A DNA stretch of 64,000 nucleotides from a virus (IMGVR_UViG_3300025096_000004:96001-160000), one strand, 5' to 3'. Counted from the first letter of the stretch, positions 1 to 64,000 are shown. The notes: generated by a model from the letters alone, not told the origin. Numbers and translations: made by a program.

Positions 1-1332
1 TCCACAGAGGGGTACGGAAACACCATCAAGGTGGACATCACGTCTTGCACATCGGATGTTTGCATTAGGTCTAGATTGCAAACTGCACTAGAGAACCACA
101 CTCCCTTTGGTGTTACTCTTGCTTCAAATTCTACTTTTGACACGAGACTGCGAATAACTTCTTCCATGAGCGGCCCTTCAAATGCACCTATACTTTCTTC
201 TAACTTAAGTACGATAGCTTCCACATACAGCTTGGTTGAACCATTTATTACAACTTCCGGTAGCTATGATTCTGGGTCTATGCACTACAACAAGTTGACC
301 CCTGTGGCAACCACAAGGGGAATGTGGCATCAATATGGTGTGGTTCCAAATCCTCTTGACGGGGTATTTTTATCTCTCAGCGATGTTCCCAAGAATTGGC
401 AAAAGGGCGCCTTGGGGGTACACCAAGGTTGGCAAGAATGCACAGGTTCGTTGTGCGATCTTGTAGGCTTTCCGAAAGATAGAGTGAAGCTCGGAGAGAT
501 GCATTCCACCAATATCATCACTGAAGCAATTGTTGCGGTTCCTTTTATTGTTGATAATGGAGAGAGGAAGTTTTTTGAAATCCCAAGAAGAGATATTGAA
601 GATGCCATGGCAACATATCAATCCGATAGTTCGTTCGCTGGCCATTCGATTCGCCAAATGGTTCAAAAGATGAAAAGATATGTTTTTCCTCCTCAATTTG
701 ATTTTCTCAATAGGGAAGAATTAATCCCATTTGCAATGTATATTTTTGAATTTCAACATACATTAACTGAGCAGGATTTGTGTGATATTTGGCAAGGATT
801 ACCACCCAAAATCGGTGTGGGTTTTGATGACGATGTTGCAACAATCTCACACAATCTATTGTCATCAGAGCTTCTTGGTGGTGGATCTTCCTCAGATACA
901 CCTCCTGTTCCAGCATCTAGAAACAAAAACCCGGGCCTTCGACTTAACGATAAAATAAGGTGGATGGTTTTCAAGGCTAAAAAACGAGCCAAAACAAATT
1001 ATTATCAAAAAGTTATTAAAAAACCAAATATTACAGATTGGATTGAGGCGATCTCAGGTAAAAACATTACGTTCAACTGGCCTTATGATTTCTTTTCTCT
1101 TGTTGAGCTAGTTAAGATAGACGCGGCAGTTCAATTGTCACAAGTAGAGGAGGTTGATGATGTCGGATCCACTGAGGTATCACCACAGACCGAATCTCCT
1201 ACTGGAAACGGCCCCGTGATGATAAGGGTCAAACCAGATTTGGCTCACAAATTAGCAGCGCCAATAGGCTCCGCCGCACAATTACTCCAGCAAGACCAAT
1301 ATGGACCCAATCCGGAAGAGGAGGAAATTTGA
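1..1332 (+). CDS. C-terminal part of a large hypothetical (probably virion structural) protein, truncated at the window edge
   Basis: Frame 1 is open from base 1, so the GTG at 31 is probably not the true start. It is followed by coupled structural-type genes. Confidence 0.7.
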   Translation, partial: STEGYGNTIKVDITSCTSDVCIRSRLQTALENHTPFGVTLASNSTFDTRLRITSSMSGPSNAPILSSNLSTIASTYSLVEPFITTSGSYDSGSMHYNKLTPVATTRGMWHQYGVVPNPLDGVFLSLSDVPKNWQKGALGVHQGWQECTGSLCDLVGFPKDRVKLGEMHSTNIITEAIVAVPFIVDNGERKFFEIPRRDIEDAMATYQSDSSFAGHSIRQMVQKMKRYVFPPQFDFLNREELIPFAMYIFEFQHTLTEQDLCDIWQGLPPKIGVGFDDDVATISHNLLSSELLGGGSSSDTPPVPASRNKNPGLRLNDKIRWMVFKAKKRAKTNYYQKVIKKPNITDWIEAISGKNITFNWPYDFFSLVELVKIDAAVQLSQVEEVDDVGSTEVSPQTESPTGNGPVMIRVKPDLAHKLAAPIGSAAQLLQQDQYGPNPEEEEI

Positions 1333-2408
1333 TGGGGTTTTCAAACAAAAAAGAGGATGTGATATATATGGAATTGACTCCCTATGGAAGACAGCTTTTA
1401 TCTCGCGGGCAGTTAAAACCAGCTTATTATAGCTTTTTTGATGATGATATATTATATGATTTGGCCTCTGTTGCCACATCTGATACGTCAAACTATTCTA
1501 GCGGCTTTCTTTCTGAATCTAATGGCGAAATAAAAGAAAGAATATTATCATCAACACCTTATTTAAAACCTTATGTCTCATTTGTTGGAAGAGATAGAAA
1601 AATAACATCAATTCAGAATTATTATCTATACAAGGATCTTTATAAACTTGAGTCTCAGGAAAAGAAAAATTTTTTAAACTATGCTCTTGGTACTTCTGAC
1701 TATCACTCTAGAGACTCTGCCCCCTTTTGGAACATAAAATATTTGCATGGAACAGGCTCATCAACAGAGGTGTCAACAGGTGTTTATAGTTTGAATACAA
1801 AAAAAATCTTAGATTCAAGCAGTATTCTAAGTTCTTCTTTACCATACAAGAACATCCCCCAGATTCAATTTGATGTTAATTATGAAATTTCAATTAGAAA
1901 CGTATATACCGATGACGATATAGAGCAGATAGAATATGTGAGTCCAAACTTACAAATAACCGATGTCGCTGCGGATGGAACCTATATTTCACTAAAAGAG
2001 TCTCCACTGTTGTTGCATATGTTGGAAGAAAATGGTTTCAAGGGGGCTGACATTTTTAATGTGGAGGTATTCAAACAGGATACGCTCCAAAATGATGAGT
2101 ATGTTTCTTTAAAGTTTGTAAATGATAGATATCAAGTTGCAAACCATAGAGTTATTGATGGTATGTTGGTTGAGACCCAAGAAGTTTCGATTTATGATCC
2201 AGTTACACCTGTGAATCATAATTATGTTGAATATTATTTTGACTTAAGGTTGGATTCGGAAGTTCCCGAAGATGATATATGTTCCGGCTTGAAGCTCTTG
2301 AAGAGAAAAGAAATTTTTATAGATATGGACATTGACTGTTTAGAAAGAGATGCGATTGCCGATATTGATATTTATGCGACAAAAGTAACCGAAATAGAGG
2401 AGTGTTGA
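1329..2408 (+). CDS. Hypothetical structural protein with N-terminal LT..GR.LL..G motif (tail collar/baseplate-like)
   Basis: 359 aa ORF. The N-terminus ELTPYGRQLLSRG..YYSFFDDDILYD resembles the 7333 ORF (VLTDHGRKLLAQG..QFALADDEIDY). Confidence 0.6.
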   Translation: MMGFSNKKEDVIYMELTPYGRQLLSRGQLKPAYYSFFDDDILYDLASVATSDTSNYSSGFLSESNGEIKERILSSTPYLKPYVSFVGRDRKITSIQNYYLYKDLYKLESQEKKNFLNYALGTSDYHSRDSAPFWNIKYLHGTGSSTEVSTGVYSLNTKKILDSSSILSSSLPYKNIPQIQFDVNYEISIRNVYTDDDIEQIEYVSPNLQITDVAADGTYISLKESPLLLHMLEENGFKGADIFNVEVFKQDTLQNDEYVSLKFVNDRYQVANHRVIDGMLVETQEVSIYDPVTPVNHNYVEYYFDLRLDSEVPEDDICSGLKLLKRKEIFIDMDIDCLERDAIADIDIYATKVTEIEEC

Positions 2409-2409
2409 A

Positions 2410-5280
2410 ATGACAACAGTGATTGAAAACCTACCAAATGTTTGCATTAGAAATATAACCCTAGATAATACTCAGGAGTCAAAATCTCGATGTAAGATCA
2501 CAGTTGATGTTGTGGTAAAAGCTGGGAACAATGCCCAATGGGTAAATGATGATTTTCTATTGAAACATTTAAGTTTGGTTGTGGTGAAATCTTCGAATGA
2601 ACAGTTTAATGTAGATGCCACATCCGGCCAAATTATGATAAATGGCACCAGCGTAAATTCATATTCCACTGAGCCGGGGGATATAGTTCTAAAACAAATA
2701 CCTCTGTTACAAAAAATAAAACAACAGCGGAAAAACATTCCTCTTGGAGATTCTGTTTGTATGGTTACGCTAGAGTTTTATCAGTCTGTTGATGCAAATA
2801 GTGTAGATATATATGCTATGACAACGATTAATATGTTGGACATTTCAAATTCATATGGTGTTAATTTGAATATACAAGGAATGAATAATTATTGTGGTCC
2901 GATTGTTTCTGAATCCATTTTTAGAAATGGCGCCGTCGTTACTCAGTCTAATCTCTTTCGCATCGCCGGCGGCGAGGAATATTATGGCCCGGTTCATCAA
3001 TACCCCGGAACCGGCTGGATGGCTGGCTCAAGACACACTCAAATGTCGCACCCTAAATTATCTATCCACAACGTGCCCAATACTAAACTAAAGGATAATA
3101 GGGTAGTTAGTTATGCTACCAATAATATCTTAAATCACACAAACAATTCTATTTTTTCTTCGCTAGAGACGACAATTGATAAAGACAAACTTATGAATGG
3201 TATATTTTCCATCAATATTAATACTATAGCCTTAACAAAAACAAAATATGGAAGATTATTTTATAACCTGAAGCCTGAAATCTATAATCAAATGTTAAGT
3301 AATTTTAGGATTAAATATATAAAGATATTCAAGAGCAAAGTAAAACAGTTTAAACAAAGTAAAAAAATTAGCAAATATCTCTCAACTGAACTGCTTATAG
3401 ACAGCAAAGATCCTTTAGATGATAATTTTTTGATAAGTAGATTAAAGGTTCGATCTGCTGATAACATTGCTCATGTCAATGCCGAGGCCTTTAATCTCGG
3501 TTCTGATGTGCCTTTCGACTCCTTTCAAAGAGTATCTCACATAAAAGAACAGAGCCTGGATCTGGTTCCATGGTCTTTTAAAAACCACATTAGGTCTTTT
3601 TCTTTTGTTGATGCAGAAACAAAGACAAAATTTGATGATAAATATTCCTATCGAGTTGATATTGGTTTTTATGATTCTTCTATTGCAACATTGCAGGGTA
3701 TCATGCAAGAGATCGAAACATCCATATTAAGTTTGGATAGATATATTAACCTTTCACTGAGTTTGAAAAATTATGATTTTAGATTAAAAAAGCTTAAACC
3801 AGAATATGTGAGTAGTTTGGGCGGAATATTTGGAAACTCTGGCAATGTTCCGTGGATTAACTCAATCGTGATTTATGCAAAATATTATGCTTTGTTGAAA
3901 AATCTTTCTGATGATGATCAAAATGAAATAATGAATAAATATTATAATTTTTTAAATCCAACATCCTTTGATGCCCGTTCTGCAAAATCATTTTTATATA
4001 AATTTAAAGAATTTTCTTATTCTTTTATGAAATATTTCAAAATTTCAAATAAAAAGATGCATAATTTAGTCTCCGGCAATTCACAGGAAATATATCAAAA
4101 TGTTAATTTTTCAGACATTTCGCTTTCCCATCAGTTTTCAAATGTTTTGGATTTTCAAAATAGCAACCTTGCCTTTAATTATCTCCTTGGATCATCTACT
4201 CCAAGTTCGGTGTTTCAAACCAGCGCTAACGGCAACATTCTGATATTAACAAAAGCTCAGTTTGAACAAAGGTTTCAATTAGAACTGCAACGCTTCCCAT
4301 TTATCGGAGGTGGCAATTCTGATGTGTTGTATTCTTATCTATCTCCTTTGGCTTGGCATCAAGATAATACAGTGTATGATCTTGCAAACCCAGTTAGTGT
4401 AAATTATCGAAAATTGATTGCAGGCATCCAACAGGTATCACAGGATGTAAATTTTGAAGATGGTCACCAAATGACAGTGCCAAACAATAGTAATTCTACT
4501 AATCCGGCAGATATGTTAGAAGAAGGTTTTGAAACTGCTGATATTGATTATACAAAGGCCTCGAGATATATTGGACATAGATATGGCTCTTTGGGAGCAG
4601 AAGATACTTTTGAAGAATATCCAAATTCCGCTTGGAGTGAGCCATCGACCCCCCATAACGAATCTGCCCCCAATATTCCTGTTGATCCCAACGATACATC
4701 AGAGGATGATCCCTTTTCGTCCATTCAAGAACAATACTGGAAAGACATTATGGGACAAACTTTATACACCCCAAGAAACAAGGCTTTACTTTCCATTTTG
4801 TTTTTTTCTTTGCAACGGGTTGAATATAAAGAGCCCCACACTGATTCATACTATTCGATGAAGAAAGATAATTGGAAATTGATGACACCAGATATTTTTA
4901 ACAATTTGGAGGGCAGTGTGCTTTTCCGACTTGTTCCAGCTTCATCTCGCATGTTTCCACAAGCTAAGGGCTTGCCGAATCTTTCTCCGCACAATAGAGT
5001 GTTTATAGTAAATTTTCCAAAGTCACAGGTAAACGAACAGAACCAATTAGTGTCTGCAACTGAAAGTTTGTTGGCAATAGATGGCAGCCACAATAGTGAT
5101 TATTTGGTTAGCAATATTGTAACCCAACCCAGCCGAAGAGATGGGGTCAACTTTGGTTTTGTTTACACTACTGATGCCACTACCTTCACCGCCGGAGGAA
5201 CACTTACGAGCACAAGTGCTCCATCGGAGCCCACAGCGACACCGGGGATGACAACCTCTGGAGGTAATTATGGGTATTAA
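2410..5280 (+). CDS. Large hypothetical protein (956 aa), probably structural
   Basis: Long ORF tightly packed in the structural cluster; no recognisable catalytic motif. Confidence 0.6.
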   Translation: MTTVIENLPNVCIRNITLDNTQESKSRCKITVDVVVKAGNNAQWVNDDFLLKHLSLVVVKSSNEQFNVDATSGQIMINGTSVNSYSTEPGDIVLKQIPLLQKIKQQRKNIPLGDSVCMVTLEFYQSVDANSVDIYAMTTINMLDISNSYGVNLNIQGMNNYCGPIVSESIFRNGAVVTQSNLFRIAGGEEYYGPVHQYPGTGWMAGSRHTQMSHPKLSIHNVPNTKLKDNRVVSYATNNILNHTNNSIFSSLETTIDKDKLMNGIFSININTIALTKTKYGRLFYNLKPEIYNQMLSNFRIKYIKIFKSKVKQFKQSKKISKYLSTELLIDSKDPLDDNFLISRLKVRSADNIAHVNAEAFNLGSDVPFDSFQRVSHIKEQSLDLVPWSFKNHIRSFSFVDAETKTKFDDKYSYRVDIGFYDSSIATLQGIMQEIETSILSLDRYINLSLSLKNYDFRLKKLKPEYVSSLGGIFGNSGNVPWINSIVIYAKYYALLKNLSDDDQNEIMNKYYNFLNPTSFDARSAKSFLYKFKEFSYSFMKYFKISNKKMHNLVSGNSQEIYQNVNFSDISLSHQFSNVLDFQNSNLAFNYLLGSSTPSSVFQTSANGNILILTKAQFEQRFQLELQRFPFIGGGNSDVLYSYLSPLAWHQDNTVYDLANPVSVNYRKLIAGIQQVSQDVNFEDGHQMTVPNNSNSTNPADMLEEGFETADIDYTKASRYIGHRYGSLGAEDTFEEYPNSAWSEPSTPHNESAPNIPVDPNDTSEDDPFSSIQEQYWKDIMGQTLYTPRNKALLSILFFSLQRVEYKEPHTDSYYSMKKDNWKLMTPDIFNNLEGSVLFRLVPASSRMFPQAKGLPNLSPHNRVFIVNFPKSQVNEQNQLVSATESLLAIDGSHNSDYLVSNIVTQPSRRDGVNFGFVYTTDATTFTAGGTLTSTSAPSEPTATPGMTTSGGNYGY

Positions 5281-7291
5281 ACGAATTAAATTTTCTTTAA
5301 ATTCTCCTGAAGATTTGTTCAAAGAGAAGAAAATTAATATGACAAATATTAAAACAATTTCTCAAGAGCCAATTAATAATCAAATAATATATAAAACATT
5401 GGAAACTGTAGAAATTGATTTTTCAAATACTATGGTATCAAATGGATCTATTTTTTCTAGTTTCATAAACGATGTTATGAGTAATAATCAAATAATATCT
5501 TTTACTGCTCAATCTGCATCACCTAGATCTCAAGGAGCAGTAGACAATTCTGATTATGGGTCATTAACATATGGTATTACACCAGTCTATAATTATTATG
5601 CGCCCCAATATGAGGAACTTGTTTCGGATTTCTTTGATAAACAATTGATTAATATATATGTGTCATCAAAGAATGGAACAAACGACTCCACCGCCAATTT
5701 CCGGCATTTTTCAAATACATCCATAACAAGAGATACATTTTTAAAATGCAAACAACGGAATACTGTTAGTTACCTTCCAATACTCCTTGGTTTGAGCGAG
5801 TCACCACAAATAATGTACCCTCAAGGCTACAATTTTTTAGATGTGGCTCCCTATGAGAAAAAGTTTCCATTTGGAATAGACATATCTGTTGGCGTGGACA
5901 ACGTTAATAAAAAATTTAAAACTTTTTTAAAGAAAGCGAATCTATATGAAACATTTGTCAAAGGATATTTTTTGTCTGAAAAGAGAAATTTGTCTATAGA
6001 TACCAAATTTAATATTGAGGGCACTGGCGAAACAAGAGGAACAGTTAATATACTCAGTCTTGATATGTTACAGTTAAATCTAAATTCTTTTCTTGCACTT
6101 CCATCGTCTCCATCAGAGGCGTATTTCTCTTCAAAACCTAGTTCTATACAGGGAATGGCACTAAAGACTGCACTTTTATCAGGCTTTATGAGACAATTAA
6201 CACTAGAGGAGGGAAAATCTTTTGCTGAGACTGTAACTGGCGCAAAAAACTATTATGAGCCGATTTTTTATAAAATAGAGAAAACCCGTGGCACCACTGC
6301 CGGACAAGTCCTTCAAACCTATGTTATCCCAGCCGATGACAAGAATATAATTAAATATTTTGATTCTCAAGTAATAGCTAATCAGACATACTCATATCGC
6401 ATCACAGAGTGCGCTCTTGTTCTTGGAAACAAGTTTTCCTCCTTAAGTGAAACTCAGTTTGATTTGGACAATAAGGTGCGATTTAATGTTGAGATTGAGC
6501 CTGCTATCTATTTGATAGAAATACCAATGATTCAAGACTCTGTAATGACTATGTCTAATGCACCACTTCGACCAAATGTTGATTTTTATACAAAAAATAA
6601 CTTTGAGAATATAATTTATATGCGAATGTATACATCTGGCGTTGGACAAGTTATAGATAATTATTATCCCATCACACCTTCGGACAATGACAATATTGAT
6701 AAGCTTAGATATAAAAATCGATTTTTTGATCAGTATGTTTTTGAAAATAAGCACAATATAATACAAAGCTATGAAGTTATGCGGTTATCAGAAAAGCCCA
6801 ATAAATTGGAGGATTTTGACAAAGGGACTCATTATTTGATTCGAGATAAGGTAGTATTTGGAAGTGTCACTGTCTCGGCCGCAATTAGGCCAAACCAAAA
6901 ATATTATTATCTTTGTCGCTCTTCCAATCAGTATGGAGTAAAATCAAATCATAGTGTAATTTACGAAGTAGAGTTGGAAAAGGGAGCTTCAACGTCTAGG
7001 CTCAAGATTAATACATATTCTTTTAATACTGAAGACAAAAATTATCATTTTAGAAAAATGTCAAACTTGATGCAAATTACACCAGCCTCTCAGCACACTA
7101 TGTATCCATCTCTTGCAGAAAACCTTACCTATAAAAATTCTCTAGATAACTACGCCCTTGGCTCCGCTGGCTCTCCGATTTGGGGTGAAAAATTTAAAAT
7201 AAGGGTCACCTCTGACAATACAGGCAGAAAAATAGACTTTAATCTGCATTTCAATCTAATTAAGAAGAAAACAAATGAAGAAATAAAATAA
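5270..7291 (+). CDS. Hypothetical protein (673 aa; start could be 5339), possibly with beta-sandwich/FN3-like domains
   Basis: Long ORF with FN3-like segments such as DSQVIANQTYSYRITE and RPNQKYYYLCRSSNQYG. Confidence 0.55.
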   Translation: MGIKRIKFSLNSPEDLFKEKKINMTNIKTISQEPINNQIIYKTLETVEIDFSNTMVSNGSIFSSFINDVMSNNQIISFTAQSASPRSQGAVDNSDYGSLTYGITPVYNYYAPQYEELVSDFFDKQLINIYVSSKNGTNDSTANFRHFSNTSITRDTFLKCKQRNTVSYLPILLGLSESPQIMYPQGYNFLDVAPYEKKFPFGIDISVGVDNVNKKFKTFLKKANLYETFVKGYFLSEKRNLSIDTKFNIEGTGETRGTVNILSLDMLQLNLNSFLALPSSPSEAYFSSKPSSIQGMALKTALLSGFMRQLTLEEGKSFAETVTGAKNYYEPIFYKIEKTRGTTAGQVLQTYVIPADDKNIIKYFDSQVIANQTYSYRITECALVLGNKFSSLSETQFDLDNKVRFNVEIEPAIYLIEIPMIQDSVMTMSNAPLRPNVDFYTKNNFENIIYMRMYTSGVGQVIDNYYPITPSDNDNIDKLRYKNRFFDQYVFENKHNIIQSYEVMRLSEKPNKLEDFDKGTHYLIRDKVVFGSVTVSAAIRPNQKYYYLCRSSNQYGVKSNHSVIYEVELEKGASTSRLKINTYSFNTEDKNYHFRKMSNLMQITPASQHTMYPSLAENLTYKNSLDNYALGSAGSPIWGEKFKIRVTSDNTGRKIDFNLHFNLIKKKTNEEIK

Positions 7292-7293
7292 AT

Positions 7294-7301
7294 ACTAATT
7301 A
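7294..7301 (+). promoter_or_regulatory. Candidate late promoter motif ACTAATTA
   Basis: Intergenic copy of the recurring ACTANTTA motif, 39 nt upstream of the 7333 start; followed by AGGAG SD. Confidence 0.55.
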
Positions 7302-7332
7302 TTGTATATATATCAAATTAAGGAGAAGGTAT

Positions 7333-8307
7333 ATGGCTTTTTTGGACAATAGTGGCGACATCATTCTCGATGCGGTTTTAACTGATCATGGGAGAAAATT
7401 GTTAGCCCAAGGTGATGGATCGTTTGAAATTACACAGTTTGCTTTGGCAGATGATGAAATAGATTATTCTTTATATGAGAAAAATCATCTTAGCGGCAGT
7501 GCCTATTATGACATTCAGATCCTACAAACACCAGTGTTTGAGGCATTCACAAACAACTCCTCTTCTGTTAAAAACAAACTAGTCAGTTTTGAGAACTTAG
7601 AGCTTTTGTTTTTGCCAATTATAAAAATGAACCAACAAACAAACGCAACCAGTATGCACTCTGCGGGCACATTTATTATTGCTGCGGATGGCTATACCGA
7701 GGACGATAATGGATCAACCCAGTCGGAAAATGGAATCGTACAGGATTCTGATGGGGTCGATCGAAATGGTATTCTTCGAGGCGAAACTTTGCTTGGAGAC
7801 AACCACATTAGAATAGACCAAGGTTTAGATACTTCAACTCAAAGTGGAGACCCCGAAATTAGCCCAACCCAAGCTCTTGGAAACATGATTGAGACAGAAT
7901 ATACGGTTCAACTGGACAGTCGCCTTGGGGTTCTTTCAACTTTGAATGGGGATATATTAACGGAAGATTACATTGATGATGATCATATCGCTTTTTATAC
8001 GGTTTCTCAATCCGACACGGCGAATCAAATTGTTTCATTGATTAATGATACTACCAATAATACCTCCAACACCATTAATGGCCCTCGGGGAACAAAGTTG
8101 GAATTTAAAATTAAAAGTTCAATGGAATTACAAACTAGTACTTTTTTGTTTCAACGCTTGGGGGGCACAACAACATTGCCCAACAGGGCTAATCCAAGCA
8201 CCAACACCAATCTTTATTATGTCGACACAATGATTAGAATAACAGGTGTTAAAACTGGGCAATCAATTGATGTTCCATTACGTTTTGTAAAATATAAATC
8301 AACATAG
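7333..8307 (+). CDS. Structural protein, tail collar/baseplate-like N-terminal motif
   Basis: 324 aa, with AGGAG SD. MAFLDNSGDIILDAVLTDHGRKLLAQG..ITQFALADDEIDY resembles tail-collar fibre N-termini. Confidence 0.6.
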   Translation: MAFLDNSGDIILDAVLTDHGRKLLAQGDGSFEITQFALADDEIDYSLYEKNHLSGSAYYDIQILQTPVFEAFTNNSSSVKNKLVSFENLELLFLPIIKMNQQTNATSMHSAGTFIIAADGYTEDDNGSTQSENGIVQDSDGVDRNGILRGETLLGDNHIRIDQGLDTSTQSGDPEISPTQALGNMIETEYTVQLDSRLGVLSTLNGDILTEDYIDDDHIAFYTVSQSDTANQIVSLINDTTNNTSNTINGPRGTKLEFKIKSSMELQTSTFLFQRLGGTTTLPNRANPSTNTNLYYVDTMIRITGVKTGQSIDVPLRFVKYKST

Positions 8308-8317
8308 GATATAAAAA

Positions 8318-9460
8318 ATGGCAGATTCAGCTTATAAAGTCTTGGGTGCAAACGATAGAGTTACGACCCGAACCCTTCTCCATGAAGCAATTCCGATTAC
8401 GGGAACAATTGTTAGTGGAACTTATTCAGATAACAATATTAAAAACTTTTCTCATGGAATGTTTCAGAGTGTTTATGATTATCCATACCTTTCGTCTTCG
8501 GCAAATCATATTTTTGATATCACAGTTGGCGTCGGCGCTGAATCAACCCTCTATGGTTCTGTGGATTCACAAAAAGATAAAAAGCGAAATGTTTACAACC
8601 AAATGGCCCAAGTGCTTGTTGGCTATGACCCAACTGGCTCAATTCTTAGATTTGATACAGATGGGGACTTTTCTGGCACAACAACCGATAAGATGGATGA
8701 TGTCGTTTTTCTGGTGTTCTCAAGACTCTTGGTTAAAGATGAGATTAAAAAAGAGTCTTTTTCATTGACTCTTGGGACGAATGTGACCTATACTTCTCCC
8801 TTTAGTGATTTGACCACAGTCACTGATGTTAGTGCATCAAATGAGTATCGAATCAACTCCCCATCAGGAGAATATGGAATCCTATATGCAACTGGCAGCG
8901 ACCTTCAATTTGATTATTATGGCAATGGCGGTACCGCAAGTGATTTCTATCCCCATACAGCTAGCTTTAATGGAAATGATTATGCAAAAGTTGGGTTGAT
9001 CTATTATCAAGCCGGTGTTATTGTTTTAACAGCTTCTTTGTTCAAGGATCACGCATCAGAGGGTATTTTGAAGGAGACAGGAAATAACGTTGGGCCAGAT
9101 TTTGTCGACGGAACTCATGATATTGTCGACGCCCTCACGGGTTCAGAAATTTCGTCTTCGGCCGATGCCTTTAGAAATAGAATTCAGAATGTACAGTTCA
9201 ACAACACAACGGAGTTAAATTCAACAATTTATTTCTGTCGAGCCAATCATAATGAATTTAACTATTCATCTAACCCAACTTATCTTTCCGGATCTAAGAT
9301 CCGTATTAAGAATTTTGCGACTGATGATCCGGTATCCTATATCACAACCATTGGCCTCTACAATGATCGAAGAGAGTTGTTAGCTGTTGCAAAAGTTAGC
9401 GAACCACTCAAGAAAACCCCAGACACAGAATTCACCTTGAGGGTGCGATTGGACTACTAA
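8318..9460 (+). CDS. Structural (baseplate/collar-like) protein, paralog of 9463 ORF
   Basis: C-terminal NYSSNPT..YITTIGLYNDRRELLAVAKVSEPLKK..VRLDY is shared with the next ORF. Confidence 0.6.
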   Translation: MADSAYKVLGANDRVTTRTLLHEAIPITGTIVSGTYSDNNIKNFSHGMFQSVYDYPYLSSSANHIFDITVGVGAESTLYGSVDSQKDKKRNVYNQMAQVLVGYDPTGSILRFDTDGDFSGTTTDKMDDVVFLVFSRLLVKDEIKKESFSLTLGTNVTYTSPFSDLTTVTDVSASNEYRINSPSGEYGILYATGSDLQFDYYGNGGTASDFYPHTASFNGNDYAKVGLIYYQAGVIVLTASLFKDHASEGILKETGNNVGPDFVDGTHDIVDALTGSEISSSADAFRNRIQNVQFNNTTELNSTIYFCRANHNEFNYSSNPTYLSGSKIRIKNFATDDPVSYITTIGLYNDRRELLAVAKVSEPLKKTPDTEFTLRVRLDY

Positions 9461-9462
9461 GT

Positions 9463-10710
9463 ATGTCTTGTTATAAATTTAATGAAGATGACCTGTTTAT
9501 TAACACGGTAAGAGCCGAGCCACAGCATAGTTTTTATATCTATAGTGGCTCTGTTTATATCGACAGTGTGCCACATCTTTCTGGCACCAAATCTACTAAT
9601 TCAAACCCAAACATTTACGGTGTTCCAGATGGCTACATAAGTCTATATGAATATAACATTGATAGGCTTGTAGATGAGAAGATTTATCCGTTTGTTTATA
9701 AAGATGGTAAAAGAAATTCATTTAAGGTTGTTACAGAGGCAAATTATGAAACACAATATGATCATGGCGATGTTGTCTCTTCCTCTTATAATATGTCAGC
9801 AAGCATTGATATTATTTATAGATTGGATTCAGATGCGACCGTCGCAGCTAGAAAAGAAATAATCGCCCTTAAGAACACACTAAACCATTATGCATATTTG
9901 TCTCCACATTATGAATATTCTTCGCCGTTTGGAGATAAGGGAACCCAAAGTATTCGTATTGTTTCGATTCCATCGATTTTTTATGGAACAACTATTAAGA
10001 AAGGAACAGTTAAATTAGATTATTTTTTTAGCGGATCGTTGTTGGGAAGTTTGGTTGATAATAAAAAAAATGGCGAGCTTATTCAGGTCTCCGGCGCCAA
10101 TTCAAGTAATGATGGCAAGTGCGCTGGGGTTGTTTTATATGATGAAGGATTTATCGTGTTAACTGGTAGCTGGAGTCTGACCGGCTCCGGCGGATCGCCA
10201 TCAACTGGTATTATAAAACATTTGAACTCATCAAACACTTTGACCTTGGAAACGATAAATTCAAATAACCCCTTGTCGTGGAGACATTGGGGTCACGGCC
10301 TTGACTTTGCTGCTTCTGACTACACAACAACAATGATCTCTTCATCTTTTGCTCTTGAATATTCCGGCTCGACAGAGACCCAAGTTATGACCATGCTCGC
10401 TCATGCCCCATATGATGAGTTAAATTATTCCAATAACCCAACCTCGTGGACTGCAAGTGATGCGAATAAGCAGACAATTTTATCCGCCATGTCAGGCTCT
10501 CATCAATATGTGGAAAAGGCAATACAAATCAAAAATATAGTTTCCGCCTCCTATACTGATCAAAATCCCCCATTTGAAAAGACAACCTACATCACAAAAG
10601 TTGCTATATACGATGAAAATAAAAATCTTATTGGCATCGCTAAACTTGCCACTCCTGTTCGGAAAACCGAAGATATTGATTATACTTTTAAAATAAAACT
10701 TGACATCTAG
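9463..10710 (+). CDS. Structural (baseplate/collar-like) protein, paralog of 8318 ORF
   Basis: C-terminal NYSNNPT..YITKVAIYDENKNLIGIAKLATPVRK..IKLDI. Confidence 0.6.
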   Translation: MSCYKFNEDDLFINTVRAEPQHSFYIYSGSVYIDSVPHLSGTKSTNSNPNIYGVPDGYISLYEYNIDRLVDEKIYPFVYKDGKRNSFKVVTEANYETQYDHGDVVSSSYNMSASIDIIYRLDSDATVAARKEIIALKNTLNHYAYLSPHYEYSSPFGDKGTQSIRIVSIPSIFYGTTIKKGTVKLDYFFSGSLLGSLVDNKKNGELIQVSGANSSNDGKCAGVVLYDEGFIVLTGSWSLTGSGGSPSTGIIKHLNSSNTLTLETINSNNPLSWRHWGHGLDFAASDYTTTMISSSFALEYSGSTETQVMTMLAHAPYDELNYSNNPTSWTASDANKQTILSAMSGSHQYVEKAIQIKNIVSASYTDQNPPFEKTTYITKVAIYDENKNLIGIAKLATPVRKTEDIDYTFKIKLDI

Positions 10711-10728
10711 TTTAAATCGTGTTATAAT
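10700..10728 (+). promoter_or_regulatory. Sigma70-type promoter (TTGACA-17-TATAAT, extended -10 TG)
   Basis: TTGACA 10700-10705, 17 nt spacer, TG at 10720-21, TATAAT 10723-10728; ATG follows 6 nt later. Confidence 0.85.
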
Positions 10729-10734
10729 ATAAAT

Positions 10735-11268
10735 ATGAATGTATATATAGGATTAGATATTAGCACCTCCAAGATTGGTATGGCACTTATTGCCGAGGAC
10801 CAAACTCTTGTCGAGACAAAACTAGTGAAACTCAATTCAGCCAATAGCCTTGAAACAAGGGCTATGAACTTTGCAATGCACTTAATAACATTCCTCGGTC
10901 CAAAATACAAGGCCATTGGTGTGTTTGTTGAGGAGCCCGCATCTATATTCTCCATGGGCCGCTCGTCTGCGCATACAATCTCTAAGCTTCAAAGGTTTAA
11001 CGGTATGTGTTGTTATGCAATTGCCACTGGATTGGGAATGAGCGCAAAATTGATTCCCGTTAGATCCGCAAGGTCATCCGTTGGAATTAAAGTTAAGCGA
11101 GGAGACAACACGAAGCTTGAAGTTATTAAATGGGTGAAACAAAAATATCCAAAAGATTTTTTATTTGAAATAACAAGGTATGGAAATCCCAAACCCGGTA
11201 CGGATGACATGGCAGATGCAATCGTCGTTGCCCTTGCAGGAATAAATCAAAAAAAACTTGACAAATAG
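10735..11268 (+). CDS. RuvC-like Holliday junction resolvase
   Basis: YIGLDISTSKIG (first Asp), VFVEEP (Glu) and DDMADAIVVALAG (C-terminal Asps) give the RuvC/RNase H acidic pattern. Confidence 0.8.
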   Translation: MNVYIGLDISTSKIGMALIAEDQTLVETKLVKLNSANSLETRAMNFAMHLITFLGPKYKAIGVFVEEPASIFSMGRSSAHTISKLQRFNGMCCYAIATGLGMSAKLIPVRSARSSVGIKVKRGDNTKLEVIKWVKQKYPKDFLFEITRYGNPKPGTDDMADAIVVALAGINQKKLDK

Positions 11269-11286
11269 TGGCAACTGTGTTATATT
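11258..11286 (+). promoter_or_regulatory. Sigma70-type promoter (TTGACA-17-TATATT, extended -10 TG)
   Basis: TTGACA 11258-11263, 17 nt spacer, TG at 11278-79, TATATT 11281-11286; primase ATG follows 6 nt later. Confidence 0.8.
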
Positions 11287-11292
11287 ATTATT

Positions 11293-12231
11293 ATGACAGA
11301 AAAACATTCTATTATTAATAATATACTTGGCGGATATAAAAGGGTTAGTGGCGAATGCCTCTATCACTGTCCGTATTGTGGACATCACAAAAAAAAGATG
11401 TCAATTAACTTTCCGAAAAATGCGTTTAAATGTTGGGTTTGCGATGAGCGTGGCAAAAACATTTATCGCCTTGTTCGTAAGTTTGGTAACTTTCAACAAC
11501 GGCAAAGATGGTTAGAATTAGATGGTCGCTTGGATTTATCCGAGTTTGACAAGTTGTTCGTCGCTCTCAACGATGAAAAGATTGAGCCAACAACGGAACT
11601 TCCACCAGAATTTATTTCACTTTGCAATAGGCACCTTCCTCGTTCTTCTCAAAGACCGCTTCATTATCTCCATGAGAGAGGTCTAAACCAGAAGGACATT
11701 TTTAATTGGAAGGTTGGCTATTGTAAAGATGGAGAGTACGGCGGTCGAATCATTATCCCATCTTTCAACAATAACGGAGACATAAATTATTATATAGCGA
11801 GATCTTATGTAGGGCACAAGTGGAAATATAAGAACCCACCGGTGAGCAAAAATGTGATCTTTAATGAGTTATCCATCGATTGGGATGAGTCAGTAGTCCT
11901 TGTCGAGGGCGTGTTCGATGCTGTCGTCGCGGGACGAAATGCCATCCCAATCCTTGGATCAACTCTCAGAGATAATACAAAATTGTTTCAGGCTATTGTT
12001 TTGAATGATAGTCCTGTATATCTTGCCTTGGATGCTGATGCTGATAAGAAACTCAGCCATATTGTTAAAAATCTTTTAAAGTATGACATTGAAGCTTACA
12101 AGGTTGATACCTCCGATATTGAGGATGTAGGGTCAATCACAAAAGCCCAATTTGATACAAGATTAGCTACAGCGCAGCCAATAACATTTGACGATTTCTT
12201 TCTCATGGGTGAATTACGAAGGGTTATATAA
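11293..12231 (+). CDS. DNA primase (Zn finger + TOPRIM)
   Basis: CPYCGH..CWVC zinc-binding domain, RIIIP, YIAR, KYKNP, LVEGVFDA and ALDADA TOPRIM motifs. Confidence 0.9.
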   Translation: MTEKHSIINNILGGYKRVSGECLYHCPYCGHHKKKMSINFPKNAFKCWVCDERGKNIYRLVRKFGNFQQRQRWLELDGRLDLSEFDKLFVALNDEKIEPTTELPPEFISLCNRHLPRSSQRPLHYLHERGLNQKDIFNWKVGYCKDGEYGGRIIIPSFNNNGDINYYIARSYVGHKWKYKNPPVSKNVIFNELSIDWDESVVLVEGVFDAVVAGRNAIPILGSTLRDNTKLFQAIVLNDSPVYLALDADADKKLSHIVKNLLKYDIEAYKVDTSDIEDVGSITKAQFDTRLATAQPITFDDFFLMGELRRVI

Positions 12232-12461
12232 TGCACGTATTAGATTTACATGGGACTCACCATGAAGATGTTGAGTCAAGGTGTCATCGTTTTATAAATG
12301 AACATTGGGGCAATCAACTTAAAATTGTTACGGGTCATTCTTCAACTATGCAATCAATTGTATGTAATGTTCTTAATCAATATAACCTACAATATATAGT
12401 TGGCGGAATCACAGGAAGCGAAGGATATATAAAAATATTTAAGGGAGGAATAAATGTTTAA
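12231..12461 (+). CDS. Standalone Smr-domain protein (putative endonuclease)
   Basis: 76 aa; VLDLHG and LKIVTGHS match the Smr DLHG and IITGxG motifs; TAATG coupling to primase. Confidence 0.7.
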   Translation: MHVLDLHGTHHEDVESRCHRFINEHWGNQLKIVTGHSSTMQSIVCNVLNQYNLQYIVGGITGSEGYIKIFKGGINV

Positions 12462-15400
12462 GATAGCTCACTTGGGTGATACCCACATAAGGAACTTGAA
12501 ATATCATCAGGAATACCGGATAATATTCAAGGAACTTTATAAAAAACTCAAAGCGGATAAGCCGGATTATATCGTTCACTGCGGCGATATAGCACATACT
12601 AAAACGCAGTTAAGTCCAGAGTATTTTCAATTAGCCTCCGAGTTCCTCTCGGAGCTTTCTGCTATTGCGCCATTGATTGTCATCCTTGGTAACCACGATG
12701 GCAATTTGAAAAACGAAAGTAGAGAAGACGCAATTACACCAATCGTTAATGCACTGGAGAATCCACAAATCACTCTTTTGAAGGATTCTGGAGAGTATTC
12801 ACCCGAAACCGGTCTAACATTTAATGTTTTGAGCGTTTTCGACAGAGAGAATTGGATCAAGCCGTCATCGGACCAATCAATCAACATAGCTCTATATCAT
12901 GGCTCAATTAGCGGTTGTTTGACCGATACCGGCTGGATTATGTCTCATGGCGAGGATGAAGCAACCATATTTAACGATCATGATTATGCTCTTCTCGGAG
13001 ACATTCACAAGCCTCAGTTTCTCGACTCCAAGCGCAAGGTTGGCTATTGTGGCTCAACCGTTCAGCAGAACTTCGGCGAAGACCAGAACAAGGGCTATAT
13101 GATATGGGAGATCAAAGATAAAGATAATCATGTGGTCTCGCACCATTCGCTCTACCATCCAAAGCCATTTATTACGGTGACTCTTAACACTGACGGGACT
13201 CTACCAGAAGCAGACGTTCCAAAGTATTGCAGACTTCGCTTGGTTACCCCACGAAACCTTCCAATTAGCCAACTTCGGAAAGCCTCTGACATGGCTAGGG
13301 TAAAGTGGCGTCCGTATAGTGTTGCGTTCTTAAACCGTGGAAATGCAACAACTTCTGGGCAAAACTCGGCATCTGCTAACATCACCGAGAATCTCCGAGA
13401 CCTGAAGGTTCAAGAGAAGCATATTCGAGAATACCTCAAGGACTACAACCTTGATGAGGTCATTATCCAAGAGGTGCTTGATCACAATCTCAAATATAAT
13501 CGACTGGCAACTGAGAACGAAGAGATAAGCCGCAATGTTGTATGGCGTGTAAAAGAGATAGAATGGGACAATCTATTCAACTATGGTGGAGGCAATAAAG
13601 TAAATTTTGACAAACTAAGGGGTCTCGTTGGAATTTTTGGAAAAAACTATTCCGGCAAGTCATCGATTATTGATTCGATCTTGTTCACAATGTTTAATTC
13701 AACTTCAAAGGGCGAGCGCAAAAACGTTCATATTATAAATCAAAATAAACAATCAGCAAAGTCTAAGATAAAGATCGAGATTGGTAATGAGTTAGTTGAA
13801 ATATCTCGTAACCTTAATAAGTACGAGAAGAGGTTAAAGGGAAAAGTTACGACAGAGGCAAAAACAGATTTAAACTTTCACAATCATACACTGGGCGAAT
13901 CTATTAATGGCACTTCTCGAAATGAAACTGATGCCAACATCCGCAAAAAGATAGGCACTTTGGATGACTTCCTTTTAACATCAATGGCTTCACAACTTGA
14001 TTCTCTTGCTTTTGTTAAAGAGGGTTCGACCAAACGGAAAGAGATACTTGCAAAGTTTTTGGATCTTGAACTGTTTGACAAGAAGTTTAAATCGGCGAAA
14101 AAAGATGCTTCTGATATGAAGGCTGTGCTTAAGAGGCTGCAAAACAAATCATGGGCTGTTGAGATTGAAAATTCGAAAGCGGCAATGGAACAAATCGGCG
14201 AAGAGGTTGAACAAAAGTCTGCAAAATGCAAAGAACTTAATTCAGTATTGACACGTCGACAGGCAGAGTTAATAGAATTAGAAAAACAAATAGATTCGGT
14301 TCCTGTGGAGCCAATTAACATTGCTGAGATTCAAGGAAAAATACAACAGTTTGAATTCGAGATCCAAGAGAATATAAGAAAGAAACTGGAATACAGAGGC
14401 CGCGCCAAACAAAATGAAGAGCTTGCTGATGAATTAGAAATAGAACTCAAAAACATACCACTTGATAAATTGCAAAAGTTAAAAGAGCGATCATTGGAAT
14501 TAAGTGAAGAAAGGAGAAAAAAACACTCAAAGCACAAATTGTTAAATTCTCAAATTGCAAATTTAGAAAAAAAGCTTGAAATGCTTGAGGGCCACAAATA
14601 TGATCCAAATTGTAAGTATTGTACCGATAACAAGTTTGTTAAGGATGCAAAGGCAGCGCTGGATAGTTTGCCCCAATTGAGAGAGAAAGAGCTAGAACTT
14701 GCTGAAATAGTACAAGGTTTGACCGAAAAACTATCAATTATGGACATATCTGAGATAGAAGAGCGAATTCAAAAATGTGACAAGATCCAAGTAAAAATTG
14801 ATAAATCAAAAGCAGATGCTAAACATCTTCGACATAAGGTTGAAAAGTGTGATCTCACAAACGAGCGCATTAAATCTGATCTTATAGATTTAAGACGTAA
14901 AGAGTCGCTGTATGAAGAGAACAAAGAAACAATTGAGAACCTTGGTACTTTATGCAAGGAACAGATATCTCTTAAAAAGATGATATATAAGAAGCAAGTT
15001 GATTTGGATAATTGCAATTCTAGATTGCAACTCCTTTATATTGATCAAGGCTCGGAGACCACAATATTAAAAAATCTAAAAGAGAACCAACAAGAGCTTG
15101 AAAAAATGGAAAGACAATGGACAGCTTATGATTTGTATATGCAATGCATGCACCCCAATGGTATTCCATATAATATTATTAAACAATCGCTTCCTCTGAT
15201 CAACGAAGAGATAGCAAAGGTATTGGCGAACATTGTCGAATTTGAAACATTTTTTGACAATACCGATGGCAAGCTCGACATTTATATCAAACATCCAAAT
15301 TATGATCCTCGACCTTTATCAATGGGATCGGGAGCAGAGAAGACAATCGCTGCAATGGCAATACGCCTAGCTCTGATTTCAATAACGAATTTACCAAAAT

Positions 15401-15597
15401 CCGAACTATTTATACTTGACGAACCAGCAACAGCTTTAGACCAAGAACATATGGAAGGTTTTATAAGGCTTTTGGATATGATTAAGAATCAATTCAAGAT
15501 CGTTATTCTGATCTCCCACTTGGACTCTCTTAAAGATGTTGTTGATATGACGATTGACATTCAAAAAAATGGCGACTATGCCAAAGTGAGGATTTAA
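12454..15597 (+). CDS. Fused SbcD/Mre11 nuclease - SbcC/Rad50 ATPase (T4 gp47-gp46-like)
   Basis: Metallophosphoesterase motifs GDTH, GDIAH, GNHD, LYHG, GDIH; Walker A GKNYSGKS; long coiled coil with CKYC hook (14611-14622); Walker B/D-loop ILDEPATALD; H-loop ISH. Confidence 0.9.
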   Translation: MFKIAHLGDTHIRNLKYHQEYRIIFKELYKKLKADKPDYIVHCGDIAHTKTQLSPEYFQLASEFLSELSAIAPLIVILGNHDGNLKNESREDAITPIVNALENPQITLLKDSGEYSPETGLTFNVLSVFDRENWIKPSSDQSINIALYHGSISGCLTDTGWIMSHGEDEATIFNDHDYALLGDIHKPQFLDSKRKVGYCGSTVQQNFGEDQNKGYMIWEIKDKDNHVVSHHSLYHPKPFITVTLNTDGTLPEADVPKYCRLRLVTPRNLPISQLRKASDMARVKWRPYSVAFLNRGNATTSGQNSASANITENLRDLKVQEKHIREYLKDYNLDEVIIQEVLDHNLKYNRLATENEEISRNVVWRVKEIEWDNLFNYGGGNKVNFDKLRGLVGIFGKNYSGKSSIIDSILFTMFNSTSKGERKNVHIINQNKQSAKSKIKIEIGNELVEISRNLNKYEKRLKGKVTTEAKTDLNFHNHTLGESINGTSRNETDANIRKKIGTLDDFLLTSMASQLDSLAFVKEGSTKRKEILAKFLDLELFDKKFKSAKKDASDMKAVLKRLQNKSWAVEIENSKAAMEQIGEEVEQKSAKCKELNSVLTRRQAELIELEKQIDSVPVEPINIAEIQGKIQQFEFEIQENIRKKLEYRGRAKQNEELADELEIELKNIPLDKLQKLKERSLELSEERRKKHSKHKLLNSQIANLEKKLEMLEGHKYDPNCKYCTDNKFVKDAKAALDSLPQLREKELELAEIVQGLTEKLSIMDISEIEERIQKCDKIQVKIDKSKADAKHLRHKVEKCDLTNERIKSDLIDLRRKESLYEENKETIENLGTLCKEQISLKKMIYKKQVDLDNCNSRLQLLYIDQGSETTILKNLKENQQELEKMERQWTAYDLYMQCMHPNGIPYNIIKQSLPLINEEIAKVLANIVEFETFFDNTDGKLDIYIKHPNYDPRPLSMGSGAEKTIAAMAIRLALISITNLPKSELFILDEPATALDQEHMEGFIRLLDMIKNQFKIVILISHLDSLKDVVDMTIDIQKNGDYAKVRI

Positions 15598-15852
15598 ATG
15601 ATGAGTGAAAGCGAAAGAGAAAGTCTGGTCGAGGACATTAAAAAAGAATTGTACCTTGACAACAAAGACAAAGGCATGTTAGATGCCATTCAAGAGAAGA
15701 TGATAAGCAGAAAGCTTTTGGTTTTCTTAACTGCAACTGGCCTTATGTATTGGTCAGATCTTGACCCTGAAACTTGGGGTATGATTGCTGTTATGTATAT
15801 TACTGGACAATCTGTTATTGATGCAGTTAAAGCATGGAAATGGGGCTCCTAA
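15598..15852 (+). CDS. Small membrane protein, holin-like
   Basis: 84 aa with two hydrophobic segments (KLLVFLTATGLMYW; TWGMIAVMYITGQSVI). Confidence 0.5.
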   Translation: MMSESERESLVEDIKKELYLDNKDKGMLDAIQEKMISRKLLVFLTATGLMYWSDLDPETWGMIAVMYITGQSVIDAVKAWKWGS

Positions 15853-15855
15853 TCA

Positions 15856-16257
15856 ATGTGGTGGCTTGCAGCTAAAAAGTGGCTCAAGATATCTGCTATA
15901 TGGTGCAGGCAACACTGGCGATGGGTCGTTTTAGGCGGCTTTGCGCTAGTGATGTATTATTTTGGGAGAAAGGCCTCTAAAGCCCAACTGATTCAAGCCA
16001 AGCTTGCTCTTAAATCATATGAAGCCGAAAAAGCTGCAATTGAGCGAGCCCATGCAAAAGAAGTCGAAGATATAAAAAAAGCACAGGCTAATTACTCTAA
16101 AGCTTTGGCACACATAAGCCAAAGATATTCTGGAGAGACCAATTCTTTAAAAATCAAAGAAGAGAAGAAGATTCGAGATATGATCAAGAAAGCTAAGGAT
16201 GATCCTGAAGAAGTTGATAGGATCTTAGAACAAGAACTGGGAATTAAAAAAATATGA
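15856..16257 (+). CDS. N-terminally anchored coiled-coil membrane protein (i-spanin-like topology)
   Basis: WVVLGGFALVMYYF hydrophobic segment followed by an Ala/Lys/Glu helical region. Confidence 0.5.
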   Translation: MWWLAAKKWLKISAIWCRQHWRWVVLGGFALVMYYFGRKASKAQLIQAKLALKSYEAEKAAIERAHAKEVEDIKKAQANYSKALAHISQRYSGETNSLKIKEEKKIRDMIKKAKDDPEEVDRILEQELGIKKI

Positions 16258-16424
16258 AAATCGATATTAAAACAATGATGTCTATCTTGGCAGCATCCGC
16301 CATCCTCGGCGGTTTTTATTATACAACTCAACATCGGCTTGATCTTCTTGAGGCAGACATTGCAGACCTTGAGACTGAAATTACGAAGGTCCGCAAAATT
16401 GCAAACAGGAAAAACAAACAATGA
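16254..16424 (+). CDS. Small TM + coiled-coil protein (56 aa), not in ORF track
   Basis: MKIDIKTMMSILAASAILGGFYYTTQHRLDLLEADIADLETEITKVRKIANRKNKQ. ATGA overlaps at both ends fill the gap between neighbours exactly. Confidence 0.75.
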   Translation: MKIDIKTMMSILAASAILGGFYYTTQHRLDLLEADIADLETEITKVRKIANRKNKQ

Positions 16425-17233
16425 AATTATCAAAAGAGCAGCTTAACCATATTATCAAAGAAGAACTACAGGGACAGATTCAGGATATAAAAGCAAAATT
16501 GATGACTATCGATGCCTCGGGAGATCCGAATGCTAAGGGTTGGAAATATTGGAAATATGCAGGTAGCGGCCCAAGTGATTTCGAAATAGTAGATAGCTAT
16601 CTTAAAGCATCCGGTGAGCCCGGTCTTTCAAGCCCCGACACTGATCGAACCCCAAGCGAAGAGGAAGAACAGCAATGGGGGAATTCAATGGATGATGTAT
16701 TCGCGTCTATGCATACCAAATTGAACAAAGAATCCAAACAAATGAAATTAACAAAAGAACAACTTGCAAATATCATCAAAGATGAACTTGCGAAGACACT
16801 AAAAGAATATGGCCCATTTGGTTCTGCGATGGAACATTCTCTTTACGACAAGGTCAAATCAAACATTCAAAGGATTTCCCATGATGGATCCAAAGGTCTG
16901 GAAGTTCGGAAACATGTAACATTGTTGCAGAAACTGGAAGACAGCAGTTGGGACCCTGATGAATTCAACAACCCAGAGACAGCACACGGAGTGTGGACGG
17001 ATGTTTTTATGGACACCATGAATGATACCTATTGGGATGGCAAACAAGAAGTTGATATTAGATTTTCAACACCGGAAATAGAGGAAATGTGTCCTGACTG
17101 CGGCCCCGTCTGGGACCAAGTGGTGAGAGATAACGGAATGGACGGCCCCGGCTACGGCTCAGAACAAGAACCATGGTCCGACATCGTCGACGCTGTGAAA
17201 GAGAAGAACCCACAATATAAGGATTTTGAATAA
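16421..17233 (+). CDS. Putative internal head protein with two MKL.KEQL..IIK.E leaders
   Basis: Leader at residue 1 (MKLSKEQLNHIIKEEL) and again in frame at 16742 (MKLTKEQLANIIKDEL); acidic body. Confidence 0.65.
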   Translation: MKLSKEQLNHIIKEELQGQIQDIKAKLMTIDASGDPNAKGWKYWKYAGSGPSDFEIVDSYLKASGEPGLSSPDTDRTPSEEEEQQWGNSMDDVFASMHTKLNKESKQMKLTKEQLANIIKDELAKTLKEYGPFGSAMEHSLYDKVKSNIQRISHDGSKGLEVRKHVTLLQKLEDSSWDPDEFNNPETAHGVWTDVFMDTMNDTYWDGKQEVDIRFSTPEIEEMCPDCGPVWDQVVRDNGMDGPGYGSEQEPWSDIVDAVKEKNPQYKDFE

Positions 17234-17490
17234 TGAAACTAACAAAAGAACAACTTGCGAAGATTATTAAAGAAGAGATAGGACAGATGGCAGAAGCTGG
17301 CCGCTATGGCCTTGGTTCACAAAGGCCCGATTCCTCTTTCAATGAATTGCCCGATGAACCAACAACAATGTCGGGAGCCGAATCAGCAAATGATTTGCGA
17401 ACAGCTATTGCACAGTTTGTCGCAGACAATCCACAACTCTCAGACCCCAAAGCAACAATCATGGCTATTATAGATGAGGCATTGAGATAA
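17233..17490 (+). CDS. Putative internal head protein (MKLTKEQLAKIIKEE leader)
   Basis: 85 aa; shared leader; TAATG coupling. Confidence 0.7.
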   Translation: MKLTKEQLAKIIKEEIGQMAEAGRYGLGSQRPDSSFNELPDEPTTMSGAESANDLRTAIAQFVADNPQLSDPKATIMAIIDEALR

Positions 17491-17535
17491 GGTGAAGCTA
17501 ACAAAAGAACAACTTGCGAAGATTATTAAAGAAGA
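17239..17535 (+). repeat. 38-nt exact direct repeat (17239-17276 and 17498-17535) encoding the shared leader
   Basis: ctaacaaaagaacaacttgcgaagattattaaagaaga occurs at both positions; a diverged copy is at 16742 onward. Confidence 0.9.
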
Positions 17536-17905
17536 ATATGCCAATGTTAAAGAATCGTGGCAACAAAAGATGTTCGGCGGAGAAGAGGAAATAATTCCAC
17601 CATCCGAACCCGCCCCCGCTTCTAAAGAATCTGAGAGTTGGAAGACTCTCGAAAGACTTGTGAGAGCTACCAACAAAGAATTTCCTGAATTGAATTTGGG
17701 CTTCCCTCTGCTTCGTAAATTTTACAAACTACACCGAGCCCATGGCCGCCAAGATATAGGATGGAGATTGCCAAAGATCACACAAATCATTCCAATGGAA
17801 GGTGGCCGATACGACATAGTATTCGCCGATGGCACCCAAGAAGTGTATCAAGATCGCTTTACTGACAGGGGCCACCGTGGAAGCGCTTTCCGAAGTACTT
17901 ATTAG
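17492..17905 (+). CDS. Putative internal head protein (MKLTKEQLAKIIKEE leader, GTG start)
   Basis: 137 aa; shared leader. Confidence 0.65.
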   Translation: MKLTKEQLAKIIKEEYANVKESWQQKMFGGEEEIIPPSEPAPASKESESWKTLERLVRATNKEFPELNLGFPLLRKFYKLHRAHGRQDIGWRLPKITQIIPMEGGRYDIVFADGTQEVYQDRFTDRGHRGSAFRSTY

Positions 17906-17952
17906 ATGAGCTTCGAGGTCATAAAAGAAAAAAATCTTTTTGAAAAAATATG

Positions 17953-17981
17953 TTGCACAAATCGTATAACCATGTTATATT
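17953..17981 (+). promoter_or_regulatory. Sigma70-type promoter (TTGCAC-17-TATATT, extended -10 TG)
   Basis: TTGCAC 17953-17958, 17 nt spacer, TGn + TATATT 17976-17981, in an AT-rich intergenic gap. Confidence 0.65.
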
Positions 17982-18022
17982 ATTATTATTACTTAAATTG
18001 TCTAATGTATAGAGGAGGATAG

Positions 18023-18448
18023 ATGAAAAGTTTTGTTTTAGCGTTCTTATTGGTTTACTCGCCACCTGCCAACGCAGAAGAGCCGGTGTTCACCCCACTT
18101 AAAAAAGGTCAAAAAGCCCCTTTCGATGGGAGGTTGTTTAATAACGCAGCCGTTTCTAAATTCATTATAGAAGACAGGCTAAAGGTCGAACAGTGTAATG
18201 TTCAAATCGAATATGAAGTTGGAAAAGCAAATGCCGCCTCAAAATATCAATTTGATCTCCATTCAGCAAAGTGTGAAGCTGACGACCACAGACTTCAAGA
18301 TATGATAGCCATTCGAGACGACGAGATAAAGTTTTTGAGAAAGTCATATGAGCCCCCGAAACACCAATGGTGGCTCGCCGGTGGATTTGTGGTTGGAGCA
18401 GCCTCCGCCATCGGCATCATGTATGCTGTTGCTCCGGGACTACGATGA
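18023..18448 (+). CDS. Exported protein with signal peptide and C-terminal TM helix
   Basis: AGGAGG SD; MKSFVLAFLLVYSPPANA signal-peptide-like start; helical middle; WWLAGGFVVGAASAIGIMYAV at the C-terminus. Confidence 0.65.
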   Translation: MKSFVLAFLLVYSPPANAEEPVFTPLKKGQKAPFDGRLFNNAAVSKFIIEDRLKVEQCNVQIEYEVGKANAASKYQFDLHSAKCEADDHRLQDMIAIRDDEIKFLRKSYEPPKHQWWLAGGFVVGAASAIGIMYAVAPGLR

Positions 18449-18822
18449 AGGAAAAAGATCCCAACTATGTTGCAAAGGTGGAACAAGCCATAGCGAAGAA
18501 ATATGGCGAAGAAACAATTCAACACCCAAAGAAAGATTGGACGAATGAAAAAGAAAAGGAATACCTTGAGCAACAAAAACAATTACACTTCAAAGATATT
18601 CAAGAAGAAGATATTGACAAAGTTCAAGTAAATGGAGTTTTTGTTCCCAAAAAACTAATTAAGAAGAACTCTAATCGTTCTTGTCCCGTTTGTAATATAT
18701 ATTCATTCAAGTCAAACGATGATGTGTATATGTCAAAGTTTGAGTGTTGTGAAAAGTGTTATATCCAATGGGTCGAAGGTCGAGAAGAACGTTGGAAAAC
18801 CGGATGGAGACCAAATAACTAA
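18445..18822 (+). CDS. Zn-finger-containing hypothetical protein (125 aa)
   Basis: Start reassigned to the ATGA overlap at 18445; CPVC..CCEKC cysteine cluster. Confidence 0.65.
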   Translation: MKEKDPNYVAKVEQAIAKKYGEETIQHPKKDWTNEKEKEYLEQQKQLHFKDIQEEDIDKVQVNGVFVPKKLIKKNSNRSCPVCNIYSFKSNDDVYMSKFECCEKCYIQWVEGREERWKTGWRPNN

Positions 18823-19295
18823 TGGCAACAAAAGTAACAGCATCAACTTTAAAAGTATCTGTTAAAGAGGAAATCACTCTTAACGGCAAGAAACATGAAT
18901 ACCGCCATGAGCAGTCCATTGCTGATATCAATATGATTTCACAGCGAATTGTGAGAGTTCCGTACACTGGTACTGAAATAATTTTATCATTTGGAAGTGC
19001 GATTGGTGCCGGCACATATATTGCAGGAGACGTAAAGTATATTCGCGTAACAAATTTAGATGATGCTAATTTTGTTAAATTGGGACTACTTGATTCCGGC
19101 GCTGGTGATCGAGCTTATTTTAAACTTGAAAAGGGCGATACTATGATTTTTCACAATACAAAATTAGAGGCAAAAGCAGATACTAGCGGTGCATGGGTTG
19201 CTTTTGCGGATATTGAATCAATTAACGCGATAGCAGATTCCACCCTCGCCATCCCCGTCGATATAGAAGTTTTCGTTGCATCAAGTCAAAGTTAA
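18822..19295 (+). CDS. Hypothetical protein (157 aa, beta-rich, probably structural)
   Basis: TAATG coupled ORF; no catalytic motif recognised. Confidence 0.6.
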   Translation: MATKVTASTLKVSVKEEITLNGKKHEYRHEQSIADINMISQRIVRVPYTGTEIILSFGSAIGAGTYIAGDVKYIRVTNLDDANFVKLGLLDSGAGDRAYFKLEKGDTMIFHNTKLEAKADTSGAWVAFADIESINAIADSTLAIPVDIEVFVASSQS

Positions 19296-19309
19296 GGAGA
19301 AACTAAATA

Positions 19310-19861
19310 ATGGCTAATTCAGAAATGTTAAAAGTAGTACAAGGACTGGCACAAGCCGTCTCCGATATTAAAGCAAACGGTCACGATGAACGTTACGCTT
19401 ATGATGGCGAAGCTCGCACAGTTGGTCTCAAAAGAGAAGAGGGAGACATTATTCTTGATAAAAGAGTTAATGATGGTTTTACTGTTAAATTTGTGGGCCA
19501 TATGCTTTGCATTCACTATCAAGCTGACATTATGTTAAAAGATATTTATGGTGGCAAGTTTGAAAATGAAATGCAACTTATGATCAATCAAGTTAAAAAG
19601 GCAATTCAAAAAGAATATAAAAAGGTTACTGGCGATTCAGTCACTTTAACTGGCGTTGACGAACCATATATTTTGGCTTCTTCAGTATCAAGGGTTCGCT
19701 CCTTTGTCCAAGCTCATCAATATTTTAAAATTTCTGGAATCAAAGAAAACGAGTATACTGGTGGCTCCGAAGATCGAAAAATTGAAGACTCATGGCGAAA
19801 ATTTTTAGACCTTGATAATAAAAATAAGCGACCACCCAACGACACAAGACCAAAATCATGA
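19310..19861 (+). CDS. Hypothetical protein upstream of terminase
   Basis: AAGGAG SD; 183 aa; C-terminal EDSWRKFL motif. Confidence 0.65.
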   Translation: MANSEMLKVVQGLAQAVSDIKANGHDERYAYDGEARTVGLKREEGDIILDKRVNDGFTVKFVGHMLCIHYQADIMLKDIYGGKFENEMQLMINQVKKAIQKEYKKVTGDSVTLTGVDEPYILASSVSRVRSFVQAHQYFKISGIKENEYTGGSEDRKIEDSWRKFLDLDNKNKRPPNDTRPKS

Positions 19862-19870
19862 TGAGAGATT

Positions 19871-21454
19871 ATGGCCTATCAACCTTCAAAACAAGAAATT
19901 GTAAAAGAGATTCTTAAATCAGGCAAAGATCCTGTTTATTTTATTAATAATTATTGTCGCATCTCGCACCCTATGAGGGGCTTGATCTCTTTTAAGACAT
20001 ATCCTTATCAAGATGATTTGCTTAATGATTTTAATGATTACCGCTTCAGCATTATTTTAAAAGCCCGCCAGCTAGGAATTTCAACCATTACTGCTGCTTA
20101 TTGCGTTTGGATGATGCTGTTTCATAGAGATAAGAATGTTCTTGTAATGGCAACCAAATTCGGAACAGCATCAAACTTGGTTAAAAAAGTTAAGGCGATG
20201 ATGAAGAACCTTCCTCCTTGGATTCGCATTTCCAACATTAAGGTGGATAATCGATCTTCATTCGAGCTTCACAATGGGTCTCAAATTAAAGCAACATCAA
20301 CATCCGGTGATGCGGGTCGTTCCGAAGCGCTCTCTCTGTTAGTGATTGATGAGGCTGCCCATGTGGACGGGCTAGATGAATTATGGACTGGTCTTTATCC
20401 TACACTATCAACAGGCGGCAGGTGTATTGCCCTATCAACACCCAATGGGGTCGGTAATTGGTTCCACAAGACTTATGTCGACGCTGATAATATGGAAAAC
20501 GATTTTCATCCAATCAACTTGGCGTGGGACGTACATCCTGAACGCGATAGGGTTTGGTTTGAAAAAGAGACAAAAAATATGTCTCGGAGACAAATTGCTC
20601 AAGAGTTGGAGTGTAACTTTAACACATCAGGAGATACAGTGATCCATCCCGATGATTTAGCTAGATTGAACGCCGCAACTAAAGAGCCAAATTATAGAGT
20701 CGGCCACGACAGAAATTTTTGGCTTTGGGAGAAGTTCGCCGAAAACTTTACTTATCTTATGGTCGCCGACGTAGCCCGAGGTGATGGTTCAGACTCTTCA
20801 ACCTTTCATATCTTGAAGCTAGAAACAATGGAGGTGGTGGCTGAATATCAAGGAAAACCCAGTCTTGATCTATATTCAAATATATTGTTTCAAGCTGGTC
20901 ATGAATATGGAAAGTGTTTGCTAGTGGTTGAAAACAATGGAATAGGCATTTCAATTCTCGAGAAGCTTATAGATTTAGGATATCCAAATTTATATTATTC
21001 CATAAAAGGGACTCACGAGTTTGTTGATTCGATACAGGGCGAAGTAAACAATAGAGCCCTTCCGGGGTTCACAACCTCAACCAAGACCCGCCCATTGATT
21101 GTGGCAAAATTAGAAGAGTTCATAAGGAATGGACTAATTACTTTATATTCTAGTAGGTTGTTTCATGAACTTAAGACATTTATTTGGCATAACGGTAAAC
21201 CACAAGCGATGCGTTCCTATCATGATGATTTGGTGATGTCATTGGCGATAGCTTGTTGGGTTAGGGATACAGCCCTACAGACAAGCCAAAAAGATGTTCA
21301 ATACAAAAAAGCAATGCTTGACGGTATGTTCATGAAAACTACACAAATGAGTACCACAATTGAAGGAATGGAAGGGCATAAAAAATCTTTTGATGAGAAA
21401 TACGAAGAACAACAGAAGCAAGCAACTGATTTTGCTTGGATTTTTAAAGGATAA
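19871..21454 (+). CDS. terL: Terminase large subunit (T4 gp17-like)
   Basis: LKARQLGIST Walker A, VIDEAAHV Walker B, STPNG motif, VADVARGDGSDSS and HDDLVMSLAIA nuclease Asp motifs. Confidence 0.95.
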   Translation: MAYQPSKQEIVKEILKSGKDPVYFINNYCRISHPMRGLISFKTYPYQDDLLNDFNDYRFSIILKARQLGISTITAAYCVWMMLFHRDKNVLVMATKFGTASNLVKKVKAMMKNLPPWIRISNIKVDNRSSFELHNGSQIKATSTSGDAGRSEALSLLVIDEAAHVDGLDELWTGLYPTLSTGGRCIALSTPNGVGNWFHKTYVDADNMENDFHPINLAWDVHPERDRVWFEKETKNMSRRQIAQELECNFNTSGDTVIHPDDLARLNAATKEPNYRVGHDRNFWLWEKFAENFTYLMVADVARGDGSDSSTFHILKLETMEVVAEYQGKPSLDLYSNILFQAGHEYGKCLLVVENNGIGISILEKLIDLGYPNLYYSIKGTHEFVDSIQGEVNNRALPGFTTSTKTRPLIVAKLEEFIRNGLITLYSSRLFHELKTFIWHNGKPQAMRSYHDDLVMSLAIACWVRDTALQTSQKDVQYKKAMLDGMFMKTTQMSTTIEGMEGHKKSFDEKYEEQQKQATDFAWIFKG

Positions 21455-21458
21455 ATAA

Positions 21459-23411
21459 ATGGCGAAAAATAACAAAAACCCATATAATAATGAATCAGAT
21501 TTATTCAGATCACTGACTAGATTGTTTTCTGGGCCCATCTTGAACAGAAGAACCCAAACTGGCCGACAGTTGCGTCGGAGACATTTGGATGTCTATTCTA
21601 AATGGTTTAAGTCTGCTTCAGGAAGACAGTTCAAGAAAGCAGAATACAACCCAATGAATATAACTTCTGCCAACATGATTTCAAATCGAAATAGATCAGA
21701 ACGATATGTTGACTTTGACCAAATGGAGTATATGCCAGAGATTGCATCGTCATTGGATATTTACGCAGATGAGATGACAACTCATTCTGATTTGCAACCA
21801 ATGCTCAAGATTAAATGCCCAAACGAAGAAATTAAATCAATTCTTCAGGCTCTTTATCATAATGTGCTTAACGTTGAATATAATTTATTTGGTTGGTCTC
21901 GTACAATGTGTAAATATGGAGATTTGTTTTTATATATGGAACTCGATGAATCTCTTGGAGTCAAGAATGTTATCGGACTCCCACAACAAGAAGTCGAGCG
22001 CTTAGAGGGCGAGGATATGTCAAATCCGAACTATGTCCAATTCCAATGGAACTCCGGCGGCCTTACTCTTGAAAACTGGCAAGTAGCTCATTTTCGAGTT
22101 TTGGGACATGATAAACATGCTCCATATGGAACATCAGTTCTTGAAGGCGCCCGCCGAATCTGGCGACAATTAACTCTTTTAGAAGATGCAATGATGGCTT
22201 ATCGTATTGTACGCTCTCCAGAGCGCCGTGTGTTTTATATTGACGTTGGTGCCATTGCTCCTCAAGATGTTGAACAATATATGCAAAAGGTTATGACCCA
22301 AATGAAGCGTCATCAGGTTGTTGATCCAACAACCGGCAAGATTGATCTTCGCTATAACCCGCTTTCAATTGAGGAAGATTACTATATTCCGGTTCGTGGC
22401 ACTTCAAATACCAAGATTGAAAACCTCCAAGGTGGCCAATTCACTGGAACTGTCGAGGATGTAAAATATTTAAGAGATAAATTATTTGCTGCTCTCAAAG
22501 TGCCCCAATCTTACTTGACTATGGGCGAAGGCGCCACCGAAGACAAGACCACCCTTGCTCAAAAGGACGTTCGCTTTGCCAGAACCATCCAACGCCTCCA
22601 GCGCGTTGTGACCTCGGAGCTTGAAAAGATAGGAATTATTCACTTATATACTCTTGGGTTCCGAGGTGATGATCTTTTATCATTTAAGCTTGGATTGAAC
22701 AACCCTTCTAAAATTGCAGAACTTCAGGAACTTGAACATTGGAAACAGAAATTTGATGCCGCCGGAGCCGCGACCGAAGGGTTCTTTTCAAAGCGCTGGA
22801 TTGCCGAAAATATGCTTGGCATTTCTGAAGATGAATTTCTTAGAAACCAAAGGGAGATGTTCTTTGATAAGAAGTTTATGGCAAGCCTTGAAGCTTCCGC
22901 CGAAGGTGCCGCCGCAGAAGGCGGTGAAGGTGGAGGATTGGGCGAACTCGGCGATCTGGGGGGTGAAGGTGGAGAAGAAGGAGACCTCGGCGACCTCGGC
23001 GATTTGGGCGATGAAGGGGAAGAGGCTGGTGGAGAAGAAGCCACAGCCGCCGATGAAAAGGAATCGCCCTTGCTGGCTGAACCGCCGGGAAAAAGAGACG
23101 ATAGTCAATATGGCATCCGCAACAAAGGGGGAACCTCAAAGAGAATTAAGAGCGAAGCAGGTATAACCAGAGACGCCATCAGGGCCACTCCAAGAACAAT
23201 TAATCCGGGCTGGAAGGGAGACCATGGTATGAATCCCCTTGCCAATATGTCGAAAAGTTATGTCACTTCCGGACCAATGGGAATTATGTTTGAGCAAAAA
23301 ACTGTTGACAATGATTTGTTGGAAGAACAAAAACTATTTAGTGTAAATAATGAAATAGAACACCTTTTAAAAAGTCTAAAGGAGAAGAAAAAATATGAAG
23401 ATGAAACATAA
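21459..23411 (+). CDS. gp20: Portal protein (T4 gp20-like) with acidic C-terminal extension
   Basis: EIASSLDIYADE, YGTSVLEGARRIWRQLTLLEDAMMAYRIVRSPERRVFYIDVG, EDYYIPVRG and ALKVP motifs; directly after terL. Confidence 0.93.
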   Translation: MAKNNKNPYNNESDLFRSLTRLFSGPILNRRTQTGRQLRRRHLDVYSKWFKSASGRQFKKAEYNPMNITSANMISNRNRSERYVDFDQMEYMPEIASSLDIYADEMTTHSDLQPMLKIKCPNEEIKSILQALYHNVLNVEYNLFGWSRTMCKYGDLFLYMELDESLGVKNVIGLPQQEVERLEGEDMSNPNYVQFQWNSGGLTLENWQVAHFRVLGHDKHAPYGTSVLEGARRIWRQLTLLEDAMMAYRIVRSPERRVFYIDVGAIAPQDVEQYMQKVMTQMKRHQVVDPTTGKIDLRYNPLSIEEDYYIPVRGTSNTKIENLQGGQFTGTVEDVKYLRDKLFAALKVPQSYLTMGEGATEDKTTLAQKDVRFARTIQRLQRVVTSELEKIGIIHLYTLGFRGDDLLSFKLGLNNPSKIAELQELEHWKQKFDAAGAATEGFFSKRWIAENMLGISEDEFLRNQREMFFDKKFMASLEASAEGAAAEGGEGGGLGELGDLGGEGGEEGDLGDLGDLGDEGEEAGGEEATAADEKESPLLAEPPGKRDDSQYGIRNKGGTSKRIKSEAGITRDAIRATPRTINPGWKGDHGMNPLANMSKSYVTSGPMGIMFEQKTVDNDLLEEQKLFSVNNEIEHLLKSLKEKKKYEDET

Positions 23412-24210
23412 TAAGAAAAGAAATACCGCTTTTCTTTACGAGTCTTTGGTTAAAGAGTTAACAAAAGCAATAGTCAGAAAACAACATGTTAGAAAAAAAC
23501 AAGTTGTTGAGATTATAAAAAAATATTTTAATAATAACTCTGTGCTTAAAGAGGAATTAGATATTTATAATTCTTTAATTGCAACCGGCTCTTTAAATAA
23601 AGAATATAGTTTGCGACTTATGCATGAAAGTAAAAAGGACTATGATTTGCTTGACAAAAAGAAAATCTTTAACATGCAAACAAGCTTGATTAAAGAGATT
23701 AATGAATCACTATCCAATCAAGTATTCGCAAACTTTATTTCAAACTATCGTCAACTTGCTAATATTGGACAATTTTTTGATTCTAACAATTTGAATGCAA
23801 AACAAAGAATTTTGGTTGAATCAAAGGTTGTTGGAATGTTGATAAATAAGAAGAAAGAGACCAAAGATATGAAGCATATTGATAATTTAACTTACAACAC
23901 TTTTGTGAATAAATTTAACAGAACCTATGAGTCATCGCTGAGAAAAGAGCAGAAAGATTTGTTAACAAATTACATTACGTCTTTTTCTGACAACGGCCTT
24001 GGGCTGAAGTCTTTTCTTAATGAGGAGATTGGACGTCTAAAGGTGGTTCTGAATGCTGCTGCCTCTAAATCAAATATTGATCGGCAACTTGCCGAGAACA
24101 CAAAAAAAGTTATAATAAAATTGGAATCATTTTCTAAAAAGCAAATAACTGAACAACTGGTTAGAGATATATTTTATATTCAAGACCTAGCTTATGAGGT
24201 GAATAAGTAA
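23395..24210 (+). CDS. Hypothetical head-module protein (MKMKHNKKRNT N-terminus)
   Basis: 271 aa helical ORF between portal and protease. Confidence 0.65.
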   Translation: MKMKHNKKRNTAFLYESLVKELTKAIVRKQHVRKKQVVEIIKKYFNNNSVLKEELDIYNSLIATGSLNKEYSLRLMHESKKDYDLLDKKKIFNMQTSLIKEINESLSNQVFANFISNYRQLANIGQFFDSNNLNAKQRILVESKVVGMLINKKKETKDMKHIDNLTYNTFVNKFNRTYESSLRKEQKDLLTNYITSFSDNGLGLKSFLNEEIGRLKVVLNAAASKSNIDRQLAENTKKVIIKLESFSKKQITEQLVRDIFYIQDLAYEVNK

Positions 24211-24812
24211 TGACCATCAATGTTAAAATTACCAATGATCAGCCCGAAGAGGATTCCAATAAGGTGAACGTCAAGATCAAAAAATCTGATGAAATACAGG
24301 TTGAGATCGTAAAAGAAGACCCTCCAATATCGTTTAAGTTAAATGCTCGCAAAGCAATGAATGGAGATATTATGATTTTTGATCATGCTGATATCGACAT
24401 CATCATTTTAACAGAAAAGAAAAAAGTTGTCGCCTTTGCAAAAGAAATCATGAGCGATATTGTTTATGGTGCTGAATCGAGATTATTTGAATATTTGCGC
24501 AAACGAGGTATCGTTGCTTTTGACTCAATACAGGGCGGCAATGTTTATGGATCCCTTGAGGCGAAAATACATGAATCAACAGAGTTCGACCCAATTAAGA
24601 TGACATTACTTAATGTATCTAAATGGATGGATGACGAACGCCCCTATTTTGAATCATTAAAGGCTCATGATGAAATGATGGACGATGCAATTTTGGAACC
24701 AGATGTGGAAAATTCAACAGAACTTGGCGAAGTTCCCCATGAAGAAGAGAAGGGTTCGATTTTGCAGCATAATTTGTTTGCACCATACTTGTACGGGAGA
24801 TACACATACTAA
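24210..24812 (+). CDS. Hypothetical head-module protein
   Basis: 200 aa; TAATG coupling. Confidence 0.65.
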   Translation: MTINVKITNDQPEEDSNKVNVKIKKSDEIQVEIVKEDPPISFKLNARKAMNGDIMIFDHADIDIIILTEKKKVVAFAKEIMSDIVYGAESRLFEYLRKRGIVAFDSIQGGNVYGSLEAKIHESTEFDPIKMTLLNVSKWMDDERPYFESLKAHDEMMDDAILEPDVENSTELGEVPHEEEKGSILQHNLFAPYLYGRYTY

Positions 24813-25156
24813 TGAAAATAACACAAAAACAACTTAGAAAGATTATAAAAGAGGAAGTTGAAGAGACCATGAAAGAATATGGTTCTGATAAAAGAAGTAT
24901 TCCAAAGCAAGCTTGGTTAAAAGCCATTTCTGATGCCAACATGACGGATCAAAACCACCGCCCAATAGGCGAACAGACGTTAAATAATTATGGATATTAT
25001 TATCAGCCAAATCGCGACATTGGAGACTCTCGGTGGACCGGCGCCTTTTATAAACCTTACGATGCAATGGCGGATAGCGGAGGTATTTATGCTGAAAATT
25101 GGGCCGACAAGGCCATTAAAGCAGCAATGGAAATGTCTGGCGATGTTGTCGAATAA
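24812..25156 (+). CDS. Putative internal head protein (MKITQKQLRKIIKEE leader)
   Basis: Leader similar to the 16421-17905 family. Confidence 0.65.
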   Translation: MKITQKQLRKIIKEEVEETMKEYGSDKRSIPKQAWLKAISDANMTDQNHRPIGEQTLNNYGYYYQPNRDIGDSRWTGAFYKPYDAMADSGGIYAENWADKAIKAAMEMSGDVVE

Positions 25157-25172
25157 ACAATAAGAGGTACTA

Positions 25173-25490
25173 ATGGAATTAATTTGGTTTATGTTAGCCG
25201 CTTTTGGCTTAACACAAATTCTTGTATACGGGAAGATTTTTGATAACTATAGGCCAGCCAAAGAACAATACAAAGGATGGGGAGAAGTATTTCATTGTCC
25301 AATGTGTATGGGCTTTTGGACTGGTGTATTTTTATTTTTCATAAATGGTTTCACAGAACTATTTACATTTGATTATAATTTAATTAATATGTTGATATGT
25401 GGATGCACGTCCTCGGGCACGTCTTATATACTTAATATGTTATTTGGAGATTATGGTCTTAATCTAAACATTGGAGATAAAGATGAATAA
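25173..25490 (+). CDS. DUF1360-like membrane protein
   Basis: GAGGT SD; hydrophobic helices around HCPMCMGFW (CxxC..W) typical of DUF1360. Confidence 0.6.
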   Translation: MELIWFMLAAFGLTQILVYGKIFDNYRPAKEQYKGWGEVFHCPMCMGFWTGVFLFFINGFTELFTFDYNLINMLICGCTSSGTSYILNMLFGDYGLNLNIGDKDE

Positions 25491-25548
25491 AGTATGGACA
25501 CAAAAGTGGATGCTTCAACCAGTAAGGCATTGTTGTAAGGGTAGCTGA
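25483..25548 (+). CDS. 21-aa microprotein MNKVWTQKWMLQPVRHCCKGS, not in ORF track
   Basis: GGAG SD at 25473-76, 8-nt overlap with the upstream stop, followed immediately by a terminator. Confidence 0.5.
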   Translation: MNKVWTQKWMLQPVRHCCKGS

Positions 25549-25551
25549 CTC

Positions 25552-25579
25552 AAGCGGGTAGCGCCCGCTTTTTATTTTT
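25552..25579 (+). terminator. Rho-independent terminator
   Basis: aagcggg-tagcg-cccgctt hairpin followed by a T-rich run. Confidence 0.75.
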
Positions 25580-25592
25580 AAGGAATTAACAG

Positions 25593-25949
25593 ATGAAATT
25601 GACAAAAGCCAGACTTAAACAGATAATTTTAGAAGAAATTAACGAAATGCGTGTCACGGATATTGCCGGCGATGATGAGGATCGTGCAATTGATGCACAC
25701 CGCCGCGCCAAGAGAGCCCGTGGCGAATATCCCCGCCGACCAACTGGTGGATATGAAGATACTCGATGCCCTGCCGAAATTGAACAAGCTCGCAAGGAAG
25801 GAATGGTCGAGGCCACAAGAAATATTTTAGAAATGTTCCCCGGCGGCGGCCTTATGGTAGATCAAAATACATATAATGCTATTCAAGAAATGGCCCCTGA
25901 ACTGCTTGACAGAATATCGGTCACCCGATCACGACGAAGAGAACAATAA
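25593..25949 (+). CDS. Putative internal head protein (MKLTKARLKQIILEE leader)
   Basis: AAGGA SD; shared leader type; coupled by TAATG to the prohead protease. Confidence 0.65.
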   Translation: MKLTKARLKQIILEEINEMRVTDIAGDDEDRAIDAHRRAKRARGEYPRRPTGGYEDTRCPAEIEQARKEGMVEATRNILEMFPGGGLMVDQNTYNAIQEMAPELLDRISVTRSRRREQ

Positions 25950-26560
25950 TGTCAAAAAAGCTTTTAACAGAATATTTTGAATTGTGTCCCGATGGTGCAT
26001 GTCTCGATCTTTTGAACGAAAGAGAAAAGAAAGAGGTCATGGAAGGTGGTATGTATTTAACAGGCCGCATTCAGTCCGCTGATGTTAAAAACGGCAACGG
26101 ACGAAAGTATCCTGAAAAAGTCTTAAGACGAGAAATGGAGAATTATATGAACGTTGTTCGAGACAATAGGGCTACCGGAGAATTGGATCATCCTGATGAT
26201 TCTGTTATTAATTTAAAGAATGTATCTCACATGATTACAGACATCTGGTGGAAGGGAAAAGATGTAATGGGCAAAATCAAAGTTCTTAATACACCATCCG
26301 GCAGAATATTAAAAGATCTTGTAAATGCTGGTGTAAAAATTGGCATTTCTTCTAGAGGTCTTGGTTCTGTCAAAGAACAGATGGGGGAATCGATTGTGGA
26401 AGATGATTTTCAACTAATCTGTTTTGATATTGTATCAGAACCATCCACACCAAATGCTTATGTTTTCCCCAAATCAGATCAGCAGCGCTTCAAGATGGCT
26501 GTGCGCGAAGGAAAAGAAAACAGTATCAACAATTTATTTAAAAAAATATTGAGGGATTAA
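25949..26560 (+). CDS. gp21: Prohead core protease (T4 gp21-like)
   Basis: NGNGRKYP, GELDHP, VSH, GISSRGLGSV and FDIVSEPSTPNAY motifs. Confidence 0.93.
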   Translation: MSKKLLTEYFELCPDGACLDLLNEREKKEVMEGGMYLTGRIQSADVKNGNGRKYPEKVLRREMENYMNVVRDNRATGELDHPDDSVINLKNVSHMITDIWWKGKDVMGKIKVLNTPSGRILKDLVNAGVKIGISSRGLGSVKEQMGESIVEDDFQLICFDIVSEPSTPNAYVFPKSDQQRFKMAVREGKENSINNLFKKILRD

Positions 26561-26563
26561 AAA

Positions 26564-27562
26564 ATGAGCTATTCAAGTGATAAAAAACATAAGTTAATGT
26601 TTGAGAGTTGGAGAAAATTTGTCTCCGAAGAGGCAGATCCAAAGAAAATGTCTGGAGAGGATTTTCCAATGAAACTTGGCGATGTGGGTTCAAAATATAC
26701 ACCCCAACAGGCTAAAAAAATTGCAGTAGGTGGACTTAAGGATGGAGATAAATCAGACGATATTATTAATGCCAAGCCCGGCGGAGGTCCAGTTTCTAAA
26801 CTGAAGCCCTCTCAATCATCAATGAATATCGGAAAAGCTGTTGCTTTTGCAATAGCAGCGATTCTTGAAAACGAACCTTTTCCAACAGGTCCCGGGGGCG
26901 ATTTGGGAGCAATTATAACCAGTGATAATCATATTATGGATGGCCACCATCGTTGGATCGCTAGTGGAATGATCGACCCATCTGCTAAAGTTCAAGGATT
27001 TATAGTAGATTATCCCGCGAAACAATTGATTTCTGTTCTAAATGTTCTTACTCTTCACTTTACAAAAAGTCCCAAAGGAAAACCCGGAGGGGGCAGTTTT
27101 AAAGATTTTAATGAAAAGGCAATCGGAGCGGTATTACAAAAATATGCTGCTGATGGGGTGTGGTCCGCTGGTGATGACCCTGCCATGGTTATGAGCGCTT
27201 TGGAACAATTTACAGGACAAACTGGCGAAGCAGCCGTCCCCCTTGCTGCAAAGAAAATGGCCAAAAACGTAAGTCAATTGACACTTTCTGTTCCTTCTGG
27301 TTTTCCACAGAGAGAAGATATGCCTATCATCAGCGCCAAAAAAGGACACTTGGCCTTGGCAGTCAAATTGTTAAACTCCGGCGCTATTGATGTAAATCCA
27401 CAATATGCTGGAGACACCGGTGAGCCCGGCGGAGTCGTTCCTGATTCTGGGGGAACATATGAAAAAGGCTCCCAAGCTGGCGCTGATTCCGATCAAGCCG
27501 AAAGAGAAAGGAAAATGAGAGACCTTGAAGAAAACAGAAAACGACGAAGAAGAAAAAAATGA
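26564..27562 (+). CDS. ParB/Srx-like domain protein with MSYSSDKKHKL..E.WR.F leader
   Basis: LKPSQ and IITSDNHIMDGHHRW ParB N-terminal-like motifs. Confidence 0.65.
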   Translation: MSYSSDKKHKLMFESWRKFVSEEADPKKMSGEDFPMKLGDVGSKYTPQQAKKIAVGGLKDGDKSDDIINAKPGGGPVSKLKPSQSSMNIGKAVAFAIAAILENEPFPTGPGGDLGAIITSDNHIMDGHHRWIASGMIDPSAKVQGFIVDYPAKQLISVLNVLTLHFTKSPKGKPGGGSFKDFNEKAIGAVLQKYAADGVWSAGDDPAMVMSALEQFTGQTGEAAVPLAAKKMAKNVSQLTLSVPSGFPQREDMPIISAKKGHLALAVKLLNSGAIDVNPQYAGDTGEPGGVVPDSGGTYEKGSQAGADSDQAERERKMRDLEENRKRRRRKK

Positions 27563-27609
27563 GCTATTCAAGTGATAAAAAACATAAGTTAATTTTTGAG
27601 AATTGGAGA
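26564..27609 (+). repeat. 5' direct repeat: first 35 nt identical (49/51 nt) at 26564 and 27559
   Basis: atgagctattcaagtgataaaaaacataagttaat starts both genes. Confidence 0.9.
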
Positions 27610-28458
27610 CGGTTTCTAAAAGAAGACGCCATTGACGATTTCATTAAGGGAAGTGGAAAGGGATTGCATGACTATACCGCTATGCTAAAGAGCATCGCCG
27701 GCGACCCTGAATTCCGTAAATTAGCACTTTCGGGCCGTGACGACAGCGCTGGCCCAGCCGATGAATCAATCCAAGTGCATGGCGGTAAGCCGGTACCAGC
27801 CATCGATTTGGTGCCAACTCAATTTGACATTGATACGGAAAAAAGTCTTGGAGATCAAATGGTTAACCGCTTCAACGGAACTGAGTATGCCTTAGAAGAG
27901 GGCTCTCCAATTCTTATGGGCTCTAAGGAGGGAAGAATTCCTGTATTGGTGTTCGACAATAAATATATTTTAGATGGTCACCACCGATGGTCGCAGGTGG
28001 TTATGACAAACCCCGGCGGCATCATGGCAGTTGATAATTTGTCTGCCCCAGCTTTTGGCTCAGGCCAAGAAGGCGCAGAACTTGCTTTAAAGGCAACACA
28101 GTTGGCCATCGCCGGAATCGCCGGAAATGTTGTCACAAATGACACTGATGTTAATCTTTTAGAAGTAGATGTTGCCACTTTGGAAAAATATGTTTTAAGT
28201 AGAATAAGTGATGAAGTTGTGCAAATGCTTTTTAATGCCGAAAAGATACCCAAAGCGGATAAAAGATTGGCTGCCAAAATGTACGGCAAGAATCTTATGT
28301 TGGTCCAAAGAGCACAAAAGGGTAAATTCCAAAGAAAACTTGGCATGCCTCAAGCCGCCGATTCCGGAACTAACCAAGCTAAAGTCAACAAGGCCCTTGA
28401 ACAAGGTCTTGTCAATTTTGATTCCCCTGAGAGAGATGATATAAAGGGCAAAAAATGA
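27559..28458 (+). CDS. ParB/Srx-like domain protein with the same leader
   Basis: LVPTQ and VFDNKYILDGHHRW motifs; ATGA overlap. Confidence 0.65.
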   Translation: MSYSSDKKHKLIFENWRRFLKEDAIDDFIKGSGKGLHDYTAMLKSIAGDPEFRKLALSGRDDSAGPADESIQVHGGKPVPAIDLVPTQFDIDTEKSLGDQMVNRFNGTEYALEEGSPILMGSKEGRIPVLVFDNKYILDGHHRWSQVVMTNPGGIMAVDNLSAPAFGSGQEGAELALKATQLAIAGIAGNVVTNDTDVNLLEVDVATLEKYVLSRISDEVVQMLFNAEKIPKADKRLAAKMYGKNLMLVQRAQKGKFQRKLGMPQAADSGTNQAKVNKALEQGLVNFDSPERDDIKGKK

Positions 28459-28856
28459 ACAAAAATGAATTAAAAAAGATTTTGAAACCTCTGATTAAAC
28501 AGTGCATCAAGGAGGTGATTTTCGAAGACGGCACTCTTTCGAATATCATATCGGAGGTTGCAAAGGGCCTCGGATCTACAACTGTTATTTCCGAGGCTCA
28601 ACCAACTATACAAAAACCAATGCAGCTTGAGTCTGATAGTACAGCAGCAAAGCGTCTAGAAAGGAAAAAACGTATGCTTGATTCTATTGGTAAAGATGCC
28701 TATAACGGCGTTGACTTGTTTGAGGGAACAACCCCAACTACCCAGCCCAAAGAACGGGGCCAAGGTCCCCTTGCAGGAGTAGACCCAAGAGACCCCGGTG
28801 TAGATATATCTAACTTTGGCTCTTTAGGGCACTGGAAGAAGCTGGCAGGAAACTAA
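28455..28856 (+). CDS. Hypothetical head/scaffold-like protein
   Basis: MNKNELKKILKPLIKQCIKEVIFE N-terminus; ends WKKLAGN, like the scaffold's RMRKLAGIK. Confidence 0.65.
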   Translation: MNKNELKKILKPLIKQCIKEVIFEDGTLSNIISEVAKGLGSTTVISEAQPTIQKPMQLESDSTAAKRLERKKRMLDSIGKDAYNGVDLFEGTTPTTQPKERGQGPLAGVDPRDPGVDISNFGSLGHWKKLAGN

Positions 28857-28857
28857 A

Positions 28858-29094
28858 ATGAGAAAACGAATACCAAAGAAAAAAAACAATTTAACAATTT
28901 ATCCTCGAAGAAATGAATCTCCAGAAAGACTTGTAAAGAGGTTTAATAAAAAAGTTAAAAAAATGGGAATAATCGATGAAGCAAAAGACCGACGCTATTA
29001 TACAAAACCTTCTGAAAAAAAACGATTGGCGAGAAAACGCGCCATCGCAAGAAGAAAAAAGGAAGAGGCAAAAGCCAAGAGAAGAACTAATTAA
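28858..29094 (+). CDS. rpsU: Phage-encoded 30S ribosomal protein bS21
   Basis: RRNESPERLVKRFNKKVKKMGIIDEAKDRRYYTKPSEKKR matches the bS21 pattern (E....lrRFK......G...e...R..y.KPs..r). Confidence 0.88.
   Translation: MRKRIPKKKNNLTIYPRRNESPERLVKRFNKKVKKMGIIDEAKDRRYYTKPSEKKRLARKRAIARRKKEEAKAKRRTN
29086..29093 (+). promoter_or_regulatory. Candidate late promoter motif ACTAATTA
   Basis: Overlaps the bS21 stop; 28 nt upstream of the 29114 start (GAGGT SD). Confidence 0.5.
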
Positions 29095-29113
29095 GTTATC
29101 GAGGTAGAACATT

Positions 29114-29509
29114 ATGTCAAAGTATGGTGTAGGCTTAAGAAGTGTTGGCTCTTATCAAGTATCTGGGACCCCTTTTATAACAGGGAGTACAGTCCCAGCA
29201 AACGATGAAGATATCATTTCTTTCCCATATGTTACAAAAAAGGTATGGGTTAAAAATACAAAATCATCGGGGTCCACAAAGGTTATTAGAGTTCACTTTC
29301 AAGCAACCGGCTCTGGAAATGTGATTTCTGGCAAACATTTTGTTGAATTAGCGGCACAAGAGAGTGTAACTCTTGATGTAAAGTGTAGTAAAATATATAT
29401 AACAGTCAAAGCATCAGGCCAGACTTGCGATTATCAAGTTTATGCATCTTTAACAAATATACCAACTGACAGCATGTATACCCTGACAGGATCAGGAATA
29501 ACGGAGTAA
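29114..29509 (+). CDS. Hypothetical virion protein, paralog of 29520
   Basis: MSKYGVGLRSVGSYQVSGTPFITGS..LTGSGITE. Confidence 0.7.
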   Translation: MSKYGVGLRSVGSYQVSGTPFITGSTVPANDEDIISFPYVTKKVWVKNTKSSGSTKVIRVHFQATGSGNVISGKHFVELAAQESVTLDVKCSKIYITVKASGQTCDYQVYASLTNIPTDSMYTLTGSGITE

Positions 29510-29519
29510 GGAGTGAATT

Positions 29520-29930
29520 ATGTCAAAATATAATGTAGGATTGAGAAATGTTGGCTCTTATCAAGTATCTGGGACCCCATGGTTAACTGGATCTAGTATA
29601 GCCGCCGCCACAACATATAATGTCTCCGGCGTAGCTGGAGAAATGATGTTGACATTTCCATATGTTACACAAACAGTCACGGTTGTCAACACTTCCGCCT
29701 CTGGGGCCACATTAATTCATTTTGTTTCTTCAAGTTCTCCGGGAAATGTTCACACCAACAAACATTTTATAACTTTAAACGCCGGGGAGTCTATCTCTTT
29801 TGATGTTAAATGTAAAGAAATATTTTTACACAACAACAGTGGGACCCAAACTTTTGAAATGATTGCTGATTTAACAAACATACCAATTCGTCGTATGTAT
29901 GAACTAACAGGATCTGGTATAACCGATTAG
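29520..29930 (+). CDS. Hypothetical virion protein, paralog of 29114
   Basis: MSKYNVGLRNVGSYQVSGTPWLTGS..LTGSGITD; AAGGAG SD. Confidence 0.7.
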   Translation: MSKYNVGLRNVGSYQVSGTPWLTGSSIAAATTYNVSGVAGEMMLTFPYVTQTVTVVNTSASGATLIHFVSSSSPGNVHTNKHFITLNAGESISFDVKCKEIFLHNNSGTQTFEMIADLTNIPIRRMYELTGSGITD

Positions 29931-29943
29931 GAGATGAACACAA

Positions 29944-30432
29944 ATGAGTAATAAAAGTTTTAGCAACCTATCCCCTGTGGGAACTTGGGTTTTAACTGGA
30001 GATGGAAGAATCACTGGCACCCTAACTGTGGAGGGAGCCACAACAACAGTTGAAAGCACAACCATCACCGTTGATGACAAAAACATTGAACTTGGTTCTG
30101 TAGATTCTCCCTCTGATATAACTGCCGATGGCGGAGGTATCACGCTTAAGGGCGCTAGTGACAAAACCATCCTATGGGAGAATGATACAGATGCTTGGGT
30201 GTTCAATCAACACCTCCTCCCCGCTGGCGACGGAGATTTTCACTTAGGCACCGCTGGAATCCGCTGGGGAAACATATATGCCGACGATGTGTATACTGGT
30301 GACCTTCATTTATCAAATGAGAGAGGAGATTGGACTGTTATTGAGGAAGAGAACTATTTAACAATAAGAAATAACAAGAACGGAAAGCGTTACAAACTTC
30401 TTATGGAAGAGCTTCCCGAGGATGAGGATTAA
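29944..30432 (+). CDS. Short fibre-like protein
   Basis: TTTVESTTITVDDKNIEL and DKTILWENDTDAW segments, plus C-terminal TGDLHLSNERGDWTVIEEE domain, are shared with the 30939 fibre. Confidence 0.65.
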   Translation: MSNKSFSNLSPVGTWVLTGDGRITGTLTVEGATTTVESTTITVDDKNIELGSVDSPSDITADGGGITLKGASDKTILWENDTDAWVFNQHLLPAGDGDFHLGTAGIRWGNIYADDVYTGDLHLSNERGDWTVIEEENYLTIRNNKNGKRYKLLMEELPEDED

Positions 30433-30435
30433 TTT

Positions 30436-30921
30436 ATGGCTGCAACATTAGGATGGGTCAACATACAAGCAGGCACAGCGTCAAGTGTTATAGGCACCGA
30501 TAATGGCCTTGTTTTTAAAATTTCAGGCCAGCAGCTTGAAGCTGCATCTGATATTATATGGGACTCAACTGCCAAAACCCTCACGATCACGGGTACATCT
30601 GCATCATCGACCACTTTAACAATCACTGGCAAAATAACATCGGATGCCATCGCCATAACAAACGATATTACGGCAGCCACTGTCACTACCACTGGCGAAA
30701 TCTATGCCGGCAGTCACTCCAGAACTTTAAGCAATATGGGACAAATTTTAGGTCAAGGAAATGTTTTAACTATTTCTGGAAACGAAGTGGTCCCTGCTGA
30801 TTTTCGAAGTCTAGTGTATGGTCCATTATCGGTATCAGCTAACGCCACATTGGCAATTGGAACTGGCGCCATCATCGCAGTCCGTCCTGACGAAGACTTA
30901 CCAGCTATTTTGCAATCATAA
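30436..30921 (+). CDS. Short fibre-associated protein
   Basis: Thr/Ala/Gly-rich beta-type ORF within the fibre cluster. Confidence 0.55.
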   Translation: MAATLGWVNIQAGTASSVIGTDNGLVFKISGQQLEAASDIIWDSTAKTLTITGTSASSTTLTITGKITSDAIAITNDITAATVTTTGEIYAGSHSRTLSNMGQILGQGNVLTISGNEVVPADFRSLVYGPLSVSANATLAIGTGAIIAVRPDEDLPAILQS

Positions 30922-30938
30922 TTACGGAGTAAAAATTA

Positions 30939-33371
30939 ATGAGTACACTAAAAGTAAACAACATGAAGGTCTATTCTGGTAGCGATTTGGCCATTGGAGA
31001 AGCTGCTACTGAAATTAAGACAGTTGGGAACACAACCCTTGGTGACAGTAGTAGTAATACTGTCACCTATAATGCTAAAGTTGATTCGGCTGTCATACCA
31101 GACACTGATGGGACTCGTAATTTAGGTTCTTCCACGGCTCGTTGGAATATTTATTCCGCCACATCAACACTGGCCTCTGTAACTACTCCTGTCTCAACAG
31201 ATTTAACACTTGGCTCAACTCAAGATATCATCTTAAGTCCCGGTTCAGGCTTTGGCGTGGGTCTAGGAACATCCGACCCCGCCTCGGGCATGCTTTTACA
31301 CCTTTCAAAGGCTGATTGCCGTGCGAGAATTGAGGCAACAACAGCCGATAACAATTGTCAATTAGACTTTTACAATGCTAATGGCAAATATGCCAATATT
31401 GGAAACAGTATCAATGTTGCTGGTTCGCTATTTGAGATAAACGAAGTTAGCCCAGCCGCTTCGTCAAGAATGACAATTCTCACAGGAGGGAATGTTGGAA
31501 TTGGAACAACTACTCCTACCGCCCTCCTTCATGTAAATGGAGCAACCACAATAGAGGGCGACTTAACTGTCAATGGCACCACTACAACCGTTAATAGTAC
31601 AACACTAACGGTTGATGACAAGAATATTGAATTAAATACGAGCCCAAGTGGTACCGCTGGAACCGATTCTACCGCAGATGGCGGAGGACTTACACTTAAA
31701 GGCGATACCGATAAGACTATCCTTTGGGAGAATGACACAGATGCTTGGCACTACAACCAAGGAATCAACATTACCAGTGGAAAGCTTGGTATTGGAATGT
31801 CAACAGCGCCTACTAGCCAATTGGAGATTGAAGGGTCATCAGGAGACCTTGTCATTGAGATAGACAACAACGCAGCAAACTCGTCCAATTTCAAGATTAA
31901 TAATGGAGCAGGCAACGCCCGTACCGATTTTGTTTTAGATAACAACACCCATGTTACACTAAAAGGTCAAAGAGTTGGTATATTGGATACAAGTCCTTCA
32001 TACACTATGGACATCAACGGAACACTTCGATCAGTCGCAGAGGCATACTTTAATACGGACGCAACGATTGGCGATGACCTTTCTATGCTTTCAGACGCCG
32101 CCGTCATAAATTTCGGTGCGGATAGCGATATAAAGTTAACCCACACTGCTGATACAAACTTGGTTCTGTCAGGGGTCGGCTCTTCTACCGGCTTGGTTAT
32201 TAATAATACGGACACCGGTGATTCATTCTTGGCCTTCGCTGTGGATGCTTCATCACCGCCTACTCAAGTCTTTACCATGGGCGTCGATGATGCTGATGCT
32301 GATAAATTTAAGATCGGTACCACATCAATAGCATCTAATACCCGCTTGACTATTGATAGCACCGGTAAAGTTGGTATTGGAGCAGATACTCCGACCAGTC
32401 TTTTGGAATTAGAAAGCGCCAGCGGCGATTTGACATTCGAGATGGATAACAATGTATCGAATTCATCAAACTTCAAAATCAAATGTGGCGCCGCCGACGA
32501 CAGAGTAGAAATGTCTGTGGATGATCAAATGCACATAACGTTGAAGGGTCAAAGGGTTGGTATTTTGGACACAAGCCCTTCTTATACCTTAGATGTAAAT
32601 GGCACTGGTCAAATTACAAGCAATCTCATCGTCGGAGACGACTTATTTTTACAATCCGATGCGGCTGTTTTAAGTTTCGGTGCCGGTGACGATGTTACTC
32701 TAACTCACACAAATGATGTTGGCCTTCACTTAAACGCCGGCATGAGACTTGGTTTTCGGGACCAAGGCGGCGAGTACATTTATTCTGTGTCTGATGGCAC
32801 TCTTGGAATTGTTGCTGCAACCGAGATCGACCTAACAGCAACAACAATTGACATTAATGGCGCTTGCGACATAAGTGGAGCTTTCACTCTTAACGGTACA
32901 ACTTTGGCCGAGACCATCGCCGATACAGTCGGAGCAATGGTTGGCTCAAACACAGAAACTGGCATTGCCGTAACTTATGAAGACGGTGATAATACACTTG
33001 ATTTTGTTCTCGCAGCAGCCCAAACCACAATCACCTCTTTGTTGGCAACAGACATCAAGATTGGTGAAGACGATCAAACTAAGATTGATTTTGAAACTGC
33101 GGATGAAATTCACTTCTATGCAGCCAACGTCCATCAGGTAAAACTTACAGATAATATGTTTGGACCTCAAGCAGATAGTGATGTTGATCTGGGAACAACT
33201 GGCGTCCGCTGGAAGGCCGGCTATTTTGATGATGTTCACACTGGTGACCTTCATTTATCAAATGATCGTGGAGATTGGACAGTTATAGAAGAAGAAGACT
33301 ATTTAAGTTTAAGAAATAATAAGAACGGGAAACTGTTCAAAATCGTCATGCAAGAAATTTTGGAGGAATAA
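30939..33371 (+). CDS. Tail/head fibre protein with internal duplication
   Basis: GNVGIGTTTP / VGILDTSPSYTLDVNG fibre repeats; duplicated block LELE..SGDL..E.DNN..NSSNFKI; C-terminal TGDLHLSNDRGDW domain. Confidence 0.75.
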   Translation: MSTLKVNNMKVYSGSDLAIGEAATEIKTVGNTTLGDSSSNTVTYNAKVDSAVIPDTDGTRNLGSSTARWNIYSATSTLASVTTPVSTDLTLGSTQDIILSPGSGFGVGLGTSDPASGMLLHLSKADCRARIEATTADNNCQLDFYNANGKYANIGNSINVAGSLFEINEVSPAASSRMTILTGGNVGIGTTTPTALLHVNGATTIEGDLTVNGTTTTVNSTTLTVDDKNIELNTSPSGTAGTDSTADGGGLTLKGDTDKTILWENDTDAWHYNQGINITSGKLGIGMSTAPTSQLEIEGSSGDLVIEIDNNAANSSNFKINNGAGNARTDFVLDNNTHVTLKGQRVGILDTSPSYTMDINGTLRSVAEAYFNTDATIGDDLSMLSDAAVINFGADSDIKLTHTADTNLVLSGVGSSTGLVINNTDTGDSFLAFAVDASSPPTQVFTMGVDDADADKFKIGTTSIASNTRLTIDSTGKVGIGADTPTSLLELESASGDLTFEMDNNVSNSSNFKIKCGAADDRVEMSVDDQMHITLKGQRVGILDTSPSYTLDVNGTGQITSNLIVGDDLFLQSDAAVLSFGAGDDVTLTHTNDVGLHLNAGMRLGFRDQGGEYIYSVSDGTLGIVAATEIDLTATTIDINGACDISGAFTLNGTTLAETIADTVGAMVGSNTETGIAVTYEDGDNTLDFVLAAAQTTITSLLATDIKIGEDDQTKIDFETADEIHFYAANVHQVKLTDNMFGPQADSDVDLGTTGVRWKAGYFDDVHTGDLHLSNDRGDWTVIEEEDYLSLRNNKNGKLFKIVMQEILEE

Positions 33372-33374
33372 TAA

Positions 33375-36300
33375 ATGGCAGGATTAACAACAACAACAGT
33401 AGCGGCAGTCGCGGATGATGTCACATTTAAAGACGGCAATGGAAATGAAACATTGGTTCTTAAAGAAACAGCGTCCGCTGAAAACCATGTGCAAGTTCAA
33501 AATGCAGCAGATGGTAATGGCCCTACTATATCTGCCATTGGTGATGATACCAATGTTGATTTGAATGTCGCCGCCAAAGGTTCTGGTGTGGTTAATGTTA
33601 CCTCCGACATGAAAATCACCGGCACAACCCCAACTCTTACAGTTGGAGACGCAGGTGCCGAGGATACAATGATTGTATTCGATGGTAATGCTGCCGACTT
33701 CCGAATTGGTCTAGATGATGGTACAGATTCTCTTGAAATTGGAGCAGGCTCTGCACACGGAACAACTGCTGGACTTGTGATAAATTCTTCTGGTCAAGTT
33801 ACTGGTATCGGAGATGATACTCCTTCAAATGAGCAAGTTTTAACTTGGACAACCTCTGGTACTGCACGAGCAGTATGGGCCACTGCCTCAACTGGCGGAG
33901 AAGCAGACTCTGTCGCTGCTGATAATATCTCCGATGGCAATGCTGCGGTAAACATTATTACAACTTCAGGCGATATCACAATTGATGCCCAAGCAAATGA
34001 CGCAGACGTAATTATTAAAGTTGATGATGCCGGCTCTTCGGTAACAGCAGTAACATTTGATGGTAGCGACGAAGGTAACGCAATCTTTGTCAATGACCTT
34101 AAGCTACAATCAGACGCTTCCGTAATTCACTTTGGTGCAAATGATGAAATTACAATGACGCATGTTCATAATAGCGGATTAACCATAACAAATACAGTTA
34201 ATGGGACAGATGACTCACCTGTCATTTTAACTTTAAAGTCTGAAGAAGATGCAATCGTTGCTGATGATGTAATTGGAACAATTAACTTTACAGCAGGCGA
34301 TAGCGATGGAACAGATGGAGCGGCAATAGCTGCTTCAATTGAGGCTCTGGCCGAAGACACCTTCTCTGCTAGTGTCAATGAGACAAGTTTAATATTTAAG
34401 ACCGGTGCTTCGGAAGCAGCAGTCGAAAAAGCGAGATTGTGGTCTGACGGTATGCTTGAATTGACAGATTGTGTTTCTGTCGCCGGTGCTTTTGCTGCGA
34501 TCCAAGGTGCTGGTAGTTATGGAGTTATGGATTATGCGAGTAACCATACTCGCATCATTTCAAGAGGTGCAAACGGCTCCACGTTGGGAGGAATAACACT
34601 TGTTCAGGAAGCTAACGACGCCAGTCCAAGTCAAAACACCTTAGTCTTGGATACTTCTGGAAATGCAGCTTTTCTTGCTGACCTGTCCGTTGGTGACGAT
34701 CTTTCATTAGTATCCGATTCCGCCGTGCTCTCTTTCGGCGCAGGATCAGAGACCACGCTTACTCACACAAACGATGTAGGACTGGCTCTCCGCCAAACTG
34801 GCGCCAATGCAATACAATGGAAAATTTTGCAAAATAACGCGACCGATGGTTGGGGTTTTCATGCCGATAGCTCCGATGGCAAAATGAAGATTTCCCGTAT
34901 CTCCGCAAGCCAAACTGGATTCTTTTCAGTCAGTAGCGAAGGCGCCGCAGAACTTGAGGGAGAGTCCGCCAGTCTGGTGATTGATAATGATGCGACCGAT
35001 GCCGACCCAATGGTCCAATTCGCCCTTAGTGGAACTGTTAAATGGTCTGTTGGTTGCGAGGATGGCGACTCCGATAAATTTGTTATTGAAAATGGTGCCG
35101 GTGCTCTGGGCGCTGCACCCGCATTAGAAATAGATTCTAGTTCAAATGTTACTGTAACCGGTGATGTTAACGTTGGAGACGATCTTACACTAACGTCTGA
35201 TGCTTCTGTTTTAACTTTCGGAGCCGGCAGTGATGTAACTTTTACCCACGACAACGGAACAGGGATGGATATTACATCTGCTGGAAATTTAGATATTGAT
35301 TGTACTGCTGGTTCTATTACACTGGGCGCTTCCTTAGCAGACGGCCAGACACTTAAACTCGGAAAGAATGGAGCAGTTGAAACTATCATTGCTCCTCATG
35401 GAACGGCAGGTAGTGAACTCTATTCTGTAATCAACACATCAGGAGTTACCGATGGTACCGACGCCGCCGGCTCAATCTTACTCAGCGCGGTTGCTGGCGG
35501 AATTGGCCTTGCTTGGGCTGATACCAAAGACCTTTGGGCTGAAGGTGGCGCCATGTCGTTTGTTGCTAATGAGAATAGAGCTAATGCTATTCACCTCCAT
35601 GCAGACGCTGGCGCAGATCAAACAATCTTATTGCAAAACGATGAAGGAACGGGTACCGGAGCCGATGATGGTTCTAGTGCTATTCAACTCCACTCAGGGG
35701 CTGGTGGTATAGGTATAACTTGCGCGGCTACAAAGAAGCTTTATATGGATGCCGGAACATTTACTTTGAAGACATCCCAAAATGATTCTGGTGCAATCTT
35801 GCTTCATGCCGATGAAGGTACAGCACAGGTTATTAAACTTGTTAACGATGAAGGAAACACCGACGGAACCGCTGGTGCCGGAGCAATTGACATTGAAGCC
35901 ACTGCTGGTGGAATAAGTCTTTTATGGGCAGACACCAAAGACCTGTGGGCCGAAGGCGGCCAAGCTATGATTGTTGCAAATCACAACACCGCCAACGCCA
36001 TCAAACTACATGCAGATGCTGGAGCCGCCCAAACCATTCAGATCCTTAACGATGAAGGTACAGTAGACGGAACCGCCGGAGCCGGAGCAATTGATATTGA
36101 AGCCACAGCCGGAGGCATGAGCCTCTTGTGGGCCGACACCAAAGACCTTTGGGCTGAAGGCGGAGCAATAATGCTTGTCGCCAATGAAAATAAAGCATCG
36201 GCCATTCAAATCCATGCTGATGCCGGCGCAAACCAAACGATTCAGATCATCAATGATGAAGGATCAGTTGAGGGAACTTACGGCTCTGGAGCAATTGATA

Positions 36301-37202
36301 TTGAAGCCACTGCTGGCGGAATAAGCCTCTTATGGAATGATGCAAAAGATCTTTGGGCTGAAGGTGGACAGTTTATTGTCACCGCCAATCATGATACTGC
36401 TGATTGTATTAAATTGCATGCTGATGCGGGAACATCTCAACAGATAACGGTTCTAAATGATGCAGGCACAAATGCCGCAGCAATTGGATTGACAGCCTCT
36501 GCTGGTGGTATTTCATTGACTTCTGCCGCCACCACTGCGACTGATGGTGTTACAATCACAGCATCCCAAACCACAAAAGATGCGGTTCAAATTACAGCAA
36601 ACTCACTTACAACCGCATACGGAATTGATATGGAGGCTGACGCTCTTACAACCGGTGGTCTTGCTCGTTTTGTTTCTAATGCAAGCAGTGATGACAATCG
36701 TAGTCTTGTAACCATTGATGCAGAACATGCAAATTCTGATAATGTTGTGCCTCTTGATATTTCAAATGCATGTACTCATGCTGATGGAAATATTATTGCT
36801 AGGTTCACTGGGCCTCTTGATGGGCTGAATGTAAAAACTAAGCAGGTAATACTAAATAGCGTCAACCACGGCTCGAATTTCTGGGTCGATGCGAGTAACT
36901 TCTTTCCTGCTGGGTGTACAGTTCTTGGTTTGACAGCAAAGGTAACAACGGTCATCCCCGCTTCTAAATATATTTCACAAATCGGCATCGTCCAAGGCGG
37001 AACGCCTGATCTAGATGCATTTGGCGTTTTTGCCAATGCTGCTACACTTGGTGCCGAGGACACCTCGGCCAAAATGGTTCCAAGAGTATTTCTAGATCAT
37101 TCCGCCCAAGCAGACCTAAGAATAACTTTTGATGGGAACCCCGGCGCCACATCTGGTGTAATTCGGGTTACGCTGTTTTACACGGACCAAGTTCCGGGAT
37201 AA
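33375..37202 (+). CDS. Long fibre/adhesin-like protein with 68-aa tandem repeats
   Basis: 1275 aa, Ala/Gly/Asp/Thr-rich; repeated AIDIEATAGG.SLLWAD.KDLWAEGG units. Confidence 0.75.
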   Translation: MAGLTTTTVAAVADDVTFKDGNGNETLVLKETASAENHVQVQNAADGNGPTISAIGDDTNVDLNVAAKGSGVVNVTSDMKITGTTPTLTVGDAGAEDTMIVFDGNAADFRIGLDDGTDSLEIGAGSAHGTTAGLVINSSGQVTGIGDDTPSNEQVLTWTTSGTARAVWATASTGGEADSVAADNISDGNAAVNIITTSGDITIDAQANDADVIIKVDDAGSSVTAVTFDGSDEGNAIFVNDLKLQSDASVIHFGANDEITMTHVHNSGLTITNTVNGTDDSPVILTLKSEEDAIVADDVIGTINFTAGDSDGTDGAAIAASIEALAEDTFSASVNETSLIFKTGASEAAVEKARLWSDGMLELTDCVSVAGAFAAIQGAGSYGVMDYASNHTRIISRGANGSTLGGITLVQEANDASPSQNTLVLDTSGNAAFLADLSVGDDLSLVSDSAVLSFGAGSETTLTHTNDVGLALRQTGANAIQWKILQNNATDGWGFHADSSDGKMKISRISASQTGFFSVSSEGAAELEGESASLVIDNDATDADPMVQFALSGTVKWSVGCEDGDSDKFVIENGAGALGAAPALEIDSSSNVTVTGDVNVGDDLTLTSDASVLTFGAGSDVTFTHDNGTGMDITSAGNLDIDCTAGSITLGASLADGQTLKLGKNGAVETIIAPHGTAGSELYSVINTSGVTDGTDAAGSILLSAVAGGIGLAWADTKDLWAEGGAMSFVANENRANAIHLHADAGADQTILLQNDEGTGTGADDGSSAIQLHSGAGGIGITCAATKKLYMDAGTFTLKTSQNDSGAILLHADEGTAQVIKLVNDEGNTDGTAGAGAIDIEATAGGISLLWADTKDLWAEGGQAMIVANHNTANAIKLHADAGAAQTIQILNDEGTVDGTAGAGAIDIEATAGGMSLLWADTKDLWAEGGAIMLVANENKASAIQIHADAGANQTIQIINDEGSVEGTYGSGAIDIEATAGGISLLWNDAKDLWAEGGQFIVTANHDTADCIKLHADAGTSQQITVLNDAGTNAAAIGLTASAGGISLTSAATTATDGVTITASQTTKDAVQITANSLTTAYGIDMEADALTTGGLARFVSNASSDDNRSLVTIDAEHANSDNVVPLDISNACTHADGNIIARFTGPLDGLNVKTKQVILNSVNHGSNFWVDASNFFPAGCTVLGLTAKVTTVIPASKYISQIGIVQGGTPDLDAFGVFANAATLGAEDTSAKMVPRVFLDHSAQADLRITFDGNPGATSGVIRVTLFYTDQVPG
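35514..36540 (+). repeat. Tandem 204-bp (68-aa) coding repeats, about 5 copies with one degenerate
   Basis: The W of W(A/N)D.KDLWAEG lies at 35514, 35925, 36129 and 36333 (spacings 411, 204, 204). Confidence 0.8.
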
Positions 37203-37232
37203 TAATCCATTATGACTTTTACCCAAGACTAT

Positions 37233-37240
37233 ACTAATTA
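37233..37240 (+). promoter_or_regulatory. Candidate late promoter motif ACTAATTA
   Basis: Intergenic, 42 nt upstream of the scaffold start. Confidence 0.55.
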
Positions 37241-37274
37241 TAAAAGAATACAAATACCTTTAGGAGAAAATTGA

Positions 37275-38483
37275 ATGTCCTCAATGTTGGAACAAGCAAT
37301 TGTAGATGCCGCATCACTAAGAGAAGCAGCACTAAAAAACGCTGAGCAAGCTATTATTGAGAAATATGCACCCGAGATCAAAAGCGCTGTTGAAAGCATG
37401 CTGCAAGAAGAACCCGGCCAACGAGGAATGGGATCTCCCGTTCGACATGGTGGACAATTGGCACGAGTTACAGTTGAGTCCGATAACGGACAAGTTGGAA
37501 TCCAATACACTTCCGGCGGCAAGACTCATTTAGTTAACGAGGCCGATCTTGAGGAAGCTACAGAAGACGATATCCTCCAAGAAGAAGAAGGTGATATGAT
37601 GGGCGGAGCTATGTCTTCCGAACCAGCCGGCTCTGACATGAACATTCCACTCGGCGCCGCAGGCGGAGAAGCTATGTGTCCTTGCCCAGATGACGAAGAT
37701 TCTGTATCTTTTGAGTTCTCAATGGATGATTTTAAGGACATGGCTCAAGAGGAAGAACCCGGCGAACCATTCCCGACCCCCGGAGCAGACGAATTGGGTT
37801 TAGATCTCGGAGACGAAGAAGAAGACCCTCTCGCTCTTCAAGAGGACAACCGCTTTCAAGAAGTTCTTGATATGCTTGACGAAATCGCCACAAGCGACGA
37901 TGCCGAGGTCATTGCAGAGGATACTCTAGAAGAAGAATTAGTTATTGATATGGCAGGCCAGCACAAGAATGGCACCATTGAGACCAACGAATCCACCCTT
38001 GCCTATCAGCAAGAAATGGAATTAGCAAAGCAAGAATCTACCAAACATAAGGAAGAGAACGAAGCTTTGGGAAAGAAACTCGAAGAGCTTGATGAAGCTT
38101 ACAATAAGTTAAGCAAAGAACATGAACTCTACGAGAACACAATTTACAAATTAAATCAGAAGGTTCAAAGTACCCTTCTGTCAAACGCAAAATTACTTTA
38201 TTCAAATCGTGTATTGAGAGATGCCTCCTTGAATGAGCGACAAAAAGTTAAAATTGTCGAAGCCATCCAAAAAGCACGTAAACCAGAAGAAGCGAAAGCT
38301 CTTTGGGAAACCCTCAGAACTACAGTGGGATCTGACAATAAAAAGAAAGGTCCACAATCACTTAGTGAGTCAGTCAACCGAAGGTCCAACCTTTCTTCTA
38401 TGTTGCCTCGTCGCAACAACGTACAATCCAAGCAAGAAGATTCATTCTCAGAGAGGATGAGGAAGCTTGCAGGCATTAAATAA
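37275..38483 (+). CDS. Prohead core scaffolding protein (gp22-like position)
   Basis: Acidic coiled coil directly upstream of the MCP; NAKLLYSN and RMRKLAGIK C-terminus; AGGAG SD. Confidence 0.75.
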   Translation: MSSMLEQAIVDAASLREAALKNAEQAIIEKYAPEIKSAVESMLQEEPGQRGMGSPVRHGGQLARVTVESDNGQVGIQYTSGGKTHLVNEADLEEATEDDILQEEEGDMMGGAMSSEPAGSDMNIPLGAAGGEAMCPCPDDEDSVSFEFSMDDFKDMAQEEEPGEPFPTPGADELGLDLGDEEEDPLALQEDNRFQEVLDMLDEIATSDDAEVIAEDTLEEELVIDMAGQHKNGTIETNESTLAYQQEMELAKQESTKHKEENEALGKKLEELDEAYNKLSKEHELYENTIYKLNQKVQSTLLSNAKLLYSNRVLRDASLNERQKVKIVEAIQKARKPEEAKALWETLRTTVGSDNKKKGPQSLSESVNRRSNLSSMLPRRNNVQSKQEDSFSERMRKLAGIK

Positions 38484-38503
38484 CATTTAAGGAGGTTTAA
38501 ACT

Positions 38504-40435
38504 ATGTCTATAATTGAAAAATTGACAGAAGGCATTGTGAACCGTGACATGAAGAAAGAAGGGCAAGCTCTTCTTAACAAATGGACGGCCACAGGTCTTC
38601 TCGAAGGTCTTGAAACTGAACAAATGAAGCATAATATGGCTCGTTTGCTCGAAAATCAAGCCAAAGAGCTTCTCCGAGAAGCATCTGGTATGGGAGCCAG
38701 AGGTGACGTTGCAGGTTTTGCTGCTGTCGCATTCCCAATTGTTCGGCGTGTATTCGCCGGACTGATCGCTAATGATCTTGTTAGTGTTCAACCGATGAGT
38801 TTGCCATCTGGCCTCATCTTCTTCCTCGATTTCGTCTATGGTGATGAACTCGGCGCCGGAACAAATGCTGCTGGAGCAACTCGCTTTGGTAACACAATGG
38901 GTAACCAAACCGGTCCAGCCGAAGGCGATTCAATCTATGGTGGTGGCAAGGTCGCCTCTGGTATCTCAGAAGGTGTTAATCTTGTTGGTGCCACCAATAA
39001 AGAAACCCTTGGTGGTCCTCGTCAAGCTGTTGGTTATGCTTATGGCTCTCCAACTGGCTCCAATGCTGATGCACTTGCAAACGGTAATGCTGAATCTAAA
39101 CTTGTTTGTGCGTATCACTTAGATGGAACCATTAATGCAGATATGGGTAACGCTATTCTTTGGGATCCTGATTTGCTGGCATCTACCGACAGTTCATTGA
39201 TTATTTTTGCAATTGATGTTGTTGCTGGTACTGTGGGTTCCGCTGATTCTAATGCTTTCGAATCGGTTACAAGTGGTGTTGTCGATGCAGACTTTGACAA
39301 TCTTGCAGCGTTTGAATTGGATACTGCTGAAGCCGCAATTTATTTGAATGACTGTACAAACATTTCAAGTGTTGCAGCCGGCGATATCCAACAGATTCGT
39401 CGCTTGACTCATCTTGTAGACGCAAATTCTGCTTTTGTGTCGTCTTTGACCAACAATGCAAAAGCAGTTCGTTTTGTTTTTGTCGGAACAGCATCTGGCA
39501 TTACATTCACTTCTGCAAATAATACCACAACTCCTGCAAAACCATCATCTGCTGATTGGGGTGCTACTAAAGTTACATTCCCCGTAAAGGATCAAGCTAA
39601 GTCAACTGCTACCTCTGCTGGTGCATTGACCTCATTCGCCATGCCATTGGAAATGAATGATAAGATCCCAGAGATCGACATCAAGGTCGATAGCATCGCT
39701 ATCACCGCTCAAACCAAGAAACTGAAGGCCAAATGGTCACCAGAGCTTGGTCAAGATCTTAATGCATACCACAACTTGGATGCTGAAGTTGAGTTGACCT
39801 CTATCCTTTCTGAGCAAGTTGCTCTTGAAATCGATCGAGAAATCTTGGCTGATCTTGTGAATGGTGCAAAAGCTGCGACCTATTATTGGTCTCGTTCTCC
39901 CGGCCTTTTCGTTAATCGCTTGACTGGTGCTGAACTTGGTGCAACTTCTGCTGCTCCCGACTTCACTGGAACGGTTTCCGAATGGTATGAAACCTTGATT
40001 GAAACAATTAATGATGTTTCTGCTCAAATTCATATGAAGACACTTCGCGGTGGCGCCAATTTTGTTGTTTGCTCTCCTGAAGTTGCTAACATTCTTGAGT
40101 TTACCTCTGGTTTCCGAGCTAATGTCACTGCTGATGCAGATAAGGGCGACATCGGAGCAGTTAAGGCTGGTTCTCTGAATCGTAAATTCGACGTTATCGT
40201 TGATCCTTACTTCCTTCGTAACGTAATCCTTATTGGGCGTAAAGGAAATTCTTTCCTTGAGTCTGGTTATGTGTATGCACCTTATGTGCCTCTCCAAACC
40301 ACTCCAACGATCTTCGGCGTAGAGGACTTCGTGCCTCGTAAAGGGGTTATGACCCGTTACGCTAAGAAGATGGTCCGTCCTGATATGTACGGTCTCGTCA
40401 TCATTCGAGGTCTTCTTGGAGAGTCTGGTTCCTAA
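38504..40435 (+). CDS. gp23: Major capsid protein (T4 gp23-like)
   Basis: DLVSVQPMSLPSGLIF, TKKLKAKWSPELGQDL.AYH.LDAEVEL..ILSE, YVYAPYVPL and GVMTRY motifs; AAGGAGGT SD. Confidence 0.95.
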   Translation: MSIIEKLTEGIVNRDMKKEGQALLNKWTATGLLEGLETEQMKHNMARLLENQAKELLREASGMGARGDVAGFAAVAFPIVRRVFAGLIANDLVSVQPMSLPSGLIFFLDFVYGDELGAGTNAAGATRFGNTMGNQTGPAEGDSIYGGGKVASGISEGVNLVGATNKETLGGPRQAVGYAYGSPTGSNADALANGNAESKLVCAYHLDGTINADMGNAILWDPDLLASTDSSLIIFAIDVVAGTVGSADSNAFESVTSGVVDADFDNLAAFELDTAEAAIYLNDCTNISSVAAGDIQQIRRLTHLVDANSAFVSSLTNNAKAVRFVFVGTASGITFTSANNTTTPAKPSSADWGATKVTFPVKDQAKSTATSAGALTSFAMPLEMNDKIPEIDIKVDSIAITAQTKKLKAKWSPELGQDLNAYHNLDAEVELTSILSEQVALEIDREILADLVNGAKAATYYWSRSPGLFVNRLTGAELGATSAAPDFTGTVSEWYETLIETINDVSAQIHMKTLRGGANFVVCSPEVANILEFTSGFRANVTADADKGDIGAVKAGSLNRKFDVIVDPYFLRNVILIGRKGNSFLESGYVYAPYVPLQTTPTIFGVEDFVPRKGVMTRYAKKMVRPDMYGLVIIRGLLGESGS

Positions 40436-40462
40436 TCAGATAATCTAGGAAATTAAAATATG

Positions 40463-40494
40463 CCCCCGGAGGAAACTCCGGGGGTTTTCTTTTT
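40463..40494 (+). terminator. Rho-independent terminator after the MCP
   Basis: cccccggag-GAAA-ctccggggg followed by ttttcttttt. Confidence 0.9.
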
Positions 40495-40500
40495 CTGGAT

Positions 40501-40508
40501 ACTATTTA
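40501..40508 (+). promoter_or_regulatory. Candidate late promoter motif ACTATTTA
   Basis: Directly after the terminator and upstream of the 40564 gene. Confidence 0.6.
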
Positions 40509-40563
40509 CTAATGATTACGCACCGAGCGTAAAGAAGAATTACATACTAAGGAGATATAAATT

Positions 40564-41034
40564 ATGTCAAGAGTTGCAAGAAGCGCAAGAGTCGCAAGCC
40601 GACAAAGAGTTGAGACACTTAGTGGAGCAAAAACCATTGAATCGGCAGAAACCGGTGAACTTTACTTGGTGTCCGCCGCCTCTACAGTGACTTTGCCACG
40701 CCCACAAGAGGGTGCTTACTTTAAATTTATTGTTAGTGCTGATATCACAAGCGCCAGCGCACTGGTTATTCAATCCCATGCTGCTGGTTCTGGAGATATG
40801 GCCGGAAGTGTTCAATGTGTTACTGAAGGTGGCAGTGGACATGCTGGCGATAATCATGCTGATGCCCAAGCTGCAATTGCCGATGGGCATGATAAATTGA
40901 CTATTGGTGATGGCTCAAACCCTATTCATGCGGGCTCTCGTGTGGAGTGCGTTTCTGATGGTACAAACTGGTTTGTTCATGGGTTCATATGGGCAAACGA
41001 TAATGGTGCCGCAGCAGCATTTGGCGACCAATAG
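40564..41034 (+). CDS. Small virion (possible capsid decoration) protein, paralog of 41159
   Basis: AAGGAG SD; GELYLVSAASTVTLP..GAYFKFIV..HAGSRVECVSDGTNWFV. Confidence 0.65.
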   Translation: MSRVARSARVASRQRVETLSGAKTIESAETGELYLVSAASTVTLPRPQEGAYFKFIVSADITSASALVIQSHAAGSGDMAGSVQCVTEGGSGHAGDNHADAQAAIADGHDKLTIGDGSNPIHAGSRVECVSDGTNWFVHGFIWANDNGAAAAFGDQ

Positions 41035-41063
41035 TCTCACAAGCTCCTCAAGAAAAAGACAAG

Positions 41064-41084
41064 GCTCACTTCGGTGAGCTTTTT
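41064..41084 (+). terminator. Rho-independent terminator (cUUCGg loop)
   Basis: gctcac-TTCG-gtgagc-ttttt. Confidence 0.85.
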
Positions 41085-41096
41085 CTATATGAGAGC

Positions 41097-41104
41097 ACTA
41101 CTTA
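41097..41104 (+). promoter_or_regulatory. Candidate late promoter variant ACTACTTA
   Basis: After the terminator and upstream of the 41159 start. Confidence 0.45.
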
Positions 41105-41158
41105 GTAATGAAGAACAAACATGTGTTCTTAATTAATTTTATAAGGAGAAACCTATAC

Positions 41159-41626
41159 ATGTCATATGTCGCAAAATATCAAAGAGTCGCCACCATTTCT
41201 GGCAATTACGCCATTGGCGGAACCAACCAAGCTGACCACGCTCAAGAATCGGGCCGACTCTATTTAGTTAGTGCTGCTTGCACAGTTACTCTTCCCGCAG
41301 TCAGAGATGGCGCCTATTATAAATTTGTTGTTAAGCAAGATATCACCAGTGCCAGCGCTTTAATTATCAATGCTGTTGCCGGAGAAGATATGGCTGGATC
41401 CATTCGGGTTCATGTTGAGGGAAGCTCAGGAAACGCCGCTGAACTCACCGCCATTGCACAGGCAGACCCCGCTGATGGTCACGACAAATTAACTATTGGC
41501 GGTGGCTCCAATGCCCTCCATGCTGGTTCTTGGGTTGAATGTTTCTCTGATGGCACCTATTGGTATCTTTATGGCGACATGTGGGCCAATAATGATGCTG
41601 TTGTTGCTACTTTCGGAGATCAGTAA
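41159..41626 (+). CDS. Small virion (possible capsid decoration) protein, paralog of 40564
   Basis: Start reassigned to 41159 (AAGGAG SD at 41143-48); GRLYLVSAACTVTLP..HAGSWVECFSDGTYWYL. Confidence 0.65.
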   Translation: MSYVAKYQRVATISGNYAIGGTNQADHAQESGRLYLVSAACTVTLPAVRDGAYYKFVVKQDITSASALIINAVAGEDMAGSIRVHVEGSSGNAAELTAIAQADPADGHDKLTIGGGSNALHAGSWVECFSDGTYWYLYGDMWANNDAVVATFGDQ

Positions 41627-41650
41627 CTTTTCTTCAATAGTAAGATCAAA

Positions 41651-41671
41651 GCTCACTTCGGTGGGCTTTTT
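41651..41671 (+). terminator. Rho-independent terminator, near-copy of the 41064 terminator
   Basis: gctcac-TTCG-gtgggc-ttttt. Confidence 0.85.
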
Positions 41672-41680
41672 CTGTTTGAG

Positions 41681-41688
41681 ACTATTTA
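41681..41688 (+). promoter_or_regulatory. Candidate late promoter motif ACTATTTA
   Basis: 10 nt after the terminator; 33 nt upstream of the 41714 start. Confidence 0.6.
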
Positions 41689-41713
41689 CTATATAACCTA
41701 GGAGAAGATTGTA

Positions 41714-42058
41714 ATGGGTAGAAGAAATAGAAGAAGAAAGGCAATGATGAGAAAAGTTAAAGCTGGGCACCAACTGGATGATACTCTTTTGCGTAAAGTA
41801 GGATTAGGACATGTTGTCGATGAAAGACTAAAGTTGGAAGCTGAAGAGAAAGCCCAAGCAGCCGAAGAAGTACGATTGAAGGCAGAAGAAGAGGCCCAAT
41901 TAAAGGCCCAAGCTGAAGCCAAAGCCGCCGCTGATGCGAAAGCAAAAGCAGAAGCAGAAGCTGATGCGAAAGCAAAGAAAGCCATCCCCGCAAAAGCTAA
42001 AAAACCCAAGCCCAAAAGAGCCCCACGGCGGAAATCCACTGTAAAAGAGAAGAAATGA
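41714..42058 (+). CDS. Lys/Ala/Glu-rich low-complexity protein with basic termini
   Basis: AGGAG SD; RRNRRRK N-terminus, AEAKAAADAKAKAEA helix, KKPKPKRAPRRK tail. Confidence 0.6.
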   Translation: MGRRNRRRKAMMRKVKAGHQLDDTLLRKVGLGHVVDERLKLEAEEKAQAAEEVRLKAEEEAQLKAQAEAKAAADAKAKAEAEADAKAKKAIPAKAKKPKPKRAPRRKSTVKEKK

Positions 42059-42297
42059 AAAAATTATCTAAATTACAACAAAAATTGTGGGATTCTGGCC
42101 AATTAAAGCCAAACCCCATCCCAAGACAAGAAGACAATTCGGTAATGATTGACAAAATGAAAAACCAATCCAACATTAACCTTATGAAGCTTAAAAAAAA
42201 TGATCTTTTAGCAATCGCCGAAGGCATGGGGTGTAAAGTGACCCCTAAGAATACTAAGAAACAAATCATTGAAGCCATTGAAAAACAATCCGCATAA
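42055..42297 (+). CDS. Small protein with Rho-N/HeH-like helical nucleic-acid-binding domain
   Basis: LMKLKKNDLLAIAEGMGCKVTPKNTKKQIIEAI resembles the Rho_N/SAP pattern. Confidence 0.6.
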   Translation: MKKLSKLQQKLWDSGQLKPNPIPRQEDNSVMIDKMKNQSNINLMKLKKNDLLAIAEGMGCKVTPKNTKKQIIEAIEKQSA

Positions 42298-42307
42298 TAA
42301 ATTTAAG

Positions 42308-42315
42308 ACTATTTA
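42308..42315 (+). promoter_or_regulatory. Candidate late promoter motif ACTATTTA
   Basis: Intergenic, 31 nt upstream of the neck gene (GGAGG SD). Confidence 0.6.
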
Positions 42316-42338
42316 CTTGAGACTGGAGGATTATATGA

Positions 42339-43619
42339 ATGGCTGTACCAACTTTAACACCCGTCTCTAAGACAAGTGCAATTGTGCTCCCATCCGCTGG
42401 CACACCAGAAAACGTCGCCGCTGCATGCCCAATTGGCGTATACATTGGTTCTGTTGATTTTTTGTCTGGCGCATCGGCACAGGTTGCTTATACCTATAAG
42501 AAGCTTGGTGGCGATATACTTGATATCGAAATTACTGAACAAAACGTTTATGCTAACTATGAAGAGGCTTGCCTCGAGTATTCTTATTTGGTTAATATAC
42601 ATCAATCGAAGAATTCCCTTGGCTCTGCTCTCGGAGCAAGCACGGGATCTTTCGACCACACAGGCGAGTTCTCAGGCTCGGCATCAGGCTCTGCTGCTAA
42701 CGTGGGTGCAAATGTTAAATTTCCAAAAATTCGTTTTGAAGCTTCAAATCGCTTAAGTGATACTTATTCGACCACAACAGGTATTGGTGGAACAGAACAA
42801 GTGTATTCTGCCTCTTTTGATACAGTCAATGAGAAACAAGATTATGATTTGCAAAGTATTGTTTCTTCCTCAGCCGCTGATTCAGATAATAGCGCATATC
42901 CGTACTATGATAAAGTCGGAGACAAAAGAATAATTATTAAAAACGTATATTATCGAACCCCATTTGCCGTCTGGAGATTCTATGGTTATTATGGCGGGCT
43001 GAACGTTGTGGGCAACTTTCATAATTACGGACAATACACAGATGATAGCTCATTTGAGGTTATTCCGTCATGGCACAACAAGATGCAGGCCGTAGCCTAT
43101 GAAGACCACCTTTATACGAGAACATCTCATTATTCTTACGAAGTTATAGACAACAAGCTGCGTATTTATCCTGCCCCCGACCGAGGAATGTCTCCGGTCA
43201 AGTTTTGGTTCAGATTTACAATCAAGACCGGCCCATTCGAGGACGAAGGAAATAACGAAGACGGCTTAAATGGCGTTAACAACATGAGCAATCTTCCATT
43301 TGAGAACATTGCATATAATACAATCAACTCAATTGGCAAACAATGGATTCGAAGGTTTGCCCTTGCTCTTTCAAAAGAGACTCTCGGCCAAGTCCGAGGT
43401 AAATTTGGAGGCGCCGTGCCCATACCCGGCGACTCTATATCGTTAAACGCCTCAGATTTGCTTGGACAAGCAAAGGAAGAGCAAACAGCCCTTCGAGATG
43501 AGCTAAAAACCGTCCTCGACGAGATGACATATGACAAAATTATAGAAAAAGAAGCAGCAATGGGCGAAAATTCAATGAAAACGCAAGAAAAGTCGCCCTT
43601 GCCGGTCTTTGTGGGGTAA
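42339..43619 (+). CDS. Neck/head-completion protein (T4 gp13-like)
   Basis: QWIRRFALALSKETLGQVRGKFGG..PGD.I.LN..DLL..AKEE pattern; position after the capsid genes. Confidence 0.75.
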   Translation: MAVPTLTPVSKTSAIVLPSAGTPENVAAACPIGVYIGSVDFLSGASAQVAYTYKKLGGDILDIEITEQNVYANYEEACLEYSYLVNIHQSKNSLGSALGASTGSFDHTGEFSGSASGSAANVGANVKFPKIRFEASNRLSDTYSTTTGIGGTEQVYSASFDTVNEKQDYDLQSIVSSSAADSDNSAYPYYDKVGDKRIIIKNVYYRTPFAVWRFYGYYGGLNVVGNFHNYGQYTDDSSFEVIPSWHNKMQAVAYEDHLYTRTSHYSYEVIDNKLRIYPAPDRGMSPVKFWFRFTIKTGPFEDEGNNEDGLNGVNNMSNLPFENIAYNTINSIGKQWIRRFALALSKETLGQVRGKFGGAVPIPGDSISLNASDLLGQAKEEQTALRDELKTVLDEMTYDKIIEKEAAMGENSMKTQEKSPLPVFVG

Positions 43620-43623
43620 ATAA

Positions 43624-44115
43624 ATGGCAGATGATAAATGGAAAGCACCAGAACAGTCGCCTCCTCCGATGTTTTTCGGAGATAAAGAGAAAGATTTGGT
43701 CAAACAGATCAATGACGAGATCATAGAGCGTGTTGTCGGCCAAGAAGTCCTCTATTTTCCGATTGATTTGAATTATACCAACTTTCATCCGTTATATGGC
43801 GAGGCCATAGAAAAAACTTTCTTACCTCCGGTAAGGGTATATGCAAGAGTTGAGTACGGTGGTGTAGAAACCATGTTTATGGAGAATGTTGGTCTCGATA
43901 AGAAGACAACTCTTAAAGTTATGTTTCATAAGAGACGCTTAACAGAAGACCAGAACCTGTTTGTCCGTGAGGGCGATTTCCTTAAGTATGGATCTATCTA
44001 TTATGAGATAGTAAAATTAAATGAACCAAAACACCTTTTTGGTCAGGCCGATAATCAGTTCGAAATCCAAGCCGAATGTATAAGATCAAGGGATGGACTT
44101 TTCAATGCAAAGTAA
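43624..44115 (+). CDS. Neck protein (T4 gp14-like)
   Basis: LVKQINDEIIE..VG.EVLY..HPLYGEAIEK.F pattern; synteny. Confidence 0.7.
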   Translation: MADDKWKAPEQSPPPMFFGDKEKDLVKQINDEIIERVVGQEVLYFPIDLNYTNFHPLYGEAIEKTFLPPVRVYARVEYGGVETMFMENVGLDKKTTLKVMFHKRRLTEDQNLFVREGDFLKYGSIYYEIVKLNEPKHLFGQADNQFEIQAECIRSRDGLFNAK

Positions 44116-44974
44116 AACCAGAGATGTAGAATTTCTTCCATCAACGATGGAAACTATTGACACTGCTTTCTATGAGTGGGTTGATGAGTCTCTTAACATA
44201 TCTGTTAATTCTAATGCTGGCTGGAATAAGGTTCCTGTATTGTGGCTGTCGGCCGAACGTGCCTATCAGGTTAAACATACTAAAGAGTTGCGAGACTCTG
44301 TTGGTAAGTTAAAGCTACCAATTATAACAGTGACTAGAATGTCTATAACTAAAGATAGACAATTCAAGGGAGCAATGCAAGCTCACTTTCCAAATGATTC
44401 TTTATACTCTGGAGATTACAAAGGCGGCACGATACAAATAGCTCGAAGAATTAAGCAAAATAAAACGAGGGATTTCGCTAATAAAGACCTCCGCAAGGGA
44501 ATTCTTGGTGTAACACCCACCGGAGAGTCTGAATATACTGGCCCTAGAGACAACAAGAAGGTGGTCTATGAAACCTTGTCTATTCCTATCCCAACCCATG
44601 TTACTGTTAAATATAGCATCACTTTGAGATCTGAGTATCAACAACAGATGAATACTATGATACAACCATTTATAACTCGTACTGGCAATGTGTCTGGTTT
44701 TATATTTGGAAAAGATAATCATAAATTTGAGGGCTTTGTGGAACAAGACTTTAGTGATTCCAATAATATGACAAACCTTGGAGAAGAGGAAAGAAAGTTC
44801 GAAACAAAGGTCGAAGTGAAAGTTCTTGGCTATTTAATAGGTGAAGGCCCCAATGATCCAAGGCCCAAAATAACAATTAGGGAGAATCAAGTTGAGGTTA
44901 GAATCTCCCGAGAAAAAGTTATTACAGGCGATTTGAGACCTTGGGCCAAAGATGATGGTAAATACAGAGAATAA
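44093..44974 (+). CDS. Tail terminator/sheath stabiliser (T4 gp15-like; start may be 44105)
   Basis: VPVLWLSAER..LPIITVTR..IPIPTHVTVKYSI pattern; between neck and sheath. Confidence 0.7.
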   Translation: MDFSMQSKTRDVEFLPSTMETIDTAFYEWVDESLNISVNSNAGWNKVPVLWLSAERAYQVKHTKELRDSVGKLKLPIITVTRMSITKDRQFKGAMQAHFPNDSLYSGDYKGGTIQIARRIKQNKTRDFANKDLRKGILGVTPTGESEYTGPRDNKKVVYETLSIPIPTHVTVKYSITLRSEYQQQMNTMIQPFITRTGNVSGFIFGKDNHKFEGFVEQDFSDSNNMTNLGEEERKFETKVEVKVLGYLIGEGPNDPRPKITIRENQVEVRISREKVITGDLRPWAKDDGKYRE

Positions 44975-44995
44975 TGGTTATTCAACGAACAAGAT

Positions 44996-45003
44996 ACTAT
45001 TTA
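44996..45003 (+). promoter_or_regulatory. Candidate late promoter motif ACTATTTA
   Basis: Intergenic, 43 nt upstream of the sheath start (AAGGAG SD). Confidence 0.6.
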
Positions 45004-45038
45004 CTACAAGATATAGTTATAAAAGGAGATAATTCTTA

Positions 45039-47999
45039 ATGCCTGCTAAATTTGATTTTTTATCACCCGGAGTGTCCCTCCGCGAGATTGACCAGTCTCA
45101 AATCCCTTCCGTTACTGCTGAGGACGGTATTTTAATTGTTGGAACGGCTCCCGCCGGTCCTGCCATGAAACCAGTAAGAGTTAGGGATCTTGATAGTTTC
45201 TTGGAAGTGTTTGGATATCCCGGATCTGGGAAACAAGCTACCGATGTTTGGCGAAACGGATCTTTTGGTCCAACATATGGTATGTATGCCGCCCAAGCTT
45301 GGCTGTCTGCGGAATCTTCTCCCGTTACTTACGTTCGTGTGCTTGGGGAACAACATCCATCGCAATCCACCGGATTGCTAGCTGGTTGGACAACCACAGA
45401 TGATATGGATACTGTCCAAGCTGACAACGGCGGCGCCTACGGCTTCTTCGTCGGCCCATCTGGCAGTACCACTGCTTTCAATAAAGATAAACCAGCAACA
45501 TTGGCTGCAATTGTATATTGCGATCAAGGCTCGTTAAAGTTAAGTGGCACCGTCTATCAACCGACAGATGCCACCCCCGGTACTACTGCTTCGGTAGGCA
45601 AGGCAATTCAATCCTTGACCACCAGCGGTGTTGCTAATGAGTTTTTGCTCCAGCACGTTGACTCTGCTGGAACTACGACAACAGATTATCTTATCAATTT
45701 TGATAAAGCAGCTTCTAATACAAATTCAAATTTTATTCGAGCAATTATACCAACAAATCCTGAAAAAACTAACGATAATCTTTATTCGACGGTAAATGAG
45801 CTTTGGCTTGGCGAAACCTATGAAGAATCGGTTAATAGATTTGTAACTTCCGAAGTGTCCACCGCTGGTGGCCAGTGGGGCATACTCGTCCATTTGGGAA
45901 AAGCCAATGATACCGATGGTTGGGCTAAATTTGAAGATCATCGTCGTGAAGCTGAAGCTCCAAAGTCAGGTTGGTTTATTTCGCAAGATTTTGGATCTGC
46001 AACAAATTATGACACGACAAAGGCCCAAAGGCTTTTCCGAGTTGTTGGTCTTCACGAAGGTGAGTGGCTTCAAAAGAATTTCCAAATTGGGATTGAAATA
46101 GTGAGACTTGGAAATAATGTAGATCCTTATTCTACTTTTAATTTATATGTAATGGATCTAAATGATAACAAAGTTGAGCATTTTAAAAACTTAAATTTTA
46201 ATCCGGGCTCTTCGAATTTTATTGCAAAAAGAATTGGAGATCAAACTCAAGTTTGGAACACCAATCAAAAGAAATATCGGGTACAGGGTGAATACCCCAA
46301 CATTTCAGGCTATATTCGAGTTGAGCTTGCCGAAGCTGTCAAAAATGGCTCTTTGCAATCATTATCGTCAGTTCCATTCGGCGTCCAAGGTCCGGTGACT
46401 TTTAAGGATTTTTTCGCAGTCCAAAACGCAACGGCACAGAAAATTTCAAAGACATCGGCTGGAACCACAGCTTATGCTTATGCGGACTGCATTGGTTGGC
46501 ACGACGGCGATGTCGTCAATGGTAATGACACCTCCAACATCGTCGATGATATTTTTGGTTTCGATCATTCTACCACCAAGGTTGGCTTTACGTGGCCACG
46601 CCTTCGCCTGACGACAACATCTTCTAAGGGCTCTTCGAATACAGATTATGCCACTAGTGACTGGCTTGGGGTTTCTCATCGCCTTTCTGGTTCCACATCT
46701 CTTTCTCAGTGTTATTATGATTTGGTTCGACAAGGTCCAAAAAACACAACTGTTGCTCATGACGTACATTTGGCTGAATCAACCGACGCCCCAACAACCG
46801 CATCCGAAAAGGAATTTCAATATTTCTTTACTTTGGATGATGTTAAGTGGGATCAAAACACAGATCTTGTATATTATGCGTCTGGCTCGCGATCTGAGGC
46901 CCTCGCCACTGATCAATCTTATACAGCAACTAGTGGTTCGGATGCGCTTATTAACACAATTCGAGTTCGCAAGTTTAAGTCTCCTTTGTTCGGTGGCTTT
47001 GATGGCGTAAGCATCACGGAAGCAAATCCTTTTGCTAACCACTCTGAAGCTCTTGGGTCAAACAGCAGCAATGAAATGAACAATTATGCTGTTTATAGTA
47101 TAATGAAAGCTCTTGATACTGTCGCCGATGAAGAAGTTGTTCCATACGATCTCATTTCTGTCCCCGGCGTGACAAATAACAAAATTACAGATCGAGTTTT
47201 AGAAATCGCCTCCGAACGCGGAGACTCTTTGGCCATCATTGATCTTGAATCCGGTTTCGCACCCGCACAGGTCGAAGGCGCAACCCAAACGGTTGGGTCT
47301 GTAAGAGAAACAATTAGTTCTCTTGTTGGCAGAGACATCAACACAAGTTATGGTGCATGCTACTATCCATGGATTCGTCTTCGTGACACTTTAAGTGGAA
47401 ACAATGACGTAATTATGGCACCTCCATCTGTCGCTGCAATCGGTGCAATCGCTCGATCTGAAGCAATTTCTGAGCCTTGGTTTGCACCTGCTGGATTTAA
47501 CCGGGGTGGCATCCGCCAACTTGGTGGAGTAAAAGGCCCACAATGTGTTGGGACTTGGGAACACTTGACCAAGGATAATCGTGATGATCTTTACGCCGCA
47601 AACGTCAATCCGATTGCAAGATTTCCTGCTATCAATGAGATTGTTATTTTTGGCCAAAAGACACTTCAACAGACCCCATCTGCACTTGATCGGATTAATG
47701 TTCGTCGTTTGATGATTTATTTGAAAAAGTCGATTAAAAACATCGCAGACACGATTTTGTTTGATCAAAATGTTAACACCACTTGGTTGCGCTTCCGAGG
47801 AGAAGCAGACCGAGTATTGTCTTCGGTACAAACCCGACTTGGTCTGACAGAATATAAGGTTGTTTTGGATAAAACAACCACTACTCCTGATTTGATTGAT
47901 CGCAACATTCTTTATGCTAAAATCTTTGTAAAGCCTGCGAGATCAATTGAGTTTATTGCTGTTGATTTCATAATCACCAGAACAGGCGTAGAATTTTAA
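45039..47999 (+). CDS. gp18: Contractile tail sheath protein (gp18-like)
   Basis: SPGVSLREIDQS N-terminus; PWFAPAGFNRG, NVNPI, FGQKTLQ, RINVRRL and KPARSIEFIAVDF C-terminal motifs. Confidence 0.93.
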   Translation: MPAKFDFLSPGVSLREIDQSQIPSVTAEDGILIVGTAPAGPAMKPVRVRDLDSFLEVFGYPGSGKQATDVWRNGSFGPTYGMYAAQAWLSAESSPVTYVRVLGEQHPSQSTGLLAGWTTTDDMDTVQADNGGAYGFFVGPSGSTTAFNKDKPATLAAIVYCDQGSLKLSGTVYQPTDATPGTTASVGKAIQSLTTSGVANEFLLQHVDSAGTTTTDYLINFDKAASNTNSNFIRAIIPTNPEKTNDNLYSTVNELWLGETYEESVNRFVTSEVSTAGGQWGILVHLGKANDTDGWAKFEDHRREAEAPKSGWFISQDFGSATNYDTTKAQRLFRVVGLHEGEWLQKNFQIGIEIVRLGNNVDPYSTFNLYVMDLNDNKVEHFKNLNFNPGSSNFIAKRIGDQTQVWNTNQKKYRVQGEYPNISGYIRVELAEAVKNGSLQSLSSVPFGVQGPVTFKDFFAVQNATAQKISKTSAGTTAYAYADCIGWHDGDVVNGNDTSNIVDDIFGFDHSTTKVGFTWPRLRLTTTSSKGSSNTDYATSDWLGVSHRLSGSTSLSQCYYDLVRQGPKNTTVAHDVHLAESTDAPTTASEKEFQYFFTLDDVKWDQNTDLVYYASGSRSEALATDQSYTATSGSDALINTIRVRKFKSPLFGGFDGVSITEANPFANHSEALGSNSSNEMNNYAVYSIMKALDTVADEEVVPYDLISVPGVTNNKITDRVLEIASERGDSLAIIDLESGFAPAQVEGATQTVGSVRETISSLVGRDINTSYGACYYPWIRLRDTLSGNNDVIMAPPSVAAIGAIARSEAISEPWFAPAGFNRGGIRQLGGVKGPQCVGTWEHLTKDNRDDLYAANVNPIARFPAINEIVIFGQKTLQQTPSALDRINVRRLMIYLKKSIKNIADTILFDQNVNTTWLRFRGEADRVLSSVQTRLGLTEYKVVLDKTTTTPDLIDRNILYAKIFVKPARSIEFIAVDFIITRTGVEF

Positions 48000-48006
48000 T
48001 TAAGTT

Positions 48007-48014
48007 ACTAGTTA
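48007..48014 (+). promoter_or_regulatory. Candidate late promoter variant ACTAGTTA
   Basis: Intergenic, 33 nt upstream of the tube gene (AGGAG SD). Confidence 0.5.
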
Positions 48015-48039
48015 GAGTATTAATAGGAGAAACTAACAC

Positions 48040-48651
48040 ATGTCATTTTGGACTTCAACTGCATTAGAGCCTAAGAGGCAATTTAGATTTAGACTGACCA
48101 TCACGGCAGTCGATGGTGAAGCAGCTATTTGGTTTGCGAAAAAGGTTACTGTTCCTGCCTTTACGGTTGGAGAAGTTAAACATTCTTTTGTTGACAAGAC
48201 CTTTTATTACCCCGGACGAGTCGAGTGGAATACCATTGAAGCCACTTTGGTAGATCCTGTAAGTCCTGATGCAGTTGGGATGACTAATGCTATGTTGGCT
48301 AAGTCTGGATATTTCATACCTTCTTCTCCCAATGCTGAGGGAGCTTGGGGTTCGATATCAAAAGCAGAAGCTGTTACAGCGGGCATTGGTAACGTTATTA
48401 TTGAATCAATTGATCAAGATGGCAATTCTCTTGAACAGTGGTCATTGCAAAATCCTTTTATTAAGTCTGTTAAATATGGAGACCTTTCGTATGATTCTGA
48501 TGAATTGAGAGAAATTTCAATTGAATTTAGATATGATTGGGCAGAATGCTCTATTATGTCCGAAGGTGGCGGAGTTTATAATGATGAAGTTGGAGATAAA
48601 GCCCAGCGTTACCTCGGAGCCTCAAATCAATCCGGAAATCCTCAATTTTAA
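48040..48651 (+). CDS. gp19: Tail tube protein (gp19-like)
   Basis: EPKRQFRF, YYPGRVEWNTIEATLVDPV and W.LQNPFIKSVKYGDLSYDSDELREISIEFRYDWA. Confidence 0.85.
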   Translation: MSFWTSTALEPKRQFRFRLTITAVDGEAAIWFAKKVTVPAFTVGEVKHSFVDKTFYYPGRVEWNTIEATLVDPVSPDAVGMTNAMLAKSGYFIPSSPNAEGAWGSISKAEAVTAGIGNVIIESIDQDGNSLEQWSLQNPFIKSVKYGDLSYDSDELREISIEFRYDWAECSIMSEGGGVYNDEVGDKAQRYLGASNQSGNPQF

Positions 48652-48663
48652 TAGGGGTTTATA

Positions 48664-49386
48664 GTGCCATTTTGGAATTCATCAAAGCTCGAGCCAAGCA
48701 AACAAAACCGATTTAGGGTTGTGTTCACTCCTTCCCTAGATCATCAGACAACACTTCTGCTACTAAATCAAGAAGCAAACAAGCAACAAAAAAAGGGCGT
48801 TTCACTGCCCCCCGAATCCGAAATCCAAGAGAATACCAAAGCCCACTTGTGGAACACCAATTTCGAAGCTACAACCCAAGAAGATTATTGGTGGTGGGCC
48901 AAAGCTTGTAATCTTCCTTCTTTCGAGATTGCGATGTCAGAGTACCAATTGGTTAATCATAAATTTAAATATCCCGGAATGCTTGTATGGAATGATGTAA
49001 CAATCACTTTAGTGGACGTTGGCAATAAAGCAGAAGAAATTATCACAACGCTTAAATTGGCAGGTTATGGCGCCGGCGCTAGTTGCGGCTCGGGGATCTC
49101 TAAGGGCGCATTTTCTGCCATGGGTGATTTCCGAATACAACTCATCAAGCCTAATGGATCCGTCGCCAAGCAATGGAGATTGGACAACTGGTTTTATAGA
49201 TCCGTTCGATTTGGAGATTTAAGTTATGAAAGCGATGAATTTGTTACGATCGAATTGACTTTGGGATATGATTTTGCCGAATTGGAAACAGGCCCTCAAC
49301 CTGAAGAGGTGGCAACAAAAGTCGCCACAGAAAAGAATGAACCCGAACCGGAGTCTCAGCCCGGAACAGAGGAACTTAAATTTTAA
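48664..49386 (+). CDS. Second tail-tube-like paralog (GTG start)
   Basis: EPSKQNRFRV, FKYPGMLVWNDVTITLVD and W.LDNWFYRSVRFGDLSYESDEFVTIELTLGYDFA. Confidence 0.8.
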   Translation: MPFWNSSKLEPSKQNRFRVVFTPSLDHQTTLLLLNQEANKQQKKGVSLPPESEIQENTKAHLWNTNFEATTQEDYWWWAKACNLPSFEIAMSEYQLVNHKFKYPGMLVWNDVTITLVDVGNKAEEIITTLKLAGYGAGASCGSGISKGAFSAMGDFRIQLIKPNGSVAKQWRLDNWFYRSVRFGDLSYESDEFVTIELTLGYDFAELETGPQPEEVATKVATEKNEPEPESQPGTEELKF

Positions 49387-49435
49387 TGACAAGGCCCACG
49401 AGTCTTGGGATAAGCAAACTACAAAGAGGTGAAAA

Positions 49436-50305
49436 TTGAGTAGAAACAACGAATCGCGAACTGGGGTCCAAAACCCCGGCGATGCGACAGCGGCGACAGA
49501 AGTCGCAACAACAGAAAAACAAGAGACAAGAAGTCCATTGGAGTTTATTACTCCTACGGATTTTGTAACACTTCCGTCAAAAGGCAAGAGTTACCCTTCA
49601 AATCATCCGCTTCATAACCAAGAAGTGATTGAGATTAAATATATGACAGCAAAAGAAGAAGATATTCTTACTTCTCGAGCTTTATTGAAAAAAAATCTTG
49701 CAATTGAAAGATTTCTTCAAAGTGTTATAAAAGATAAACGCATTAACCCAAAAGACATGCTCATTGGTGATCGTAATGCGGTAATTGTCGCAGCCAGAGC
49801 CTCTGGCTATGGTTCTGATTATGAAACTAGTGTTGGTTGCCCAGCATGCGGCGAGCGTTCAATGGTTAATTTTGATCTTTCAGATCCCCAAATATATGAG
49901 GGATCACTTCCAGAAGTGGGTGATGTTGAGATAACACCAAACGGGACTTATCTTTTAACTGCTCCAGTCTCTAAGTTCAGGATAGAGCTTAAAATGATGA
50001 CTGGGGAGGATGAAACATATATTTCTCACATTATGATGTCCAACAAGAAGAACAAATTACCAGAAACCAATATGTCTGAGCAATATAAACGAATGGTGCA
50101 GTCTGTATCGGGCTACACTGATCGAAGAGCTATCAACCATTTTTTAACAAATGCACCAGCCCGAGATATGCGTTTTATTAGAACAATCTATAAATCTATT
50201 TCTCCCGATGTTAAGGTTATTAATGATTTTAATTGCCAGTCCTGTGGCCATAGTCAGGAACTGGAGGTGCCGTTTGGAGCGGACTTTTTTTGGCCTGACG
50301 GATAA
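49436..50305 (+). CDS. Tail/baseplate hub assembly chaperone (T4 gp26/gp51-like; TTG start)
   Basis: GAGGTG SD; LPSKGKSY, MTAKEEDIL, two CxxC motifs (CPAC, CQSC), ends DFFWPDG. Confidence 0.75.
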   Translation: MSRNNESRTGVQNPGDATAATEVATTEKQETRSPLEFITPTDFVTLPSKGKSYPSNHPLHNQEVIEIKYMTAKEEDILTSRALLKKNLAIERFLQSVIKDKRINPKDMLIGDRNAVIVAARASGYGSDYETSVGCPACGERSMVNFDLSDPQIYEGSLPEVGDVEITPNGTYLLTAPVSKFRIELKMMTGEDETYISHIMMSNKKNKLPETNMSEQYKRMVQSVSGYTDRRAINHFLTNAPARDMRFIRTIYKSISPDVKVINDFNCQSCGHSQELEVPFGADFFWPDG

Positions 50306-50309
50306 ATAT

Positions 50310-50477
50310 ATGGAATCTGTCTATGAGCAGTTCTTCTTGCTTAAACACCATGGAGGCTGGTCACTTATAGAAGCATACAATTTGCCTGTTGGCTTGCGAA
50401 TGTGGTTTTTGAAAAGATTACAAAAACAGTTTGAAGAAGAAAAGGCAGAAATGGACAAAAGCAATAATAAAAGATAA
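50310..50477 (+). CDS. Small chaperone-associated ORF (55 aa), possibly expressed as a frameshift extension of 49436
   Basis: YEQFFLLKHHGGWSLIEAYNLPVGLRMWFLKRL; the frame is open upstream through the T7 run at 50285-50291. Confidence 0.7.
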   Translation: MESVYEQFFLLKHHGGWSLIEAYNLPVGLRMWFLKRLQKQFEEEKAEMDKSNNKR

Positions 50478-50479
50478 TT

Positions 50480-50503
50480 AATGCCCGAGAGGGCATTTTT
50501 TTT
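50480..50503 (+). terminator. Rho-independent terminator
   Basis: aatgccc-GAGA-gggcatt followed by a T-run. Confidence 0.85.
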
Positions 50504-50508
50504 ATTAA

Positions 50509-50516
50509 ACTATTTA
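50509..50516 (+). promoter_or_regulatory. Candidate late promoter motif ACTATTTA
   Basis: Right after the terminator, 28 nt upstream of the 50537 start (GAGGTG SD). Confidence 0.6.
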
Positions 50517-50536
50517 TATTATGCGAGGTGTAAACA

Positions 50537-50893
50537 ATGGTGATTGATTTTAGTGATAATAATAATTTAGCGGAAGGTTATACTGATGCTTTTGGTCAAG
50601 TTTCTCAATATTTATTGGGCAAGATCTTCGGCGCAAGCGACGAAGAACTACAGCATTATGCTTGGTTAACTATGAAAGAGGAAAACTCCGACCCTAAAAC
50701 CGATTTCGTAATTCGAGGAAAATATAGAGATATCAAGGCATATGCTCAAGCTCTTGCTTATGAAAAGGACTATATCATCGCAATTGAAAAATATGGCGAA
50801 AACCATATGAAAACTGCCAAAACAAAGGCTGAACTTGATCAGGCAACAAATAAATTTGAGAGCTTAACAGGGATTCAGTGGCCATTTAAATAG
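50537..50893 (+). CDS. Hypothetical protein preceding the tape measure gene
   Basis: 118 aa, with SD and promoter motif. Confidence 0.65.
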   Translation: MVIDFSDNNNLAEGYTDAFGQVSQYLLGKIFGASDEELQHYAWLTMKEENSDPKTDFVIRGKYRDIKAYAQALAYEKDYIIAIEKYGENHMKTAKTKAELDQATNKFESLTGIQWPFK

Positions 50894-50904
50894 AGACCAA
50901 TCTT

Positions 50905-53900
50905 ATGTCAATGATGACCCAAAAACAATTTGAAGAACTGAAAGAACTTTTGAAGAAATTGGCCACCGATAAGGGTAAAGGCAAAGATTCTTCCGGCCCA
51001 TCCGTGGAAAAAATAGAAAAAGGCGAAGAAGGAACTGCGGCTGGAAAAGCCAAAATGGAGCGAAATAAAAAAGCTCTCGCAGATCACCAACGTCGCGTCA
51101 CATTGAGGTCTGAAGAACTTCGTCTCGAAACTGAGTTGAATCTAGGCTTATTTAATAGACAGGAAGCCATGGATGGTCTTCTTAAGATGGAAGACCAAAA
51201 ACATGAACTGATAAAAGCTTCCAACACTGCTTATAGTGAAGGAAACATTGAAAAAGCCAACGCCCTACAGAAAGAAATCGCTCAAGTCGATGTGGTCTTA
51301 GGCAAAAATCAGAAGCTTTTAAAAGCCGCCAAAAAACAAACTGTTGCACAGAAACAAGCACACCAATCCGGCGAAAATTTGTTCAGAGGTCTTGCCGGAA
51401 CCATCGGGCTGGCCAAAAAAGCGCAAGATACTTTTGCCGGAAAACTTTTTAAAATGATTAAAGTCCTTTCGAAGCCCGGAGGGGTGAAGGCTTTTTTCAA
51501 AGGAATATTTCAGGGCATCATGCAACTGCCCTTTGCTCTTCTTGATAAAGTAATTCAACACACAATCCAGCTAATATTTGCCCTTGATAATGCTCAAAAT
51601 GCCTTTTCCGCAGCAACACAGCAAGGCGATAAGTATAACCAAATGATTAGTGATTCAACATTTGCTAATATTCAATTTGGAATATCCGCCGCCGAGACCG
51701 AAAAAGCCCACCGTACTATGTATGAGAGTTTTTTCGCCTTTACTCAGACCGGCCCTGCTGCCCGAAGGCAAATGGGAGAGCTTGCCAGCAGGATGGAGAA
51801 ATTAGGGGTTTCTGCTGAATCAACAGGCAAGATGATGAATTGGTTCAATAAGAACCTAAGCCAAACATCAGAGGATTCAATGGAATCCGCCGCCCAAATC
51901 GCCCTGTTGGGTAGAAATATAGGGATCAGCGCCGGGCGAATGTCAAGGGACTTTTTAGCGGCTATTCCTAAATTAACTGTATACGGTAACCGAGCCGTGG
52001 GTATCTTTGGTAACCTTGCTGCTATGGCACAAAGATCCGGAGCCTCTATGCAGGCCATGCTTGATGTCGCGGGCAAGTTTGATACATTCCAAGGCGCCGC
52101 CGAAGCTGTCGGAAAATTAAATGCCATCTTGGGAACTCAAATGTCGGCAACGGAAATGCTGATGATGACAGAGGATCAAAGAATTGAGACTCTTATCTTA
52201 CAAGTTCAAACTTCTGGAATGGCATTTCGCGATATGGATCGATTCACCCAAAAAGCAATTGCCGCCGCTGCGGGAATTAGTGATATGAACGAGGCCCAAC
52301 GCATTTTCGGTGGTTCATTGAGCGACTATCATGAAGCTCAAGAATTGATGGTGAAAGAAGCCGAAGCTCAAGAGAAGGTAGACAAGGCTGTAAAAAATGC
52401 TCTTCCGGCAAAACAAAAGCTGCTCATTGCCTTTAATCAAATGGTATCGCAGCACATTACAGATGAGTTTATAACAAGAATGCACCAATTTGTCGATTGG
52501 TTGATCAAATTGACAGAGCCCGAGCGCTTTCAAGCGTGGTTAAAGACAATGGGGCTGAGCAAAGACCAACTAGTTGCTCTCGGCGAGAAAATTTTATGGT
52601 GGGGTGGCGTTCTCGGCGCCGCCTATCTTTTTCTTCCAATGCTCGTTGGGGGTTTAAAATCATATATTATGTATAGCAAGCTTAGTAAGATTGCTACAAA
52701 TGGCCAAGTCGCAGCCGAGAAAGCAAAAGGCATCATTTTGCCAAAAAACAAAGTCCAAATGAAAATGTATACCAAAACCACAAAAATGAATACAGCGGCA
52801 ACTCAAGCAAACTCAAGGGCTGCATTTGCCGCCGCCGCAAAAATAGCTGCCGTCGGAGCCGCTATCCTGTTGGCCGGCATAGGTATATATATAGCCGTCA
52901 AGGGTTTTGTTGATTTAGCCAATGCCATGAGCGAAATGAAGAGTAACGTCGGCGCACTGGTTGCTATTGTTACTGTCATCACTGCCGGTTTTGTGGGAAT
53001 GACCTTCGCACTCAGCCTGATGGGCGGAGCATCCGCTGCCGCTGCTGGTCCTATTATGGCTGTTGGGTTCGCTGTATTACTAATGGGCGCAGGCGTGGGC
53101 CTTGCTGCAATGGGTTTTGCGGTTCTGGTCATGGCCATCGGCGATCTTAATTCTAAGGGTCTCGAGGCTATTCAAACATTTGCCCTCTTGGCGTTTGGCA
53201 TTGCTGCCATTGCCGCTGGTCTGCTTTACGCCTCTGGCGCCACTTTGGCCATAGGCACTGCTGCCATCGCCGCTGCACCCGGCTTGGCCACATTCACTCT
53301 TGCCATCAAGGGGATTGGCTTTGCCCTTGCTCTTGTTGCCGGCGCTTTGGCCCTTATGTTTGATAGAATGGCAGCATTCGGAAGGGCAATCAAAGGAACC
53401 GCAAAAGATTCAAAAGCCATGGCAGGAGCATTGCGTGAAGCCGGCTATGCTGCGATACTTAATGGTAACCCAATTGCTCTTGCTGGTTTGGCAGCACAAA
53501 CGCTTTATGCCAAAGCATCCAAAACTACCGTTTCCATCTCCGGCGGTGCTAATCTGAAAGCAATGGCGGAAGGTATGGAACAAACCGCCTCTTTGGCGTC
53601 GTCTTTTGAAAAAGTGGCTGAAACCATGAATGCAATTGCCACTGGCATCAACGAGATAGACACGGCTATTGGCTCTGGCAAACGAAGGGTTGAAATCATT
53701 TCTACATTGTCCCATTTAGCTTCGATTTCCACCGCTGAAGTCGCCACTTCGGCTAGAGGAAAAACTGCATCTTCAATCAATACAACTCAACAAGCAATAA
53801 AGGTAGAGATCGAGAATAAATTTGAGGACCTTCAGCTTGTGGTTGATGACGGCAAAACACACTCTTTTGCAGCGTATATACGCACGAAGAGCATTAATCG

Positions 53901-53916
53901 CAAAGGCGTTGCTTGA
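50905..53916 (+). CDS. Tape measure protein
   Basis: 1003 aa helical Ala/Gly-rich protein with hydrophobic repeats; downstream of tube and chaperone genes. Confidence 0.85.
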   Translation: MSMMTQKQFEELKELLKKLATDKGKGKDSSGPSVEKIEKGEEGTAAGKAKMERNKKALADHQRRVTLRSEELRLETELNLGLFNRQEAMDGLLKMEDQKHELIKASNTAYSEGNIEKANALQKEIAQVDVVLGKNQKLLKAAKKQTVAQKQAHQSGENLFRGLAGTIGLAKKAQDTFAGKLFKMIKVLSKPGGVKAFFKGIFQGIMQLPFALLDKVIQHTIQLIFALDNAQNAFSAATQQGDKYNQMISDSTFANIQFGISAAETEKAHRTMYESFFAFTQTGPAARRQMGELASRMEKLGVSAESTGKMMNWFNKNLSQTSEDSMESAAQIALLGRNIGISAGRMSRDFLAAIPKLTVYGNRAVGIFGNLAAMAQRSGASMQAMLDVAGKFDTFQGAAEAVGKLNAILGTQMSATEMLMMTEDQRIETLILQVQTSGMAFRDMDRFTQKAIAAAAGISDMNEAQRIFGGSLSDYHEAQELMVKEAEAQEKVDKAVKNALPAKQKLLIAFNQMVSQHITDEFITRMHQFVDWLIKLTEPERFQAWLKTMGLSKDQLVALGEKILWWGGVLGAAYLFLPMLVGGLKSYIMYSKLSKIATNGQVAAEKAKGIILPKNKVQMKMYTKTTKMNTAATQANSRAAFAAAAKIAAVGAAILLAGIGIYIAVKGFVDLANAMSEMKSNVGALVAIVTVITAGFVGMTFALSLMGGASAAAAGPIMAVGFAVLLMGAGVGLAAMGFAVLVMAIGDLNSKGLEAIQTFALLAFGIAAIAAGLLYASGATLAIGTAAIAAAPGLATFTLAIKGIGFALALVAGALALMFDRMAAFGRAIKGTAKDSKAMAGALREAGYAAILNGNPIALAGLAAQTLYAKASKTTVSISGGANLKAMAEGMEQTASLASSFEKVAETMNAIATGINEIDTAIGSGKRRVEIISTLSHLASISTAEVATSARGKTASSINTTQQAIKVEIENKFEDLQLVVDDGKTHSFAAYIRTKSINRKGVA

Positions 53917-53947
53917 TGAATTTTGACATAGTCCGAGAGACATAGAA

Positions 53948-54922
53948 ATGAAAAGTGTAAATGATATAATTCGTAAATACGCAAATTGCCAAGGCGGCGA
54001 TCTCTTTTTTGGTGATCCATATATGCGCCACCCTCAGATATCTTTTTTGGCGTTTATTCAAGAAATGAACCAAACATTTTCTTTATCTTATGACCAAGAA
54101 GAGGTATATGGGAGAAACGACCCCATTACATCATATAGAAACACCAAGAGAACCCTATCGCTAAGCTGGATCATACCATCAGTTGATCTTTATGATGCCA
54201 AGTTGAACCACGCGAAGACAAGGCACCTAATGCGCTTACTTTACCCAAGATATGAAAACTTGGTAGATCAAAAAATGAGTCAAGATGAATGGTTGAAAGC
54301 AATGCATCCTCGATATTATCTGGAAAAACAAGTGTCCGCCGCAGTTCAGAGACAATTGAAACCTAAAACTGCCGACCCCCGCCCCGATACTGTCTTTAAG
54401 TTTTTTCATTACATGGAAGCGGATGGTCATCATCTGATGATGGGCGCCGAGCCACGCCTCCGCTCAGGCTCTGGAGAGTACGGCAGCGGCCACTACACCG
54501 ATGCCGAAAAGATTTTCGCCCAAAGACGAGAAAATGAGAACAACCAAAACGAGGATGGCAGCGAGTGGAACCCCGAGCCCTTGGCTCAAAATATGTCAAT
54601 TGATAGAGGAATAAAACATACCCAGACCATGATCGAGAACCCGATAGTGCTGATAAGATATTCAAATTTGATATCCGATGGTTTGGGCCTGCCCTTAATG
54701 GGCTATTTAGACGGTCTCTCAATAAAGCCATTACTGGATGAGGGCCACTTTACCGAGTGCCAAGGTGAGGTTCTAAATCCGATAACCAAGAAAAAAGTCA
54801 TGATGTCCGCAGGCACCTACCCAAGGGTATATACTATTTCGTGCAATTTTAATGTAATTCATACAGAAGCTCTTGGATATGATGCACTGGGTGTCCCAAT
54901 GAGTGACATATTTTTCATTTGA
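53948..54922 (+). CDS. Baseplate tube-initiator-like protein, paralog of 54948
   Basis: EEVYGRNDPITSYRNTKRTLSLSW..YP.Y..YPRVYTISCNFNVIH. Confidence 0.6.
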   Translation: MKSVNDIIRKYANCQGGDLFFGDPYMRHPQISFLAFIQEMNQTFSLSYDQEEVYGRNDPITSYRNTKRTLSLSWIIPSVDLYDAKLNHAKTRHLMRLLYPRYENLVDQKMSQDEWLKAMHPRYYLEKQVSAAVQRQLKPKTADPRPDTVFKFFHYMEADGHHLMMGAEPRLRSGSGEYGSGHYTDAEKIFAQRRENENNQNEDGSEWNPEPLAQNMSIDRGIKHTQTMIENPIVLIRYSNLISDGLGLPLMGYLDGLSIKPLLDEGHFTECQGEVLNPITKKKVMMSAGTYPRVYTISCNFNVIHTEALGYDALGVPMSDIFFI

Positions 54923-54924
54923 AG

Positions 54925-54932
54925 ACTAATTA
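54925..54932 (+). promoter_or_regulatory. Candidate late promoter motif ACTAATTA
   Basis: In the short gap upstream of the 54948/54951 start (GGAGG SD). Confidence 0.5.
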
Positions 54933-54947
54933 TCTCCGGAGGGCCTA

Positions 54948-55787
54948 TTGATGTCATCTATTTACACCATGCACAAATATTCGCTTAATGAATATGCAAA
55001 GCAGACCAATGCATATTTGTCTTTTTTTGCTATGCACCCCAACAAAGGCCGGGCATTCAAGATGGCAAGTATTCAAGGCTCCACCGCCGATCTCGATGCC
55101 AAATACCTGCCGAAGGCCGGCAAAGAACCAAGACAATCTGCTATGTTTTATGCATTTGTTAATGACTTTGACGAATCTTTTGCTTCTTCGTGGGATGCAC
55201 AGCAATATTACGGCAAAACAGACGCCATTGTTGGATTCAAAAACACCAAAAGAACTATTTCTTTGTCTTGGAAAACACCAGCGGCTGATTTGGATGCAGC
55301 TAAGGATGTTTACAAAAATTTGAACTCCTTGGCAACGATGCTTTATCCGACTTATTTGGGAGTGAATGCTATTGCCGAGGCGGCGCCAAATCCACACAAA
55401 AAAGACACCAATGACTGGAACGATCTGGTCGAGTCAGTGAAAACAATATATAGGGCACCCGCGTCCAGACCCTTGGCCAAGCCTCCGATTATTGGAGTCT
55501 CGTGGGGGAACCTGATTGCAAATAGAGATCCTAATTACGACGCAGCCCCAACCTTCGCCCCAATGGGCGCCATGCCGTCTCATTCGCCAGATGCTCCCAA
55601 TCCGACCTATTATTTAACTGAAGCTAGGGCTTTAATTTGTCATGTGGAAAATTTCGCTCTGGCCCCCGCTGTGGAGAATGGATATTTCTCTGATGCTGGC
55701 AAGCTATACCCAAGAATTTGGAATTGTTCGATCAATTTAACCGTCCAACATACCCATGCATTGGGCCGCCAAGCTCGAAGCTGGTAA
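54948..55787 (+). CDS. Baseplate tube-initiator-like protein (start may be ATG 54951)
   Basis: QQYYGKTDAIVGFKNTKRTISLSW..LYPTY..YPRIWNCSINLTVQH. Confidence 0.6.
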   Translation: MMSSIYTMHKYSLNEYAKQTNAYLSFFAMHPNKGRAFKMASIQGSTADLDAKYLPKAGKEPRQSAMFYAFVNDFDESFASSWDAQQYYGKTDAIVGFKNTKRTISLSWKTPAADLDAAKDVYKNLNSLATMLYPTYLGVNAIAEAAPNPHKKDTNDWNDLVESVKTIYRAPASRPLAKPPIIGVSWGNLIANRDPNYDAAPTFAPMGAMPSHSPDAPNPTYYLTEARALICHVENFALAPAVENGYFSDAGKLYPRIWNCSINLTVQHTHALGRQARSW

Positions 55788-55799
55788 AAGGAGAAGAAA

Positions 55800-56138
55800 A
55801 TGTCAAGATATAGAAAAAGAACACTTGGATACAATATCCATCAGATGTACACTGAACACTTTAAGGCTCGAGATGTGTTCTCGATTGATCATTATGCAAC
55901 GCCGAAACTTATCTTTCCATCGGACAACCAATCAAAGCTAATATCATTTATGACTCATATATGGTCTTCTAGGGATAAATATTATCAACTGGCCCAGAGG
56001 TATTATAATGATTCTAAGCTGTGGTGGATCATAGCTCAATACAATCAAGCTCCAACCGAGCAGCATCTTGTGGAGGGTCAGGCCATTAAGATACCTTTCC
56101 CTCTTTCTGCTGTATATAGCTATATAGGACAAGAGTAA
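55800..56138 (+). CDS. LysM-like baseplate wedge protein (gp53/P2 gpX-like)
   Basis: HIWSSRDKYYQLAQRYYNDSKLWWIIAQYN..LVEGQAIKIP; AAGGAG SD. Confidence 0.75.
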   Translation: MSRYRKRTLGYNIHQMYTEHFKARDVFSIDHYATPKLIFPSDNQSKLISFMTHIWSSRDKYYQLAQRYYNDSKLWWIIAQYNQAPTEQHLVEGQAIKIPFPLSAVYSYIGQE

Positions 56139-59100
56139 TGCCAGCCCCGACCGCATCCCAGCTTCAGGACGAAAAGTATCGCAACAAAAGATATTCCTAT
56201 GACAAGCCCTCGCTTGTATTAGAGATGATTTGGAGTAAATTGTATTGGGACTCCAATGGCAAGAATGGCACCGACTTCGCGTGGAAGAATAAATTCACAG
56301 TCCAGCGCAATGAGTTGCTTTGTTATGCCGCCGCAATCAATGCTTTCTTGGACCCCGGCGAGAACCATTTTGAAGAAGCCAATGCTGATCTTTTGCGAGA
56401 TATAAAGGATTCCAAAAGTGGTATGAACAGCACCGAACACTTTTTCACGAACCCAACTGAAGGTTATTTTCTTAAGGGCGGATATTGGCCCGGCTGGGCG
56501 AGTCAATATACAGCGAACCCCGCCTCCGCCGGAGATATTATACCTTACAATGAGTGGAAGAAAGCGCTGAGTGACTCAGACACTGCTGCTCAAACCGTCG
56601 CTCTCAATAAGTCCACAGATGGGTGGATTGACGGTGCAAATGAGATTCACTTGAAGAGCCACCATTGGGCTTGGCAAGTTCATCTCCCATGGCAGCAAGC
56701 TTTGAAGGCCAAAATCGACCAACTTATGCAACCTTGGCTCGACGAAGATAAACCGCCAGAATGGGTACTTCCCGCCGATGACTGGCGATATGCCAAAGCG
56801 CTATCAATTATTTTAGATGCAGGTATGCCATCGAGGGCAGAAAGGTCAAGCGGCTACGGTTACAAGGGTGGAATGCAATATCCACTGTTTTTATATTATC
56901 AGAGAACAGATGGAAAAGGCGGATACCAACCTTGTTGGGGTTATATTCATTGGTGTTCCGAAGTTCCGGCAGAGCCCACCAATGTTTTTGCCGACTCTCC
57001 ATGGATGTCTGGAGACTCTTGGCTAGCCAAAAAGTGGGTTCCTTTTTGGAAGGCAATCCAAAATTCTAAGATAGCTGATGATTTGAATGTTCCGTCAAGA
57101 GAAAAGTTTGTCAAGATGGTCACTAAGAAGATCAAAGAGGTTATACAAAAAATTAAACATGCAGATCATGGTAGATCTTGTGTTAACATCAACGAAATGG
57201 ATGAGACGATTGATTGGCCTCGACAAAGTGGCTTCACCGCCCCCGACTGGATCTTTGAAACCAATTCCGCATGGAACCACTTCAGCCCATTGAACGACGT
57301 GAAGAATTTAAGGGACACAATAGACTCCACAGAGGTGGTGGAACAACTCCAGAAGGCCGGCAAGCCCCCGTACTCCGCCGGGATAAACCCTTGCAACTCC
57401 TTTTGGGGAAGCCCCCACAAGGCGATGTCGTATTGGGCAAATAAAAAATCAACATTCCCCTCTCAAGGTAAAGGACCCACTTGCATCCGAGGTGCGCCAA
57501 CGGTCTGGCACTTCGATAAAGTTGAAGAGTCTGCAAAGGCTACCACTTTACAGTGGAACTGGTCAATCTACTGGGATATTTTTAAGCCCATGGCTGCTGA
57601 TTATTCCACAGTCTCTTCATCGCCGGGAAACAAGGCCTACATGTCTGGCATCTCGGAGGGCTGGTGGGACCCCGCCTCTGGCGGCTTCTTGGTTTTTAAC
57701 TTTCTGAAAGGACTCCAAGGCACAAATGTGGAAAGAGATTATAAGCTTTGGGATCTGATCCACCCCGGCGATTTCGGCGGCGACAATGACACCGATGGTT
57801 TTGACGAGTCTTGGATACCGGAAACCGACGATGTCCGGGGACGAATGTGTGTAAAGATGACGTCCGACGATGTGAAAAAAATGCTCAATGAATGGTTTGA
57901 AAAGAACCCTGATACAACTTTGTATGGATTGGACAAGGATGGAAATACCAAGGCCATTCAAAAAGGCTTTACTTATAATCTCACCCTCGCCAATGCAGTC
58001 TACCGCAAGTGGGGTGAACATTGGGAGGATAACAAAGATCAATGGAAGAACGAATTTTGGAAACCACAACCATTGGATCGTGATATAGATGATCAACGTG
58101 TGGACTTAAACGATGCAACGAATTACGGCGGTGCTGTAGATGAGGCTTATTTTCAAGGGCTGGTCGAGTTTCATAAAAACCTCGATGCATATTACCAAAA
58201 GGCACAAAATTTCAATCCTGATCCAGACATCAACCCCAATGCCGACAAGGTCCAACACCATGCCATGTCTTGGGGTTTCGCCAGAGGCTTTGGTACTTCG
58301 TATAACAATGACGCGAGATATAAACGAATAATGCAAAAAGGGGAAACATATGAAAACGCCTTGCACTCTTTTGATTGGGACGATGAAGATGAGCGGGCTG
58401 AATTTAAACAATATATAGAAGATTTATTTGTTGATCATTGTGCCCTCGCCATCGCCGCCCATTATGCAGGTCATGCTCGGATGGAAGAAGCGGAAGCATT
58501 TTTGATTCAAATTTTAAAAAAAGAAACTGAAGATCCAAAAAAGCTCTCAAAAACAGATCTTTTAGAGGCCGAAGGCGATGCCAAGAAAGATTTACTGAAT
58601 AACAATATCACCAGCGCCAGCCCAACCAAAGGTTCCGGAGCCCTTACAGACGAGGAAATTGAAAAAAGACAGAAATTTTTTAAACAATGCGCTCTTTTGT
58701 TAAATTTGGAACAGTTTGTTCAAGCCCATCGATTTAGAGTAAATGCTGCCATCGCCGACAAGACCTCCGGCATCCATAGTAACGGAAAAGGTCCGTATAA
58801 TGGAAGATTTTGGATGCTCGAAGACGGCGGCGGCGGCCAAGCCTCGTCCGTTCCAGACCAATCTTCAATGGTCAATAAGTTATTCATTAGAGAGGATTTA
58901 TATGCTTTTATGAATATTCCGCAAGCTGTTGTTGCCCTTATGACACCAAAATTGAGATTATATCAGGTATACAGCAAGGCAATTCAAATCGATGGCAAAC
59001 CCGGAGATACTTTAATCGAAACTGAGTTTGAATTTCCGCAAGAAGGTCTCGGCCTTACCGAGACCGACAATGCAGCAAACCGCATTAAACAGATGTGGTC

Positions 59101-61501
59101 AACCGAGTTTGATAAAGGCAGTGGCGCCGGCATTAAAAGTTTTTCGTGGATTTATGAAGGGACCAGTCCAGCAACGGCACGGAATGATATTTCTTGTGAT
59201 TTATCGCTCCATTTTCAATCTTTTAATGATTTTTTTAAATCGAGGGTAAACTCTATTAATGGTCGTTATTATAAGTTTGTTGATTTGGTTCTTTATCCCC
59301 AACATCGCACCAGCGACCGCCGCAGAGATTATGACCAAGGTGCAAAACAAGAATATGACCCTTCGGATTATAGAATAAGGGTGGATGTTGGTTGGAACGT
59401 TCCTCCTGAGTCACTTAGGGGAGAGATTAATCGAATTGCGAGACTAAGCCAAGTCGATTTGTGGTCGACTACAACAGACGACGCCGGCACGGTTATAGAC
59501 TATTATGATCAATTGAGATTGATTATTAATAATAGCAACAAGTCTTTTTATCTAAACATGGTTGACCACAAGATGGACATTAAAGATACTGGTGCGGTTC
59601 AAATAGACATTAACTATAGGGCGTATGTTGAGACTGCTTTAAAATCAACCCGCTTTAATGCTCTCTTAGATGAAGAAACTTATATAATGAAGCGCAATCA
59701 AAAACAGCAACTTATAAATGCTAAAAAGAAAAAGTGTACCAGACAAGACTTTATGATACTCCGAAGAGAAATAGATAGGCAAAATGAGTTAATTACAAAA
59801 AATGCACACCAATCTATCATGAAGAGACTCATTAAAAGAAATAAAATATATTTTGTTGATGTTGAAGAGACAGACAAACTAGAATTTGAACGAAGGGGGT
59901 ATTTTCCAAATAGACCTAAATATGTGAATTATGACAAAAAACAAGCGCAGTCCGGCATGGCAGTGATGACGCCCGATACCCAAACGCGCCTTAAAAAACA
60001 TGCCAAGAGCAGCAATATTCGCACCTCAAGCTATCACCTTCTAAGAGACAAGTGGATAGACGAAAATGTCTCTAGAAATGTTCGCGTGAATTATTTTTTC
60101 ATGGGCGATTTGATATATACAATTCTTGATGTCATTAACGGCATTCAACCAGATTTGGAAAAAACCAAAATATTGTTGGGAAGTTTTGAGTATATTGATT
60201 TTGACGGAAGATCAAGGCTTGCAAATATAGCAGATATCCCCGTGTCCTGCGATTATTTCTTCGAATGGTATACTCAACATGTTGTGAAAACGAAGAGACA
60301 ATCATTTCCCGTTGCTTATTTCATTCGTACCTTGTGTAATCATTTTATAACTGAGTTGTTGTCTGATAAGTGTAGAAACAAGGCCCAAGTTTTGAAAATA
60401 TCTTTCAAAACAGGTACTTTTATGTCTGCACCACACAAAGATAGAGATCCATTTGAACACATGGTAACCACATCAGATACAACCGCAAAGAGATCTAATG
60501 GATTGGAAAGGCTTTTGGTTCAGGTGGGAAAATATTATGATGGCACCTACACCTCGGCCACCCTCCCCTTGACTCATTATGACCGATCACCGGGAGCGAA
60601 TATTACTCAAAACTTTTTTCATTATATGATGGTGTACCCAGTTGTTTCTCCTGCGATCAACCACCCCGGCACGGGTGATGAACTGCAAGACAGGAAGCGC
60701 GGCGTCCACCACATACATATCGGCGCACGGACAGGTGTTATCAAAAAAGTTAGTTTCGACAGAACAGATATCCAGTACATCCGAGAGTCTCGTTTTTTAA
60801 ATCAGGGTGAAGATGGTCTGCTTCAACTTGGGGCGGTCTATAAGGCGACGATTGATATGGTGGGGAACACTCTTTGGTTCCCGGGAATGGAGCTATACGT
60901 CAATCCTCTTGGCGTAGGTGGATTGGAGCTTGGTTTTCCAAATGATTCTTCTTCCGCTGCTAACAAGCTGGGCCTTGGAGGTTATCACATTATAACAAGA
61001 ATTAAATCTACAATAGCCCCGGGTGTGTTCAACACACAGGTGGAGGCTCAATTTCACTATTCCGGCGATAAATCTGTTGACAAGCAGCGCCTCGGATTTA
61101 TAAAAGCCGATGATAAGACATCAATTGTTGATGTCAAGGGCGAAATATCTGACCAATGTGAGAGTATTTTGACCCAATTACAAAAAAGCACAGCCCATCT
61201 TGGCGGCAAGCTGTCTCGTATTGATGAAGAGACTAGTTATTCAACCGGAAAAGACCTCGAAGAGCAAAATATGGATAAAATGACAGAGAATGCAAACAAA
61301 ACTATTCCGAATGTTCCAAGTAAATATGGCGTGGCCCCTAAAATCGAGTCCAAAGCGCCACGGACTCCGGATAACAAGCGCAATAACCCCGGCGGCTCCG
61401 GCGGCCATCGAAAGCCCGATACGCCTGCCAACCCGATTCGACCAAACCCGTCTCCCCCGGTCAGCAATGTCACCTATGGGCCAAATACAAAGAAGCGCTG
61501 A
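56138..61501 (+). CDS. Very large baseplate hub-like protein (gp27/gpD-like C-terminus) with ~840-aa unknown N-terminal region
   Basis: C-terminal YKATIDMVGNTLWFPGMELYV..GGYHIITRIKSTIAPGVFNTQVEAQ hub pattern; follows the LysM gene. Confidence 0.65.
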   Translation: MPAPTASQLQDEKYRNKRYSYDKPSLVLEMIWSKLYWDSNGKNGTDFAWKNKFTVQRNELLCYAAAINAFLDPGENHFEEANADLLRDIKDSKSGMNSTEHFFTNPTEGYFLKGGYWPGWASQYTANPASAGDIIPYNEWKKALSDSDTAAQTVALNKSTDGWIDGANEIHLKSHHWAWQVHLPWQQALKAKIDQLMQPWLDEDKPPEWVLPADDWRYAKALSIILDAGMPSRAERSSGYGYKGGMQYPLFLYYQRTDGKGGYQPCWGYIHWCSEVPAEPTNVFADSPWMSGDSWLAKKWVPFWKAIQNSKIADDLNVPSREKFVKMVTKKIKEVIQKIKHADHGRSCVNINEMDETIDWPRQSGFTAPDWIFETNSAWNHFSPLNDVKNLRDTIDSTEVVEQLQKAGKPPYSAGINPCNSFWGSPHKAMSYWANKKSTFPSQGKGPTCIRGAPTVWHFDKVEESAKATTLQWNWSIYWDIFKPMAADYSTVSSSPGNKAYMSGISEGWWDPASGGFLVFNFLKGLQGTNVERDYKLWDLIHPGDFGGDNDTDGFDESWIPETDDVRGRMCVKMTSDDVKKMLNEWFEKNPDTTLYGLDKDGNTKAIQKGFTYNLTLANAVYRKWGEHWEDNKDQWKNEFWKPQPLDRDIDDQRVDLNDATNYGGAVDEAYFQGLVEFHKNLDAYYQKAQNFNPDPDINPNADKVQHHAMSWGFARGFGTSYNNDARYKRIMQKGETYENALHSFDWDDEDERAEFKQYIEDLFVDHCALAIAAHYAGHARMEEAEAFLIQILKKETEDPKKLSKTDLLEAEGDAKKDLLNNNITSASPTKGSGALTDEEIEKRQKFFKQCALLLNLEQFVQAHRFRVNAAIADKTSGIHSNGKGPYNGRFWMLEDGGGGQASSVPDQSSMVNKLFIREDLYAFMNIPQAVVALMTPKLRLYQVYSKAIQIDGKPGDTLIETEFEFPQEGLGLTETDNAANRIKQMWSTEFDKGSGAGIKSFSWIYEGTSPATARNDISCDLSLHFQSFNDFFKSRVNSINGRYYKFVDLVLYPQHRTSDRRRDYDQGAKQEYDPSDYRIRVDVGWNVPPESLRGEINRIARLSQVDLWSTTTDDAGTVIDYYDQLRLIINNSNKSFYLNMVDHKMDIKDTGAVQIDINYRAYVETALKSTRFNALLDEETYIMKRNQKQQLINAKKKKCTRQDFMILRREIDRQNELITKNAHQSIMKRLIKRNKIYFVDVEETDKLEFERRGYFPNRPKYVNYDKKQAQSGMAVMTPDTQTRLKKHAKSSNIRTSSYHLLRDKWIDENVSRNVRVNYFFMGDLIYTILDVINGIQPDLEKTKILLGSFEYIDFDGRSRLANIADIPVSCDYFFEWYTQHVVKTKRQSFPVAYFIRTLCNHFITELLSDKCRNKAQVLKISFKTGTFMSAPHKDRDPFEHMVTTSDTTAKRSNGLERLLVQVGKYYDGTYTSATLPLTHYDRSPGANITQNFFHYMMVYPVVSPAINHPGTGDELQDRKRGVHHIHIGARTGVIKKVSFDRTDIQYIRESRFLNQGEDGLLQLGAVYKATIDMVGNTLWFPGMELYVNPLGVGGLELGFPNDSSSAANKLGLGGYHIITRIKSTIAPGVFNTQVEAQFHYSGDKSVDKQRLGFIKADDKTSIVDVKGEISDQCESILTQLQKSTAHLGGKLSRIDEETSYSTGKDLEEQNMDKMTENANKTIPNVPSKYGVAPKIESKAPRTPDNKRNNPGGSGGHRKPDTPANPIRPNPSPPVSNVTYGPNTKKR

Positions 61502-61546
61502 TTTTCAAAAAAAATATGACTGAAAAAATAAAGGAGAAGCTTGATT

Positions 61547-62839
61547 ATGGCAAAATATAACGCCAATAACGATATGGATTCACTATCTGAATTGACCATT
61601 GAACGCGCTCGATATCAACTTGAGGCGTGGGGACCAACAGTGCCCGAGCAAATCGTTGATTTTAATTTTGCAGAGCGCAATCGCTATGGAAGAATAAATC
61701 AAGACAGAAACGCCATTATTCCTAGGCCAGAGTTCTTGCAAACAATTAGCTTTTCAGTCCCAGATCAGACAACATCAGTAATGATGAATTTTGTTGCCAC
61801 TGCCTTTAATGAGATGAGAGACAGAATGACAAAGGCCTGTCGCCTCGGAATCATTACAGGTGATCATCCATTTCTTCATTCGCTTGAAATTTCCCGTGCA
61901 TATATTTCACCCATCAAGCTTTATCGAGGCTATATGAACTATATTCTTTCTCGATATAACAATGAGTATCTTCCTAGTATTGAATCTCATACCCCGGTTA
62001 TAAATTTTGATGATTATTGGAAAAATATAATTAACTTTTGTAAGATGATTGGGTCTCAAAATCCAATTACATTTACCGGTTGGCACCGAAGCAAACATTC
62101 TTCTATATTTACAAGTGGGTTGGCAATAGATATAGCCGGATTGCCCATTGATGATGATAAGCCAAAATTTGACATGTTTATAAGCGCCGCCGAGTGGGGA
62201 TATTATTCCAACGTGGCAAAATATCATGGTTTTTCGATATCACACAATGCTCCGTGGCTGTTGGTTGCTGATTTACAATCTCCTGCAATGCTACAATATA
62301 TGCATGCCGAAGGTCTTTCCAATGAGAATCATTTGTTTGCCGCCCAATACCAACTTGCTATCGATTTTGAACTAGAGTTGTTGAAAAACGTTCTTATAGA
62401 CGGGTACAACACTTATGTTGCCGCCCGGCCATATTATAAAAAGCCTTTTATATGCCCAGAGTATAATTTGGTAAATAAAATAAAGTTTAGAGAATCTACT
62501 AGTGCCCAAGCAGTTGCGGCGAGAATCCCCAATTTAATTTTTTATGTGTTTTATACACAAATAAGAAATATTGAGGAAGACCTGCCACTAGCGCCGGCCG
62601 ATCTAGCTAGAGTGATTTCAAAACTTAAATATTTTTATAATTCCCTTGGCCCAGAGGAAGCAATGAGGTATCTCAATGAACAGTATCGCTCTTTATATAA
62701 GTTCAAGCCCGGAACTACATATCAACACGCTAAGAGAACGAAATTAAGAAAGGAAATCATAGAAGCTGAAAATGCAGCAGAAGAAAGAGCCTCCCCGCTT
62801 TCAGTTTTGCTTCCTGATCCAACTAAAGGAAGTTATTAA
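61547..62839 (+). CDS. Baseplate-region protein with degenerate peptidase M15 (VanY-like) fold
   Basis: AAGGAG SD; AFNEMRDRM..LEISRAYIS, SSIFTSGLAIDI and YHGF..NAPWLL align to M15B motifs with metal ligands replaced. Confidence 0.55.
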   Translation: MAKYNANNDMDSLSELTIERARYQLEAWGPTVPEQIVDFNFAERNRYGRINQDRNAIIPRPEFLQTISFSVPDQTTSVMMNFVATAFNEMRDRMTKACRLGIITGDHPFLHSLEISRAYISPIKLYRGYMNYILSRYNNEYLPSIESHTPVINFDDYWKNIINFCKMIGSQNPITFTGWHRSKHSSIFTSGLAIDIAGLPIDDDKPKFDMFISAAEWGYYSNVAKYHGFSISHNAPWLLVADLQSPAMLQYMHAEGLSNENHLFAAQYQLAIDFELELLKNVLIDGYNTYVAARPYYKKPFICPEYNLVNKIKFRESTSAQAVAARIPNLIFYVFYTQIRNIEEDLPLAPADLARVISKLKYFYNSLGPEEAMRYLNEQYRSLYKFKPGTTYQHAKRTKLRKEIIEAENAAEERASPLSVLLPDPTKGSY

Positions 62840-62845
62840 AAAAAC

Positions 62846-62874
62846 TTGACAAGTTCTCCAAGATATGTTATATT
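62846..62874 (+). promoter_or_regulatory. Sigma70-type promoter (TTGACA-17-TATATT, extended -10 TG)
   Basis: TTGACA 62846-62851, TG at 62866-67, TATATT 62869-62874; A-tract upstream; GGAG SD at 62884-87. Confidence 0.8.
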
Positions 62875-62892
62875 ATATAAAACGGAGAAACA

Positions 62893-64000
62893 ATGGCATT
62901 TCAAGTTATTGATGAAAAGGATGGATGTTATGGAATTTACACAAACGGAACCTTCGTATATGATCGGGTTCCTAATGCTTTGCGCGGGACTTGGGATTGG
63001 TCTCATCATCTCGTTGGTCACGATATTGACTATGCACATATCTGGAGCGGCGGTAAAGCGCTTGCTAAGGCTTGCCCCGAACACTTACAAAACCGACTCG
63101 AGTCACACGAAAAAAAAATCAAAGCCCAAATCAAATCACATTTGAATGCGAAGATAGATATATCGGAGATATGTTTGTTTGACATGGTGCCGGAACAACA
63201 ATTGAAGGCATATCTTGAAACTAAGAGCTTGATATGTCAATATATTTTTGAAGAGATCGAAAAACCAAAGAATTATTCTTTTCTGTCTCAGACGCATGAG
63301 ACATGCAGAGAAATAGCAAAACAGAATCTTAAAATAGATTGGGAATTGGCCAGACATCTCGCCGTCAAAGACCCCAAAGCTCGTTCTATAGTGGAACGCT
63401 TTGATCCTGCGAGAACATTCATTAATTACAATGTGTTTGGGTCAATAACGGGTCGTTTGGCAACTCATCCTGATTCGTTTCCCATCATGAACCTTAAGGC
63501 AGAACACAAGGGGATTCTGCTTCCGAAGAACAATTGGTTCGTTGAGTTTGATTATAATGGTGCAGAGATACGAACATTGCTGTCATTGACCAAAAAGGAG
63601 CAACCTCATGAGGATATTCACGAGTTTCACATGAAGAACATATATCGCGATCTTACAACGAGAACTAAAGCTAAAGAGCGTTTCTTTGCTTGGCTCTACA
63701 ATTCCAATTCGGAGGACTATTTGACTGAACGTTACTATGACCGCCAGTCTATCCTAACCTCCTACTACCGGGGTGGGTGCGTGTATACACCCTTCGGGCG
63801 TGAGATCGAGACAGATGACTTTCATGCTCTCAATTATCTGCTTCAAAGTTCATCATCCGACAACTGCATGACTCAGGTTAACAAGATCCATCGATTTTTG
63901 AGAGACAAGCGATCAAATGTTGCTTTCGCGATTCACGACTCGGTTGTAATTGACCTTGCTCATGGCGATCGTAACCTTTTGCCTCAAATTAGAGAGATTT
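62893..64000 (+). CDS. Family A DNA polymerase (polymerase domain), truncated by the window end; not in ORF track
   Basis: My translation from ATG 62893 is open to 64000 and contains ITGRL, motif A VEFDYNGAEIRTL, motif B RTKAKERFFAWLYN and motif C AIHDSVV. Confidence 0.9.
   Translation, partial: MAFQVIDEKDGCYGIYTNGTFVYDRVPNALRGTWDWSHHLVGHDIDYAHIWSGGKALAKACPEHLQNRLESHEKKIKAQIKSHLNAKIDISEICLFDMVPEQQLKAYLETKSLICQYIFEEIEKPKNYSFLSQTHETCREIAKQNLKIDWELARHLAVKDPKARSIVERFDPARTFINYNVFGSITGRLATHPDSFPIMNLKAEHKGILLPKNNWFVEFDYNGAEIRTLLSLTKKEQPHEDIHEFHMKNIYRDLTTRTKAKERFFAWLYNSNSEDYLTERYYDRQSILTSYYRGGCVYTPFGREIETDDFHALNYLLQSSSSDNCMTQVNKIHRFLRDKRSNVAFAIHDSVVIDLAHGDRNLLPQIREI

Follow-up and report, generated by a model that had tools for sequence, protein, structure and literature searches.

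The capsid-targeting sequence (CTS) of bacteriophage T4 is the textbook route by which proteins are loaded into a phage head and delivered with the DNA. To our knowledge, the documented cases are few and come from T-even phages. The T4 internal proteins carry N-terminal targeting propeptides of 10–19 residues, and the prohead protease gp21 cuts after Glu in the motif L/I-x-E (PMC9026906, PMC5694885). Among related phages with a T4-type CTS, the cargo varies while the tag is kept (PMC3012670, PMC9026906). In the giant phages phiKZ, 201phi2-1 and SPN3US, a diverged gp21-like protease also cuts after Glu (PMC5694885, PMC9026906); these proteases use S/A/G-x-E or A-x-E, and most of the propeptides exceed 100 residues (PMC5694885).

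Here we describe a short N-terminal leader in a 64-kb window (the whole stretch of 64,000 nt that was analysed, IMGVR_UViG_3300025096_000004:96001-160000) from the complete 191-kb genome of an uncultured marine T4-core myovirus. Like the T4 CTS of IPI, IPII, IPIII and Alt, the leader is a short N-terminal candidate propeptide on unrelated proteins and ends in hydrophobic-x-Glu, a gp21-family protease is encoded in the same genome, and the cargo is variable while the tag is kept. The likeness to the T4 CTS MKTYQEFIAE is limited to format (MK start, Glu6 and I-x-E end), and homology is therefore unsupported, the peptides being too short to be tested for it. The leader differs from the T4 CTS in its other and longer sequence (14–24 versus 10 residues), in its two interchangeable classes, and in the number of tagged genes, about 19 per genome versus 3–4 in T4. 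Unlike in T4, many of the cargo genes stand inside the cluster of head genes, and the system, known here from sequence alone, extends to 11,750 tagged metagenome clusters and to multi-unit chains with internal leaders.

The giant-phage propeptides are alike in that paralogous head proteins may share an identical N-terminal stretch with cleavage motifs, and in having redundant sites (PMC5694885, PMC9026906). The leader falls outside the giant-phage definition, with Ile or Leu at P3 and a length of 14–24 residues. The proteins concerned in the giant phages are members of paralogue families, not unrelated bodies, and a short portable tag has not been defined for them.

Leader copies and cargo genes in the window

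The original prediction had placed six copies of the leader on five genes of the window, and all six were recovered. In the ORF list and a six-frame motif scan, the class-1 leader, MK(L/I)(T/S)..QL..II.EE, starts at 16421, 16742, 17233, 17492, 24812 and 25593, and an independent repeat finder returned the same copies as a 48-nt family (D1) at 16420, 16741, 17232, 17491, 24811 and 25592. The genome-wide leader HMM search proposed with the prediction covered all 3240 six-frame ORFs; it recovered the window copies with E values of 7e-9 to 2.5e-7, on the plus strand and in frame only, with no minus-strand or wrong-frame match in the whole genome.

The five genes, all on the plus strand, have bodies that lack mutual similarity, as had been stated. 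Cargo gene A (16421..17233, 270 aa) carries the class-1 leader at residues 1–15 and a second in-frame copy at residue 108 (nt 16742), in which Asp replaces Glu at position 14; a 55%-identical homologue of its second half forms a separate leader-bearing ORF in the related contig L004. Gene B (17233..17490, 85 aa) encodes a mature part of about 7.6 kDa with a computed pI of 4.1. Gene C (17492..17905, 137 aa) has a GTG start and differs very little from gene B in the DNA of its leader. Gene D (24812..25156, 114 aa) lies in a variable slot amid conserved head-module genes. Gene E (25593..25949, 118 aa) joins the prohead protease gene as predicted, with a one-base overlap of stop and ATG (TAATG). 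Orthologues of gene E were found in the four nearest relatives only, and in its AF2 model the leader forms a helix, followed by a dip in confidence at residues 23–25. Without the first 14 residues, the pI values of A–E are 4.5, 4.1, 8.3, 4.7 and 5.3, so that the description of the cargos as small and acidic fits four of them (pI 4.1–5.3) and fails in acidity for gene C.

Pfam, PHROG, ESM Atlas and, for gene E, Foldseek gave no functional leads for the window cargos. Gene B had no match in Pfam or PHROG, the sole Pfam match of gene D was below threshold, ESM Atlas returned nothing usable for genes A and C, and a Foldseek search with the AF2 model of gene E found no fold match. No PHROG family gathers the leader proteins. 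Matches of genes A and D to TerB_C, Sp-CxC, phrog_7338 and Ant in Pfam and PHROG were all below threshold and were discarded, and GGDEF-like ESM Atlas rows were set aside, the underlying model having a pLDDT of 0.46.

The prohead protease and neighboring head genes

The gene at 25949..26560 (plus strand) encodes a T4 gp21-family (Peptidase_S77) prohead protease, in agreement with its earlier assignment (PF03420, E 8.7e-36; phrog_207, E 1.6e-60; PDB 5JBL, E 3e-22). Its alignment with the T4 gp21 structure 5JBL spans residues 22–177. Its candidate catalytic residues are the His within G-E-L-D-H-P and the Ser within I-S-S-R-G; the 5JBL chain has Ala at the aligned place, which fits an inactivated, crystallised mutant. 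This protease is the presumed enzyme for leader removal.

Three further plus-strand genes follow. The first, at 26564..27562 (332 aa), has a class-2 leader, with the motif starting at residue 9 and V-S-E at residues 20–22, and was found in just 3 of 80 related loci; the second, at 27559..28458 (299 aa), is a class-2 leader gene paralogous to it. The third, at 28455..28856 (133 aa), encodes a conserved head-module protein kept in 75 of the 80 loci; its conserved N-terminus is leader-like, with I-K-E and I-F-E sites, making it a candidate core or scaffold partner. Also on the plus strand lie genes for the large terminase (19871..21454; 68–90% identity across related contigs), a T4 gp20-type portal protein (21459..23411; PF07230, E 8.9e-76), an acidic scaffold-like protein (37275..38483) and, just 3' of the latter, the gp23-family major capsid protein (38504..40435; PF07068, E 2.1e-74).

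Sites of the leader type recur in these proteins: [LI]-x-E is found at conserved N-terminal positions of the protease, of the capsid protein and of head proteins that are themselves conserved. In the protease, a conserved L-x-E occupies residues 6–8, and the scaffold-like protein has several [LI]-x-E sites near its N-terminus. In the capsid protein, an L-R-E|A site (residues 57–59) lies just N-terminal to the part that matches mature T4 gp23* in a PDB alignment.

Two leader classes under selection as peptides

The genome contains about 11 class-1 and 8–9 class-2 leaders, giving about 19 tagged genes. The predicted count of six thus stands for the window and is too low as a total, given the second class and the thousands of tagged metagenome clusters. 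The class-2 leader, KLIMENWR.FL.E, has the same length as class 1, and both have [LIV]-x-Glu at residues 12–14, in keeping with the gp21 cleavage motif. Among 61 unique leader copies, conservation is high at positions 1–16, weaker up to position 22 and at background beyond, with I12, E14 and E15 each present in 60 of the 61. Across representatives of 138 cargo families from both classes, E14 is the sole invariant column.

Asp stands at position 14 in two copies, the one at 16742 and one at 28357 of the genome. In T4, Asp at that cleavage-site position blocks processing (PMC9026906).

At the conserved leader residues, 5–6 Leu, 4 Thr and 3 Ile codons are used, and Val codons vary too. Because these codons vary freely, selection acts on the peptide rather than on the DNA. 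It is very improbable that the element instead works as nucleic acid (a translation-initiation element, a regulatory RNA or a homology patch for cassette exchange), with the peptide incidental. The near-identical leader DNA of genes B and C and the exchange of cargo exactly at the leader boundary would fit such a role, and recombination between leaders probably occurs as a side effect. However, synonymous variation is free, the peptide is kept in internal copies that lack a start codon, and the DNA of the two classes differs while the [LIV]-x-E register is the same.

AF2 predicts residues 5–22 of the leader to be helical, with hydrophobic positions 8, 11, 12, 16, 19 and 20 forming an amphipathic face. 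Such a helix could also be retained, docking the proteins on a shared partner outside the capsid, either a phage or a host complex, or oligomerising them, with neither cleavage nor packaging. Several enzyme-like tagged genes located away from the head module, one of them behind an early-type promoter, would agree with this. We consider a retained helix unlikely, since it leaves unexplained the near-invariant I12, E14 and E15, which form a protease-type I-x-E with E14 fixed in both classes, as well as the clustering in protease-flanking slots and the persistence of leader-delimited multi-unit chains.

Distribution in related viruses, metagenomes and cultured phages

In about 100 related IMG/VR contigs, 196 and 70 copies of the two leader classes were found, every one on the coding strand. 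They precede 223 distinct bodies in 138 sequence families, 105 of which are singletons; the bodies are proteins of 60–330 residues and mostly acidic, with a median pI of 5.0. The tagged genes of the relatives occupy fixed slots between conserved head genes, and the cargo in these slots is hypervariable: core head genes were present in 70–80 of 80 related loci, and cargo genes A–E in 1–4. Nearly all real ORFs in the protease-flanking slots begin with a class-1 or class-2 leader.

These data bear on the possibility that targeting and cleavage occur and the bodies are merely disposable prohead core or filler, like T4 gp67, gp68 and gp22, degraded or expelled at maturation rather than acting as effectors. 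Genes D and E occupy the interval from portal to protease that in T4 houses the core genes 67 and 68. The bodies share a mostly acidic character with scaffolds, and the conserved 28455 protein has its leader-like N-terminus. Nevertheless, a core or filler role is decidedly unlikely, because core and scaffold genes stay conserved within a lineage, whereas these bodies fall into 138 largely singleton families found in 1–4 of 80 loci, a turnover that a scaffold role does not explain. Some bodies also resemble enzymes (AAA_33 kinase, nucleotidyltransferase, GNAT and 2H-phosphoesterase-like).

The S77 protease is the only conserved enzyme adjoining the leader genes. This argues against a RiPP-like leader recognised by a modifying enzyme, for which there is the general precedent of one enzyme serving many substrates through a common leader. 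A radical-SAM gene (PF04055) is absent from the complete genome, in a search that detected its positive controls, and the tagged bodies are full-sized proteins, some of them enzymes, rather than short peptides. A RiPP-like role is accordingly hardly credible.

Among orthologous cargos with 77–90% identity, the leader is of class 1 in one phage and of class 2 in another; the change falls precisely on the joint between leader and body. The leaders thus behave as swappable modules.

In public metagenomes, the leader profile matches 11,750 protein clusters, some of which contain 2–4 in-frame leader-cargo units per chain. Among the top profile matches, about 43% of internal leader copies lack Met and are therefore truly internal. 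Multi-unit chains would be tolerable because the protease, if it cleaves the leaders, would separate the units. No viral contigs related to the multi-leader chain P0017 were found.

The leader is restricted to viruses: its exact DNA pattern was matched by 21 IMG/VR contigs, each of them a syntenic relative, and by 0 of 185,579 prokaryote genomes. Profile searches of three cultured T4-type phages gave nothing convincing. Microcystis phage Mel-JY01, the closest relative in culture, agrees in gene order but lacks this leader, which is also missing from Flavobacterium phage immuto and Synechococcus phage S-MbCM7. Against cultured phages, neither a DNA search with 16421–17902 nor tblastn with the 22-residue leader consensus, in which low-complexity filtering is possible, found a match. 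A literature search gave no published match to the leader string and no paper tying a CTS to marine or uncultured phages.

Promoter-like motifs and tagged genes outside the head module

This phage makes no use of the T4 late promoter TATAAATA, which has 7 copies on the plus strand and 17 on the minus strand, none before genes. A late-type motif derived in this analysis, ACTA[AT]TTA[TC], is a putative promoter with 25 copies on the plus strand and 0 on the minus strand. The copy at 15405..15413 (plus strand) is the nearest such element 5' of the 15598–17905 gene string that includes cargos A–C, the one at 25358..25366 (plus strand) lies 226 nt 5' of cargo gene E and the protease gene, and another lies 33 nt upstream of the scaffold-like gene at 37275. 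By this self-derived motif, the nearest upstream promoter-like element is of the late type for 10 of 10 class-1 genes and 6 of 8 class-2 genes. The 10 class-1 genes form 6 independent units, which, against a late-type baseline of 49% in the genome, gives p 0.013.

Common occurrence of the leader on clearly non-virion early genes had been named in the original prediction as evidence that would speak against it. For no class-1 gene is the nearest element of the early type; one class-2 gene lies directly (48 nt) behind a predicted early-type promoter; for another class-2 gene the nearest element is of the early type. Some tagged proteins are enzyme-like (cytidylyltransferase-like, AAA_33 kinase and GNAT) and are encoded among nucleotide-metabolism genes. 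Some of the class-2 copies are on such enzyme-like genes outside the structural region. The enzyme-like tagged proteins, the early-type promoter cases and the two Asp14 copies count against a capsid-targeting reading.

Discussion

We consider it probable that the leader serves this lineage as a capsid-targeting propeptide of its own and is removed by the head protease. The proposal of a distinct capsid-targeting code held up to the extent that each indirect line of testing agreed with it, and is less comfortable with the class-2 copies on enzyme-like genes outside the structural region. The leader is most likely a lineage-specific counterpart of the T4 capsid-loading signal, operating on a far larger scale.

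The steps of docking, cleavage, packaging, ejection and cargo function are those that we infer from these patterns. The amphipathic leader helix of 14–24 residues, at the N-terminus of otherwise unrelated proteins or between their units, would dock the cargo on the scaffolding core during head assembly. After closure of the shell, the gp21-type protease would cut past Glu14 (I12-x-E14), and probably a second time after Glu22 (L20-x-E22), leaving the cargo free inside the head. If the T4 internal proteins are a guide, the cargo would next pass into the host together with the DNA.

Under the capsid-targeting reading, an abundant uncultured marine lineage would follow the logic of the T4 CTS with a different and easily searchable tag. 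The tag exists in two interchangeable classes with natural swap pairs, it also occurs inside multi-unit chains, and the tagged clusters number in the thousands. If this reading is right, the leader would also equip phage engineering with a second and orthogonal packaging tag, and would predict virion-packaged, injected proteins directly from metagenomic sequence. We tentatively entertain, as a possibility somewhat short of an even call, the broader idea that the leader is a portable, clade-wide capsid address label and the 11,750 clusters from ocean metagenomes, among them the chains of 2–4 units that the head protease would separate, a directly readable catalogue of what these abundant marine phages inject along with their DNA. 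Because injected proteins would otherwise escape notice unless the phage were cultured and its proteome analysed, the tag would give a large pool of candidates for anti-defence and host takeover, and such a catalogue could hold much host-takeover and anti-defence function of unknown kinds.

Head genes and leader copies

The window covers bases 96001-160000 of a single 191,495-bp contig (an IMG/VR virus record with a completeness rating of 100% and 40.7% G+C), in which the + strand holds nearly all genes. Its T4-type head genes include a gp20-type portal (window 21459-23411; PF07230, E 8.9e-76), a Peptidase_S77 prohead protease (25949-26560; PF03420, E 8.7e-36; phrog_207, E 1.6e-60) that aligned to the T4 gp21 structure 5JBL (E 3e-22), and a gp23-family capsid protein (38504-40435). 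By protease sequence, the nearest cultured phage is Microcystis phage Mel-JY01 (52% identity), and the two share the order terminase-portal-protease-S21-capsid. The ribosomal protein S21-like gene (78 aa, 28858-29094) lies within the head-gene cluster at a position that 72 of 80 related loci keep; Mel-JY01 carries an annotated S21 gene at the equivalent place. Downstream of it are two tandem paralogous small proteins of 131 and 136 aa (29114-29930), whose N-termini share a conserved V-G-S-Y-Q-V-S-G motif; 53 of 80 relatives keep them. Toward its C-terminus the portal carries an acidic Gly/Glu/Asp/Leu-rich repeat, also seen as a DNA tandem repeat (22911-23006).

The original prediction placed six copies of a leader, MK(L/I)(T/S)..QL..II.EE (class 1), on five genes. 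All six were found, at window 16421, 16742, 17233, 17492, 24812 and 25593, and a protein-blind repeat finder recovered the same copies (48 nt each). The 16742 copy is in frame and internal to the 16421 ORF, and the 17492 copy has a GTG start. For the claimed coupling of the 25593 ORF to the protease, the overlap was confirmed, the ORF ending in a TAATG that sits on the protease start. A six-copy profile searched against the genome's 3240 six-frame ORFs scored the six at E 7e-9 to 2.5e-7, and detected further copies outside the window, strong at genome 27179 and 29171 and weaker at 28357, 41049 and 170843; these further copies were all at ORF N-termini on the + strand. Searches with a relaxed pattern and a further profile revealed a class-2 leader, KLIMENWR.FL.E, which matches class 1 in length and register. 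It lies at window 26564 and 27559, in both cases behind a 9-residue prefix, and at genome 32566, 33252, 38682, 172383, 190163 and 191149. Positions 12-14 are [LIV]-x-Glu in both classes. About 19 of the ~228 genes are tagged.

The class-2 genes directly 3' of the protease are a tandem paralogue pair (26564-28458) with an identical prefix and a D-G-H-H-R-W motif, found in just 3 of 80 relatives. Three large proteins at genome 30359, 33837 and 37173 (736, 757 and 489 aa; L023:6359-8566, 9837-12107 and 13173-14639) have a third, basic type of N-terminus, MK(I/V)(R/K)I(R/K)(R/K)K. Two of the three have L-x-E-A near residue 14, two have a late-type motif (see below) 23-31 nt upstream, and none matched a Pfam family. 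They may be large packaged proteins.

Two promoter-like classes are present in the genome, a sigma-70-like TTGACA-N17-TATATT and ACTA[AT]TTA[TC]. All 25 occurrences of the latter are on the + strand and none on the - strand, the majority 14-55 nt 5' of gene starts and chiefly in the structural-gene region; those in the window are at 7294, 15405, 21133, 25358, 37233, 40501, 41681, 42308, 44996, 50509 and 54925. This motif, inferred in the present analysis, is a candidate late promoter, unlike T4's TATAAATA. The putative late-type motif was the nearest upstream element for 10/10 class-1 genes (which fall into 6 independent units; the genome-wide baseline is 49%, p 0.013, with the motif itself inferred here) and for 6/8 class-2 genes. 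The class-2 gene at genome 38682 lies 48 nt downstream of an early-type promoter, and one further class-2 gene has an early-type element nearest.

Selection on the leader peptide

Among 61 unique class-1 copies from this genome and 21 IMG/VR contigs, conservation was strong at positions 1-16, with M1, T4, L8, I12, E14 and E15 near-invariant. A weaker amphipathic pattern carries on through positions 17-22 (L16, V19, L20, E22), and conservation falls to background from position 23 onward. When single representatives of the 138 cargo families, both classes together, were aligned with MAFFT, E14 was the sole invariant column. AF2 models of two tagged proteins are helical over residues 5-22, and a low-confidence hinge comes next. 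At the conserved Leu, Thr, Ile and Val positions there is free variation among synonymous codons, and positions -13 to -9 are occupied by a Shine-Dalgarno-like GGAG; as judged from these sequence features, the genes are translated and selection acts on the peptide, not on DNA or RNA. The peptide could alternatively be a RiPP-like tag serving a radical-SAM enzyme, a reading disfavored by the failure to find such an enzyme in this complete genome.

Fixed slots with changing cargo

An exact degenerate leader DNA pattern matched 21 IMG/VR contigs, all syntenic relatives (terminase identity 68-90%), and had no match in 596 Gb of prokaryote genomes. A protease search gave 146 relatives (at least 68% identity), of which 80 loci were analyzed. 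Related material totaling 1.52 Mb contained 196 class-1 and 70 class-2 copies, and in protease-oriented loci every copy was on the protease strand. The protease, portal, terminase, S21 and the genes at 23395, 24210, 25173 and 28455 are kept in 66-80 of 80 loci, versus 1-4 for the five class-1 cargo genes of the window (16421-17233, 17233-17490, 17492-17905, 24812-25156 and 25593-25949) and the two class-2 genes 3' of the protease. In the slots immediately 5' and 3' of the protease, nearly all real ORFs start with a class-1 or class-2 leader. The 223 distinct bodies (median 128 residues, median pI 5.0) formed 138 BLAST families, 105 of them singletons. If the tagged bodies were scaffold or filler, targeting would be accounted for, but this extreme turnover would be left unexplained.

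A Pfam domain was detected in just 4 of the 138 families (AAA_33, L5 gp82, cytidylyltransferase-like and GNAT), and no PHROG family gathers the tagged proteins. The window's five cargo genes had no Pfam or PHROG family and no lead in an Atlas search, and the AF2 model of the 25593-25949 product had no fold match. In some relatives the slot 5' of the protease holds an AAA_33/polynucleotide-kinase-like cargo (L066:9268-9999, L088:9258-10001), and in others a cargo with two invariant H-x-T motifs (L030:7321-7815, L082:9504-9998, L060:9501-9998). The latter weakly but concordantly resembles 2H phosphoesterases, its top Foldseek matches being of the CNPase type (E 0.02, from a modest AF2 model, pLDDT 61). 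On these results, an anti-defense role would be an analogy with T4 IPI only.

Leader exchange and multi-unit chains

Three cargo families provide natural swap experiments: their orthologs are 77-90% identical, with a leader of class 1 (24 residues) in one phage and of class 2 (16 residues) in another. The alignments stop precisely where leader meets body, and by this evidence the two classes are interchangeable modules, separate from the cargo fold.

Two leader-cargo units in one frame occur in 4 of 262 tagged ORFs, including window 16421-17233. A 30-position leader profile gave 11,750 matches (E <= 0.001) among 1.84 billion representative proteins; all members examined were unnamed metagenomic proteins. 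Of the best 150, which are biased to multi-copy proteins because scores add up, 146 have 2-4 leaders each (median spacing 148 residues). Met is absent from position 1 in 75 of the 174 internal copies in this set, so these are truly internal. Such copies without start codons, and the synonymous variation, disfavor an element acting at the DNA or RNA level. The residues preceding internal copies (E-N-K, E-S-K) resemble translated ribosome-binding sites, which suggests that chains arose when stop codons between tandem cargo genes were lost.

Fit to the protease and comparison with T4

T4 gp21 cleaves after the Glu of L/I-x-E, with documented sites in Alt (ITE-6, LTE-619) and gp21 (LIE-9), and N-terminal propeptides of 10-20 residues direct T4 head proteins to the scaffolding core (PMC5694885, PMC9026906). 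T-even internal proteins are diverse, with the capsid targeting sequence (CTS) alone conserved (PMC3012670); the T4 CTS string was confirmed. By sequence, the leader I12-x-E14, and the weaker L20-x-E22, fit gp21 specificity. In this phage, L-x-E is retained at residues 6-8 of the protease, the N-terminus of the conserved head-module protein at 28455-28856 resembles the leader and includes I-K-E and I-F-E, and residues 57-59 of the capsid protein read L-R-E|A, directly before the stretch aligning to mature gp23*.

Asp replaces Glu at leader position 14 in the copies at window 16742 and genome 28357. In T4, Asp at the equivalent CTS position stops processing, not targeting (PMC9026906), so by analogy the 16421-17233 product may stay a single two-unit protein.

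The leader was not found in three cultured T4-type relatives or in the searchable literature. We consider it likely that it is a capsid-targeting sequence. It could possibly be instead a docking or oligomerization helix that is retained uncleaved; this is the main route by which the capsid-targeting reading could fail, especially where a class-2 leader tags an enzyme-like gene that lies outside the head module. As a capsid-targeting sequence, the leader would work in the same way as the T4 CTS/internal-protein system, with which it agrees on every sequence-level point that could be tested. The putative system differs from that of T4 in tag sequence and length, in having two interchangeable tag classes, in how many genes of a genome are tagged, in the multi-unit chains with internal leaders, and in the metagenomic scale of its tagged proteins.
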